A DNA stretch of 64,000 nucleotides from Tubulanus polymorphus. Lineage: Eukaryota > Animalia > Nemertea. Each line of letters begins with the position of its first letter. Within the stretch, counting starts at the first letter, position 1. The notes under the pieces were generated by a model. It was not told the DNA's origin. It ran no database searches and saw only the letters and a list, made by a program, of their open reading frames with translations. The position numbers were made by a program, and so were the translations under genes. Shown here piece by piece: positions 1-64,000 of this stretch. The stretch is from the NCBI RefSeq assembly GCF_964204645.1, contig NC_134025.1, forward strand, positions 13,950,001-14,014,000, read 5' to 3'.

Positions 1-272
1 TCTACACTATAGACAAAATACCGCATTAACGATACCGTCTTTAGATAAACCGCTTTACAATAATGGGGCATTAAGCATAGTGTAGACGCGATGTCGCATT
101 AGAATAAGTCGGTGCGAGATAACGCCCTGGTTTTACTAAATAAAGTAAATTTGGATTTGGATTTACCAACATCCGGTTGGCCGTCCGTCCATCTGTCGGA
201 ACCAACGAAATTTCATTGTTCGTAATCGTTCTTATTATCTTACAAATCTTTTAATCGTTTATTCCTGCTTAA

Positions 273-1484
273 AGGGGTCATGAAGAGGTTTTGAAAAAAT
301 GTTTAAATCTAATTTTTTTTGTATAGAACATTCACCGTATGCATCTATAGTAGTCTATAAATATCTTTATCCAACCTCGAGAAAAGCCCGCAGCAACGGC
401 CCTAGCAATGGGACGCTCATGTTTGCGCGGTGATGTTGATGACATCATTCTGAGAACACAAAGCCTGCAGCACACTCAGAAGCGTACAATGCTCATTTTC
501 GTTGAATATCGCGCTTATTTTACCGTCTTTTGAAATGCCTTGGCTGTGTGTAGCTATGAAGTTATTCCACAAAGGCAGCGACAAATTTTAGTGGCCAAAA
601 CCAAAGATTTAGCCCTAAGATGATGGACCGTAAGAGCAAAAACACTAGGCAAGGTTCTAGGTTCACACTTTAGAGAAGGATTCTCGCAAATATTACAGCA
701 CACATAAACTTGGATACACAAAACTTATGTTTTTATTATCTGAGAGCCTTTTATTCTGCCAAGTGATGCTATTTTTGAGAATTAAATACCTAGTAAGAGA
801 TACGCGCTTTCCACTGCATATAGTACTGGCTTTCCCCAGTGACTCACATCGCTGTAGTATGTACAACATACTGACTGTATGTATGCAGCACACATTACTA
901 TTACACGGATGGCGCAGGCTCGTCTGGGGTTCACGAACAAGTTTACAGTTTCAGGACGCTTTTATGGTCCAGTACTGGATAAAAATATCTCTGCCCACAG
1001 AAATATCTGCAATGTCTTTATCAGTCATCCCCTCCGCGTGGTTTTAACAAATAGAGACTGAAAATGACGATGAATGCTCGCTGCTCCACGACGTAGAAAT
1101 ATGCTGTACTATAGTCACAAATTCCTTCGTTCTGAGGCATCAGGTCTAAATTAAATGGAATAATTTTGACTGTCTATTAATAACAACTGTTCGCTTCCTA
1201 AACTTCAGACATTTGATTGGAATCTCATGTATTTGAGTCATTATTTTGCTTTTTAATCGCTGTTAGTATCACCCGTTTCTATACACTACACCATGTTGTT
1301 TTGGTTTGGGTTCTCAGAATGACGTCACACTTCCGGGTTGGAAAGGAATCAGCGCGGCCGATCAAAAGTCTCGTTTTAACACTTAACAAGAATTAAATTT
1401 CTTGACCACTAAATCAATAAATAGGTTACAATTGATGATAAAAAATACTTTTAGCCATATCTTAAAAATCTCTTCATGACTCCT
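273..1484. mobile_element. Non-autonomous Kolobok-like element nested in the Harbinger
   Basis: TIRs aggggtcatgaagag / ctcttcatgactcct, TTAA on both sides (269-272, 1485-1488), AG termini. Contains a decayed THAP start (MPWLCVAM...WPK...GSHF, ~535-680) and a possible KolX-like remnant (YAAHITITRMAQARLG, ~880-1000). Confidence 0.8.
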
Positions 1485-1493
1485 TTAACTAAA

Positions 1494-3431
1494 ATGAGTT
1501 CGAGTACTCACCAGAAAGATCCAGCCAAAAAACCCCCATGCACTTGGACTCATAGCGAAACAAAAGCTTTGTTGGCAATATGGCGAAAGCACAATATTAA
1601 ACCACATTTGGACGGTACAAAAAAAGACTCGACCGTTTACCGATTAATTGCTGAGGAATTAGACAAAATAGGAATTATGAGAACTAGTAAACAGGTTACA
1701 TCTTGAATTAAACTTCTTAAACAGCAATATAGGGAATGCAAAGACAACAACAAACGCAGTGGGCGAGATGCTAAAACCACTGAATATTACGATGCCCTGG
1801 ATGAAGTCTTGGGTCATAGGGCAAACATTGATCCTCCATTTTTAATGGAGACCTTGTCGGCTTCTAATAGAACTGTTAGTGTAGAGGATCAACCTAATAT
1901 ATCAATTGAAGGACAATCCCATTGTTTGAAGTCACTGTTAAGCATTAACAGTGATTCTGATTCTTGTTCTGAGGGCGAGGACAACGATGCAAACAATTCT
2001 GATAAGCTGGTGGGGCAAAACGTGAGACCGTCGCATAAATTATGTAGACCTAAGAGATCATCAAAACAGACCAGGAATAGAAATGAGCGAGGATGAAAGT
2101 AACAATGTTTTTACTCCAAGAATTTTCCAACCTAAGTGAGGCAGATGAAAGTGGTGATTTAGGTATTTTCTAGGGCTAATATTAGGGTAGGCCTGCATCA
2201 CAACTGTTCAGATTTTTTGCCAAAATTTATTGAGTTTGATATTTTTAAAACTAAATTGTAGTCTAATTTGTGTATCATTTATTGGAATTCTAATTGTTCA
2301 AAACACAGTGGAATCTTTTTGGTTTTAAACTAACTTTGGTTTTGGGACCCAGGGTCCCTAGCAACGTGCCTATGGAGACAACTTAGCCCCTCATATTGCA
2401 AGGCTAATAATTGTGTTAAACTTGTATTGTAAGGTGGCTTCATCTTCAATAATGTAACGATGAAAAATTGATACCCTGTTCTCATTCTGCTGAGCTTACA
2501 TTTATAACTGGCCAATGATTTCAATTTATTAGTTCAAGTATGTTATGGAATATTTCTATATTGAAGGGGTATCCTAGAAAGATTTTGTCCGAGATTTTGT
2601 GAGCTGAAAAAATAATTTTGTTCATTATTCCTCTTTTAGAATCTGCTAATTTTTCTGGTGAAAAAAACTGTCATCGCTCAACCATCCAAGAAACGTAGTG
2701 CTAAGTATAATAGTCTGATCAATATATTGTCGAAGTTCATTTGGATTGATAAACTGTTTATATAATTTCAGCTCTATCCGTTGGCACTCCAAGTGACAAG
2801 AGGCCAAGCATTTCCACCTCCAAAGTGGATAAGGAAAATGGTAGGACTACCCATATGAATTTCCTTTACCATACTTTTATGAAAATTTGAAGTATGAGAA
2901 ATAAGGCATATCTAATATTCTAGGTGTCATCTCCATCAGGCATGCACAACAGTTTGGCAATTGAACTAAAATCAATTTGTATTTTCTCAATTTTAGAGCA
3001 TCCCAAAAAGCGACCTACGAAACAAGAGGAACTTGTCACCAAATTTTTGGATCAGTAAATGTGATCTGAAACTAAATTCAATGAAGAACAAGCCAAATTG
3101 CGACGCGAAGAACTCGAAACCATGCAGCGTCATAGAGCAGAATGACAGAATGGAAAGGCGGCTCCAGAGAACTATGGATCATGAACGTCAGCTTTTTCAA
3201 ATGTTCAGTCATTGGTTCGCACCAAGTACTAACTTACCACAGCAACCATTTCAATCCAACTATCTGGCATCGCAGACAAATTACCGTTCTGGAGTTATCG
3301 CGCCATCCTACGCACCAGCCAGAGGTGTAGGACTTCCACCTCCATCTATTCCTAGTATCTCATCACAGGACAGAAACATTTTTTCCTTGGTGAAATCATC
3401 ACTGGATTTGGTAGAATCTGACAATTTCTAA
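1494..3431 (+). pseudogene. Harbinger Myb/SANT-like (trihelix) DNA-binding protein, spliced, with stop and frameshifts
   Basis: WTHSETKALLAIW...VYRLIAEELDKIGIMRTSKQV...IKLLKQQYRECKDNNKRSG...YYDALDEVLG; in-frame TGA at 1704-1706; GT-AG introns from ~2163; coiled-coil and Pro/Ser-rich C-terminus. Confidence 0.8.
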
Positions 3432-3611
3432 CTTGAGACTCTTGGTCACAACGGGCCTTTGTGTTCACTTTTAGTCCGTCCGTGGACTAGACGAAATCAA
3501 GTTATTTTTATACAATTTTTCTATTTATATTGGTACGGGTATCACTAAACCTAAGACCCATTGGTCTTAGGTTTAGTTGAATAATATATAATAGGGTATA
3601 AAATGCTTTCG

Positions 3612-3925
3612 TTTTTAGCCCACTTGGGACTTAAGTCCCAGCGGGCTATTGCGTTCACTTTTCGTCCGTAGTCCGTCCGTTCATACACAGAATCCAGTTA
3701 TTTTGGGAAGTTTTGACGATGCTTCAATGTAATGTCTTGACAGCCCAAAAACTGGCCCTGTCAGAATCAAGATGGCCGACTGGCAGCCATTGTTGTTCGC
3801 CAAAATCAGCACTTTTACACATTTTTGACTTTTTAAGGGAAATTTTGAAGACGCATTGATCAATTACCTTGATCTTTCGAATGTTTTTGAATTGCCCAAG
3901 GGCCCATCAGCTGAAGAAAAATGTT
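3612..3925 (+). mobile_element. Truncated copy of HINE family 1 (non-autonomous Helentron-like)
   Basis: tttttagcccacttgggacttaagtcccagcgggcta plus (gtcc)n; reverse complement of the ends of the copies at 4903-6164 and 9894-10972. Confidence 0.75.
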
Positions 3926-4902
3926 GAATTTCTCGTTACATATATCTTTTTAAATGGTCGTTATGGTTAAGTGAGAAAGGTTGATTTATGGTGTATAAGA
4001 ATGTTACTTCTTGTTATATGTATAATGTTTTAAGTGAAAATGGGGTTGATTTGAGTAATGTTATTTCTTGTAACACATGTATAATGTTTAATTGACATAG
4101 GTTCATTTATAGGTTCGGTACCCCAATAACTATGATTGCTTTTAATTCGAGTAAATTACAATGAATCAATCGTTTTTAACGGATTATTGTTATGTTTACA
4201 GTTGTTTTGTTACTGAATAATTTGCATTTAAGGTAATAGTTCCAACATGAATAAATGGATTATATAATACATTTTATCTAAATTTGAGTCTTCTCTGGCT
4301 TCAACATTCCTAAAAAACAAGGAATCTGTTTTTTCTTCCACCATGATAGAAATAGTCATTCCTCTTCAGAAAACTTCAGAATTTTACTAATCAAACGTCT
4401 TCAATTCTATTTATGCATTTTGTATATACACATGTAGTATATAACACCGACTAAACATGAACTTGATAGAAAAACATTGAGAAAAAAGTAACTGAATTTA
4501 TCTGAAGTACAATTCGAACGCATGGTGAATGGCTTCGGCTTCTCCAACAGGCTGTGCCCCATTGAAATTGTCTTTTGGTTGTTGTTGACTATTATCCTCG
4601 ATGTCAAATAACCACTGATCATTAAAACGTTCACCATATTGTTCACAGATATTGTCCAGTCTTTTGAGCAGAATACGCCATCGGCCTTTAAGGCGTCCGA
4701 AAACATTCTCGACCATAATTCGGGCACTGCTGAGACGGTAGTTGAATTTTGTTTGTGATTCAGTCATGTGGCCATTGTCCATGAAAGTTTTCATTAGCCA
4801 TGGCAAAAGAGGGTAGGCGGGATCCTCCAATGCCACTAATGGGACATTGACACCATTTATTTTCCGGGTCTTGTTCGGTACAAGGGTTCCATTGCCACGG
4901 GT

Positions 4903-6164
4903 AACTAGGGGTCCAGGGACACCATGCCCACTTGGGAAGTGGTTTCAAATGCCCAACAATCTAACAATTTCAATATTCAACGCCCCCTGGTGACCATTTA
5001 CAAAAACCAACGACCTTGAAACTCACCACAATCATAGAACATGTCAGCAGCTACGATTTTGTAATTGATTGTGATAACAAAATATGCCTCGTTACCAATT
5101 TAATATGGAAATACTAAGTCATTCTACTATTTAACGCCCCCTGGTGACCATATTCAAAACCCAATGACCTCGAAACTCACCACAATCATAGAACATGTCA
5201 TGAACTACAACTTTGCAATTGATCATGGTAACAAAATATGCCTAGGTACCAATATAATAAGGAAATGCTAAGTTATTCTACTATTCAATGCCCCCTGGTG
5301 ATTATATAGAAAAACTAATGTCCTTAAAACTCGCAACAATCATAGATGATGTCATGAGCTACAGCTTTCCAATTGATTGTGGTTACAAAATATGCATAGG
5401 TACGAATATAATATAGAAATACTAAGATACTGTATTATTCAACGCCCCCTGGTGGCCATATACGAAATCCAATTACCTTGAAACTCACCACAATCATAGA
5501 ACACGTTATGAGCTACAACTTTCTAATTGATTGTGGTAGCAAAATACGCTTAGGTATCAATATTATGTGGAAAAACTTTTTCCCACTTATGAGTACTGGT
5601 GACACAAAGATGGCCACCAATTGCGTCATAATTGGCTGATGAAAAATACCTGCCTCAGGTATAAAACATCCCTTTCCAAAGAATACCCATCACAAATTGC
5701 AATGAGAAATGGCAAACCAGTAGGAAGCTACAGGACTCAGAATTCGGGCCAAAATTAACATTTTTGGGCACTAAAAAGGTTTTAGGACGGCCATCTTGAG
5801 TCCGACCGACCCAATTTTTGTTATGTTGATGGGCCCTGGGGGGATTCACATATATCCGAAAGATCAAGGTAATTGATCAAAGCGTCTTCAAAATTTCCCT
5901 CAAAAAGTTCAAAAATGTGTAAAAAACGCTGATTTTGGCGAACAACAATGGCTGCTAGTCGGCCATCTTGATTCTGACAGGGCCAGTTTTTGGGCTGAAG
6001 ATGTGTCTAGGGTAGATACATGTATAACCCAAATATCAAGACGTTACCTTGAAGCATCTTCAAAACTTCCCAAAATAACTGGATTCCGTCTACGGACGGA
6101 CGGACGACGGCGAAAAGTGAACGCAATAGCTCGCTGGGACTAAAGTCCCAAGTGGGCTAAAAAA
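4903..6164 (-). mobile_element. HINE family 1, full copy (Helentron/DINE-1/pearl-like non-autonomous element)
   Basis: Subterminal inverted repeats gcccacttggg/cccaagtgggc, a 5' hairpin, (gtcc)n microsatellite, internal tandem repeats, a 3' stem-loop then CTAG+TT; inserted in a T-run without a TSD. Confidence 0.8.
4975..5570. repeat. About four ~155-bp tandem repeats inside the HINE
   Basis: ttcaacgccccctggtgaccat recurs near 4976, 5131, 5285 and 5438. Confidence 0.9.
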
Positions 6165-6814
6165 CGAAAAATTGGACAATACACGAGCATCATGCACGCT
6201 GCCAGGCCATCCGACACACAAGTCCATGAACATATACTTTGCATCAACAACAGCCTACACATTAAGACTATGCCAACCCTTTCGGTTGAAATAATCTTTC
6301 GGATTTCTTTCTGGTGCAATTATTGGAAATATGGGTTCCATCAATAGCTGCAAAAGCTTGGGGAAAGCCCATTTGAATTCGAAGAGTCGCACATTCTCGG
6401 CTAAGCTATCACCGTCTCGCATAGTAATATATTCTTGAACAAGAACTGTATCAATAATTTTGGTAACTTCCAAAAATATTTTTCCAACAGTACTGCGACC
6501 TACGCCAAACAAGTGTCCTAAAGTTCGGTACGTAATGTTGGTGGCAAGCTTCCACAATGTTATTGCTACTTGTTTCTCAACTGATATAGCTTTTCGCAGT
6601 TTGGTATCTTCCTCCTGGATTTACGGGGCTAGTCTCGTATAAAGAACCTAAAATAAAAAAGGAAAAAGCACATTAAATAACAAATACATACCACTGAAAT
6701 CATAATCTAATAAAACTGGCCAATCAGAGCGAGCCATTGGCAAAATAGCATTAACACTGGAAATAATGCTGAATTGGCAAAATATCACCTGCCTATAATA
6801 TTATGTTTTTTTAA

Positions 6815-7288
6815 GGAAGTGGTTATTTTACCGGATCATTTTTACCGACCCATGAACGATACTTTGCCGAATATCGTCTCTAATTCGCTGATTCACTCCG
6901 TGCATACGCAAGGGGGTGCACGACATAGGAAATTCGAAGGAAGTGTGGAGAAAATTGAGCAGATAGAGCGAGACTCGAACCTGGGGCAGTAAATCACTAG
7001 CGCAGAACGTCACAAATAGACCGCCGCGCTCACTGAAAACCAACCAAATGTTTTAGCTTGAGCTTGTACTTAACCTTACCCTAATCCTAACCCTAGTTGT
7101 AAAACGGACCCTAACCCAACCCTCTAGACCCTCTTCTCACCCTCTTGACACTAACCCTATCGAAACCCTTACCCTCAACCCAATATAATGATTTTATTGT
7201 TACTTTTATTAATTTATATTATAATATATGGATCCGGCTAAATGTCTTTTATAAGTCGGTCACCGGATCCGGCTAAATAACCACTTCC
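6815..7288. mobile_element. Mutator-like MITE with a tRNA-like segment and telomere-like CCCTAA repeats, in the Harbinger transposase intron
   Basis: TIR ggaagtggttattttaccggatc / gatccggctaaataaccacttcc; exact 9-bp TSD tttttttaa; (a)ccctaa repeats at ~7070-7180. Confidence 0.75.
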
Positions 7289-7916
7289 TTTTTTTAATGG
7301 TTTCAACAATTTAAGAAAGGCCTACCGTAAGTTGCTTTTTTCATCCGAAAATTTTCCAACCATCTCTCGTCAGGCCAGTTGCAGACAATGTTGTCCCAAA
7401 AGTCTGTGCTTTTTCAAAAAAGCCTAAACTCGACCTCTTCTTCGATCATATTGGCTCATAGACGTTGTAAATAATCCAAAAAAGAAATGCAAGAATTGGC
7501 TTGCTTGTTTTGCCCTATATTTCTACGCATGTTTCATACGTTTTCAACGCATTTTTCCAGCTAGAAACTCTCTCCTCATGAAGTTATTTTGCTGAAAGTG
7601 CAGCAAATTACGCCTCACTTTCAATATCTGGAGTATAAGTAGAAGACATCTTTTGAAAAGTTCCATGTTTTTATTCGTTTTATTTTGACGCAGACGGAAA
7701 GCGGGTCCACATTTTTTATTAGGAACCACATTCAATTCAAAATCAAATTCAGATTCTTTATTGCTACGGATTCATATCGCGGGATAGCGATAGTCGTGGC
7801 CCATAGTCGTCTCGAGTCACCGACCAGTGTAGACGGTGCACGATATAAATGCCGCATTAGCGAAAAGCGGCTTTCCGAAAAGCGGCTTATCTGGTTTAAG
7901 TGTTGATGAAGTATAA

Positions 7917-8569
7917 TGTAAATTAATTCCTACTTCCAATGCAGTGACTATTCTAAATTATGTTATTATCTCATATTCATCTATGTTTTAAGTTTCGGGG
8001 ATGAAACTTTGTTTAAGGTGGGGGAATGTTATTAAATGAGTATATTCAATTGTGGGGGCAACATAGAGACACGTTTGCTTGTAGCATTATTACTATGTTG
8101 TATCTTAATAATTAACACTGCTTGTCGTTGAGTGATCTTTGATGACTGTTTGGACAGTGTAATCACAGTTCCTATACCTGTCATGACATGTCTGAGACGA
8201 CTACTTAACCAGGGGTATAAATATATGGGGGTTTAGTTAAGGGGAGAGGAGTTTTGTATAGAAAGTCAGAGTCGGGGTGAGGCTCGACAGTCAGATTTGG
8301 AGCGACTTAAGCTTCGACAGATCTATGGGCCGACTATAGTCATGAGCTCGTGTGTATATCAATAATGGCAGATCATGAGTCAATCGTGGATTACTAGATA
8401 TATATTACTACATTCTGGATCACTGAATGAAGTTATCAACACAATGGATCAGGCGAATAAGGAAGCAGTTCAGATCACACCACATTTATCTAAATACTTT
8501 CAATGAAATAAACTGAAATTGAACTGAATATAGAGAGTTGGGCTGCACTGATATCACAGGATGTTTACA
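7917..8569 (+). mobile_element. Possible solo LTR
   Basis: tgtaaa...tttaca inverted termini, TATA-like box at ~8216, AATAAA at ~8507; no matching TSD. Confidence 0.4.
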
Positions 8570-9893
8570 AACTGCTTCTGGCTGTACATATTATGGCCCT
8601 GTGCACGGTAGCAAAATTTAACGATTTTCGAGAGTTTGGCCTGCCATTTATCATATTTATGGATGAGAAACGTTTTCACGCCATATTTCTGTGAAATATA
8701 TAGTTCAAATAAATTTCTTTTGTTGTCATATCATTGAAAACAAGTGCATATCTAATTCAATATGTTGGCTCTCTTTTGAGGATTACTATTTTTTCCAGGC
8801 TTCGATTTCAGAAATTTTCCTTGGCAATTCCCAATTCAAAATGGCTCAATCTAAAACAACCAACATTATTCTTAAGTGTAGCCCTATATCCCATCTCAAA
8901 TTGGGTGTAGGCCTATAGTTAGTTTATTTCGGTTTAGTAGATTATAATACCTTAACTGGAGACACTGGTTTCATCTTAAAATCGTCTGTACTCTAAAATG
9001 GCCAGTACTGAATGGGTTAAGGCTAAAAGAAATTTCTACATCGTTTCTCATTTCTGCTGATCTTATAAGTTGATCCGGCCGGCTGCCTATCTACCCTGTA
9101 AATTGGTTTTTTAAATCATGATCAAGCTAACCATAACATTTCATTAAAGTGTTAGCCTAAAGTGTTTTGAAAATTCCCTTGTGAAGAGTGGCTGCCAGTG
9201 AGCCATCTTCAATCAGACCAAACCAGTTTCTGTCAAACTCAATTCCAAGGTATGTGTATCAAGTGGGACTTGCTTGCATTTACCATGAAGCTAATACATT
9301 GATGAGTTCGAAATTCAGAAATTGCTGTTACAATAAAATCTGTTACGGTAAGCCACCATTTCGCATACTAAAGATGCAAATACCTCTCTTTTGCAACATA
9401 CATTTATAGTGAACTAGGGGCAGGAGCTTTGTAAATAGCCATGGAGCCAAACTGAAATGAATCAAACAGATGTGCCCTTGACTGCAAGACACTGGCTTGT
9501 TGACTAATAAAACAGCACCTAGCTAGTAGTTTATATTGTATTTTATCTTTCTTAAAGAATTATTTTGTAGTCAAATAAGACCAAAGATAAACATTTGTTT
9601 ATGGTCTACGTCCAAAATTTCGTAGGGTACAGGTAGGCGCGGCATTAGAAACTATTTTATATTTTCAGAAAAATATTTTTCACAATGTGTCGAATTTAAA
9701 CAAAGTTGACCACGTCATCGTTGGAGGTTCGTCATGTCTTCAATTGCATCGATTATACGTTGTTTAACCGGAGAACCAATGAAAAAAATGCTCACATAAA
9801 AAAACGTACCGCGATTTTACGTGAATTGGCTCAATGCCAACCTCATAGCGCTGACAAAGGTAAACCAAAAACATGGGACAGGCATTCACATAA

Positions 9894-10972
9894 AACTAGG
9901 GGTCCAGGGACACCATGCCCACTTGGGGAGTGGTTTCCAATGCTCAACAATTTAACAATTTCAATATTCAAAGCCCCCTGGTGACCATATACAAAAACTA
10001 ATGACCTTGAAACTCACCACAATCATAGAACATGTCATAAACTACAACTTTGCAATTGACCATGGCAACAAAATATGCCTAGGTACTAATCTAATAAGGA
10101 AAAAAGTTATTCTACAACCCAACGCCTCCTGGTGACCATATAGAATAACTAATATCCTTAAAACTCCTGAATTTTCTGAAATTTGCTCAATAAAACAAAA
10201 TTGAAGAGTCTTTGCTTTCTGATTGGCTTTTTAAAACAGATATTTTTGCGATATATATGCTCAGGTGCACAGTCAAAAAAGCCTTTACTCTAGAAACCAT
10301 GTCATTTAAATTTGCTCCATTTGTATAGCAATAGGCTCAGCCTACGGCTGGCCTAATAATGTGGAAAAACTTTTCCCCACCTACGAATGAGTACTGATGA
10401 CACCAAGATGGCCGCCAATTGCATCATAATTGGCTGATGAAAAATACCTGTCTCATATATGAAACATCCCATTCCAAAGAATACCCATCACAAATGAGAA
10501 ATGGCAAACCGGTTGGAAGCTACAGGACTCAGAATTCAGGACTCAGTTACAGGACTCAGAATTCGGGCCAAAATTTACATTTTTGGGCACTAAAAAGGTC
10601 ATAGGACGGCCATCTTGAGTCCGATCGACCCGATTCTTCTTACGCTGATGGGCCCTTGGTGGATTCAAATGTATAAGAAAGATCAAGGTAATGATCAAAG
10701 CGTCTTCAAAATTTCCCTCAAAAAGTTCAAAAATGTGTAACAAGTGCTGATTTTGGCGATAAACAATGGCTGCCAGTCGGCCATCCTGATTCTGACAGGG
10801 CCAGTTTTTGGGCTGTGTCTAGGGTAGCTACTTGAGCAACGCAAATATCAAGACATTACATTGAAGCATCTTAAAAACTTACAAAATAACTGGATTTCGT
10901 CTACGGACGGATGGATGGACGAAAAGTGAACTCAATAGCCCGCTGGGGCTAAAGTCACAAGTGGGCTAAAAA
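9894..10972 (-). mobile_element. HINE family 1, second near-full copy (fewer repeats, foreign segment ~10170-10355)
   Basis: Same aactaggggtccagggacaccatgcccacttggg...gtgggctaaaaa ends as 4903-6164. Confidence 0.8.
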
Positions 10973-11146
10973 TTGTCACTGACGGGCAGAATTGCTTGCT
11001 TGTGTGTCTGAGGAATGCACATGTATATATCATTTATGCCTTTGTTGCAATGTAGAAAGTTAAATAGGCCATCTGTATCATGTTCAAGATTTCTTCATTC
11101 TTAATTGCCTGTCAATCGCACTCTCTCAAAGGATGCTGGTTATAAA

Positions 11147-11525
11147 AACAATCCAGTAGTTTCAATAAGAGCCGGGTCCCAGACCCATCTGTCGTTGGTA
11201 AAGGACCCGCCTGTTTTTTTCCCAACCCGCTTTCGTTTTTGGGACTGTGATCGGTTTCTTGCGATTCTTAGTACATCCAGTATAATGGCATCGGTTTCGG
11301 GTGGTTCTTAGTACAACCGGTACTTGAATTTTAAAACGGCGTGGCTGATTGGCCAATATCGGCTTTGACATATCATTACAACGAATCAGCGTCGCTCTTT
11401 CTCATGGAAAGAATGCGGAAGTAACCGGCTGCTTAGTGATTAACATTATACCCAAACAAACGGCAAAACGGGCCGAAAAACGCAGTTACGATGAAGCAGA
11501 GCAAAGGTCCGGCTACTGGATTGTT
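11147..11525. mobile_element. Small TIR element (MITE), superfamily unassigned
   Basis: aacaatccagtag / ctactggattgtt inverted ends; TSD not clean. Confidence 0.5.
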
Positions 11526-11549
11526 AAAATATTTCAAACGTACGTACAT

Positions 11550-13229
11550 ATGAATAAGTGCTTGTTCGCCAGGCGAGGGGAAGTAGAAAAATTTACTTTG
11601 AAAAGTAATGTTGTCAATTCATTTCAGACTTTACAGTTACGCCTAAATTTAGTCTAGTACTAGTAGAGTTTCTGTTTAGTGTGTGTGAGTATAGGCTTGT
11701 ATTAAGCCTTCCACAACACGGCATTGGCGATTAAAAGTGAAATTTATTTCAACTTTTTCTCTTAGTGTTACTTGCTCAAGCGAAAGAATTAGGCCTTAGG
11801 CTTAGACTTCAAAACTAATAAGTGATATTAATTTTCTTGCAGAACTTTTGTTTTTTTCTTGTGAATGGTAAGATAAGAATTTAATCTATCTGTCTTGGTC
11901 TTTTAATCTCTACTAATTCATTAGTTTCCCTCGACTTGGTCTATCCAGGGATATAGCTTTAAAATATAATACTGTCTTATTTATTCCACTGATTTAATCA
12001 CACTTATCACCTTACATACTACGCACTTTTTGGCACAATGGTTTTGGGAGGATGCAAAACTTTTGGTATTGTATGTTTCAGCTTTGGGTAAGACAAATGT
12101 TGAATCAGAAACAGACGACAATCATGTCAATGAAATCAGAGTCGAATCGGAAGATGAAACCAGGGTGGAAACGGGAGTTGAACAACAAGTCAGTTTGAAA
12201 TCTACTGTAGGTACTACACAGTGCATTGAAAAGAATCAAGACAAGATCCAGGAACCGAATGTCATTGGGTCTTCTCAATTCGTTGCTCCATGTTTCTATC
12301 AAAGAGCCTTTCCCAGACAAGGCCTCTGATATCATTAACAATAGTATTAATGTATGGCTCGGAAAAAAAGGCGCGCAGGAAGCTGCCAAGATCTGTAAGC
12401 AATAAAATTACCCCCTCTACCTCTGCTGGGATGACATCCTCCATAAGTGTTCAAACTGAAGATCTTTCAATTGGAATATCAACTGTTGGTGCATCAAGTC
12501 TCGATTCAACAACAGTTGACATTCCAATTGAATTCAGTGAAGTATCTGAATCTGAATCTGAAACATCAGATTGCATATCCAATGTTTTTGATGGAACACA
12601 AAAACTGCTCTAGTTGTTTTCATTAGATTTGGAATCTGATGATTCAGATTTTGAAGGATTTGAATCTATTTAAGATGTTATTCCACAGACGGTAGGGCAG
12701 TATCATGAAAATTCATTGTTTATTTTCTTCTATTCTTCAACAAGTTTTGCCCAAGTCTCTTCTGGACTTGAACTGTGAGTGCTACTGCGACATGTAAAAA
12801 AAACCAAAAAGCTTCTAGGAATAAAGGAGACACCCCTCATACACCACTCGCTTCAATCGGCTTTCTGACTGACTTACACACCTCAATGGGGATGCAGGCC
12901 TTCGTTTCAGCCTCATCTTTTTTGTCTGCGGCAAATTACGGGACCCTCCTGTTTCTCAAAGGGACCTGGCTTGTCAATTTCTTATTGAAAACACTGCAAT
13001 TACTACACGTAATATCTGGGTCACATCATCGATTGAATTCTCAGGCTCTCCCAAGGAATTCGCTTCCGCAATGCGGGTTCCCCACAAATTATAGATCAGT
13101 ATATTTAACATGGAAAGCTATGAGTGCAGTTTGCAAATAGTTTGCATCGTAGTGCAGCCATAACTGGTGAATTTTGAAACTTGTATTTAGTAATTCATCA
13201 AAAAAAAATCTTTCTTCCTGACCCTTTAA
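11550..13229 (+). pseudogene. Heavily decayed DNA-transposon coding remnant, possibly Kolobok-like
   Basis: Broken acidic/Ser-rich ORFs, a segment resembling Kolobok transposase (SASSFLSAANYG) and a ccctttaa end at ~13229; no left TIR found. Confidence 0.25.
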
Positions 13230-13826
13230 GTAATTGGAAATAATTTATTTGCTTAAGGCCAAAATACTTTAATTAATAGCAGGCACTATACATTAACGTT
13301 TTTATCACCCATCGTTGCCTGCTAATTGCCAGCTAAAAAATGTCCAACTCCATGTCTCTGTTAAAACTCGGCCCCTCCCAAGATTTTTAACAGATTTATT
13401 AGTGATTGTTGCAAAAAATCTATTGAAAATATTGTAGGCCTACTGAAAAATTATCACCAAAGTTGTTCAGAATGATGGACAAAAAATACAAATTTCCCCG
13501 CTGACTGGCAGTTCTGAGGCAATATCATTTTTTGACAGGCTTCATTTTATTCCTAGCTAAGACCCTGGGCACAGGTACAAATTTATACTGTACAGTACAG
13601 CTTAGAATTAACTTAATATGGTTATTGTTTAACGTTAACGTTTATTTTATGTTTTGTTTATGGCTAGAACAGAGATTGATTGGCGTTTTTGAAAGTAATT
13701 AAACGCGTACATCATTTAACGTGTTCAAATCGTGTGTACAACTGAAGTGATAAACAATAATGTGAAAACGATGCGCAATTTTTGTTAAGTTAATTCCAAG
13801 CTGTAGTACAGTATATAAATACCGGG

Positions 13827-14060
13827 TTATTCAACACCCCCTGGTGAACATACACAGAAACCAATGACAATGAAATTCCCATGCTCATAGAACATGTCAT
13901 GAACAACAACTTTACAATTTATTATGGTAAGGTACCAATAGAAATGGATGATGAGCACTGTGAAGTCAAAACCTGATTCTGTCAACAGATGGATGAATGG
14001 ATTAGATGAACAAGAAATGATCATAAAAGCATACTAGAGCAGAGCTCCTAGTGGACTAAA
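13827..14060 (-). repeat. Diverged fragment related to HINE family 1
   Basis: One caacaccccctggtgaac repeat unit followed by an end resembling ...gtggactaaa. Confidence 0.55.
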
Positions 14061-14682
14061 GAGGTGAACAAAATATAATGTTAAGATATGAGAGAATACT
14101 TGAAAACAGAAAACCAAATATTGTGCTCTATTGTGCAATGTAATTTAACCAAGAGGAAATCAAAATAACCAATGCTAAAAGTATAACATTTATTATAAAA
14201 GAAAAAGAATGAATCAACATCCACTTAGTAGGCCTGCATTTGACCAAAATATCACTAGTCAATGATACCCAGAAATTCAGGCATCAATAAGATTTGACCA
14301 AAATCATCCTTTCAGTTTCAGACTCAATAACATTGATCCAACATTTACATGAAATGATATTCCCAAAGTATTCCATGGGTGACGGAATGGGGCCCTGATG
14401 GAATGGGGCCTTCGAACATAACATAGAGGTCAACAAAAGGTGACTGATTGATAACGGTGATTTTCATGAAAATTGTCCCCTTACAAATGATGAACTAAGT
14501 GAAGTGAATAACTAAATCATAAAATATTTCCCACATCAGTGGAAAATGTAATTTCAAAATTTTACAAACCCGGGAAATATTATTTTGAAATGTTTCCCAA
14601 ATGGTGACAATAATATACAATTTATAACAAATTGTGTGAAAGAAAAGCGGTTTTCTCCTCATAAAACCATTATGAAACTCAC

Positions 14683-14741
14683 CTGCATCATTTTCACAGG
14701 CTGTAGTCTTAACGAACATATTTCATCCCAAGCTCCAATAC
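14683..14741 (-). CDS. COQ6: COQ6 ubiquinone biosynthesis monooxygenase, exon 3
   Basis: cag|GT ATT GGA GCT TGG GAT ... ATG ATG CAG|gtgag = IGAWDEICSLRLQPVKMMQ, matching COQ6 GAWDHICNMR...MQ; 59 nt, phase-consistent. Confidence 0.9.
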
Positions 14742-14842
14742 CTGCAAAGTAATAAGGATATAAAGCATTTTGAAGTCTTATAGACCTAGCAAAGATCATC
14801 CTCAAACAGGAAAGCTGTAGTAAGACCAAATTCTCATACTAC

Positions 14843-14980
14843 CTGAAAGAAATTTTACAGTAGCCGGACTTAACGCACAAACACGATTACTGAAGCCTCC
14901 ATCTTTCAATACGAAATCCGATTTTTCTGTCATGCTTTCCAACAACAATATATTCTTGTTTGAAAACACAGGATCATTAC
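14843..14980 (-). CDS. COQ6: COQ6 exon 2
   Basis: cag|GT AAT GAT CCT... = NDPVFSNKNILLLESMTEK...FSNRVCALSPATVKFLS, matching COQ6 KKILLLEA...YSNRVSSISP. Phase 1 at both ends; an alternative donor 3 nt further is possible. Confidence 0.9.
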
Positions 14981-16489
14981 CTGAAATGAGGATATTTTTC
15001 TGCTTAATGTCTTGATCATTTCATTGAGATGGTTTGAAAAAGAAAACATACATTTTAAGAAAACATGCCTAATCTTACATAGGAAGAAACCCACATCTGT
15101 ATTTTTCAATTAAATAAGTTAACAATTCTTTAATGAACCGTTATGGGTCAGTTAGCAGTGTTCTCCATTTTAGAAAAACGAGGTCATATGGGCCCCCTTG
15201 AAAAATTTTATATTTGGAGGTGCTCTAATGAGTTTACCCAGCATTTGGGGTCATAAACAACTAGTTAAAGTTTGGTAATGTCTATATAAGCGATAGTCAG
15301 CAGTTTGCTTGAAGTGCTTTCCTGCCGGAGATTGGTAAGCCTACATACATGAAATGGTTAGATGTTATTTTATCTACTTATATAATCAGATTTGGTCGAT
15401 AAAGCTTAGCAAGCATTCATTAATTCAAATCAGAAAAACATTTTGGGGGACTTCGATAAGTAATCATGATATATTTTGTCTACTCAATGGGAGACTAGAA
15501 AATCGAGGCTGCTGGTTCATTTATTCACGCGCAGTGCAGCAGTGTCGTGATCTCCCCGTGCATTGATTTATATTCTTAACATGCTGGGAAATCCTCAGAT
15601 ATTTATACCTAAATGTGCCGAGTCTAAACCGTTTATACAATCATTGACATATTACTTAATTCAAATGGCGCAAAGCTATGTATTTGACTCACTATTTACA
15701 CAATTATTGACATACCGGTTAATATTTCAACTCCTTGGGAAGACACTGATCAATTTTTTCGTAGGGCTGCTTGACTTTTAAAGAAAGACAGTAGAAAATA
15801 ATAGGGGTGGATTTTTCTTTTTGAGAAAATTCTAGGGGCAGCCCACCCCTCAAAAACCCCTTACGAAGAACACAGATAGCATTCTTGGCAGATAAATCTA
15901 CACAATGCTACTTTTACATGCATTTCATGAATATACATCGCACAGAAGAGAATACACAGGATAAAATAGCCAAGATCGCTGGGATTGGTGAGAGGGGAAT
16001 TAAGTTCAGTCTTCAAAACAGAGACCAACAGAAAATCAATCAAAATTCATTTTTACAGCTAAATCTATTTTATTTACTAGGAGATCCCATCATTTCTTAA
16101 TATACGTCTAGCTGCAGAGCCATTTTATAGAACAAATTACATTTGAGACATTTTTGGCTGTGTCAAACGCTTTACGTGAAAGGTATTTCAATTTGAATTA
16201 GAAATGAGGCTGGTAATATTACGCACACATATATGGGTGTATTGCTTCATTTTTAAAACATGGACAATGCAATGATGAAGATAAAACCATACACTTATTA
16301 TTGAAATCTAAAGTAATAGATAAATTTCCCATGTCCATTGATTCGTGATATCATTTTTCAAGTAAAGGAGATTATAAAATGTATTTCCCCTTAATCTAAA
16401 TTTTTTCATTAATTTCTGACAGGCTGCCAATTATTCATGACGGGCCTTAAAGATCTGGTGCCTATCATGAGACAGGGGAGTCAAATAAA

Positions 16490-16626
16490 TTATTTCAGGG
16501 CCTTACATTCTATACCCAGGAAATGGATAAGAAATGCTACAATAGGAGCTGAACTTAAGTGCCCTGTCAAATGTAATGCGCTCTGAGCAGCTTTGCTGGA
16601 TTTAGTGCTATATAAGATACATATTA
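16490..16626 (+). repeat. SINE/LINE fragment with an L2-type 3' end
   Basis: tgtaatgcgctctgag...gtgctatataag followed by a (tat)n tail that is split by the HINE at 16627-17417 and resumes at 17418-17440. Confidence 0.5.
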
Positions 16627-17417
16627 ATAGGGTTTCTGCTGCTTTGCAGCAACCCTCTTGTAGTTCTCTATATTATTACCTTTTCCACTTTCCAGACAAA
16701 TTTTTTTCATAAAATGTAACTCCACCCAGATTCGACTAACAGCTTATAAAGGTAATTTTTAATTCTGACAGAAATATAACTTAGCGTCTGACCATTTCGA
16801 ATTTGCGTATAGTAATTTATTATGAATTAATATTGCGTAAAAGAATTTTATCATGTCAGAAGAACGAACAAGAATGAAAGTAGGCATAATTATAATATCT
16901 AGGCTACATTGAGATTTAAGATAGCCCTATAATAGCCTTACAAGCGGCATAGTGAATAGACGCGCTAGCGCAGCGGGTAACTTTCTGGTCTGACGTGCAA
17001 ATTAAGATTGAGTTCTTAATAGAACAAATCAAGATCTTCAGTGATGTGATAATATCACAATGCTTCACGAATGCATGTTGAAATCCATTATCATTTATTG
17101 AGTACACGTGGTTTAATTCAGTTTCAAAGCTGGATCACATCAAAAACATGGTATAAATACATATACACATAAGGGCCATATGCCAACGGATACGATTAGT
17201 TCATGCAACTTCCAACGGAACTATGAAAGCGCCAAACATTAGTACTTTTTATGTGGTAGCCCTTGTGGATCCACATATCCCGGATATGTGTCGCACTCCT
17301 TCAAAATAGTCGTTATAAACTGATAAGAATTATTTGGTGAAATCTTTGTGCGCTTCCAAGTGCGACTTCCAAAACAAGCAAGGCAGAAACCCGTTGTCGC
17401 TGCTTTGCAGCTATATT
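16627..17417 (+). mobile_element. HINE family 2 (Helentron-like non-autonomous element)
   Basis: 5' hairpin gggtttctgctgctttgcagcaaccc; 3' sub-TIR gcagaaaccc plus stem-loop gctgctttgcagc then tatattt. Related 5' end at ~21951 and 3' end at ~36840-37130. Confidence 0.7.
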
Positions 17418-18890
17418 TATTATTATTATTATTATTATTACACGGCTGCATACATTAACCTAGAACTTAAGCTTAATCACTTATCACATGATCTTGTAAC
17501 CAAACCAATACTGACATCAATTAGCAGTGGACTTGCCATAGGCGACTGCAGTTGACTCACTGGCAAACTGCCTAAGACGACTGAAGTCAACAGCCTGAAC
17601 TATCCTGCATTAAAAGTACCTACCCTACCAAATTTTGGACATGAACCGTAAACAAAGGTATCTTTTTTTTGCCAAATCCATCACTCATTACAGCTAATAT
17701 TTCTCAAGAATGATTATTATGTATATGTGTAACATAATCTATCGTTAAAAACAAAAGCTATTGTGGGCTACACTTGATCTTTAAAAGCTGTTCATATCCT
17801 AAAAAAAAAAAAATACAAATACTATGACCAAAGTTGACAGAGACATTGTTTCATTGAGACTTGAATAAAATGTGGAGACTAATGAATGATAACATTCACT
17901 AGCTGGCTTAACACAGTTAATATAATAAGTTAATGTCAATTAGGAATCTATCTCAGTAAGGCCTATTCAAATATTCAAATGTTGCGCATGTGGTAATGTC
18001 ATTGTTTACATCTGATGTCATTGATAAATTGAAGCGTGCAGCTTAGCCTGCTTGTCAATCAACATAATTGGTTTACACTAAAAATGCGCTAACTTGAAAA
18101 AACTATGTGTATCAATCTGTAATTTTGACACAATATCCTATGCTAAATACCTTTCTTTAAAAGTTTATTTGGTGTGAATCAGATCAAAAATATTTCTAAC
18201 ATCTAAGTTATGAATAACTTTTGTAGTGGAGGCGAGTGTCGGCATCAACGTGAGCGGGTACCGTAGGCTTTCACAGACCACAGCAGTAATTCTCAATATT
18301 TTGAACATCTATTTAAACAATTTAGAGGCCTTCCGTGCATTCATGAGGAGTAAACTATACACACCAACTGCCACTTTGCATAGACTTCATACGGATGCTC
18401 CATGACACAATCAACGATCAACGCAGTTGAACATGGCGCTTCATACAGGCGCAGCATTGTATTGATGCGCGAGTCGATGTAATCATTTGTTTTAACCACT
18501 ACATGGGCATTCATTCAGAATATCTTAATCTATCTATCAAGATAACTATAATATTCTTAAGACAAACGAATTTCTTTGTGGACCTATTTCATTAAGGCGT
18601 ATCACTCAAATCTGAAAACAAGAAGCGATTTTCTTAATATGGACTTACCTAAATTGACATGAGTGTATGTTTAATTAGCATCAAAATTAAACATTGGTAG
18701 TCTAGATTTGAGATTATAAGCAAACAAATGAAAAATAGTGAAAACTATTGGAATGAATTCAATTGATGGGTGAAGACTGACTTTTTACAGACTTAGATCG
18801 AAAGGACGGAATTATTAAGAAACTAGAAAAATTCTTTCTATGTGGTTGGGTTAGAAACAATTTCGATCGAAGACACTCAGTGACAGTTAA

Positions 18891-21295
18891 AGGCCGAGGA
18901 GCAGTATAAAAGCCCAATCAATGTCAAAGATGGCAGTACCCACGAAGCAATAGTGCAGTGGAGAGCTCCAACGGTTGAAACTGGAATTCTATTTTCTCTG
19001 TCAGTTATCCGATTTGGACCCTCCTTTTTGTCAGACATATGAATTAATGTGAAATATATTCATTTCTGCAGTCAAAAATGTGTTTTAGGCCCTCCTCTAC
19101 GAGAAATTAAGCATTTTAGTTGGTATTTCCTTCAAAATTTGAATCTTTGAATGACATAGAGGGAGGAGTTATCCAGTGAATTAGTGTAGCTCACAGAGCA
19201 CATAAACAGTAATTTGATACCTATAGTCATCAGTATACATAAACAAAACATAGCCTCATTCATAGTACCAAAATTTGGCAACATCAAAACTTTTTCTATG
19301 GTCAATGGATCAGTCTGAAATCTCGTACACTTGTTTAGCTATCTACCATCAATGATGTGTCCAAATTTCATGGAAATCGGATAAAAATTAATGATTTTCA
19401 AAAAATTTGAAATGTCTCTAAAATCTTTAATCTTGGCCCTATCTCTACAAAAAAACATCGCTAGCATCAGATTTTCATTCCCACTATGACTAGATTACTT
19501 AAAATTAGTTTAGAATTTGATATGAAAACCTTTATGAATTTGTCAAATTTAACTGTGTGTGACCTGCTTTTCTGTTGTGAGCCAACCTCGCTCACTCTAA
19601 ACACTATAAACAAGATACTGTAGTTAGTGGGACGGCCGATCTCAAGTGTTTGCCACCTGGTTAACTAGCATCCATACTCATCGGCCTTTAAAGGCCGAGG
19701 AGCAGTATAAAAGCCCAATCAATGTCAAAGATGGCAGTACCCATGAAGCAATAGTGCAGTGGAGAGCTCCAACGGTTGAAACTGGAAATCTCCTATTTTC
19801 TCTGTCAGTTATCCGATTTGGACCCTCCTTTTTGTCAGACATATGTATTAATGTGTAATATATTCATTTCTGCAGTCAAAAATGTGTTTTAGGCCCTCCT
19901 CTACGAGAAATTAAGCTTTTTAGTTGGTATTTTCTTCAAAATTTGAATCTTTGAATGACATAGAGGGAGGAGTTATCCAGTGAATTAGTGTAGCTCACAG
20001 AGCACATGAACAGTAATTTGATACCTATAGTCATCAGTATACATAAACAAAACATAGCCTCATTCATAGTACCAAAATTAGGCAACATCAAAACTTTTTC
20101 TATGGTCAATGGCTCAGTCTGAAATTTCGTACACTTGTTTAGTTATCTACCATCAATGTTGTGTCCAAATTTCATGGAAATCGGATAAAAATTAATGATT
20201 TTCAAAAAATTTGAAATGTCTCTAAAATCTTTAATCTTGGCCCTATCTCTACAAAAAAACATCGCTAGCATCAGATTTTCATTCCCACTATGACTAGATT
20301 ACTTAAAATTAGTTTAGAATTTGATATGAAAACCTTTATGAATTTGTCAAATTTAACTGTGTGTGACCTGCTTTTCTGTTGTGAGCCAACCTCGCTCACT
20401 CTAAACACTATAAACAAGATACTGTAGTTAGTGGGACAGCCGATCTCAAGTGTTTGCCACCTGGTTAACTAGCATCCATACTCATCGGCCTTTAAAGGCC
20501 GAGGAGCAGTATAAAAGCCCAATCAATGTCAAAGATGGCAGTACCCATGAAGCAATAGTGCAGTGGAGAGCTCCAACGGTTGAAACTGGAAATCTCCTAT
20601 TTTCTCTGTCAGTTATCCGATTTGGACCCTCCTTTTTGTCAGACATATGTATTAATGTGTAATACATTCATTTCTGCAGTCAAAAATGTGTTTTAGGCCC
20701 TCCTCTACGAGAAATTAAGCTTTTTAGTTGGTATTTTCTTCAAAATTTGAATCTTTGAATGACATAGAGGGAGGAGTTATCCAGTGAATTAGTGTAGCTC
20801 ACAGAGCACATGAACAGTAATTTGATACCTATAGTCATCAGTATACATAAACAAAACATAGCCTCATTCATAGTACCAAAATTAGGCAACATCAAAACTT
20901 TTTCTATGGTCAATGGCTCAGTCTGAAATTTCGTACACTTGTTTAGTTATCTACCATCAATGTTGTGTCCAAATTTCATGGAAATCGGATAAAAATTAAT
21001 GATTTTCAAAAAATTTGAAATGTCTCTAAAATCTTTAATCTTGGCCCTATCTCTACAAAAAAAGATCGCTTGCATCAGATTTTCATTCCCACTATGACTA
21101 GATTACTTAAAATTAGTTTAGAACTTGATATGAAAACTTTTATGAATTTGTCAAATTTAACTGTGTGTGACCTGCTTTTCTGTTGTGAGCCAACCTCACT
21201 CACTCTAAACATTATAAACAAGATACTGTAGTTAGTGGGACGGCCGATCTCAAGTGTTTGCCACCCGGTTAACTAGCATCCATACTCCTCGGCCT
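18891..21295. mobile_element. Head-to-tail trimer of an ~800-bp Kolobok-like MITE
   Basis: Units 18891-19687, 19692-20491 and 20496-21295, each aggccgaggag...ctc(a/c)tcggcct, separated and flanked by single TTAA sites. Confidence 0.9.
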
Positions 21296-22356
21296 TTAAG
21301 AATAAGACCATCATAACGAACTACACAATTCAACACCAGGCCACTGCAACGTGAGAACAAAACTTGTACGCCGATCAGAGGCCACAGTCTACAACCCCTC
21401 TTAGTTGCCGCGCCGATCCGTAGCTACTCTGTTGCATAATCATCTCATCAATATACCTTAACATCATATTGTAGTGCAAGTATGATGTAGGCTAGAGGTC
21501 AAGACGATACCCGCACAGAGGCAGAATCGTAGCGAACGAGCCGTGTCAAATCTTCTGTTCGATTTCAACTATATACTGCACAATGTTGGTCCACCAGTGC
21601 GGTGTTATTTAATGCATATCAGTATTGTTTAAAATTCATCTGCATATCAATACAAACGTTTTTTTTCGTCAAGATGACCTCGGGCGTATGCATAGATAAT
21701 TTCAGCTCAAACATTTTCAAACGAATTTCTATCAATAGATTATCCTTTATCTAAAGAATAACAGCCGCCTTGATTTTGGTGAGCTACACGTGTTACTAAA
21801 ACGAGGGCGCCATCATCACAGCTCTGGAGTAAATATTGCAAACTACGCCTTGCATCAACATGGAATTTTCAGCACAGTACAAGATGCTTATTAATCTTTC
21901 TCATCTTTCTCTGAATTTTAGTTAGAGTAAATCAGATGACAGCAATTATTTAGGGTTTTCTGTTACTTCACAGAAAACCCTATTGAGATTCGCTTGTTTC
22001 TCATTATTATTATTTTATGTCACACTATTTTCACTAAAAGAACATAGGCTTTATTACCTTGCCACTGTTGCCGATACAATCCGTATTATATCCTTCAGCT
22101 CACTTCGATCAACAAATACTCTGTGCGTATTATCATGAATCAACGTTACAAAAGCACTGTCGGGCTGTAAACATCGAAAATTGGGCCCAATTCAATGAGG
22201 TGACATGCTTTTCTGAGTCGTCATCCCGAAATCCACCGGAGGCTGCTCGTCACTTCGATTATCAATTTAAGTGTAAATAAATAAATTTAGTGCCGCAGGA
22301 CATTCAGCCGCGGTCAGTAAATTTTAACAATTACCCATTTTCTTCATCAGTACACT

Positions 22357-23408
22357 CAGTGCTTCATCTAGCCAAAAATGGAGGGGCTGTCCACCCCGCC
22401 CCTGAAAATAGCCGCCCTTGTGCCCTTCAGATGTGTCCCATGCTCGCCCTTGTGCCCTCATCACTTGCGGTAGGTCCGCCCTCGAGTCACGAGTAATGAG
22501 TCAGGGCTTTCAAAATAAGCTTTCGCACCCGACTGTTAGTAATAATCGTGCGACGGCTATGAAATATCTCGAATGATATCAACGATAGTAGCTCATGTGA
22601 TCAGTGGTTATATTTAAATGTACTGCAGTCAGTGTGCATCGTGTGAAAACGTGCCTCAGACGCGTGGCCTAGTTTTAGTTTCCAAGAAATTGGCTGCCTT
22701 CCAAACTACTGCCAATCATTCTAGCGACTGCCGTTATAAAGCTGGTAGTGTATATTCGATGGATTGTTTCGTTTTGAACACATCGTGATGCTCTGGATCT
22801 TTTTATCTAGACTATTAGACAAATTTTATATACACAAGGTGAAAAACTTTTTTCTGTGAACTCACAGAGAGACTTGCAGAGACAATTAGTTTGAGTGGCC
22901 TAATAGCAAAAATGTGTTCTTAAGCTGGCTGCCTACCAATTATCAACAGTCACTCGCCAATCACTAACACTATCAATTTAAATCAATTAATTTGATATTT
23001 CTAAGATTAAAAATATGCAATTTCATGTAGGCCTATACACTATTGCTGGCTTTTTTTCGCTGTATCATTTGCTTTTTGAGATTGCTTTTTTCTGCCATTT
23101 TTTGTCTGCAACTGGTTTTCCAAATAATTTTGAAAGCCCTATCTGATTATTTTTGTTCATTGACAGGCATAGGTGTAAGGATGTACTGTGGTCAAGTGTG
23201 TCACTCATGGCAAGAGTGAAACATAGTTTCTAGTCCTCAATTGTAGTAGGGGGTACCTCGATTCTATGCAATAGGGAACATTGCAGGTTGCCCCTAAAAC
23301 GGACGTGAGTGCGTTATTATGTGCCCTTGCTCCAATGGAATCACGTGTAAAAATGCCCTTATTTGAAATCAGCACCCTGCCCTTTTTTTAATGCTAGATG
23401 AAGCACTG
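22357..23408. mobile_element. Non-autonomous TIR element with a 5-bp TSD (hAT5-like), copy 1
   Basis: TIR cagtgcttcatctagc / gctagatgaagcactg; TSD acact. Confidence 0.85.
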
Positions 23409-24539
23409 ACACTTTACCGATCTTATATACTACTCTAAATATTATATACTACTCTAAATATGATAAGCACTGTCAAGCTGTAAAGATCGATGAATCAACT
23501 TGTGTCTTTACATCGTCGTTCCACGGATCCGCTGCGAGATCTCCTCGCTATGAGAATCAAATCAAGTACAAATAGATTTCTTACTCCCAGTGATTTGGCC
23601 GCGGGCTTCTAACAGTTAGTTTCTTTATCGGATGTTTACTAGGATAAATCATTAGAGTACCGGCGAGTCGTATAGGCCTAAACTAAACACGCCGAACTGA
23701 TGCAGCGGAGAGAAGCTGTTTTGGTGACGAGGTATCAATAAATGGATTTGTTACTACCAGTGATTCGGCCGCGGGTTTCAACCATTTATCAATATTCTAT
23801 TTTTCCTACAGTACATACCAATCTTTACCAAATCCACGGAATATTCACTAAATGCCTGTACATTACACATTCTTATCCGTAAGCTGGACTCAAGCTTGAT
23901 ATTCGGAGTGAGAGTCTCGGATGCTGCAGTGGATAGGAGATCGTTACTAGGTCGCTTGAAGTGTTTATTGAGTTGTACGCGACCTTTAGGCCTACAGAGC
24001 TTTACTGTGTCAAGCAAACATAGTATAGGCCTAATTGTTGTGATTATTTAGGCCTACGGACTCGTGGATTGAACTTTAAACAAAATTTGCAATAAAAAAT
24101 TCGGCAACATTGCTGCGACGCGAAATAGGCCTACAAAAGATTTACTATTTCATAATCCGAAAATGAAATCAATCTTATGATTGAATTCCCCATGGACCTA
24201 TCCCTGTTAAATAAGGTGTAGGAATACGATGTTTAGGAGGGTTGAAATTCAATAGGCCTAAGACCAATCTGTAAAGTTGTTAGGCCTACGCATATACATA
24301 GGCCTACATAGGCTATACTATTAGCCTCTACTAGGTTAAAACTAAGTTCACTGTAAAGGAGGAATCAGATTTATTAAAATGCATGTATGAGTGATTAACT
24401 GGTTCTGACTTGCAATGATCAATCACAATTATAAACGATATTTTATTGGAAAAAATGAAGATTTTTTTGAAAATTTCGTCTGAGCAGACAGCTTTATAAA
24501 CCAGACTTTTCATTTGAGTTTTATAACCATTAATGAAAC

Positions 24540-25180
24540 TGGCATGCAACTCCGTGCAAAAGACCTTTCGCTCAAAAATTTTTTTGTCCGAACAAAGATT
24601 TTTTCGTTCGAACCAATAATATTTTGTTCTAGGTTCTTGTTCTTTTGTTTTCTTCTTTTGTCCAAACGAAAGATTTTTTGTTCGAACAATTGTTCGATCG
24701 AACAGAATCGTTTCCATTCGAGCAGAATTTTCATGTTGGAACATTAAGTTTTTCGTCCGAACAAGTATATTGTAATAAGTTTTTCATCCGAACACAAAGT
24801 ATAAAGTATATTGTTAAATCGAACACAATTGTTTTCATTCAAACATTAGTTTCAACAAAAATTTTTTGTCAGGACAAAAAGTTTTTCATTTCAACAATAA
24901 CATAGCTTTTTATTCAACCAATTTTTTTTGTCAGGACGAAGAAAAGTTTTCGTTCGCACAAAAAGTGTATTGTTCGATCAAACAGAATTGTTTTTATTGG
25001 AACAAGATTTTCTTCGGAACATTAAGTTTTTTGTTCAAACAAATGTATTGTTCGATCGAAGCGTTTTTCATTCCAAAGAACAAAATTTTGGTGGAACTAA
25101 ATAGTCTTTTTGTTATAATGAGTAATCCTAATTCGAACAAAATAATCTTCTCATTCGAACACAAAGGCATAATCTGAACC
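24540..25180. repeat. Degenerate tandem array of ttcgaacaa/ttgttcgat motifs (probably subterminal repeats of a DNA transposon)
   Basis: Many short tt(c)gaaca-type repeats in both orientations; the ORFs here are repeat artefacts. Confidence 0.6.
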
Positions 25181-25900
25181 TGGGTTTTCTTCGTATCCAA
25201 TATCCATATCATACCTTTCAGGTAGCAGCCCATCTTTCTGACCACGAACAGAACACAGCTTGTTTAGGTCATTTAGGAAATATACTCCGTCTGGTACATT
25301 TTGGATTACTCTGTATATCATCTATCAGGACAGTGAAGAGTAGACGACTTAAGGTGTGTTCACACGACGAAATTAAGACCGGTCTAAATTTGGTCTGGTC
25401 CAATCTAGACCGGACCAAGCATTTACACGCGCAAAAATACCGTTCTAAATTAGACCGGTCTAGTTTAGACCTTTGCAGTAGAGTGTCAGTCCAGTTTATT
25501 AAGTTTTAAATGCTTTTATTACCGTTTATGTAATTATTTTTAAGTACTCTTTTCCTCCCTATTCAATGGAAATGTTTGGAGCGTAATTCCTATATAATTC
25601 CTTCGTATATCGCGATCATCATCTGTTTACTGCCATGCTTTGAAACGTGTTTAAATGACACTAAGAGTTTCAGCATGATAGAATAAAATCGAATTCGCAA
25701 AAATGTATAAACCTGACAGAGGATCGAATTGGTCAAATACCATTTTAAGTACGAAGTTGTTACCCGTACGTGACTGAACGATGATATCCACAGGTTAGCC
25801 ATACGTGAGTTCCCTACAAACGCCGTACGTGAGTTTCTATAATCTGCAAACGCACATGCGTGAAAGAATAGAGTTTGGGTTAGGTGAGGCTAGGCTATTT

Positions 25901-28900
25901 GAAAGGCTGAATCCAAGAACATGTCTATCGCACTTTTGAGCCCAAACGTCTACTTTTACTTAGTAGCCACTTGAGAACAATAAGCAATTAACGATATCAG
26001 CCACTTTTCCAGTAGTATACATTTCAAAACAGTCACTCTGGAATAGTATTCCTTTCAATTCGGTTGGTTTTCTATAGTGGCTGTTTCGAAGAGTCTACTA
26101 TTGAAAAGTGACCATTTTGAAACATCTGGTTTCGATAGTGCACACTAGCAGTAGAGGTGACTGTAAAACCACCCGCCTGTTAACAGTGACTTTGTGATAG
26201 TAACTCCTACCATAGCAGCTACTCTCAAAACACATCGTTTCTAAAAGTCAACTATTGAAAAGTGACCATTTTGAGATCGCTTGCCAGATTCCCTGTTATA
26301 AATACACTGTAGCAACATATGCTTCAGATTTGCAGTGATACGTGACAATATAAACATACTGAGAAACTCTACTCACGCTATAGTTTGGGGTATAGTTCTA
26401 TTAAGAGTGACTCAGTTGAGATCTGAAGATATTGAAGATACTATCTTTGAGGATGTGAAATGTAATGAGCGATTCCCAACTCTCAATTGGAGTTAAATTT
26501 GTTAACAAATTGTCAATAGTTATGTAGTTTTAAGATAAATCAAAATTTCCTTCTTTTCATGGCGATGTAATTGAATAAAAAAATCAATTTGAACAAATGC
26601 AGCTATTTTCAAGCATAGGTCTGCATTTATTTTTGATTTAAATTCTTAGATTAAAAGCGCAAAAATTCAGGCTAACCTCTCATTATTGAAATGGTGGTTT
26701 ATCTTCAAACGGGGGCCTGGATGTCTTTGCATCTTAAATTAAGATGTGCATTTCGGAGTGTTCGAATTTCCCTGAATTCTAATTTTGCGAAATCATTGAT
26801 TTTTTTCAAACAAAATATGCTTTATCCATGTGGATTTTTAACATTCTAAAGAAATCATCTAAATTGTGCCCATATTTGATCGAATTTAATAGAAGAAACT
26901 TTGTATGGTATTCAAGATTTCATTTGGATTACGGTAACGGCCTTTGGTGATTGTCCCTGGGGTCATGAATGAAGAAATCCCGTAATAGAATTTTAAATAT
27001 GATAAAATTTGTGAAACCGCAACGTTTTGACTGTAGACTAACAGCCATCATCAGGTGGAATGTAGACATTCCTAGTGATAAGGGCTTTTAGTAAGATGGC
27101 TGTCAGTCAACAGCTGAAACGTTGTGGTTTAACTATAATAAATTTCATGATACAAAATTCTATTGTGGAATTTCTTCATTTGTCTACAGTTAACACGCTT
27201 TAGAGTATTTTATTCGACTTCTTCGGGTCATGTAGCCGTTTAGATCGAAAATTTACTAATCGGCAAAGAAGGGATATAAAACCGTGTTGGTCGCTATGAG
27301 AGGGATTCCCTGTATATCTGCACCTTAAACCGGTACCTTTGTTAGTTCTAGCCCACATTCACTTCCAAATTCAAGTATTGGTAACGTTGGTTTAAGATAA
27401 TTTGAGAAAAAGAGTTTAGTTGGAGAAAACTGATAATTCAGTTAATGAGTTAACTGATAATCTTATAATTCAGCGATCATTGGTTCATCGATTCGGCGAA
27501 GTTCAAACACCGTACATTTTGGCATGTTATTGTATTGGCACCTTGAAATAAAGTTTCATAGAGATATTGCGGTGCTAAGTTTATCAATATTAAAAGGTAA
27601 TTACTTATGGTTTGTGGTCTTTTGGTGGCCAATGCAGTTTGTTCATTCGTTCATCAATCACTGTCTAGTTAGCCAGTGTAATTGACCTGCTGACCGATAG
27701 CTGCTGCTGGGTTTTTGATAACCTATATAAACAATTTACTCAACAAAGTGGGAAAGTATGTGAAACTAGAATTACAGCATATTGCATTTCTTTCACATCT
27801 TAAGCCAAAAGAAGTTTTCTCTATCAAATGAAATTGCTGACTTCAAAATTACGTGAACATCTCAACACTGCACTTTTATACGATAATCGTTTGATCTTTT
27901 ATAATAAGTTGGTAATTTCATTTCAACCAAACTGTATAACTACGAAATAAGATTTTGATTATGGTATGATTTCTAGCAAGCGATAAAATGATTCAATATT
28001 CATTAACGAACAAGCAGAGAACAGCGTGACAAAGTGAACATCACATGGATTATTTAAAAATCGTTTGTATCGAAATAAACAATTAATTCAAGGTTAATTG
28101 TAAGTATTTTAGACACATTTTTTTCGTAATTCATTTTTTGAACATATGATTTTATTTGTATATTCCTCTCTCATATACCCTTAAAAACAAATTAAGCCTA
28201 AAAGACAAATTTATTTTTTGTCTTGTCTTTCTTTTCTACAAAATCAAAGATTTATGAACGCACCAGAATGTTTTATAATCGCAAATGTAAAGAATTCTAG
28301 GACTGGCACTATATTTTAGTATTAATGGATTTAATCCATGATGATGTTATATGAATGAATAGTTTTCCATTTTGTTGAGCGTAATATAATTTAGGGGATT
28401 CTTAGCATCTCAAAAACTTTGATTTTCTATTCACAGAACTGGATTCAAAGCATACAGAGTTCTGTACACAAAGCATATAGGGTTTAACAGTACCTTTGAA
28501 CCTGTCACGTATCACTGCAAATCTTTAACAGATGCTGCTATTTTGAACAGGAAATAACCATGCCATCTCAAAATGGTCACTTTTCAATAGTGGACTTTTA
28601 GAAACGATGTGTTTTGAGAGTAGCTGCTATGGTAGGAGTTACTATCACTAAGTCACTGTTAACAGGCGGGTGGTTTTACAGTCACCTCTACTGCTAGTGT
28701 GCACTATCGAAACCAGATGTTTCATATTGGTCACTTTTCAATAGTAGACTCTTCGAAACAGCCACTATAGAAAACCAACTAAATTGAAAGGAATACTATT
28801 TCAGAGTGACTGTTTTGAAATGTATACTACTGGAAAAGTAGCTGATATCGTTAATTGCTTATTGTTCTCAAGTGGCTACTAAGTAAAAGTAGACGTTTGG

Positions 28901-28941
28901 GCTCAAAAGTGAGATAGACATGTTCTTGGATTCAGCCTTTC
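25901..28941. mobile_element. Non-autonomous long-TIR DNA transposon (Sola-like)
   Basis: TIRs of ~440 bp (25901-~26347 and ~28503-28941) starting gaaaggctgaatcc; 4-bp TSD attt (AWWT); no ORF. Confidence 0.75.
26968..27224. mobile_element. Penelope-like inverted terminal remnant with decayed hammerhead cores
   Basis: Inverted pair 26968-27056 / ~27090-27180 containing ctgatgatggctg...cagtcaaaac and gatggctg...cagctgaaac; flanked by direct gggtcatg. Confidence 0.55.
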
Positions 28942-30284
28942 ATTTGTAAATCAAATTTCATCCACCCTGCAGTTACGTTCTGTGGCACAGTGGGTAAATC
29001 ACTGGACTACTACTGGATTTTTTTTTTCGTTTGGTTTCGAATCCCAATATTGCAAGTCTAAGCGTCAACGTACTGACATACGGCTAACCTGTAGAAATCA
29101 CCGTACAGTCACGTACAGGTAACAACAGCGTTTTAAGTATTAAGTGAGTACGATAAGCCTACCATGCCTTTGTACTACAAACACAACTTTTTCCCTCTCG
29201 TCGGCCCTACAGTGATGTTACTATAACTGGTGCCATTATAACATGGATAGGATTTGGTCAGGACTAGCCTAAAGTCTAATTCAGTCTATGCACTAATTCA
29301 CTCGATAGGCTTTTTTTAAACACAATACAGTGAAGTATTCCCACTCAGAAAGGCTAATTGATTTGAGCCATGCAATTAAATTTTGCTCAGGACTTCTATG
29401 ACCTGCTGACATTAAAAGTCAAACCTAGATCCAAAACGTTCATGTGGTCACAGCTTGTATACCAGAAATCATTGTAGGCCTGTACATTTTGCTGTACGTA
29501 GGTTTGGTATACCGATTTCTCCAATCGTGACTGATAAGTGTACATTACAGCTGTACACATTATACAATTGTACCAATGGGAATAGGGCCTATTGATTGGG
29601 CTTATTATTTCCTGCTTTAGAATACTGATATAAGCCCAACATTCATTCAAATATCCAACATCGGTGAAAGTTTGATTACTGTATACATGTACTGTAGGTT
29701 TTCATGTTGTATTAATATTTTGTAGTCAAACGGGTATGATGCTGATTCCAATGTACAATAAACACATGAAGTTAAATGGTCAAGGACAGTCAACACCAAG
29801 ATATCTCTCTTCGACCGATGTTGCACCATAGAAGATCTGATTCTTTCAACTCAAGCAAAGTGATTCAACACGATCGACATAACACTAGAATAGGTTTGCA
29901 GTGACTAACAGTTCATTTCATTTAGTCCTATGTACTTTTTAGCCAATTTGGATTTGATTGTAATTGAAATTGAAATGAGAGTTGAAAACATGGCCGACGA
30001 CAGGCTGGTACGTTGAAAGCGCTCCTGGAAATATTAGGATTGGGGCTGATATGTATGATACTCAATGTTGAATGTAGAAACTGGAAATTGATATATGTGT
30101 AGCTGACATTTCCTGAAAGTTTGAAGCCTGAAATGTGATTTTAAAACGGTAAATGAAGGAATATTCGGTGAAATCTCGTTTGATATTCAGTATAATAGCA
30201 GTGATATAGCAGTGATAAGCGATCAGTTCAGTATCAACTGTCAAAAGCTCACTCAGCTGTCAGTACACAAAGAGATCAACAGAT

Positions 30285-31226
30285 ATGGCAGCGGTCGGCG
30301 AAAATGTAAACATAAGCGACTCAGAGAAATCGGATTCTGAAGCCGAAGTTTTTTCAAACGGAAAAACTACTCAAAAACTAAAAACTAAAGAGGGTCGTAA
30401 ACAAGGCCCACCAAATAAAAGAAGGAAGGAAAGAAGTTCGACAGTGGATTCTGAAATGTCCGTTGAAGAGGGCATGATGAAGCTGACAAAATCTATAGAA
30501 GAAATGAATAAAAAAATTGATTCACTAGCTGGAATGAAAACAGAATAACTAGATACCATTGATCGTAAATTAGAGAACCATACTAAGAAAATTGACAACC
30601 TTGTCTACCGAACCGAAGAGAGATTATACGATATTGAACAATCGAACAATACGAAGACAACCGAAATCGCTGAAAATAAATCTCAGCATTCCGAAGATAT
30701 ATCCGCGCTAAAAAGTGAAATCGGCAAACTTAGTGCCCAGCTCTCCGAGAGCAAAACACTAGCAATAAAAAATAATCAATATTCGCGACGAAATCATATA
30801 AGAGTTTTTGGTGTCACCGAGTCCAAAGATGAAAACTGTATAGATACAATTGTGAATATTTTGAATATTAAATTACACTTAAGCGAAAAGGAGCGATTAA
30901 AACTAAGCGATGTAGAGGTAGCACACCGAGTGCCTCTAAGACAACTAAAATACGACGAGAAAGGAGTTAAACAACCGGACGGAAAAATTGTGCGCTTTTT
31001 CGATCATAATAGGCGGGATTTTATCATTCGGAAACGTGCGACATTAAAGGATTCAGGGATTATAATACGCGAAGATCTTTGCCCTGAAATTGCGAAACTA
31101 GTTAATCGCGCGGTTAACTCGAGACTATATAACAAAGTGTGGACAATCAATGAAGAAGTATTTGGTTGCACTGAGAATGGTGAGAAAAAAAGAATTAAAA
31201 TTTTCAAACCACATCCGAAGCAATAG
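30285..31226 (+). pseudogene. LINE ORF1 protein (coiled coil plus RRM/CTD, L1 transposase_22-like), one in-frame stop
   Basis: NQYSRRNHIRVFGVTE...DVEVAHRV...IVRF...IIIREDL...KVWT; TAA at 30546-30548. Confidence 0.85.
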
Positions 31227-31975
31227 CAGTACCGGTAATTAGCTAATTGTGAATAACTTACTTTTTTCCTTTCTTCATTCATTTATGCGATATACATTGT
31301 TTGCAATACAGGTATCTCTAAATGGATCTCACCAATAATTCAAATATTTGGTCAAACTTTCTGAATTACCAAATTATTGATATGTACATATTAACTTACC
31401 AATCCTAATATAGAGTATCAGTTTGGTTTAAATAATAACCAAAATGCTTTTCTGGGTAACTAGACTAAATTATTATGTTTTTGCTAAAAGCTTTTGCTAT
31501 ATATATCATCTACTCTCAACTCATATGAATAGTTCATTGAAACTCAATACAAGCAATATTACAACTTGTTCTGTAATACATGAATATGAATTATGTAACC
31601 GGCTGGTTGTTGTATCGGCAGGCTGGCTGGGGAACTAGCATTTACACCAGCGGTACAGGATTCCATCCATCAGGAACAACAAGGCAGTTAAACCTTATAT
31701 GTACAATCTTTATTAAATTCCGGAATGAGAATGATTATCATAGCTTTACATAGTCTTTATATACAGAATCATGAGTAAAATGTGAGAACTAGGTGTCAGA
31801 CAAGTTGTAGACATCAGGACTCACAAACAAACACCTAGTGACATGTTTGAGATACATTAATTAATTATCGATGAGCACTGACCTTAGCTAATTATTGTGA
31901 AAACATATTGAGTAATGTCACATGTTGATTACGACCTTAAAGCACATATTGACACTATAGTCATAAGTTATATTA

Positions 31976-32012
<37 letters not shown>

Positions 32013-32797
32013 GATATGTAGTAGAGCTATGAAATGTTATGCACTGTTCGATATGACATTGTAGATCTATATGATTATGAAATATGCAAATTATATCAGG
32101 GTGACAGATGCCCCCTTGTCCAATTAAATTTGGTCCTCCAAATTTGCGGAAAACACAGATGCTATAACTTCATTAAAACTCCTTCCACTGCGAGAACGTG
32201 TAAAATTGAGTTCCACCGTGCGAAAATGTGTAAACGTTGGACAGTAACATCCGGATTCTCAGTCATTCACGAAAGAGTCACATGTTGTCGTTATATATGG
32301 ACGATGCGATGATACGTTAACTGTAATTATCTGCAAAGGATCCCCGAATTCTGGCTGATTCTGCGACGAAGGAACAGAAGTAACGTGTTGTGTAGTTATA
32401 GCGTCCGGAAGTCCAGTTGGTGATTGCAAGTAGTACTGGTATGCATTTCTCCGTTATGAAGATCTTCCGATTACTGACTGGAAATAACTTCATGACACAA
32501 TGATAGTAACATGCAAAATCTGACATCAGAGCAGTGTTCAGGCAATGACACAACACAAATACAGTTACCCTTGTCAACCAAAAGAAGAAAAAAAAACTGA
32601 TCATTATTTAAAAAAAAGTGGTCAGAAGTAAACAAAGAATAACCATAGTAATTGAGTAAAGATGACACCACCAGCATAATTGAACTGTATTAACACCTAT
32701 CATCGCAGTCTCAATTAATCCACGTTATATTATATCATTGATAAATTCATACCGTACTGTACACTCATCTCAGATATGTCTCCGGTTAGATTTACAA

Positions 32798-33863
32798 CAG
32801 TGCTTCATCTAGCCAAAAATAGAAGGGCGGTCCGCCCCGCCCCCGAAAATAGCCGCCCTTGTGCCATTCAGATATGTCCCATGCTCGCCCTTGTGCCCTC
32901 ATCACTTGCCGTAGGTCCGCCATCCTGCCCTTGTCAGTCACGAGTAATGAGTCAGGGCTTTCAAAATAAGCCGACGCATCCGACTGTTAGTAAGTTTCCT
33001 GCGACGGCTATGAAATATCTCGTATGATATCAACGATAGTAGCTCATGTGATCAGTGGTTATATTCAAATGTTCTGCAGTCAGTGTGCATCGTGTGAAAA
33101 CGTGCCTCAGACGCGTGGCCTAGTTTAAGTTTCCAGGAAATTGGCTGACTTCCAAACTACTGCCAATCATTCTAGCGACTGCCGTTGTAAAGCTGGTAGA
33201 GTATATTCGATGGATTGTTTCGTTTTGAACACATCGTGATGCTCTGGATCTTTTTATCTAGACTATTAGACAATTTTTTTTTATACAAGGTGAAAAACTT
33301 TGTTTGGTGAACTCACAGAGAGACTCGCACAGACAATTAGTTTGAGTAGCCTAATAGCAATAATGTGTTCTTAAGCTTACTGCTTACCAATTATCAACAG
33401 TTACTTGCCAATCACTAACACTATCAATTTAAATCAATTAATTTGATATTTCTAAGATTAAAAATATTCAATTTCATGTAGGCCTATACACTATTGCTGG
33501 CTCTTTTTCGCTGTATTTGCTACTTGAGATTGCTTTTTTCTGCAATTTTTTTGACTGCAACTGGTTTTCCAAATCATTTTGAAAGCCCTATCTATATTAA
33601 CTTTTGTTCATTGACAGGCATAGGTGTAAGGATGTACTGTGGTCAAGTGTGTCACCCATGGCATAATCAGATTTAAAGATAGTTTCTAGTCCTCAGTCGT
33701 AGTAGGGGGTACCTCGATTCTATGCAATAGGGAACATTGCAGTTTGCCCCTAAAACAGACGTGAGTGCATTATTATGTGCCCTTGCTCCGATGGAATCAC
33801 GCACAAAAATGCCCTTATTTGAAATCAGCACCCTGCCCTTTTTTAATGCTAGATGAAGCACTG
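32798..33863. mobile_element. hAT5-like non-autonomous element, copy 2, inserted in the Gypsy
   Basis: Same TIRs and body as 22357-23408; TSD tacaa. Confidence 0.85.
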
Positions 33864-34899
33864 TACAATGACGTTATTTGCGTGTTTTCTACGAAAGATT
33901 TCATGCACTCTACTTAAAATGACTAGTATATATTAATTGAATGTATGAACTATCCGATCTTTGAACCATTCAGGGCGTAAATAAACTGAAAATATACGTA
34001 CGAGTAATAAGCTGATTAATTCATTGCTGATATTCATATGATATCCTGGAAAGCTTAAGAAAACCTACTGTAACTACTACTGAGTTTCGAAGAAATTGAT
34101 TTTAAACGAGAAGCATACTGACTTTGTGTGCCAGGAGGTGTTTCATACCAAGGCAGCCATGCAGGGGGAGCAAACCGCCCACATAAAACATAGTATTCTA
34201 AGACATCCTGGTCATTGAAACATGTTGATACGGCTCGAGCGACAGTAGGTATAATGTTTTTGAGCTCGGTTTTGGTGGGAGGCCTTTTATTTTCCAAGAT
34301 GACATGATATATACCCCATACATATTCAAGACTTTCTCCGTGATCACTTACTTTAAAGAATCTCGTTTTGGTGCCCGGTACCATGGACTGTCATGGTAAT
34401 ACTTGACGAATAGCACATTATTTTGAAATTTGGTAGCAACAACCGTTTTTCCTGTAGGGCATGGACATAATGCTCGACGATTACCCGTCCGAATAGCCTC
34501 TTCGATAGCGACATTACTTGAATCTGAACTACTCTTAACGCTTTCCTCAATCCTATGATCTTGGTGAGTTTTCGATCGAGCTGAATAATATACACTATTT
34601 ACATTCTCATTATTTGATGAGTCTTCATTAGATATCTGATTATCAAATTCCTGGAAGCAATCATTAGTAACATATACACCCTGTGTTACGGTTCCATTTA
34701 ATTTTCTTCTAGGTTTTTCACGTATCTCTACTTCACTATCCTGACATCTATCTCTATTTGTGATTATGTTTGCTACGTCATTCTCGTTATCATTTCGATC
34801 TTTTTGATTTCCGTGATTATCATCAGCATTGTCTGTAATGCGATCAAAAAACTTCCTTTTGCAAGGTTTCTTACGTTTTTTGCCTGATGCCGCATAGTT

Positions 34900-35812
34900 T
34901 TCGTGAAAGTGTCGAATTAGTTTATTTGGGATTCATTTTCCTAATTCCAAAGAATTTTCACGATTTAAATCTGACTTCCATTTTACGCGATATTTACATA
35001 AACCGTTTTCTAGTTTGTACAGTAGAATTTTCTGAATATCTGATTCATTGAAAGTCTCAGTAACAACTGGTCTATCTTTGTTATCGTCTGGCAAAATTTG
35101 AATGTCAGTTGGAGTATCAGCTAGATTGCTAGGTTTATATTTTAAGCGCCCATGAATCTCGTCGAATAATTCAGGGTTTTCCTCAGCTGTTGAACCATCC
35201 CATGCGACCTCTTCATAATTCGCACGCGATGAAGGATCTTTGTATAATTTTAGACGATTCCCATTGACATGCGATGGGAGTAAAACGTTATCAGAGATTC
35301 TTCGTAATTGATAAGCCCCTTTGCTAGCTACTGACTGAATGAAACAGGGACCTACGTATTTTTTAGTTTTGGCGATTTTCCTTTCTTAACTTTCATGACT
35401 TTTAGCCAAACGCAATCAGTAATCTGATACTGAGGTTTTGATGCCTTTTTATCGAATTGAGTTTTATACTTATTTTGAGCTCTTTTTATATTCTCGTTAG
35501 CGATATTTCGTGATATGACAAGCTGCCTTAATATATGCGATAAGTATGCCTTATGATCAGTAGCTAATGAATGGTGTGGAATTAAAGCTGTGTCTATTGG
35601 TAGACGCATTTCTTGGCTGAATAACATGTGGTAAGGGCTGAAACCTGAACCTTCAGTTGAGGGAACATGCCTATAACTCATCATTACACTTGGCATTAGT
35701 GTATCCCAATTAGTCTGATCCTGGTTACAATACGACCTAAGCGACTGCCAAATGTACTGGTTAGTTCTCTCGCAAACTGAGTTTGATTGAGGATGGTACG
35801 GAGCGGTGAAAT
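34900..35812 (-). pseudogene. Gypsy integrase C-terminal half with GPY/F and a chromodomain-like tail
   Basis: HFTAPYHPQSNSVCERTNQ...NWDTLMPSVMMSYR...TEGSGFSPYHMLF...; later KILLYKLENGLCKYRVKWK. Confidence 0.85.
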
Positions 35813-37689
35813 GTTATGAACTGTTCGATATGACATTGTAGATCTATATGATTATGAAATATGCAAATTATATCAGGGTGACAATTATATTGGTATCTGG
35901 GGATCTTAACTAAAGTTCTATTTTTGAAAATTTTAGTAAAAAGAAATGTGTTTAGGTAGGCCTAATACAGATCCAGAGAGCCGCAAGGCTCTACAAAAAA
36001 CAGCTCATCAATAGATATTGAATATTCATCCCGTCCCCCTAAAATATTCTATCATGGTATGTTTATGTTATAGGCCTATAATAGTTACTGTAGTATTACC
36101 ATTGTATGTTGTATGTTGTTTTGAAAATAGCTTACCATAGATAAGCCTTATAATATTGACATTTGTATCATTGTCATCATCCATTTCATAGTCACCGGGG
36201 CTCGTCCACTCTGTTCAGAGCTACAGCCTTCAGGCTCTGGACGAGTCCTTCATAGTTCATTGTGGTATTTTGTAAGATAAATTATTATAGCCTATGTTCT
36301 ATGAAAATAAAATCAATCAATCAAACTCTGGAAATGTTAACAAGAGACAAGTAGGCCTAAGACAAGTTGAAAAAACACAAGTTATGCTTGATTCTCTTAT
36401 TCAAATTTAATTCAAATTTAAATTTATTTTATTACATCATATTTACAAAGCATATCATTGGTTCATAAAGTAATAAAAATTAGGACAGAACAAATATTAT
36501 TATAGAATTTTCAAAAAGGCAATGAATTTCTATAACTAAATGAACATTATTTTTCTAATAACTCAGATCAATAGTAACTCTCCCGTTTATTAGGAAACAC
36601 ACGCAACTAGTGGAATAGGTTTGATTTACACATATGTTGCAGGTGCCTAAATTGTTTATCACTATAGAATTTGGTATCCATAAAAGCCAAAATCAACATC
36701 AGCCGGAAATACAATACACTAAAATATGTATTCTTTCAAATATTTCAATAAAAAGATTAACTTCTTAAATCTATTCCAAATCAAAAAACGTTCTTATCTG
36801 TAAATTCACTCAATCTATCGACTCAGCAGGTGCTTAAGATGAGTTCTTAATAGGACAGATCCATTTTTAAGCATGGTGATAATACAGTATCATGATGTTT
36901 GAATGCCAAAATAAATGCCTGGTCAAATAAATTCATATTTGTTGATTGTACGTCCGCGTATGTTTGGTTTCAAAGCTGAATCATATTTGACGTTTACACA
37001 GTGGTTGCAAATAAGGTTCGAATCTGTCAATGCATTTTATTCTATGTATCGGTATTTCAATTTACTACAATTCCAATCATTCTGAATGGCTTTGCAGAAA
37101 ACCCGTCATCGCTGCTTAGCAGCTATATTTCTGAATTAGTTTCCCATAAAATGCATAAGTCCTACAAGGTGAACAAAATTTCCCCCAAATTTCCAAAATT
37201 TCATAATACCCTGGCAATAAACATCTTAATGTGATGAGAATTTAGTGGTACGGTAAAATTAATTTCATCGTTTCGTATCATTTTTAAAATTCTTTCTCCA
37301 GTGAGAATGAGATTTTCAGATAGCCTACCTTTTCTATACATTTATAGGCCTGCCGGTCTACTTCATTACTGAAATTGCCAACTAATTCGAACTCTTGATA
37401 ATTCAACTAATTCATATTAAGAGCGGAGTAGGGCCTACCCAATTTTCATAGTAACTACTTCAAATTAGCCAATTTAATCCTACTCCATAGCAGGGTAAAA
37501 TTATCTGGTTCAACTAATTCGAATCCTAATTAATTTGCACATGACTTGTCAAATGGGAATTGAAAATTAACCTTAAAATCTTAAATTCAAATGAGCCAGT
37601 TCTTGAAACCGAGCCGGCTAAAATTTCATTTCTTTCATCAAAAGTTTCATTTCTTTATTCAACATCATTAGGAGTGCAACAATGATACT

Positions 37690-38116
37690 GCCACAGTGTC
37701 ATAGATGGTAGACGATCTTTTCAATCTGCGATACCCGATGTACCCTATAGTGTGCATGCGCGAATAGGCTGGACTTCTAAGAGAATATTGGCTAAAATTT
37801 GGGATTCGATCTCAAAAGCTCTGGCGTGCAAGCATAACACTCTACCCACTGAGCCATAAGGCTGAACTGTCAGAGACGCAACTGTTTAACTACTTATAGC
37901 CTTACCCTAACAAACCTAACCCTAACCCTAGACCTTACCCTAACCCTCTGGACCCTTTAGACCCTAACCCCCTGGACCATATAAAAGACCCAACCCTCTG
38001 AGCCCTAAATCTGATTGAAAAAGTTGCCATTTGTTTTTAATGTATGAGCATTCGCGAGAGAGTTCATCGGTGTCAGGGATTGAGAGGATCACATACCGTC
38101 ATAGACATAACACCGG
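37690..38116. mobile_element. Degenerate MITE-like repeat with a reverse tRNA-like segment and CCCTAA repeats
   Basis: gggattcgatctc...ctctacccactgagcca at ~37800-37856; cctaaccctaaccctag at ~37900-38010; weak TIRs, no clear TSD. Confidence 0.5.
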
Positions 38117-38199
38117 GTAAGCCTATCCACAAGGAAGCCCAAGCCGATCAATCAAGCAAGGGCGATTTCTAGCAGGCTTTAGGCCTAATAAATACTCAC

Positions 38200-38527
38200 C
38201 AAGGGCACTTGCCATTGCTGTTCCAACCATGCCACCTCCTGAAATAACAACATCGTAAAGTTGTTTTTCAGTGATGTCGGCATTTTCTATTTTGTTGGTA
38301 GTAGTTTGTTGTGTGCTGAAGGAGCTGCAGCTAGTAGTACTTATTTTCCCAACAGTCTTTTGAACAACATTGCCGACGTTGCTGGTTGTAGTAGTAGGCC
38401 TAATTTGTAAAAACGGTGATACACAATTTTCTGATACACAATTTTCATAATTTGCCGTGCTCAGTTTTCCGTACGAACGGTACTGTATCTGGGGACATAA
38501 TCCTCTTAGTATCCTAAATGATGACAT
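38200..38527 (-). CDS. COQ6: COQ6 exon 1 (mitochondrial presequence plus FAD-binding GxGxxG)
   Basis: MSSFRILRGL...LYDVVISGGGMVGTAMASALG|gtgag; 328 nt, phase 1, joins exon 2 in frame across a ~23.2-kb intron. Confidence 0.9.
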
Positions 38528-38728
38528 TTTCAATTATATATATATAGGATTCAGGAGAGCAAGCAGCTTTTCGGTTGTCTCGAATGAAGACACCGGAACT
38601 TTACAGTCGTCAACGCCATGGGCAGACATATTGCGATAGATGGCGTCTGTGTGACAGATCTTTCAGTTCTTCCACTAGACGCGTTTTCGGTGCTCTCTTA
38701 ATATTTCAACACGACAACTACAGATACA

Positions 38729-39087
38729 ATGGCACCAACCACGAAATCTATTAGATCTTCACCAGATACAAAGCTGCGATCCAAGAATAAAAATCAATCG
38801 CAAGACGAGTTGGATGTACATTCGGCAATTTCGGAAATATTTAGCCAACTAAAGAAGCTCGATAAACTGGATGTACTAGATAATCTAATCGCGGAGATCG
38901 CCAATCTGACGAAATCGTTAGAATTTTGTCATGAAACTATCAACGAGCTAAAGCTAGAAAACCAACGATTAAAAAAGGACGTAGCGGAAAATAGTGAAGC
39001 GAAAGAGGTTATCCTAGCACAGCAACAAGCGGATCATGAAGCGTTACTGGATTGCAGTGGAGATCTATGCGCGAAAACGCGATCTTC
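38729..39087 (+). pseudogene. L1/Tx1-like ORF1, N-terminal part (coiled coil), split by the Polinton
   Basis: Coiled coil then (1-nt frameshift) LQWRSMRENAIF; continues at 57314 after the duplicated ATCTTC. Confidence 0.8.
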
Positions 39088-39340
39088 AGTAATAGGGATA
39101 ATGGGCTTTCATACCAAAGTATCCCTTTTACTCTTAAAATATTTATATACATGAATAAAATATATATGAATAACATATAAATTGATAGATTATTCAATAT
39201 AAAAGTGTGAGTAAAGTGTGAGCTCTTATAGAATAGATATATAGATAGATATATTTACAACATTATTTCAATATTCATATTTGTGTGAGTTAGATTTTTA
39301 AACATTAAAAGTGTTAGTAAAGTGTGATTGAAATAATACA
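39088..39340. repeat. Left TIR of element 1 (terminal hairpin collapsed to 45 bp)
   Basis: Reverse complement of ~56838-57313, lacking most of the palindrome. Confidence 0.9.
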
Positions 39341-39395
39341 TAATATAAATCATTGAACTTCTAAAATCAATTTTAATAAAAAATTTAGTATTAAA

Positions 39396-42300
39396 ATGGA
39401 AGCAAATAAGTACTACTGTCCAACATGTAATATCAATATAGATACATCCCAAAAAGCAAGACACAATGAAACTAAAACACATTTAGAGAATAAATTAAAA
39501 TTATAATATAAAGATGATATATTAGAAACTAAATTAGAAGAATTAAAGAATGAAAAAGAAACATATAAATGTGATACATGTAATCAATCATTCAGTGATA
39601 AAAGATATTATAAAGAACATTTAAAATCTAAAAGCAATATTAGAAATATGAATAACGTTATTTTAGGTGAAGATTATTTTGATAAAGATAATGATAAGAA
39701 ACAGAAGACAATTAAAAGCATAAAAAATAAATTAAACAATAAAAGACCATACATGGAAGATGTAAGAAATTATATTAATTCATTAGATAATAAAAAAGAT
39801 ATAGAGATAACCGAAGCATTTAAAAGTGATATTGGTCCAGCAGCTATCGAGTTTAAATTTCATAAAGGTAAAACATTAGAAGAAAATAAAAAACATTTAG
39901 AAAATATGAAAGAAATAATAAAAATAATAGGCCTAACTGATGTTGAATACCCTAAAATTAGTATATCAGTTAAAGTAAAGTTTATAAAATCTGAAGATAA
40001 ACCAATATATAATATAAATTCTCATTCACAACATATTATATCTAAACAACATATAGATGAAAATTAGATAAATGTTATAATGAAGTAAAAACTAAAATAG
40101 AAGAGAAATATTTTGAAGGATCTGGTTTAATATTTGATGAAATAATATTTATGACTTTACATGTTTATAACACAAAATATAATAAGTTAACTAAATCAAA
40201 ACCAATAGATGAAAATAATGTATCATATTATAAAGAACCAGATATTGAAGCATCGAGTTATATCAAACTACCATTTAAAACTAATGCTGTAATAAATGTA
40301 CAAAATGAAGATGATAAATGTTTTGCTATGGCCAATTATAAGTTGCTTGCATCCAACAGAAGATATTACACATAGTTTTAGATTAACTCATTATAAACCA
40401 TTTGAAAATAATTATAAGATAGATAAGTATTCTGTTAGAATTAAAAACATCCCAAAAATAGAAAGAGATAATAATATAAAGATAAATGTATTTGATTTAA
40501 TCAAATTACCAAATACAAAAGGTAACAACATAAAACATTATACATTAGAACCTTTATATCTATCAAAAGATTATGATTCAAACGATGTTATAGATATACT
40601 ATATTATAAGAATCATTATATGTGGATTAAACAAATCGATTTATTTTTTAAATCAGAAAATGATCACCATAAAATATATCTATGTAGAAAATGTTTACAT
40701 AGATTCAGTAATGAAAGTACATTATTAAATCATAAACAATTATGTGAAAATCATGATTATTGTAAATTAGTTTTACCAAATGAAAAAGATAAAATATTAG
40801 AATTCAAAAAATATGATTACAAAAATAAAGTACCATTTGTAATATATGGAGATTTTGAATCATTAAATAAAGAACTAACTGATCTAGATAGAAAAGAAAT
40901 ATATTATAAAAGAAAGAAATTAAATTCTAATGAAAATGATTATTCTGAAGAACCACCAAAAACAAATACTATTAAAAAGATTCATCAATCAGCTGCAGCT
41001 TTCGGGTTATATATTAAATCTGATTATCCAGAACTAATTGAAAGTGAATATTATCATTATAGAAATGAAAATGTTATCAATCATTTTTGTGACTTATTAA
41101 TTGAATATGAAATAAGATTTAGTAAATTATTGAATACAAATATAGAAATTATAATGACAGAAGAAGATAAAGAAGAATTTGCGTTTGCAGATAAATGTTA
41201 TTATTGTGAAAAGATATTTAATTATAAAGATAAAAAAGTAAGAGACCATGATCATTTGAACGGAAAGTTTAGAGGCGCTGCACATGAGAATTGTAACTTA
41301 CAAGCTAAGAAAATTAACTTTGTACCAGTTATATTTCATAATCTATCAGGATATGATGCACATTCATTCATCAAACAGTTATGCCATAAAATAGATGAAA
41401 TTAATAATGAAATAGAAAGATTAAATTCAAATAGATCAAAAGATAAAATACCAACTTATAAATTTAGAATGTTAGCTAAAACATCTGATAATTATATATC
41501 ATTCCAATTTGGTTGCCTAAGATTTATAGATTCATATAGATTTTTAAATAGTTCATTAGATAACTTATCAAAATCATTAGTTGATGGTGAATTAAAAATA
41601 TTAAAGCAACACTACCCAAATAATGATGATTTTCAATTAATGAGATATAAAGGCGCAATTCCATATTCATTTTATAAATCACATAATGATTTTAATATAA
41701 CTGAATTATTAAAAGAACAATTCTATGATGAATTAAAAAATGAATATGTTAAAGATGAAGTATATAATAGAACATTGAATATTTGGAATCATTTTAGAAT
41801 GAAAAATCATGGGCAATTAGTAGATTTATATCTAAAATCAGATGTATTATTATTAACCGATATATTCGAAAGGTTTAGAGATGTAAACCTAAAATATTTT
41901 AACATTGATCCTTGTCATTGTTATTCTAGCCCAGGTTTAACATGGGATTGTGGATTAAAATTTACAGATATAAAAATGGATTTGTTAACAAATATAGATC
42001 AATTACTATTATTTGAAAAATCTATAAGAGGAGGAGTTTCAGGTGTATTAGGTGATAGATATTTCAATGTAAATGATAACCCTGGATATAAGTTATTATA
42101 TATAGATGCAAATAATCTATATGGTTGGGCAATGATGGAACCACAACCTTATGGAGTATTTGAATTAACTGAAGTTTTACAACATGAAAATAATTATAAA
42201 TTTGATTGGAAGAAAAGAATCCTAGATATTGCAGATGATTCAGATACTGGTTACTTCTTTGTTGTAGATTTAGAATATCCTGAACATATTAAATTTAAAT

Positions 42301-43436
42301 CTAGAAATCTAGCATACTGCCCCGAACATAAAACTGTAACTCATGAAGAACTATCAAATTATCAAAAAAGAATTAAACCCGAAAATCATATTCATACAGA
42401 AAAGTTAATGGTAACTCAAGAAGATAAATATAATTATGTAGTACATTACAGAATGTTAAAGTTTTATTTGAGTCAAGGAATGATTCTAAAAAAAGTACAT
42501 AGATATATTTCATTTAGTCAATCTAAGTGGTTAGAAAAATATATAGATTTTAACACCAAACAGAGAACTGAAGCTAAAACTGATTTTGAGAAAGATTTCA
42601 AGTTAATGAATAATGCATTCTATGGTAAGACTTGTGAAAATATTAGAAATAGAAATGATATTGAGTTAGTCAGTAATGGTAAAAGAATTAGACATTTACA
42701 AACATATCCTAAATTTATAGGTAACAGAATATTTGATGAAAATTTAGCTGCAGTTAAGATGAGAAGAACATCAATGAAATTTAATAAACCAATCTATATT
42801 GGCGCTTCAGTTTTAGAATTATCAAAATTACTAATGTATGAATTCTATTATAATATATTACAACCACTTTTTGGAGAAAAACATATAGAAATATTATATT
42901 TTGATACAGATTCTTACATATTAAAGATAAAAACTGATAACATAACAGATGATTTAAAAACATTAAAACATCATTTTGATTTCAGTAACTATCCTAAAAA
43001 TCATGAATTGTTTAGCAATGATAATAAAAAAGTTCCCGGGAAGTTTAAGGATGAATTAGGTGGTGAAGAAATGATAGAGTTCATAGGTATTAGATCTAAA
43101 ATGTATTCATATAAAACTAAAGAACATGAAGCTAAAAAGTTAAAAGGAATAACCAAAAATGTAGTAGAAAAGAATATTCATTTCAAAGATTACATCAATT
43201 GTATATTCAATGAAGAAGTTAGAAAACATAAGATGAGATGTTTAAGATCTGAAGATCATGAAATGTTTATTGAAGAAATCGAAAAGATAAGTCTAAACCC
43301 ATTTGATGATAAAAGATATATTTTAGATGATGGAATTCATACAGTTGCATATGGTTGCAATTTAGATGAATACTTAAAATTTAAAAGAGAAGAAACAAAA
43401 GAAAATGAGATAATGAAAAGAATTCTAACGTGTTAA
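39396..43436 (+). pseudogene. Protein-primed family B DNA polymerase (pPolB); catalytic part open from 40296, N-terminus frameshifted
   Basis: Exo motifs YGDFES, FHNLSGYD, YLKSDV; Pol motifs YIDANNLYG, KLMNNAFYGK, YFDTDS; endonuclease VII-like CYYC...RDHDHLNGKFRGAAHENCN insert; N-terminal C2H2 fingers from the ATG at 39396. Confidence 0.95.
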
Positions 43437-43465
43437 TCAAATTTTAATAAAAATATGTTATTAAA

Positions 43466-43819
43466 ATGGAGAGTAAACAAACACACAGTGAGAAAAACAA
43501 ATCATTTCTAGATAGAATAAAAGATACTACAAATGTAAAATCTGTAGATTATAAATTCAAAAAGTTAACAGAATTAACAATTCATAAGAAATATCTAATT
43601 ACAAATATTTATACAGTTACTAATAACTATGGAGATAAATTAGTTATACACTTAGAATATGAAGGATTAAAAGGAAATACACATAAATTCAGAACATATT
43701 TACCGGATAGATTTCATAGATTATCAAGTGAAGATTTAGAAGAATTATGTTCTGGAGATTTCTATTTCGTATACAAAGGTAAGAATGAAAAGGGGCACCA
43801 TGAAATAGATTTCGAATAA
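43466..43819 (+). CDS. Polinton hypothetical protein, 117 aa (possible OB-fold/ssDNA-binding)
   Basis: Intact beta-strand-rich ORF next to pPolB (T..YGDKLVIHL...YLPDRF...FVYKG); the fold is a guess. Confidence 0.6.
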   Translation: MESKQTHSEKNKSFLDRIKDTTNVKSVDYKFKKLTELTIHKKYLITNIYTVTNNYGDKLVIHLEYEGLKGNTHKFRTYLPDRFHRLSSEDLEELCSGDFYFVYKGKNEKGHHEIDFE

Positions 43820-43833
43820 AATATGTAAAATAA

Positions 43834-44592
43834 ATGGTAGAATTAAAAGAATACAGAATATTTGTTGATTCTAGAAAACTTACAAATTATAAATCTCATA
43901 ATTTACTAGTTCAATTAGATAGGGAATATAAAAATTGTGCGGATTTAAAATTAGTAAATATAAGTTTATGTAATTCTTTTTATAATATAACGGATAAAAC
44001 TATTGAAGATAATACTTTTTTAATTCATATTGGAAATGTAGATAAATGGTTTCATATAATTTTAAAACCAGGATTATATAATTTAGAAACATTAGGTTAA
44101 GAAATAAATCGAAGAGCACGGTTGAAAATTAGAAGAGATGATAAATTTTTAATTAGATTTATAAAAAGTGATAGCACAAATAAAATTAAAATAAAGGTAT
44201 ATGATGAAAGTCAACATGCATTTATGGTAAAAAAACCATTAGCTAAATTGCTAGGAATTGCACCAGATACTGTTACAGGAAACATAGATGGTAATTCAAA
44301 TATAATACCTTTTACACACTTTTATATTTATTGCAATTTAATCGAGCCTACAAAAACTTTCGAAGCAACTAAAGATACAATTTGTAATTCTAGTATATTA
44401 AATATTTTACCATTAAAAAATGTTAAACAATTTGGAACGCAAATAAATTATAATTTAACAGAATGTGATTTCAAACCATGCATTTCTCAATTTAATAATT
44501 TTAGATTAGAAATAAGAAATCATAATGGATATTTAATTGATTTGAATAACTTTCCTGTAATTTATGAATTAGTTATAAGATGTAGAGAGTAA
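43834..44592 (+). pseudogene. Minor capsid (penton, single jelly-roll) protein with one in-frame stop
   Basis: IFVDS..., L.NSFYNI, LKPGLYN, LAKLLG, FYIYCNLIE, IL.ILP, LEIRNHNGYLIDLNN pattern; TAA at 44098-44100. Confidence 0.8.
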
Positions 44593-44608
44593 TTTTTTCA
44601 CTATATAA

Positions 44609-44970
44609 ATGAATATAACTGTTGGACCGAGTATATGTTTTGGGTTTGATTTTAAACGTGAGAAAGAAATGAAATTTAACGTTAATGATGTAATTACACA
44701 TATCAAAAATATTGCATTTTCTAATGAAACAACATTTGAGTATGAAACAACAATAGATAAAGAAACTTTAAATGTAGAAAAGATTACTAATTTAAATAGA
44801 GAATCTTTAAGATTTTATGAATTAGATGAAGATTTTATTATAGATGATAAAAAATAATAAAAAATAATAATTGAAATATATACAAATGAAACTAGTAATG
44901 AAATAAATGTTGAATTAATCATCACTAAGATAACTAAATATTTTGATGATAGTAATTTTTTTGATAAATA
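44609..44970 (+). pseudogene. Polinton hypothetical protein (frameshift in an A-run)
   Basis: TAAATG start; 82-aa ORF with coding-like sequence continuing to ~44970. Confidence 0.5.
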
Positions 44971-44971
44971 A

Positions 44972-45192
44972 ATGAGTGATAATAAGTGGATAATAACTGG
45001 ATTATATAATGGCGCATTACTATCAGTTGGAACTGTTGGTTATTCAATGGTATTAAAAAAAGTATTTAAAATGGGAAGTGTTAATGTTGATAGATTTGAT
45101 ATAATGATATTTTAAAATTAGCATTAGCAGTTACTTAATCTAATTTAACTACTGATTATTTGGAAAAACAAAAATATATTCCTCCCATATAA
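44972..45192 (+). pseudogene. Small hydrophobic protein, disrupted
   Basis: TAAATG start; MSDNKWIITGLYNGALLSVGTVGYSMVLKK...; frameshift and stop. Confidence 0.55.
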
Positions 45193-45216
45193 ATACATAA
45201 TTATTTTACTAAATAA

Positions 45217-45639
45217 ATGGCTTCTGCAGTTATAACTATTATAGGATCGGCAATTGTTAACGCTTTAGCATTTACTGGTGGTGGATATTTATTTAAACAT
45301 ATTGATAAAAATAGATCATTAACAGAACAAAAAAGACATAACTTAGCATTAAAGAAATACAATAAAGCAGCAGAAGAATATAGAGGAAAACGACAAAACT
45401 ATATGGATTATATTAACAAGGAATTATATGATCAGAAGATTTCACATAGAGATTTTCAATCAGTTGATGATGCAATGAGTTTATATAACGCGGTAACCAA
45501 TAAAGAAAAATTACATCTATACAAACCTAAATTATCAGATTATTATACCCCAAGTAATGAACAGAAGAAATATGAAATAATTTGGATTTTAGGTGGAACT
45601 GTTATTGTTATATTTGTAGCATATAGATTTACTAATTAG
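45217..45639 (+). CDS. Putative virion membrane protein, 140 aa
   Basis: Hydrophobic N-terminus (MASAVITIIGSAIVNALAFTGGGYLF), coiled coil and C-terminal TM segment. Confidence 0.7.
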   Translation: MASAVITIIGSAIVNALAFTGGGYLFKHIDKNRSLTEQKRHNLALKKYNKAAEEYRGKRQNYMDYINKELYDQKISHRDFQSVDDAMSLYNAVTNKEKLHLYKPKLSDYYTPSNEQKKYEIIWILGGTVIVIFVAYRFTN

Positions 45640-45659
45640 TAATTTTTTTTGATAAATAA

Positions 45660-46092
45660 ATGGATGATAAAGTTGATAATATTGATATCATTCCCCATGA
45701 TATAAATAAAACTAAATCAAAAATATATTTAGAAAAACAAATATTAGAATTTGAAAGTGATTTAAAGATAAAAAAGAAAAAATTTAAAAAGTAAAATTAT
45801 ATATTATTTTATTATCAGCGGTTCAGTTACAATTAGTTCTGTAATAACATTTCTAGCAATATTCAGTCCATTAACACCTTTAGCTATATCAATTGGTGTG
45901 TTAGGATTAAGTTCAAGTGTTTTAACTGGTATAAGTTCAAAATTAAATATAAAAAGTAATAAAGAAAAAATTAAAACTAATATAAAAGAAATTAATAAAT
46001 TAAAAAATACACTAGATTATATAATAAGTTTAAATGGCCATATAACAGTTGAAGAACAAGATAAATTATTAAAAGAATTAATAAATTATTAA
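45660..46092 (+). pseudogene. Two-TM membrane protein, disrupted
   Basis: TAAATG at 45657-45662; hydrophobic ILFLLSAVQL/ISSVITFLAIF and LAISIGVLGLSSSVLTGI segments; stop or frameshift near 45790. Confidence 0.55.
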
Positions 46093-46108
46093 TTCTTTAG
46101 TTATATAA

Positions 46109-47435
46109 ATGGCAGATAGTTTTCCAAAAGCTTTCCAATATAATAAATCAATTAAATATAATATTCCAGCAATAGATTTTAATAAAGATATTTCATATAG
46201 AAATGAAGTTTTAAATTCATTAATTGATTTATATATTTATGTTACTGAAAGTAATAATGTTCATGTAAAGATGGAAAATATATTTCATGTGTATACAATT
46301 AATTTCAAAAATTTAAATGAGGCAAAACAATGGTTATTAAAATCTAATATGAAGTATTGGCAGAACCAATTAAATTTTGCTGTTTATTGTGCAACAACAG
46401 GATGTGGAATTAGTTGGAATGATCATTTAAACAAACCAAGTTTACCATTGATGTTATCACTTTTTAGATTTCATACTTATTTTCAAATAAAATTAATATT
46501 AGATGAATTAGAATGTCCTTTACCAGGTTCAAAATATTTTAAAGAATTGAATAATAATATTAATTTTTCTAAGTTTTATAAAATATGTAATGAATTTAAT
46601 ATTAATTCAAATAAAGATTTTAGAGCAAAAATTGGAACAATGGGTGGATTAGGAATATTGTATACTAAAGAATTTGGAAAAATAATGACAAATTCAGATA
46701 TAAGAACACTAAATTGGAATGAATTACCAAAATATTATAATAATATACAACAACAAAATAATAATGGTTGGGTTAATTTCATTTTAGAAAATAGTGAAGG
46801 TTTTACTAAAGCTGGAATACAAAGAATAAATCAATCTATTAGAACTTATTTGATATGTATTTTAGGTGCGCAAGTTGAAACAAGATCCCCAATAATTGGA
46901 AATGATAACACTTCATTCGATGCGCAGAAACAATTTAAAGTATTATTTGAAGATTCCATTCATAATGATAAAAATAGATCGATTCCGGAAAACATTGTAA
47001 GATATCAAAATTATTTAGATAAATCACATATTAGATTAAATTATTGTATAGGCCCTAATCTATTAATTATTTCTAATGATTTAGTATTAAAGATGGGAAA
47101 TATAATTGGTTATAATAATCTAATTAAAACTGCAACAATAAATAATTCATTTGGATTGAATGATATAAATAAAAAGATTATCACTGCTCCAAAATTAATG
47201 GAAGGTGAAAAAAAATAAAAAACATATTCAATCAAGAGAAACTAAAACTAATAATATTAAATTAAATAATGATTCTAAAATAAAAGATTACAATACATCA
47301 GAAAATATAAAAACTGATAATATTCAACTTGAAATAATTAAACTAAATGATGATAATAAATCCCATGAAAATACTAAATTAGCTTTAACTTGTATAGGAA
47401 TTGTTATAGGAGGAATATTATATTTTAAATTTTAA
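46109..47435 (+). pseudogene. Conserved-looking Polinton protein (~440 aa) with a C-terminal TM anchor; frameshift in an A-run at ~47210
   Basis: WQNQLNFAVYCATTGCGISW...FRFHTYFQ; the 76-aa downstream ORF supplies the TM tail. Confidence 0.65.
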
Positions 47436-47451
47436 TTTTTTTATTATATAA

Positions 47452-48522
47452 ATGGATGTAGAAGGTAGAGAAGATTATGAAATGGAAGGCATGGGAAATA
47501 ATGATGATGCTAATACTAACAATGATGATTATATGACTGCTGATACTAATATTGATAATGATAATGATACGACATATAATTCTAATTTAGCAGATAGTGG
47601 TTCTAAAGCCCCATCAACAGATGAATTTGATAGAAGAACTAGATCGAGAATACCTACTGAAAATGAAAATCCAGATTTAGTAAGACAAAATTTAGAAAAT
47701 ATTGAATTTATGTATGATTTTCAACGTGTATTTAAAGAATCTGGATATAATATAAATGATAGAGGCGCCAGACTTTTAGTACAAGAATTAAAATCTTTAG
47801 ATGGTGAATATTATTATCATTTGAAAGATGATTATTATATTGATATCTCTTATAAAAAACAAAACAAAATATTAGCAGAATCAACTGATAAAAATAAAGA
47901 AATAGAAAAATTAAAGTCTGATTTAGATCGTCAAGTAATTGATAAAATAGAATATAAGCAAAAAGAATCACGTTTAAAAAAAGAAATTAATAATTTAAAA
48001 GATAATTTAGAAGTACTGAAAGGTGAAAGAGATATATTATTAAAAGAATTTGGTAATAATTTTAAAAGATTAAAAGATGTTTTTAAAAGATATCTGTTAA
48101 AACCAAATTCTGAAATATCATTGAAAGATAGAATAAAATTATTATTTAAATTAGAAGGAATAACAATTCTTTCAATTCTAACAGCTGTAACTATGGTATT
48201 CACAACAATTGGTTTAGTTATATCAAATGCTTTGAATTCTACTCCTACTCCCAATAAACCGGATAAACCCCCGAATGATAATAATTTTATACAAGATGAA
48301 GTTAAGGATGGTTTAAAGAAATTAGCAAAATATTTATGGGAACTATCTAAAAAGTCTGCTGCAGCTTTACCAGGAATTATTGCATCAATTGTTGGTTTTA
48401 TATTGAAATCTGCTGGGAATATTCTTAACTTTGCGGCTGAACATATTATTTTATTTTTAATTACAGTTGTAAGTGCTATTATTTTTGGATTAGTGAAAAT
48501 GATATCAAAAAATATCAAGTAA
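47452..48522 (+). CDS. Coiled-coil multi-TM/amphipathic protein, 356 aa
   Basis: Acidic N-terminus, coiled coil, then EGITILSILTAVTMVFTTIGLVI...AAALPGIIASIVGFILK...HIILFLITVVSAIIFGL. Confidence 0.75.
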   Translation: MDVEGREDYEMEGMGNNDDANTNNDDYMTADTNIDNDNDTTYNSNLADSGSKAPSTDEFDRRTRSRIPTENENPDLVRQNLENIEFMYDFQRVFKESGYNINDRGARLLVQELKSLDGEYYYHLKDDYYIDISYKKQNKILAESTDKNKEIEKLKSDLDRQVIDKIEYKQKESRLKKEINNLKDNLEVLKGERDILLKEFGNNFKRLKDVFKRYLLKPNSEISLKDRIKLLFKLEGITILSILTAVTMVFTTIGLVISNALNSTPTPNKPDKPPNDNNFIQDEVKDGLKKLAKYLWELSKKSAAALPGIIASIVGFILKSAGNILNFAAEHIILFLITVVSAIIFGLVKMISKNIK

Positions 48523-48562
48523 ACATGATCAAAAATAAATAATTAATTTTTTTGTTAAATAA

Positions 48563-49810
48563 ATGAGTGGGAGTTATATCAATCCTTCTAAGAATCATAG
48601 AATATCTAATGCTATTAAAGCAGAAAGATCACATCATATAATTACTCATAACCCTTCTAATATTAATCCTGATGAAACTTTATATGTTAGAATCCCTCGA
48701 TTAACACAAAATACTTTTTATGTTCCAAATAGTATTTTTTTATCAGCCGATATAAAAGTAATCGGAAATAATAATAATTATGTTGTTGATAATGTTGGAA
48801 GATATTTGATTAAAAAGTTAACAATAAAGATTGGTCCAGAAACAGTTTTCTCATTAGATGATTATAATTTATTTATGCATTATAAAGATTTATGGTTAAC
48901 TAAAGAAAATAGAAATAATATGATATTTCAGGGTATTCAATCGGAAAACCATAATAAATTAAGATCAGGAGCTAATGACGCAATAGTAACTCGTACCGCA
49001 GATAATTTGATAAAAAAGATTTATGGAAGCAAATATAAAATTCCATTAGACTTTGAATTGATAAATAATAATGCACCTTTATATAAATACGCAATTCAAG
49101 AAGACGTTATATTCGAAATAACATTTGCTCCTGTTAATGAAATTGTATTATCTAGCGTTGTTAAAGATATGAGTTATAAATTATCGAATATATGTTTAGA
49201 ATATGACACAGTAACTGATGAAAATATTTCAAGCATAATTCAAACTCAATACAATCAAGGATTTTCATTATTATATGATTATATTAATAAATTTAAAACT
49301 GTAACTATTAATGCAAATGATGAAATTATTAATGAGAATATTAACTTCCCAAGAAGATATATTAAAGGCATATTAATATTTTTTACCATTGCAACATATA
49401 CTAATGGCGCAATAAATGTTGATAAGTATTATAATCCTGAAATAACAAAAGTAGAAATAACTATCGAAGGAATAGCAAATAAAATATTTTGTCAAGGAAT
49501 GAGAATGATAGATCAATGGCCAGAAATTAGAAAACATTTAATGAATGAAAAAGTAAAATCATCTGAAAATTGTAATATTAATCAAATTGATTATTATACC
49601 GGTAATAAATATGCATTATGGTTAGATTTTAGAACAACAGAGGATAATTCATTACATGGTTCTGGAAAAAAACTACAGAACACTAAAGATGGAATACAAT
49701 TATTCATGACAAAGAATAAAGGAAGTCTAAATTTCAAAATGCACATTTATATTATATCTGACGCGCAATTAAATATTGTAAATTCACAATTAGATAGTGT
49801 TATGTATTAA
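48563..49810 (+). CDS. Major capsid protein (double jelly-roll), 415 aa, intact
   Basis: Size, position and beta-rich pattern (NPSNINPDETLYVRIP, LIKKLTIKIG, KYKIPLDF, YKLSNICLEYD, FPRR.IKGILIFF, YALWLDF, MHIYIISDAQLNI). Confidence 0.8.
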   Translation: MSGSYINPSKNHRISNAIKAERSHHIITHNPSNINPDETLYVRIPRLTQNTFYVPNSIFLSADIKVIGNNNNYVVDNVGRYLIKKLTIKIGPETVFSLDDYNLFMHYKDLWLTKENRNNMIFQGIQSENHNKLRSGANDAIVTRTADNLIKKIYGSKYKIPLDFELINNNAPLYKYAIQEDVIFEITFAPVNEIVLSSVVKDMSYKLSNICLEYDTVTDENISSIIQTQYNQGFSLLYDYINKFKTVTINANDEIINENINFPRRYIKGILIFFTIATYTNGAINVDKYYNPEITKVEITIEGIANKIFCQGMRMIDQWPEIRKHLMNEKVKSSENCNINQIDYYTGNKYALWLDFRTTEDNSLHGSGKKLQNTKDGIQLFMTKNKGSLNFKMHIYIISDAQLNIVNSQLDSVMY

Positions 49811-49842
49811 AATTTTAACTTTAATAAAAATTTATATAATAA

Positions 49843-50973
49843 ATGGAAGGTGGAATATATGAAATACAAACTCCAAGTGAAATGATAACAGATATATATT
49901 ATATATTACCTTATGATGAATACATTAAGTATTTTGGAGATTACTTTAATCAATTCAAATATAGAATAAGTAAAATAAAAGATAATATTGAAACTAAAAT
50001 AGAAAATAATATTGAAACTAAAATAGAAGATAAGAATGATATTGAATATAAAATAGAAGATAATATTGAAACTAAAATAGAAGATGTAACAGCATCTACA
50101 TCTTATAATATACCCTCTACATATGATATTGAATCAAAAAAAGATTATTATAATCCAAAATATTGTGATGTATGTAAGAAATATATATCATATAAAAATT
50201 GGGCATCACATAAGAAATCAAAGAAACATATAGAAAAAGAAAAGAATAATAATGATAATAATATATCAGTTAGTAATATAAAAGATAATGTTAACCCAAT
50301 TGAAACTAATGATACCATAAATAATATAACAGATAATGTAATAAATGATGTTAACCCAATCGAAACTAATGATAATGATATAACAGATAATGAAATAATT
50401 GATGATTCTAAAAAACATTGTAACATTTGTGATTTAGATATTTCTAAAAGTAATTTTTCTAAACATAAAAAATCTAAGGGGCACATAGAAAATGAAAAAG
50501 AATTAATATGTGATTATTGTAATAAAGAAATTGAACCTGTTGATGAAATTACTCATTATAAATCAAAATTACATCTAATTAATGTTTATAAAGATGTGGG
50601 TATGTTACCATTGTTAGATGAACCAAAGAAATATATCAAATATTTTGATCCTGAAACTAAACAATATTATATATTCTTTAAGTTGTTATTTGATAAATTA
50701 TTAGCTTATGCAGAAGATAATCCTGACCAAATATATAAATTAGCGTATAATGGATACCTAGATTTATTTAATTTAATAAATGATTTTGAATTTGATTTTG
50801 ATGGTGATAATTCTAATGATTACTTTGAAAAATTAAGAATTAAAGCTGGATTAAGTGATGATGATCGTAGAATGAAGGATGAAATAGAATTAATAAATAT
50901 GCCAAAGACTTCTGATGAATTTGATATAAACAAAGATGATTTTATAAATGTATTAGAAACAAAATTAGAATAA
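49843..50973 (+). CDS. Zinc-finger protein with three U1/matrin-type C2H2 fingers and internal repeats
   Basis: CDVC..SHKKSKKH, CNIC..KHKKSKGH, CDYC..THYKSKLH; DNIETKIE and DVNPIETND repeats. Confidence 0.8.
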   Translation: MEGGIYEIQTPSEMITDIYYILPYDEYIKYFGDYFNQFKYRISKIKDNIETKIENNIETKIEDKNDIEYKIEDNIETKIEDVTASTSYNIPSTYDIESKKDYYNPKYCDVCKKYISYKNWASHKKSKKHIEKEKNNNDNNISVSNIKDNVNPIETNDTINNITDNVINDVNPIETNDNDITDNEIIDDSKKHCNICDLDISKSNFSKHKKSKGHIENEKELICDYCNKEIEPVDEITHYKSKLHLINVYKDVGMLPLLDEPKKYIKYFDPETKQYYIFFKLLFDKLLAYAEDNPDQIYKLAYNGYLDLFNLINDFEFDFDGDNSNDYFEKLRIKAGLSDDDRRMKDEIELINMPKTSDEFDINKDDFINVLETKLE

Positions 50974-50984
50974 TTATTATAAAA

Positions 50985-51330
50985 CTATTTATATATCTAT
51001 AAAAATATTTAGATATCTATGCACTAGACGTATGAGTAAGAAAGTAAGAACCCAAGAATCCTTGCCAAGAAATATAAATTATAAACATAAATTATAAACA
51101 TAAATTATAAACATAAATTATAAACATAAATTACAAACATAGTTTTAATATATAATTTATTCATTATTATATATTTCATTTAATAATTCATATTTCTATG
51201 GACTAGACGTACGTAAGAATCCAAGATTCTTGCTAAGAAAGTAAAAAGGTAAGAATCTTACTTTCTTACTCGTACATCTAGTACATAGATATATAAATTA
51301 GTTTCTATAATATTCCAAATTATAAATAGT
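50985..51330. repeat. Inverted-repeat-bounded spacer with about five 13-bp tandem repeats (ataaattataaac) between the convergent gene blocks
   Basis: atatctatgcactagacgtatgagtaagaaagtaaga is inverted at ~51256-51292; tandem array at ~51074-51140. Confidence 0.8.
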
Positions 51331-51941
51331 TATTTTATAAATTTATATTCATAGGGAAATTGAAGTCTCAGTAATAATTTTGAACCTTTATTATTCTTTA
51401 ATTTATTCATATATTCATCATGTAATTCAGTAGGTATAATTTGATTTTCTTCCAATGATTGTTGCATAGATTTTCTATCTTTGTTATAAAATAAAACTAG
51501 AAATCTTATATTCTCCCTAAAGTCTTTAACAATTGAATTATATTTTTGATTTAAAACCCACGTTGTTATCCCAAAATGTCTTCCAGAGAAAGCTAAATAA
51601 CATAAGTCACTTTCTCTAACTTTTGAATCATGTAAATTTGCACAATCATCTATAATGAATAATGTATTTGATCCTTTATAAATATCTAATGCTATTTTTA
51701 TACAATTATCTAAATTTTCTTTTACTGTTTTAGGATCTAATATAATAAACTTTTTCGTCTTAACTATATCTCTATTATATGTTTTATTCATTTCATAAGT
51801 AGGACAAAATAATATTATATTATCAAAATGATTCTTATAAATAGTTTCTAACAAGTCTAATATGAAATGTGTTTTACCACAGTTTGTTACTCCAGTAACT
51901 AACATATTATGCGGTTCAAATATAAATAAATCTTTATTCAT
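51330..51941 (-). CDS. A32-like (FtsK-HerA) packaging ATPase, intact
   Basis: Walker A GVTNCGKT, Walker B LFIIDD, arginine finger SGRH, conserved Q (VLNQ), REN motif. Confidence 0.92.
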   Translation of the reverse strand: MNKDLFIFEPHNMLVTGVTNCGKTHFILDLLETIYKNHFDNIILFCPTYEMNKTYNRDIVKTKKFIILDPKTVKENLDNCIKIALDIYKGSNTLFIIDDCANLHDSKVRESDLCYLAFSGRHFGITTWVLNQKYNSIVKDFRENIRFLVLFYNKDRKSMQQSLEENQIIPTELHDEYMNKLKNNKGSKLLLRLQFPYEYKFIK

Positions 51942-53023
51942 TTATTCTTTTAATTTTACTAGATAAAATCCATTCATTAAATTTATCATCGTATCCTTTA
52001 TATTTCACCAAAGAATACTTTTTTCCTTTAAGAGTTTTTGTTTTCAATACTTTTTCTATTTTGTATTCTATTTCATCTGGATTTGGTACAAGTGATAATT
52101 CTTGTTCATAGAAATAACCTAATATTTCTTCATCTTTTAAATCTTCTAATTTAGAAACAAATGGTTTAGTTAATATTATCTTTTTAATTTTAAATATTTC
52201 TTCTGTAAAATTTGGGGTATAACCTTTATAAAATGTTTTTCTATATTTAGATATTCTTACGTGTTGTCCAATTTTAAATTTAGGTTCTCCGAAATCATGT
52301 GTAACAAACGCTCCATATAAATTATTCCAAACTATTTCTGAATTATCTTCTTTTCTAGCTTGTATAGGTTTCATATTTATAGAACTATGTTTAGAATTAT
52401 TATAACCTTTCACTAAATCATCTAATACATCGATATATTTATGTTTCATTAGCAGTAAAATATTTCCACATTCTAGTTTTCAATGTTTTATTAAATCTTT
52501 CTATAATAGATGCTTTTTTATCTGAGTGTGTTGAAAAATAATCTACATCGTTATCAGATAATAGTTTTTTGAAATGTTTGTTGTAGAATTCCTTACCTTC
52601 ATCAAATTGTATCTTATCTGGAATAGCTTCTTTAAATATTGATTTAAAAGCATTTGTTACTTCTATTCCAGTTTTATTTTTGATTGGAATTGACCATGCG
52701 TATCGACTGAATATGTCTATAACATTCAATATCCAGAAATATCCTTTGTTGTATTCTTCTAAGTTCTTCATGTCAATTAAATCTGCTTGCCATTGTTGAT
52801 CGATATATGAAACCATAACTTTTCTTGTTAAATAAGTTTTATCCATTTTCTTATGGATTTGATATGTTGGTTGATTTTGTAACCATGATTTTAATTCACT
52901 ATATCTTATGTCACCATTTTCATTATCAGATTTAATTTTATTTCATAATTCTGTAACGTTAGAATATGATACTTCACTTTCTGGGTTATAATATAAATCT
53001 CTTAAATATTGTTCTTTTTTCAT
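51934..53023 (-). pseudogene. Retrovirus-like (rve) integrase with C-terminal chromodomain, frameshifted
   Basis: WQADLIDM, IDIFSRYAW, QFDEGKEF, ASIIERFNKTLK; chromo-like IEKVL...YSLVKYKGYDDKFNEWI. Confidence 0.93.
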
Positions 53024-53029
53024 CTTATT

Positions 53030-53389
53030 TTAATCCATTAATAATAATTTAGATTTAGTTTCAATGGTTTTATGATTTGACTTATTTCTGGTATAATAGG
53101 TTTATTGTCATTGGAATCATATTTATCATCAGATTTGAATTTTGATTTATATATTACACCGGATAATATAATAACTGTTACTAATCCAATTGTAATATAT
53201 AATTTATAATTACTTCCAGCATTAGAAGAATTAGATGGATTATTATTTGAATCAATATCAGGTGATTCATTTATATCAGTTAATTTCTTTTTCTTAGCTT
53301 TTTTTTAATTCTGAAGATCTTTTACCTAATTCTCTTGCCCATTTAATTTGTTTCTCGGATCTAGGCTTCTTCTTGACATCATCACTCAT
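53030..53389 (-). pseudogene. Small basic single-TM protein (homolog of 62724-63119), frameshifted
   Basis: Aligns by eye with the intact 131-aa ORF of element 3. Confidence 0.7.
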
Positions 53390-53978
53390 TTATTTTAGTT
53401 AATTTTTGTTCTGATTCATTTTCTGTTTCGCCGTTTGGTTGTAGTACATCTGTTTCGTTCTTACCTGATTTACATTCCATAGGCTTGATGTTCGAAAATG
53501 TAATGACGCCAGTAGAAATTAATGTCATAACCGATCCTAATTGAAATGAAGCATAACCAACCCATTTTTGTAATTCAGTCATAACTAAGTAGTCATTTTT
53601 CAAATCACTATATAATTTATTTTCATCATCAATTGGTATTAACCGGTTACAAAATTTTGAATAACATTTGACAATACCATCTGAAATAGAATCATTTATT
53701 CTAGCTAATCTTGCTTCTTCATAAATCTTAAAATATTTTATTACTTTATCTGGTTTCATAGAGTCTAATTCTTGAAAAGTAATAATTCTATTTAAAAACT
53801 CTTTAGATTTTCCGCCAGCAATTAGTAATTCAAGATGGTGTTTACAATATAAATAGTATTCATAATCTATATTACAATTAACTTGAATAGAAACAACTGG
53901 ATCCTTAGTATCACTAATACCCAAATCATCTAATGTCTTTTCAATATCAATACTATTCTTATTAGATTTCTTTGACAT
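53382..53978 (-). CDS. Polinton hypothetical protein, 198 aa
   Basis: Intact in elements 1 and 3 (62129-62731); TAAATG start; hydrophobic patch near the C-terminus. Confidence 0.8.
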   Translation of the reverse strand: MSKKSNKNSIDIEKTLDDLGISDTKDPVVSIQVNCNIDYEYYLYCKHHLELLIAGGKSKEFLNRIITFQELDSMKPDKVIKYFKIYEEARLARINDSISDGIVKCYSKFCNRLIPIDDENKLYSDLKNDYLVMTELQKWVGYASFQLGSVMTLISTGVITFSNIKPMECKSGKNETDVLQPNGETENESEQKLTKINE

Positions 53979-54302
53979 TTATATTAGAGAAATTTAATAA
54001 GAAAAATATTATAAGTATTCTGATACTAGATAGTTAAAGTTAAAGAATTCTAGTATTGACTACTGATACTAGCTATTTGAATTTAAAGAATTTCTATTTG
54101 AATCTATTCAAAATATAAAGTATTCTCTTTTTGAAAAGAAAATATTAAAAATATAATAGAATTCACTAGCTAGTTGAAGTTATTGTTTTTTTAATATATT
54201 TTATTTGAATTCTATTTGATATCACCATGTGGATGCCGTACGGCACCATCTCACTACTTTTGTTTATCTATTAGGAGCAGTAATTATAACTGTCCAGATA
54301 AG

Positions 54303-54980
54303 TCATTTCGGATCCTTGATATCAAATTCCTCAACGTATTGTTCATTATTTGGATCATTGTTCCATTGATCAATAAATTTCTTTGCCTTTGTTAACTGTT
54401 CTAAATATAACTGTAAATCTAGTTTATTAGATTTTATTTTATTTTCTTCCTTTTCAAGAGGTCTTAAATTTTTCCAATTCCAAATAAGTTTTTTATTGTA
54501 TTCATCATTCATGTTAAATTTAGATATTGGTAACACGTGATCAATATGGTAATAATCCCCATAATTATCTATATTCATTTTATCATCGAATTGATATATT
54601 ATCCATGATTTGAAAAATTCATCTGAACAACCCAATAAATTAGATAGTGTTTCTGAATGCGTTTCTTTGTTGAATAATTGTGTTAATCTAGATCTTAAGC
54701 ATTGTTTCAATCTAAAATTAAGATCTTTTTGATATCTTTCTCTCATATATTCTGCCATAAAATAATTATAATGTTCTATATTATCTTCTCGGTATTGTTT
54801 GGTATATAGTTTAAAACAAGTTTTACAGCAATATTGAAAACCATCTTTGCTAATCTTACGCTTACTAAATTATGTTAAAGCTAATTTATCTAATTCACAC
54901 TTAGAACACTTCTTGTAGTATATATTTATGACGCCAGTGTTATTTGTAATATTGATAATTTGTGGTTGTTCTGGTTCCAT
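54303..54980 (-). pseudogene. Zn-finger plus HNH-like endonuclease, N-terminal part disrupted
   Basis: CSKC...CKTC; HIDHVLPISKF...NWKNLRPL...N..KSNK; internal TAA near 54870. Confidence 0.8.
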
Positions 54981-55089
54981 TTATTATATGTATTTTTTAC
55001 TAAATTGGTTAATATTTTAGAATCCTCTTCCATTTCTTCGACCAACGTCATCCTTTTTCATTCCTCGCTCTAAATCATACCAGTTACAA

Positions 55090-55430
55090 TACCCGCGTCA
55101 CATGCGGACATACAGGCGCGCTTTTGCTTAATGCGCATGCGTTAATCATAATTATATATTCATTCTATAAATTCTGTAAAATAGAAACAACACATGCGTT
55201 ACATGCGTCACATGCGGCCATTTATGGCCGGTTTTGCTTAATGCACATGTTTTAATCATAATTATATATTCTTTCTGTAAATAGAAACAACTGAACACAT
55301 AAGATATCAAAACGTGTTCGCATTAGGCAAGACCGGGCATTCAAGCCCGGTTTGGATCAATGCGCATGCGCTAATCATAATTATATATTAATTATGTAAA
55401 TTCTGTAAAATAGAAACGACCGAACATAGA
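55090..55430. repeat. Intergenic array of about three ~110-130-bp repeats with GC-rich palindromes
   Basis: ttgcttaatgcgcatgcgttaatcataattatatatt and ggccatttatggcc recur; homologous to 60700-61015. Confidence 0.8.
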
Positions 55431-55523
55431 ACATTCACCAAGCAGATTTACACAATACATATACAAGTATGTTCGGTCGTTGTATTGACAAAATTTATAG
55501 TTTCAACTAAAACATTATTTTAT

Positions 55524-56245
55524 TTATAATTCCAACCAGAACTTTTCAATTTCTGGATCATTGTCAAGCATTTTTTCAATTTCTGGCATATATCTGATTA
55601 CTTCACTAAATGACAAACTTAATAATTGGAATCTTTTATATCTAAATAATCTACCTACGCTTCTTAATTTTCTTTCATGTCTGGAACTAATACTTATATA
55701 TTTTTTTAACCAAGAAGCCCAAGAAATCCCTGCAGTTTGTTTATTAAACATTAAAAATCCCATATTTAAACAATCCCCGAAAATGATATAATCCCATAAA
55801 TGCTTTGCTTTTTTACATAACAAGGTTCTATAATTTTTTTTCAATAAAACAGTTATTTCATTAAATGATGTTACACCTTTCTTTAAAACTTACATCTTTT
55901 TCATTTGATAATTTTGATTTTAAAAACTTATTTAACTCATTTCCGCTCATTTTCTTTTTAGTTTTTGTTCCTTTTAGTCTTAACAATATTTCTACATTGG
56001 TTGTTGGTCTTTTCGGTAATGATGTTACGCTAGATTGCTGGTTTTCTATTATTTTTTCTAAAATTAATGTCATGATGGTAATATAAATGTTTTTTAACTT
56101 CTTCTAACGTTTCATCTTCTGTATCGAAAGATTCTTTTACTTCAGTACCCATGTCCATTGGTTCGTCTTCCACCATTTCGGTTGGTTCATCTTCCATTTC
56201 GATTGTCCTCTGAGAATTAAGAGTACTTCTTGATACAAACGACAT
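55524..56245 (-). pseudogene. First gene of the right arm, hypothetical, frameshifted
   Basis: Three abutting ORF fragments (acidic N-terminus; C-terminal WASWLKKYISIS.RHERKLR.V.RL). Confidence 0.55.
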
Positions 56246-56837
56246 TTTATTCAACTAAACGATATCAGCGGTAGAACAGGAACCGCGATATTAAATGATA
56301 TAAATATTTTCAAGTCTATCGTTTCTAATTATTATAACTTATTATAGTTCAAGTTATTATCTATCTAACGTAAAATAGAATTAACTGTATGAAGTTGTAG
56401 TTGTCAAAAGCACTTAAAGGTCTCATATTTAATAGCCCTAATAACTACAAAAAACAGTACTTACATTTAGATTTATAATTGTAAACTATAAACTCCTAAT
56501 TTCGTTTCGATAGATAGAATATCCTGAGCACAATGTAACAGCGTCTGTTCATTTCCGGGGCGATTTCTAGAATGACACGTCGTTGATTATTATACGTCAT
56601 CTGGTTCCGGCACACCTTTCTAGAATATTCTACACGTTTCTGATTATGACATGTCATCTCTATTCAGAGTTCCAGCACACCTTTCTAGAATTTTCTATAC
56701 ACGTTTGCAATAATGATTCATATGTCTCGGCGTCATAGTAACAGCTGTAACAGCTGTGAATTTATAGATTTATTCAATAGTTCATTACATGAAATGTATA
56801 TAGGCTCAAATAGAATCATGTTCTAGTATAAACAGCT

Positions 56838-57313
56838 ATGCATTATTTCAATCACACTTTACTAACACTTTTAATGTTTAAACATCTAACTCACACAAAT
56901 ATGAATATTGAAATAATGTTGTAAATATATACTTTTATATCTATTCTATAAGAGCTCACACTTTACTCACACTTTTATATTGAATAATCTATCAATTTAT
57001 ATGTTATTCATATATATTTTATTCATGTATATACATATTTTAAGAGTAATAGGGATAATGGGCTTTCATATCAAAGGTTGAAAGGGCTAGTGAGTAAAAA
57101 ATGAAAAATATGAAAATAATAATAATTTCTATTTGAATTAGGAGTGAAACTCATATAAAATGAAAAATAAATTCGAGTGTGCGAGAATTATTTTTCATTT
57201 TATATGAGTTTCGCTACTAATTCAAATAGAAATTGTTATTATTTTCATATTTTTCATTTTTTATGAGCTCGACCTTTCGACCTTTGGTATGAAAGCCCAT
57301 TATCCCTATTACT
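56838..57313. repeat. Right TIR of element 1, including a 269-bp terminal palindrome (57045-57313)
   Basis: agtaatagggataatgggctttcata...tatgaaagcccattatccctattact, centred near 57178. Confidence 0.92.
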
Positions 57314-57681
57314 ATCTTCTACTCGATCAAAGAAGAGGAAAATGAGGACTGCAATGACAAGATACAGAAATTCATAGAAAATGATCTAGGAATTGCGGAC
57401 TTCAAACCGGTACTCGATCGAGTACACAGATTGGGAGGACATAAACGCGGAAAAACCAGACCGATAGTAGCGAAATTCCATAAATACACCGACAAGGAAA
57501 GAGTTCTTAGCGCAGGTCGTAATCCGACTGGATCAACCTCGTTTGGAATGTCCGAACAAATTCCAAAAGAATGGCAGGATCGGAGAAAATCGCGAATGGG
57601 TGAATATCGGGATGCGAAAAAGAATGGTTATAAAGTGAAATTCGTTAGAGATAAACTAATCTTAAACGGTAAAGAAGTGTT
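57314..57681 (+). pseudogene. L1/Tx1-like ORF1, C-terminal part (RRM/CTD), cut off by element 2
   Basis: IFYSIKEEENEDC...LDRVHRLG...RPIVAKF...MSEQIPKEWQDRRK...VRDKLILNG; continues 38729-39087. Confidence 0.85.
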
Positions 57682-59118
57682 AGTAATAGGGGTAATAGGT
57701 CAAAGGTCGAAGGGTCGAGCTCGTAAAAAATGAAAAAAACAATAATTTACAGTTGAATTAGTCGCGCACACTCCTAATTCAACTGGAAATTATTGTTATT
57801 TTCATTTTTTACTCACTCGCCCCTTCAACCTTTAACCTGAAAGCCTATTACCCCTATTACTCTTAAGATATTCACATATACATGAATAACATTTAAATTG
57901 ACAGATTATTCAATATAAAAGTGTAAGCTCTTATAGAATATATTGATAGATATATTTACAACATTATTTCAATATTCATATTTGTATGAGTTAGATTTTT
58001 AAACATTAAAAGTGTTAGTAAAGTGTGATTGAAATAATACATGATATAAATCATTGAACTTCTAAAATCAATTTAGTAAAAAAATATGTATAATAGATGG
58101 AATCAGAACAACCACAAACTATAAATATTACAAATAACACTGTTGTCATAAACATATACTACAAGAAGTGTTCTAAATGTGAATTAGATAAATTAGCTTT
58201 AACAGAATTTAGTCAGCGTAAGATTAGCAAAGATGGTTTTCAATATTGCTGTAAAACTTGTACTAAACTATATACCAAACAATATCGAGAAGATAATAGA
58301 GAAGCTTACAATGATTATATGACAGAATATATGAGAGGAAGATATCAAACAGATCTTAATTTTAGATTAAAACAATGCTTAAGATCTAGATTAACACAAT
58401 TATTCAACAAAGAAACGCATTCAGAAACACTATCTAATGCATTGGGTTGTTCAGATGAATTCTTAAAATCATGGATTATATATCAATTCGATGATAAAAT
58501 GAATATAGATAATTATGGTGAATACGTTCATATTGATCACGTGTTGCCGATTTCTAAATTTGACATGAATGATGAATACAATAAAAAACTTATTTGGAAT
58601 TGGAAGAATCTAAGACCTTTAGAAAAGAAGGAAAATATAATTAAATCTAATAAACTAGATTTACAGTTATATTTAGATCAACTGGATAAAGCAAAGACAT
58701 TTGTTGAATTATGGAATAGTATTTCACAGAATCAACCGCATTCTGAGGTTTTAATCAGTGGTTAGAAAGCCGGCAATTCTATTTGAGCTTTGTATGTATA
58801 TAATACATAGCTCTTGTTTACTACTAAAACATATGTTGCCAAATATATCTTGTTTTCAATTCTAAAGAATTAATTAACTTCATCATAAAGAACATCTGTT
58901 ACAATCCAGGCAAACGTGCAGAAATAATTAGTTTGGTCGAACGTGCGCCACGTCGGCAGTTAGAAATCAACTTTCACATACATAGTACGTATTGGATATT
59001 CTCTCTCAAAACACAGTTTACAGTTCTAAATCTAAGTGTAAGTACCGTTTTTGTAGTTATTATGAAGTAGGGAAACCTTTAAACATATTTAAGTACAGTA
59101 ATTCATTTTCACGACATC
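57682..59118 (+). mobile_element. Polinton-family element 2: left end plus intact HNH gene, interrupted by element 3
   Basis: Starts AGTAATAGGGGTAATAGG; 180-bp hairpin 57682-57861; TIR homologous to 39130-39370; the other end is not in the window. Confidence 0.85.
58097..58765 (+). CDS. Zn-finger plus HNH-like endonuclease, intact 222 aa
   Basis: CSKC/CKTC and HIDHVLPISKF...NLRPL...N..KSNK. Confidence 0.85.
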   Translation: MESEQPQTINITNNTVVINIYYKKCSKCELDKLALTEFSQRKISKDGFQYCCKTCTKLYTKQYREDNREAYNDYMTEYMRGRYQTDLNFRLKQCLRSRLTQLFNKETHSETLSNALGCSDEFLKSWIIYQFDDKMNIDNYGEYVHIDHVLPISKFDMNDEYNKKLIWNWKNLRPLEKKENIIKSNKLDLQLYLDQLDKAKTFVELWNSISQNQPHSEVLISG

Positions 59119-60699
59119 AGTAATAGGGGTAATAGGCTTTCAAGCCAAAGGTCGAACGGTCGAGCTCGTAAAAAATGAAAAAACATAAAGATAATAACAA
59201 TTTCTACTTGAATTACTCGCGAAACTCATAAAAATGAAAAATAAATTCTCACACGCTCGAATTTATTTTTCATTTTTATGAGTTTCACTCCTAATTCAAG
59301 TAGAAATTGTAATTATTTTCATGTTTTTCATTTTTTACTCACCCGCCCGTTCAACCTTTAACCCGAAAGCCTATTACCCCTATTACTCTTAAAATATTCA
59401 TATATATATGAATAAAATATAAATCATTGAACTTCTAAAATCAATTTTAATAAAAAATTTAGTATTAAAATGGAAGCAAATAAATACTACTGCCCAACAT
59501 GTAATATCGATATAGATAAATCCCAAAAAGCAAGACACAATAAAACTAGAACACATTTGTTTTTAGTCCAGTTGGTTAAAGCAAAGACATTTATCGAATT
59601 ATGGAACTCAACACATAGTGAAAAATACGTTGAATCGTTATAAACGCCCGATAATACTCAGCTATATAGTTGGTTGTATTAGCTCTAGTAAACATATGTT
59701 ACCAGCTTATATTTCAATTGTAAAGAGTTAATTAATTTCATTGATCTAAATGCCTTTATTATTGATTTTTTTTTTCAACTATATTTACAAGTCTCAACGT
59801 GTTGTGTATTATACATCATACAGCGGACGTTAGCGAATCACAAATCTCATAATTTACAAGTCTCAACGCGCTTTTTAGATGTTTCTGGACAATTAAGCTC
59901 TAACCAATCAAAAGTCTCTTAATTCGCAAGTCTCAACACACTTGTTCTAGATGTTTCTGAGCATAGAATAGTATAAATAGGCGCGCACATCAGACGCTTA
60001 ACAGAGCTATAGAATAAATCTATAAATTTACAGCTGTTACAGCTGTTACTCGCCGAGATATTATGAATCATTATTACAAACATGCAGAGAATATTCTAGA
60101 AAGGCGCGCCGGAACTAGATGACGTGGCATAATCAACGACGTGTTCATTCTAGAAATCGCCCCGGAAATGGACATACGCTGTAATATTGTGCTCAGGATA
60201 TTCTATCTTTCGAAACGAAATTAGGAGTTTATAGTTTACAATTATAAATCTAAATGTAAGTACTGTTTGTTGTAGTTATTAAGGTTATTAAATATGAAAC
60301 CTTTAGATATATTTAAGTGTATTTAGTATATCTTTTAGATAGCTAGAGTTACCGCTAATATCTTTTAGATTAATAAAAAGTCATACACATCAAGAAGCGA
60401 TAGAGAAACTCAAGATACTCTTTCTACCTGAGGAATCAACAGCAATGGATATCAAACCAATAGAATCGCCAAAAGATCGACGAAGAAACTATATAAGAAT
60501 TTCAAAAACATTAAGACTCCAATGATTAAGTTTATCATTTGTTGATGTAGTTAAATATTTACCAGCAATTGAAAAAATGTTTGTAATTATAAATTGTATT
60601 TATAGAAATCAAATGATGTATTAGAAGAAATGACTGAACAACTTGTATAATGTATTGTGTAAATCTGATTTGTGAATTTTTATGTTCAGTCGTTTCTAT

Positions 60700-61015
60700 T
60701 ATGATTAACACATGTGCATTAAGCAAAACCGGCCATAAATGGCCGCATGTGACACATGTAACGCATGTGACGAGGGACAGGGACATGAATGCGTTTGAAT
60801 TTTCTATGTTCAGTTGTTTCTATTTTACAGAATTTATAGAATGAATATATAATTATGATTAACACATGTGCATTAAGCAAAACCGGCCATAAATGGCCGC
60901 ATGTGACGCATGTAACGCATGTGTTGTTTCTATTTTACAGAATTTATAGAATGAATTTATAATTATGATTAACGCATGCGCATTAAGCAAAACCGGCCAC
61001 AAATGGCCGGCCGCT
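60700..61015. repeat. Three palindrome-rich intergenic repeats in element 3
   Basis: tatgattaac(a/g)catg(t/c)gcattaagcaaaaccggcca(t/c)aaatggccg at ~60700, ~60855 and ~60964. Confidence 0.85.
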
Positions 61016-61149
61016 TGTATTATTTAGATATCAAGGAATCGAAACAACTTATCAAAAGCAACGAAGAATGAAAAAGGATGACGTTGGTCGAAGAAATGGA
61101 AGAGGATTATAAAATATTAACCAATTTAGTAAAAAAATATGTATAATAA

Positions 61150-61824
61150 ATGGAACCAGAACAACCACAAACTATCAATATTACAAATAACACTGGTGTT
61201 ATAAATATATACTACAAGAAGTGTTTTAAATGTGAATTAGATAAATCATTAACATAATTTAGTAAGCGTAAGATTAGCAAAGATGGTTTTCAATATTGTT
61301 GTAAAACTTGCACTAAACTATATACCAAACAATATCGAGAAGATAATAGAGAATCTTATAATGATTATATGACAGAATATATGAAAGAAAGATATCAAAC
61401 AGATCTTTATTTTAGATTGAAACAATGCTTAAGATCTAGATTAACACAATTATTCAACAAAGAAACACATTCAGAAACACTATCTAATTTATTGGGTTGT
61501 TCAGATGAATTTCTCAAATCATGGATAATATATCAATTCGATGATAAAATGAATATAGATAATTATGGGGATTATTACCATATTGATCACGTGTTACCAA
61601 TATCTAAATTTAACATGAATGATGAATACAATAAAAAACTTATTTGGGGTTGGAAAAATTTAAGACCTTTAGAAAAGAAAGAAAATCAAATCAAATCTAA
61701 TAAACTAGATTTACAGTTATATTTAGAACAGTTAACAAAAGCAAAGAAATTTATTGAACAATGGAATAATAATCCAAATAATGAACAATACGTTGAGGAA
61801 TTTGATATCAAGGATCCGAAATGA
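61150..61824 (+). pseudogene. HNH-like endonuclease of element 3 with an in-frame TAA (~61254); 151-aa C-terminal ORF open
   Basis: Homologous to 58097-58765. Confidence 0.8.
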
Positions 61825-62128
61825 CTTATCTGGACAGTTATAGTTACTGCTCCTAATAGATAGACAATAGTAGTAAGATATTAAATCCTAATTTAAATAA
61901 AATATAATAAAAAAACAATAACTTCAACTAGCTAGTGAATTCTATTATATTTTTAATATTTTCTTTTCAAAAAGAGAATACTTTATATTTTGAATAGATC
62001 CGAATAGAAATTCTTTAAATTCAAATAGCTAGTATCAGTAGTCAATACTAGAATTCTTTAACTTTAACTAGCTAGTATCATTTGAAGAATACTTATAATA
62101 TTTTTTTTGCTTTTTTTCTCTAATATAA

Positions 62129-62731
62129 ATGTCAAAGAAATCTAATAAGAATAGTATTGATATTGAAAAAACATTAGATGATTTAGGTATTAGTGATAAT
62201 AAAGATACAGTTGTTTCTAATTCTATTCAAGTTAATAACAATATAGATTATGAATACTATTTATATTGTAAGCATCATCTAGAACTATTGATTGCCGGTG
62301 GAAAAACTAAAGAGTTTTTAACTAAGACTATTACTTTTCAAGAATTAGATGCTATGAAACCCGATAAAGTAATAAAATATTTTAAGATTTATGAAGAGGC
62401 AAGATTATCTAAAATAAATGATTCTATTTCGAATGGTATTGTCAAATGTTATTCTAAGTTATGTAACCAGTTAATACCAATTGATGATGAAAATAAATTA
62501 TATAATGATTTGAAAAATGACTATTTAGTTATGACTGAATTACAAAAATGGGTTGGTTACGCTTCATTTCAATTAGGATCGGTTATGACATTAATTTCTA
62601 CTGGTGTCATAACATTTTCGAACATCAAGCCTATGGAATATAAATCAGGTAAGAACGAAACAGATGTACTACAACCAAACATCGAAACAGAAGATGAATC
62701 AGAACAAAAATTAACTAAAATAAATGAGTGA
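62129..62731 (+). CDS. Polinton hypothetical protein, 200 aa
   Basis: Homolog of 53382-53978. Confidence 0.8.
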   Translation: MSKKSNKNSIDIEKTLDDLGISDNKDTVVSNSIQVNNNIDYEYYLYCKHHLELLIAGGKTKEFLTKTITFQELDAMKPDKVIKYFKIYEEARLSKINDSISNGIVKCYSKLCNQLIPIDDENKLYNDLKNDYLVMTELQKWVGYASFQLGSVMTLISTGVITFSNIKPMEYKSGKNETDVLQPNIETEDESEQKLTKINE

Positions 62732-63119
62732 TGGAGTTAAGAAAAAGGCTAGATCCGAGAAACAAATTAAATGGGCAAGAGAATTAGGTAAAAGATCTTC
62801 AGAATTAAAAAAAGCTAAGAAAAAGAAATTAACTGATATAAATGAATCACAGAAATTATCTGATGGTGCCGTACGGCACCCACACGGTGGTATTGATTCA
62901 AATAATAATCCATCTAATTCTTCTAATAGTGGAAGAAATAATTACTTATATATTACAATTGGGTTAATCACAATTATTATATTCTCCGGTGTAATATATA
63001 AATCAAAATTCAAATCTGATGATAAAGATGATTCCAATGATGATAAACCTATCATACCCGAAAATAAGTCAAATCATAAATCAAATGAAAATAAATCTAA
63101 AATATTATTAATGGATTAA
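62724..63119 (+). CDS. Basic single-TM protein, 131 aa
   Basis: RSEKQIKWARELG basic N-terminus; TM YLYITIGLITIIIFSGVIY; TAAATG start. Confidence 0.75.
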   Translation: MSDGVKKKARSEKQIKWARELGKRSSELKKAKKKKLTDINESQKLSDGAVRHPHGGIDSNNNPSNSSNSGRNNYLYITIGLITIIIFSGVIYKSKFKSDDKDDSNDDKPIIPENKSNHKSNENKSKILLMD

Positions 63120-63122
63120 AAT

Positions 63123-64000
63123 ATGATGAAAAAAGAACAATATTTAAGAGATTTATATTATAACCCAGAAAGTGAAGTTTCATATTCAAGTGTTTCGGAA
63201 TTATGGGATAAAATTAAATCTGATAAAGAAAATGGTGCCGTATGGCACCCACATGGTGACATAAAATATAGTGAATTAAAATCATGGTTACAAAATCAAC
63301 CCACATATCAAATTCATAAAAAGATGGATAAAAAATATTTAACAAGAAAAGTAATGGTTTCATATATTGACCAACAATGGCAAGCTGATTTAATTGATAT
63401 GAAAAACTTAGAAGAATATAACAAAGGATATTTTTGGATACTAAATGTTATAGATATATTCAGTAGATACGCATGGAGTATCCCGATTAAAAATAAAACT
63501 GGTATAGAAGTTACAAATTCTTTCAAATTAATATTTAAAGAAGCTATCCCAGATAAAATACAATTTGATGAAGGTAAAGAATTTTATAACAAACATTTCA
63601 AAAAACTATTATCTGATAACGATGTAGAATATTTTTCAACACATTCAGATAAAAAAGCATCCGTTATAGAAAGATTTAATAAAACATTGAAAACTAGAAT
63701 GTGGAAATATTTCACCGCTAATGAAACATATAAATATATCGATGTGTTAGATGATTTAGTTAAAGGTTATAATAATTCTAAACATAATTCTATAAATATG
63801 AAACCTATACAAGCTAGAAAAGAAGAAAATTCAGAAATAGTTTGGAATAATTTATATGGTGCGTTTGTTACACATGATTTTGGAGAACCTAAATTTAAAA
63901 TAGGACAACATGTTAGAATTTCTAAATATCGAAAAACATTTTATAAAGGTTATACCCCTAATTTTACTGAAGAAATATTTAAAATTAAAAAGATAATATT
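63123..64000 (+). CDS. rve integrase of element 3, open to the window edge
   Basis: WQADLIDM, DIFSRYAW, QFDEGKEF, ASVIERFNKTLK; lacks the frameshifts seen in element 1. Confidence 0.9.
   Translation, partial: MMKKEQYLRDLYYNPESEVSYSSVSELWDKIKSDKENGAVWHPHGDIKYSELKSWLQNQPTYQIHKKMDKKYLTRKVMVSYIDQQWQADLIDMKNLEEYNKGYFWILNVIDIFSRYAWSIPIKNKTGIEVTNSFKLIFKEAIPDKIQFDEGKEFYNKHFKKLLSDNDVEYFSTHSDKKASVIERFNKTLKTRMWKYFTANETYKYIDVLDDLVKGYNNSKHNSINMKPIQARKEENSEIVWNNLYGAFVTHDFGEPKFKIGQHVRISKYRKTFYKGYTPNFTEEIFKIKKII

Follow-up and report, generated by a model that had tools for sequence, protein, structure and literature searches.

TAAATG gene starts resembling poxvirus late promoters in a Polinton/Maverick-type provirus of Tubulanus polymorphus, a candidate virophage-like parasite

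Which RNA polymerase reads the genes of a Polinton-type provirus that open at TAAATG? The question is raised by a 64,000-nt stretch of the Tubulanus polymorphus genome (contig NC_134025.1, positions 13,950,001 to 14,014,000), referred to here as the window. An earlier note on this DNA had claimed that the structural genes of the provirus share a poxvirus-type late promoter and may be transcribed by a co-infecting pox-like virus. The provirus, element 1, is 18.2 kb long, has a GC content of 24% compared to 37% in the host flank, and is inserted in what we take to be ORF1 of an L1-type retrotransposon. It is bounded by a 6-bp target duplication, the length found with Polintons/Mavericks. Many of its genes are broken. 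The features are as follows.

39082..39087, + strand: left 6-bp target-site duplication, ATCTTC
39088..57313, no strand: element 1, Polinton/Maverick-type provirus with termini AGTAATAGG...CCTATTACT
39377..39398, + strand: A-run class start of pPolB (TAAAAA, 9 nt, TAAAATG)
39396..43436, + strand: protein-primed PolB (pPolB) with an endonuclease VII-like insert (PF03175, E 2.3e-13; PF02945, E 4e-5), its 5' part broken into pieces
43447..43819, + strand: 117-aa gene with an A-run class start (TAAAATG) and a homologue in related locus L003; possibly an OB-fold SSB, by resemblance
43815..44592, + strand: gene that we take, by resemblance, to be penton-like; A-run class TAAATG start; split by an in-frame stop, a single 254-aa ORF in L003
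44590..44857, + strand: 82-aa ORF with a homologue in L003; its promoter-like site is of the T-run class (ATG 44609)
44953..45115, + strand: short membrane-type ORF with a T-run class site (ATG 44972); homologues in TAAATG-type and other relatives alike
45198..45639, + strand: conserved 140-aa gene with a T-run class site (ATG 45217)
45641..46093, + strand: broken gene with a T-run class site (ATG 45660); its L003 homologue has a weak SLATT match (E 0.0013, below the cut-off)
46090..47218, + strand: conserved 369-aa gene with a T-run class site (ATG 46109), shorter than in relatives
47433..48522, + strand: 356-aa gene with a hydrophobic C-terminus, conserved in TAAATG-type and other relatives alike; its T-run class site is at ATG 47452
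48544..49810, + strand: MCP gene (ATG 48563)
49824..50973, + strand: 376-aa zinc-finger protein gene with an A-run class TAAATG start
51005..51300, no strand: long inverted repeat where the zinc-finger and ATPase genes converge, lying between their ends (predicted -47 kcal/mol, a figure without a shuffle control)
51330..51960, - strand: A32-type packaging ATPase (PF04665, E 2.5e-11); its A-run class TAAATG start sits within the final codons of the integrase
51934..53023, - strand: rve integrase with a chromodomain, in pieces (PF00665, E 3.6e-10); its start at 53023 reads TAAGATG, not TAAATG
53027..53408, - strand: broken small membrane-type gene, a single ORF in element 3 (62724); its TAAATG start (53389) sits in the 198-aa gene, within the final codons
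53382..53997, - strand: conserved 198-aa gene with a T-run-like site (ATG 53978)
54303..54999, - strand: broken HNH-like nuclease gene whose TAAATG start, of the A-run class, lies at 54980
55524..56245, - strand: right-end gene in three pieces, from a family of 134 proteins
56243..56770, - strand: host Pol II-type cassette with what we take to be two three-unit heat-shock elements (56618, 56683), two CCGGAA motifs and one TGACGT motif; splicing is predicted from a GTAAGT donor (56459-56464) to a TTTAG acceptor directly before the ATG at 56245
57045..57313, no strand: imperfect terminal palindrome of 269 nt (predicted DNA hairpin, -112 kcal/mol)
57314..57319, + strand: right 6-bp target-site duplication, ATCTTC
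57682..64000, no strand: further family copies and fragments, with ends at 57682 and 59119

Membership of the Polintons/Mavericks (Polintoviricetes, including adintoviruses and the MELD viruses of Starrett et al., PMC8502044) is indicated by pPolB, the rve integrase, the A32-type packaging ATPase, a double jelly-roll capsid and inverted termini with the 6-bp duplication. The MCP model (pLDDT 89) matched PBCV-1 and SGIV capsids in Foldseek at E about 1e-16, and its match to Mavirus (E 1.8e-11) ranked below both; no relatives of the MCP were found in viral_contigs, phages or solved sequences. Element 1 is not assigned here to the virophages (Lavidaviridae). It also shows differences from the Polintons/Mavericks described. 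It has long terminal palindromes, of which only a short remnant is left at the left end. Its TAAATG starts are element-wide, a feature absent from those parts of the literature descriptions that we found. Finally, no Ulp1/adenain cysteine protease, which is listed as a Polinton/Maverick trait (PMC11071308), was detected: no peptidase family was matched among the 21 window proteins (Pfam) or the relatives' accessory ORFs. The 369-aa and 356-aa genes are without an assignment; the former had no useful match in Atlas. Pfam likewise gave no match for the putative penton-like gene (43834-44592) or its L003 homologue.

The TAAATG starts in element 1 are real. They occur at 13 of 17 gene starts, picked after the sequence had been seen, compared to 22/430 other sense-strand ATGs (Fisher p 7.6e-13) and 41/511 non-gene first ATGs after a stop (p 5.7e-11). 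With a blind ORF caller, TAAATG opened 8 of the 14 ORFs that reached 100 aa, compared to 46/758 background ATGs; the misses were mostly internal ATGs of broken genes. The enrichment is far above what AT content and TAA-ATG packing predict; an enrichment no higher than that would have refuted the earlier note by its own test, which its claim survived. The ATGs that it named, ten in element 1 and two in element 3, are all present and read TAAATG, including those of the ATPase and the membrane-type gene (53389). The stricter form TA(T/A)ATAAATG, asserted for eight sites, is exact at seven and one letter off at 53978(-) (TAATATAAATG), and the T-run upstream is interrupted at 46109. The strict 10-mer was found at 7/17 starts and 0/430 other sense-strand ATGs; the 39-kb host flank has no such site, and 45 of its 1555 ATGs read TAAATG. 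In element 3, 62129 is a copy of 53978 and 62724 a copy of 53389, within a region about 91% identical; these sites, therefore, are not independent. The motif is also not a mark of structural genes, as had been supposed, since it opens the zinc-finger and HNH-like genes as well as the penton-like gene. The pPolB, 117-aa and right-end genes read TAAAATG.

The sequence upstream of these starts fits the layout of a poxvirus late promoter. All 13 TAAATG starts of element 1 have T at -12 and A at -4. The starts in the window fall into a T-run class (capsid and membrane-type genes) and an A-run class (pPolB, 117-aa, penton-like, ATPase and nuclease genes), and class membership varies across relatives. 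Six element 1 starts contain both TAAAAA and TAAA words, spaced about 9 nt. In vaccinia, late promoters have a T-rich core 5-7 nt before TAAAT, which covers the start site and templates a poly(A) leader (PMC11423596, PMC5294985, PMC4542343), and a promoter table lists T-N8-TAAATGG for mixed and T-N9-TAAATG for late promoters (PMC11423596). The proposed late-type layout agrees with vaccinia late and mixed promoters, with T 8-9 nt before TAAATG. Compared to the post-replicative promoters of vaccinia and salmon gill poxvirus, the element shares TAAAT over the ATG, the T-rich element 5-7 nt upstream, G after the ATG and a second, A-run class. However, its A-run spacer is about 9 nt, while the vaccinia intermediate consensus is TAAAAA, 14 nt, TAAA (PMC11423596). 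The element also encodes none of the machinery, and its transcription starts and A leaders are predicted only.

The pattern across relatives is all or none. Among 39 related loci with at least three ORFs each, 21 have no TAAATG-start ORF, three have one, and in 15 at least 65% of ORFs start this way; none falls between 35 and 65%. Both types span 26 to 44% GC. Four AT-rich loci (L015, L019, L025 and L027; 26-30% GC) have TAAATG at 1/18 starts, and five loci at 36-44% GC (L006, L007, L034, L036 and L039) at 19/22. In the TAAATG-type relatives, the motif is found at 76/90 starts and is element-wide, including pPolB and integrase. For MCP starts alone the count is 20/37, rising to 13/14 at 50% identity or more. 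In a quick tree without a virophage reference, the window falls within a clade (SH-aLRT 96) in which every one of the 16 labelled loci is TAAATG-type. T is found at -12 in 60/76 starts and in 37/127 non-start TAAATG sites of the same loci (p 3.5e-12); the T fraction is 0.57-0.79 at -15..-11, with its peak at -12, and G follows the ATG in 53/76. The ATG is displaced in TAAATATG variants (L007, L011 and L033), as a DNA initiator would permit.

We see about an even chance that the TAAATG starts serve as transcription initiators for a cytoplasmic RNA polymerase, that of a poxvirus-type large DNA virus co-infecting the host, with element 1 as the virophage-like parasite of this virus. The integrated virus would lie in the nucleus as a provirus. 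Stress or infection would act through the heat-shock cassette, and host Pol II would make the right-end, DNA-binding-like protein. For replication and for the capsid genes, a free linear copy would next rely on the post-replicative machinery of the helper. Transcription would begin inside AAA and slippage would add an A leader, which would account for the T fixed at -3, where the non-TAAATG relatives have A or G (113/147 starts). Giant-virus-type accessory genes were seen in TAAATG-type loci only, namely the HNH-like gene and dNK in L003 and L006. No element ORF scanned matched an RNA polymerase family (Pfam), as the earlier note had said. The promoter layout fits its pox-like helper; however, no helper was found, no pox-specific gene turned up among 21 + 20 + 51 proteins of the window and related loci (Pfam), and of 74 loci picked out in viral_contigs by the motif none was poxvirus-looking. 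TA-rich initiators are also simple and able to converge.

For the EMALEs of Cafeteria burkhardae (PMC8547959, PMC10945749), the helper can be predicted from the promoter that they share with it. Like Mavirus and these EMALEs, element 1 is a small integrating double jelly-roll virus with an rve integrase and pPolB; in EMALEs, too, a start motif that differs by type matches the late promoter of a large virus. It differs in its animal host, in TAAAT rather than TCTA, in having no known helper and in its added host-type heat-shock cassette. Polinton-like viruses (PLVs) that were sequenced along with entomopoxvirus occlusion bodies (Barth et al. 2024, PMC11296320) are also small Preplasmiviricota elements linked to invertebrate poxviruses. 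In contrast to element 1, they encode a cysteine protease, lack an rve integrase and were sequenced together with their helper. The words 'promoter', 'motif' and 'TAAAT' do not occur in the main text of that paper.

A somewhat unlikely alternative is that the programme is nuclear and self-directed: host Pol II would act with an early, heat-shock-driven element protein, either the right-end helical or the zinc-finger one, that switches on the TAAAT starts with no helper. The cassette argues for this. Its two three-unit heat-shock elements were reproduced in 0/2000 shuffles, have no counterpart in 39 kb of host flank or 15.6 kb of coding DNA, and are kept in element 3. These host-type enhancers and the predicted intron, which probably makes the earlier description 'intronless' wrong, also count against a poxvirus-type helper. 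The right-end protein has an all-helical C-terminal domain with a weak likeness to ParB-type helix-turn-helix domains; it had no Foldseek match at E 0.001, and its best VIA Z scores, 6.3 (Raf1) and 5.1-5.2 (ParB/Spo0J), lie inside the common background. Two sister loci with TATA starts, L016 and L020, have weakly VLTF3-like ORFs (E 6e-4 and 3.6e-5, below the cut-off), so a self-encoded late programme stays in contention. Other MELD viruses have genes annotated as TBP- or VLTF-like, and coral polintovirus hallmark genes are reported to be expressed. The element 1 family also appears to be high-copy in the host, read depth implying hundreds of copies, which nuclear activity explains more easily. 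However, no TBP, TFIIB or VLTF3 match was found in the window, also with a two-sequence VLTF3-like profile. TAAAT as a TATA-type box would place the transcription start downstream of the conserved ATG, and as an initiator it would leave almost no leader; scanning ribosomes use near-leaderless transcripts poorly. The fixed T at -3 is again opposite to the other relatives.

It is quite unlikely that the helper is a non-pox giant virus (Megaviricetes or some other lineage) whose late initiator is AT-rich and resembles TAAATG. T-runs with TAAATG/TAATAATG starts do occur in non-pox giant-virus contigs (L149 6/11, L143 3/5 and L150 3/7, all three picked by the motif itself, and L159 5/17), but L159 shows how much looser they are than the Polintons at 76/90. 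Two of the three HNH-like IMG/VR relatives (L161 and L162) lie between split NCLDV capsid-gene segments, which points away from poxviruses; the dNK homologues pointed to no donor. No marine-invertebrate poxvirus was among the matches listed. Against a non-pox helper, the published late motifs of other lineages differ, being TATA in ASFV and pacmanvirus and TCTA in CroV.

We regard it as very improbable that the promoters are relics of a helper-dependent ancestor in a family that now spreads or decays as a transposon without using them. The broken genes and the host-species reads, mostly 90-99% alike, favor this, but the starts of element 1 are preserved in element 3 and also in loci that range over 30-76% in MCP identity and 20-44% in GC, implying long selection in the lineage.

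Hardly credible is a by-product of AT content, stop-start packing, re-initiation or an upstream poly(A) signal, even with an element of 24% GC and AATAAA within AATAAATG, since the enrichment and the GC-independent all-or-none pattern reject it, 27/76 starts face a divergent gene with no upstream gene ending there, only 3/76 are true TAA-ATG junctions, an in-frame upstream ORF ends at that TAA in only 15/76, and several sites read TATAAATG instead of AATAAATG. Gaps from the previous stop in the window are 14-233 nt (8 starts measured). A trans-splicing acceptor was rejected as well, with no AG before the ATG in 13 sites.

Several comparisons of the two types did not demonstrate cytoplasmic transcription because the types were alike. 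AATAAA is equally undepleted in coding DNA (0.93 vs 0.94), and head-to-head gaps of 12-49 nt are also found in non-TAAATG relatives and do not separate the types. Splice-donor avoidance did not differ. TTTTTNT avoidance was 0.57 (z -3.9) vs 0.82 (z -1.4), a weak test since T5 runs are depleted in both (0.61 and 0.65) and A runs also in the TAAATG type.

A clade-specific, GC-independent start signal of poxvirus type predicts a poxvirus-like helper in an animal with no known one. If true, the protist endogenous-virophage model would reach animal germlines, and Polinton start motifs would point to unseen large viruses. A self-encoded programme would be unusual too, as a nuclear late programme convergent on the poxvirus initiator. 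More speculatively, and rather unlikely in full, the protease-less animal Polinton lineage may be a family of virophage-like parasites, endogenous in their hosts, in which a sub-lineage changes helper by changing its initiator. TAAAT types would depend on an undiscovered invertebrate poxvirus-type virus and TATA types (L016 and L020) on an asfarvirus-type one; infection would activate the provirus through the heat-shock cassette, and the hundreds of germline copies could act as an inducible anti-helper defence, as EMALEs do in protists. In the copies 3' of element 1, the same starts are found at 58097, 59470, 61150, 62129 and 62724, and the Pol II-type cassette recurs near 60089-60261.

TAAATG was confirmed as the usual start in element 1, a Polinton-type provirus with the following features.

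39088-57313: element 1 provirus, both termini AGTAATAGG read inward
54303-54980 (-): HNH-like nuclease gene; next copy at 58097-58765
56243-56770 (-): host-type cassette (heat-shock, ETS, CRE) and, by prediction, an intron in the 5' UTR; also at 60089-60261 (+)
57045-57313: imperfect palindrome of 269 nt, right end of element 1

Every ATG that the earlier note had named reads TAAATG, and seven of the eight that it had placed in a strict 10-mer lie in one, while the eighth does not. TAAATG was found at 13 of 17 starts selected by eye, compared to 22/430 other sense ATGs and to 41/511 non-gene first ATGs after a stop. With a blind ORF caller, the counts were 8/14 versus 46/758. T-run sequence (AATTTTTT-type) was found upstream of the capsid, 356-aa, 369-aa, 140-aa and small membrane-type genes, and TAAAA(A/T), the A-run class, upstream of the pPolB, 117-aa, penton-like, zinc-finger, ATPase and HNH-like genes. 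For pPolB and for the 117-aa gene, the start is TAAAATG. Two starts, that of the ATPase and the one at 53389, are contained in the last codons of upstream genes, both of which end INE. At 57830-58100, the left-end sequence that stands before pPolB in element 1 precedes the HNH-like gene of the next copy. Since the same sequence precedes one gene or the other depending on the copy, a single A-run start module serves different genes.

The distribution of TAAATG was examined among capsid relatives (n=921), for which an alignment of 49 led to the best 80 of 87 confirmed metagenome loci plus three short genome loci. Without any type label, the capsid start was TAAATG in 20 of the 37 retrieved loci whose N-terminus is intact; at a capsid identity of at least 50%, it was TAAATG in 13/14 loci. 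Thirty-nine loci were 2 kb or longer and had at least three ORFs; of these, 21 had no TAAATG start, three had one, none had a share of 35-65%, and 15 had at least 65%. Both types are present at 26%-44% GC, with only the TAAATG type below this range and only the other type above it. In labelled loci (21 and 24 after removal of near-duplicates and short loci), 76/90 starts versus 2/147 were TAAATG, a contrast that is partly circular. Starts of the TAAATG type show A at -18 to -16, T at -15 to -11 (most often at -12), A at -4, and a G that follows the ATG; in the other type, -3 is A or G in 113/147. Core genes are common to both types, and in relatives TAAATG also opens pPolB (L050, L073) and integrase (L001, L036). 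A quick capsid tree with 71 rows puts the window in a clade with SH-aLRT 96 whose labelled rows are all of the TAAATG type (16/16), and the label changes four times, compared to 14.5 in shuffles. The TAAATG type may have one origin. Neither avoidance of AATAAA and splice donors nor head-to-head gaps separated the two types.

A table in PMC11423596 gives vaccinia late promoters as T-N9-TAAATG, mixed as T-N8-TAAATGG and intermediate as TAAAAA-N14-TAAA. According to two other papers, the T-containing core stands 5-7 nt ahead of TAAAT(G/A) (PMC5294985), and the start site lies within TAAAT, which is also the template from which slippage makes the poly(A) leader (PMC4542343). The T-run class fits the late and mixed promoters. 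The A-run class has the words of the intermediate type, but these sit about 9 nt apart instead of N14, and therefore it only resembles that type. Variant starts of the form TAAATATG occur in L007, L011 and L033, and are more in keeping with an initiator in DNA than with a context for translation. The reading that we prefer, and to which we give roughly an even chance, is that TAAAT sites would be the initiators at which a cytoplasmic polymerase of poxvirus type, brought in by a co-infecting virus, begins transcription, and that the right-end gene would be a nuclear tier induced by stress. The motif, its layout and its spread among relatives were observed, whereas the transcription start sites, the A leaders, the timing and the helper itself are putative. 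The earlier note's proposal of a poxvirus-type late promoter with a helper is partly supported: the T-run layout matches, and no helper gene, pox RNA polymerase subunits included, was found among the scanned proteins of the window and related loci. A search of the literature outside subscription journals and preprint supplements found no description of poxvirus-type promoters in animal Polintons. The word "promoter" does not occur in the main text of the entomopoxvirus-PLV (PMC11296320), adintovirus (PMC8502044) and coral papers. Further background came from PMC7163114, PMC11788076 and PMC11071308 and from the preprints 10.1101/2022.07.28.501842, 10.1101/2023.10.06.561300, 10.1101/2024.03.23.586382, 10.1101/2025.04.19.649669 and 10.64898/2026.10.13.758929.

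Another possible explanation, which we consider doubtful, is a self-directed Pol II programme. The right-end cassette, which counts against the poxvirus-type reading, has two three-unit heat-shock elements, compared to none in 39 kb of flank and none in 15.6 kb of coding DNA, along with CCGGAA and TGACGT sites; we take these motifs to be heat-shock elements, ETS and CRE, respectively. A GTAAGT...TTTAG pair, the predicted intron with its donor at 56459-56464, lies directly ahead of ATG 56245 of the right-end gene. From the cassette and this pair, the element likely carries a nuclear Pol II tier, which is part of the preferred reading as well. The cassette is retained in element 3, a further family copy downstream. 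The right-end gene encodes a member of a 134-protein family, whose helical domain is of uncertain function and possibly binds DNA. CpG-rich repeats, about 110 nt in length and containing GCGCATGCG, presumably NRF1-like, lie at 55050-55450 and 60700-61080, and TGACGT lies upstream of the HNH-like gene; these could form a second host-type promoter.

It is rather unlikely that the helper is a non-pox virus. Looser T-run/TAAATG starts also occur in non-pox giant-virus contigs, which counts against the poxvirus-type reading. The HNH-like gene is present only in TAAATG-type loci, and its relatives (IMG/VR; L161, L162) are flanked by segments of a split NCLDV major capsid gene, which points to contact with large viruses other than poxviruses. 

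In non-TAAATG loci, 59/131 starts have TATA no more than 30 nt from the ATG, compared to 37.7 ± 3.7 in dinucleotide shuffles, of which the highest gave 52; the clearest cases are L016 (7/12) and L020 (8/11), at 47-49% GC. Most genes of these two loci begin 4-20 nt past TATA, and ATTTTCT frequently stands some 10 nt before that TATA. This layout resembles the late promoters of ASFV, whose late genes start at TATA with a median leader of 9 nt. Accessory genes of the relatives are as follows.

L016:6543-7049 and L020:5082-5576: VLTF3-like ORF, weak, below the Pfam cut-off
L003:10343-10981 (-) and L006:2898-3380 (-): deoxynucleoside kinase genes, TAAATG type
L036:4144-4746 (-): 201-aa protein with N-terminal CxxC...CxxC zinc ribbon, TAAATG type, no Pfam match; possibly a transcription factor

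No counterpart of the VLTF3-like ORF was detectable in the window. These ORFs and the TATA starts can be read in two ways. Different initiators may go with different helpers, by analogy with EMALE types (PMC8547959 and PMC10945749), or L016/L020-like elements may supply their own late factor.

A relic, for which the several broken genes of element 1 would speak, is very improbable. That TAAATG is a by-product is scarcely credible, and the earlier note's own check against AT content and TAA-ATG packing was run: neither AT content nor packing nor a poly(A) signal accounts for it, because 27 of 76 starts face a divergent gene (38 lie behind a co-directional gene, 11 at an edge), only 3/76 use the upstream gene's stop, and T stands at -12 in 60/76, compared to 37/127 non-start TAAATG.

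As far as about 39 kb, the window is repeat-rich animal DNA with a GC content of 37%; beyond this point, GC is 21-25%. Element 1 is flanked on either side by an ATCTTC duplication and interrupts what we take to be an L1-type ORF1. A host exon at 38123-38527 (-), which the left end of the provirus follows after some 560 nt and which has no Pfam match, presumably resembles the start of COQ6. The gene set includes pPolB, which contains an insert resembling endonuclease VII (enzymes of this family cleave branched DNA), an A32 ATPase, and an integrase of the rve type that carries a chromodomain. For the protein of 415 aa at 48563, the predicted fold is that of a double jelly-roll capsid. A long inverted repeat (51005-51300), itself containing a tandem repeat, separates convergent gene ends and could mark termination or the 3' end of transcripts. 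Additional ends and copies follow downstream at 57682 and 59119, and long imperfect palindromes form the element ends at 57045-57313, 57682-57861 and 59119-59387, with 269 nt in two of them. In an independent DNA run under the same species label (1934 million letters read), capsid gene depth was about 720-1020, which would correspond to roughly 200-900 copies for an assumed genome of 0.5-2 Gb.
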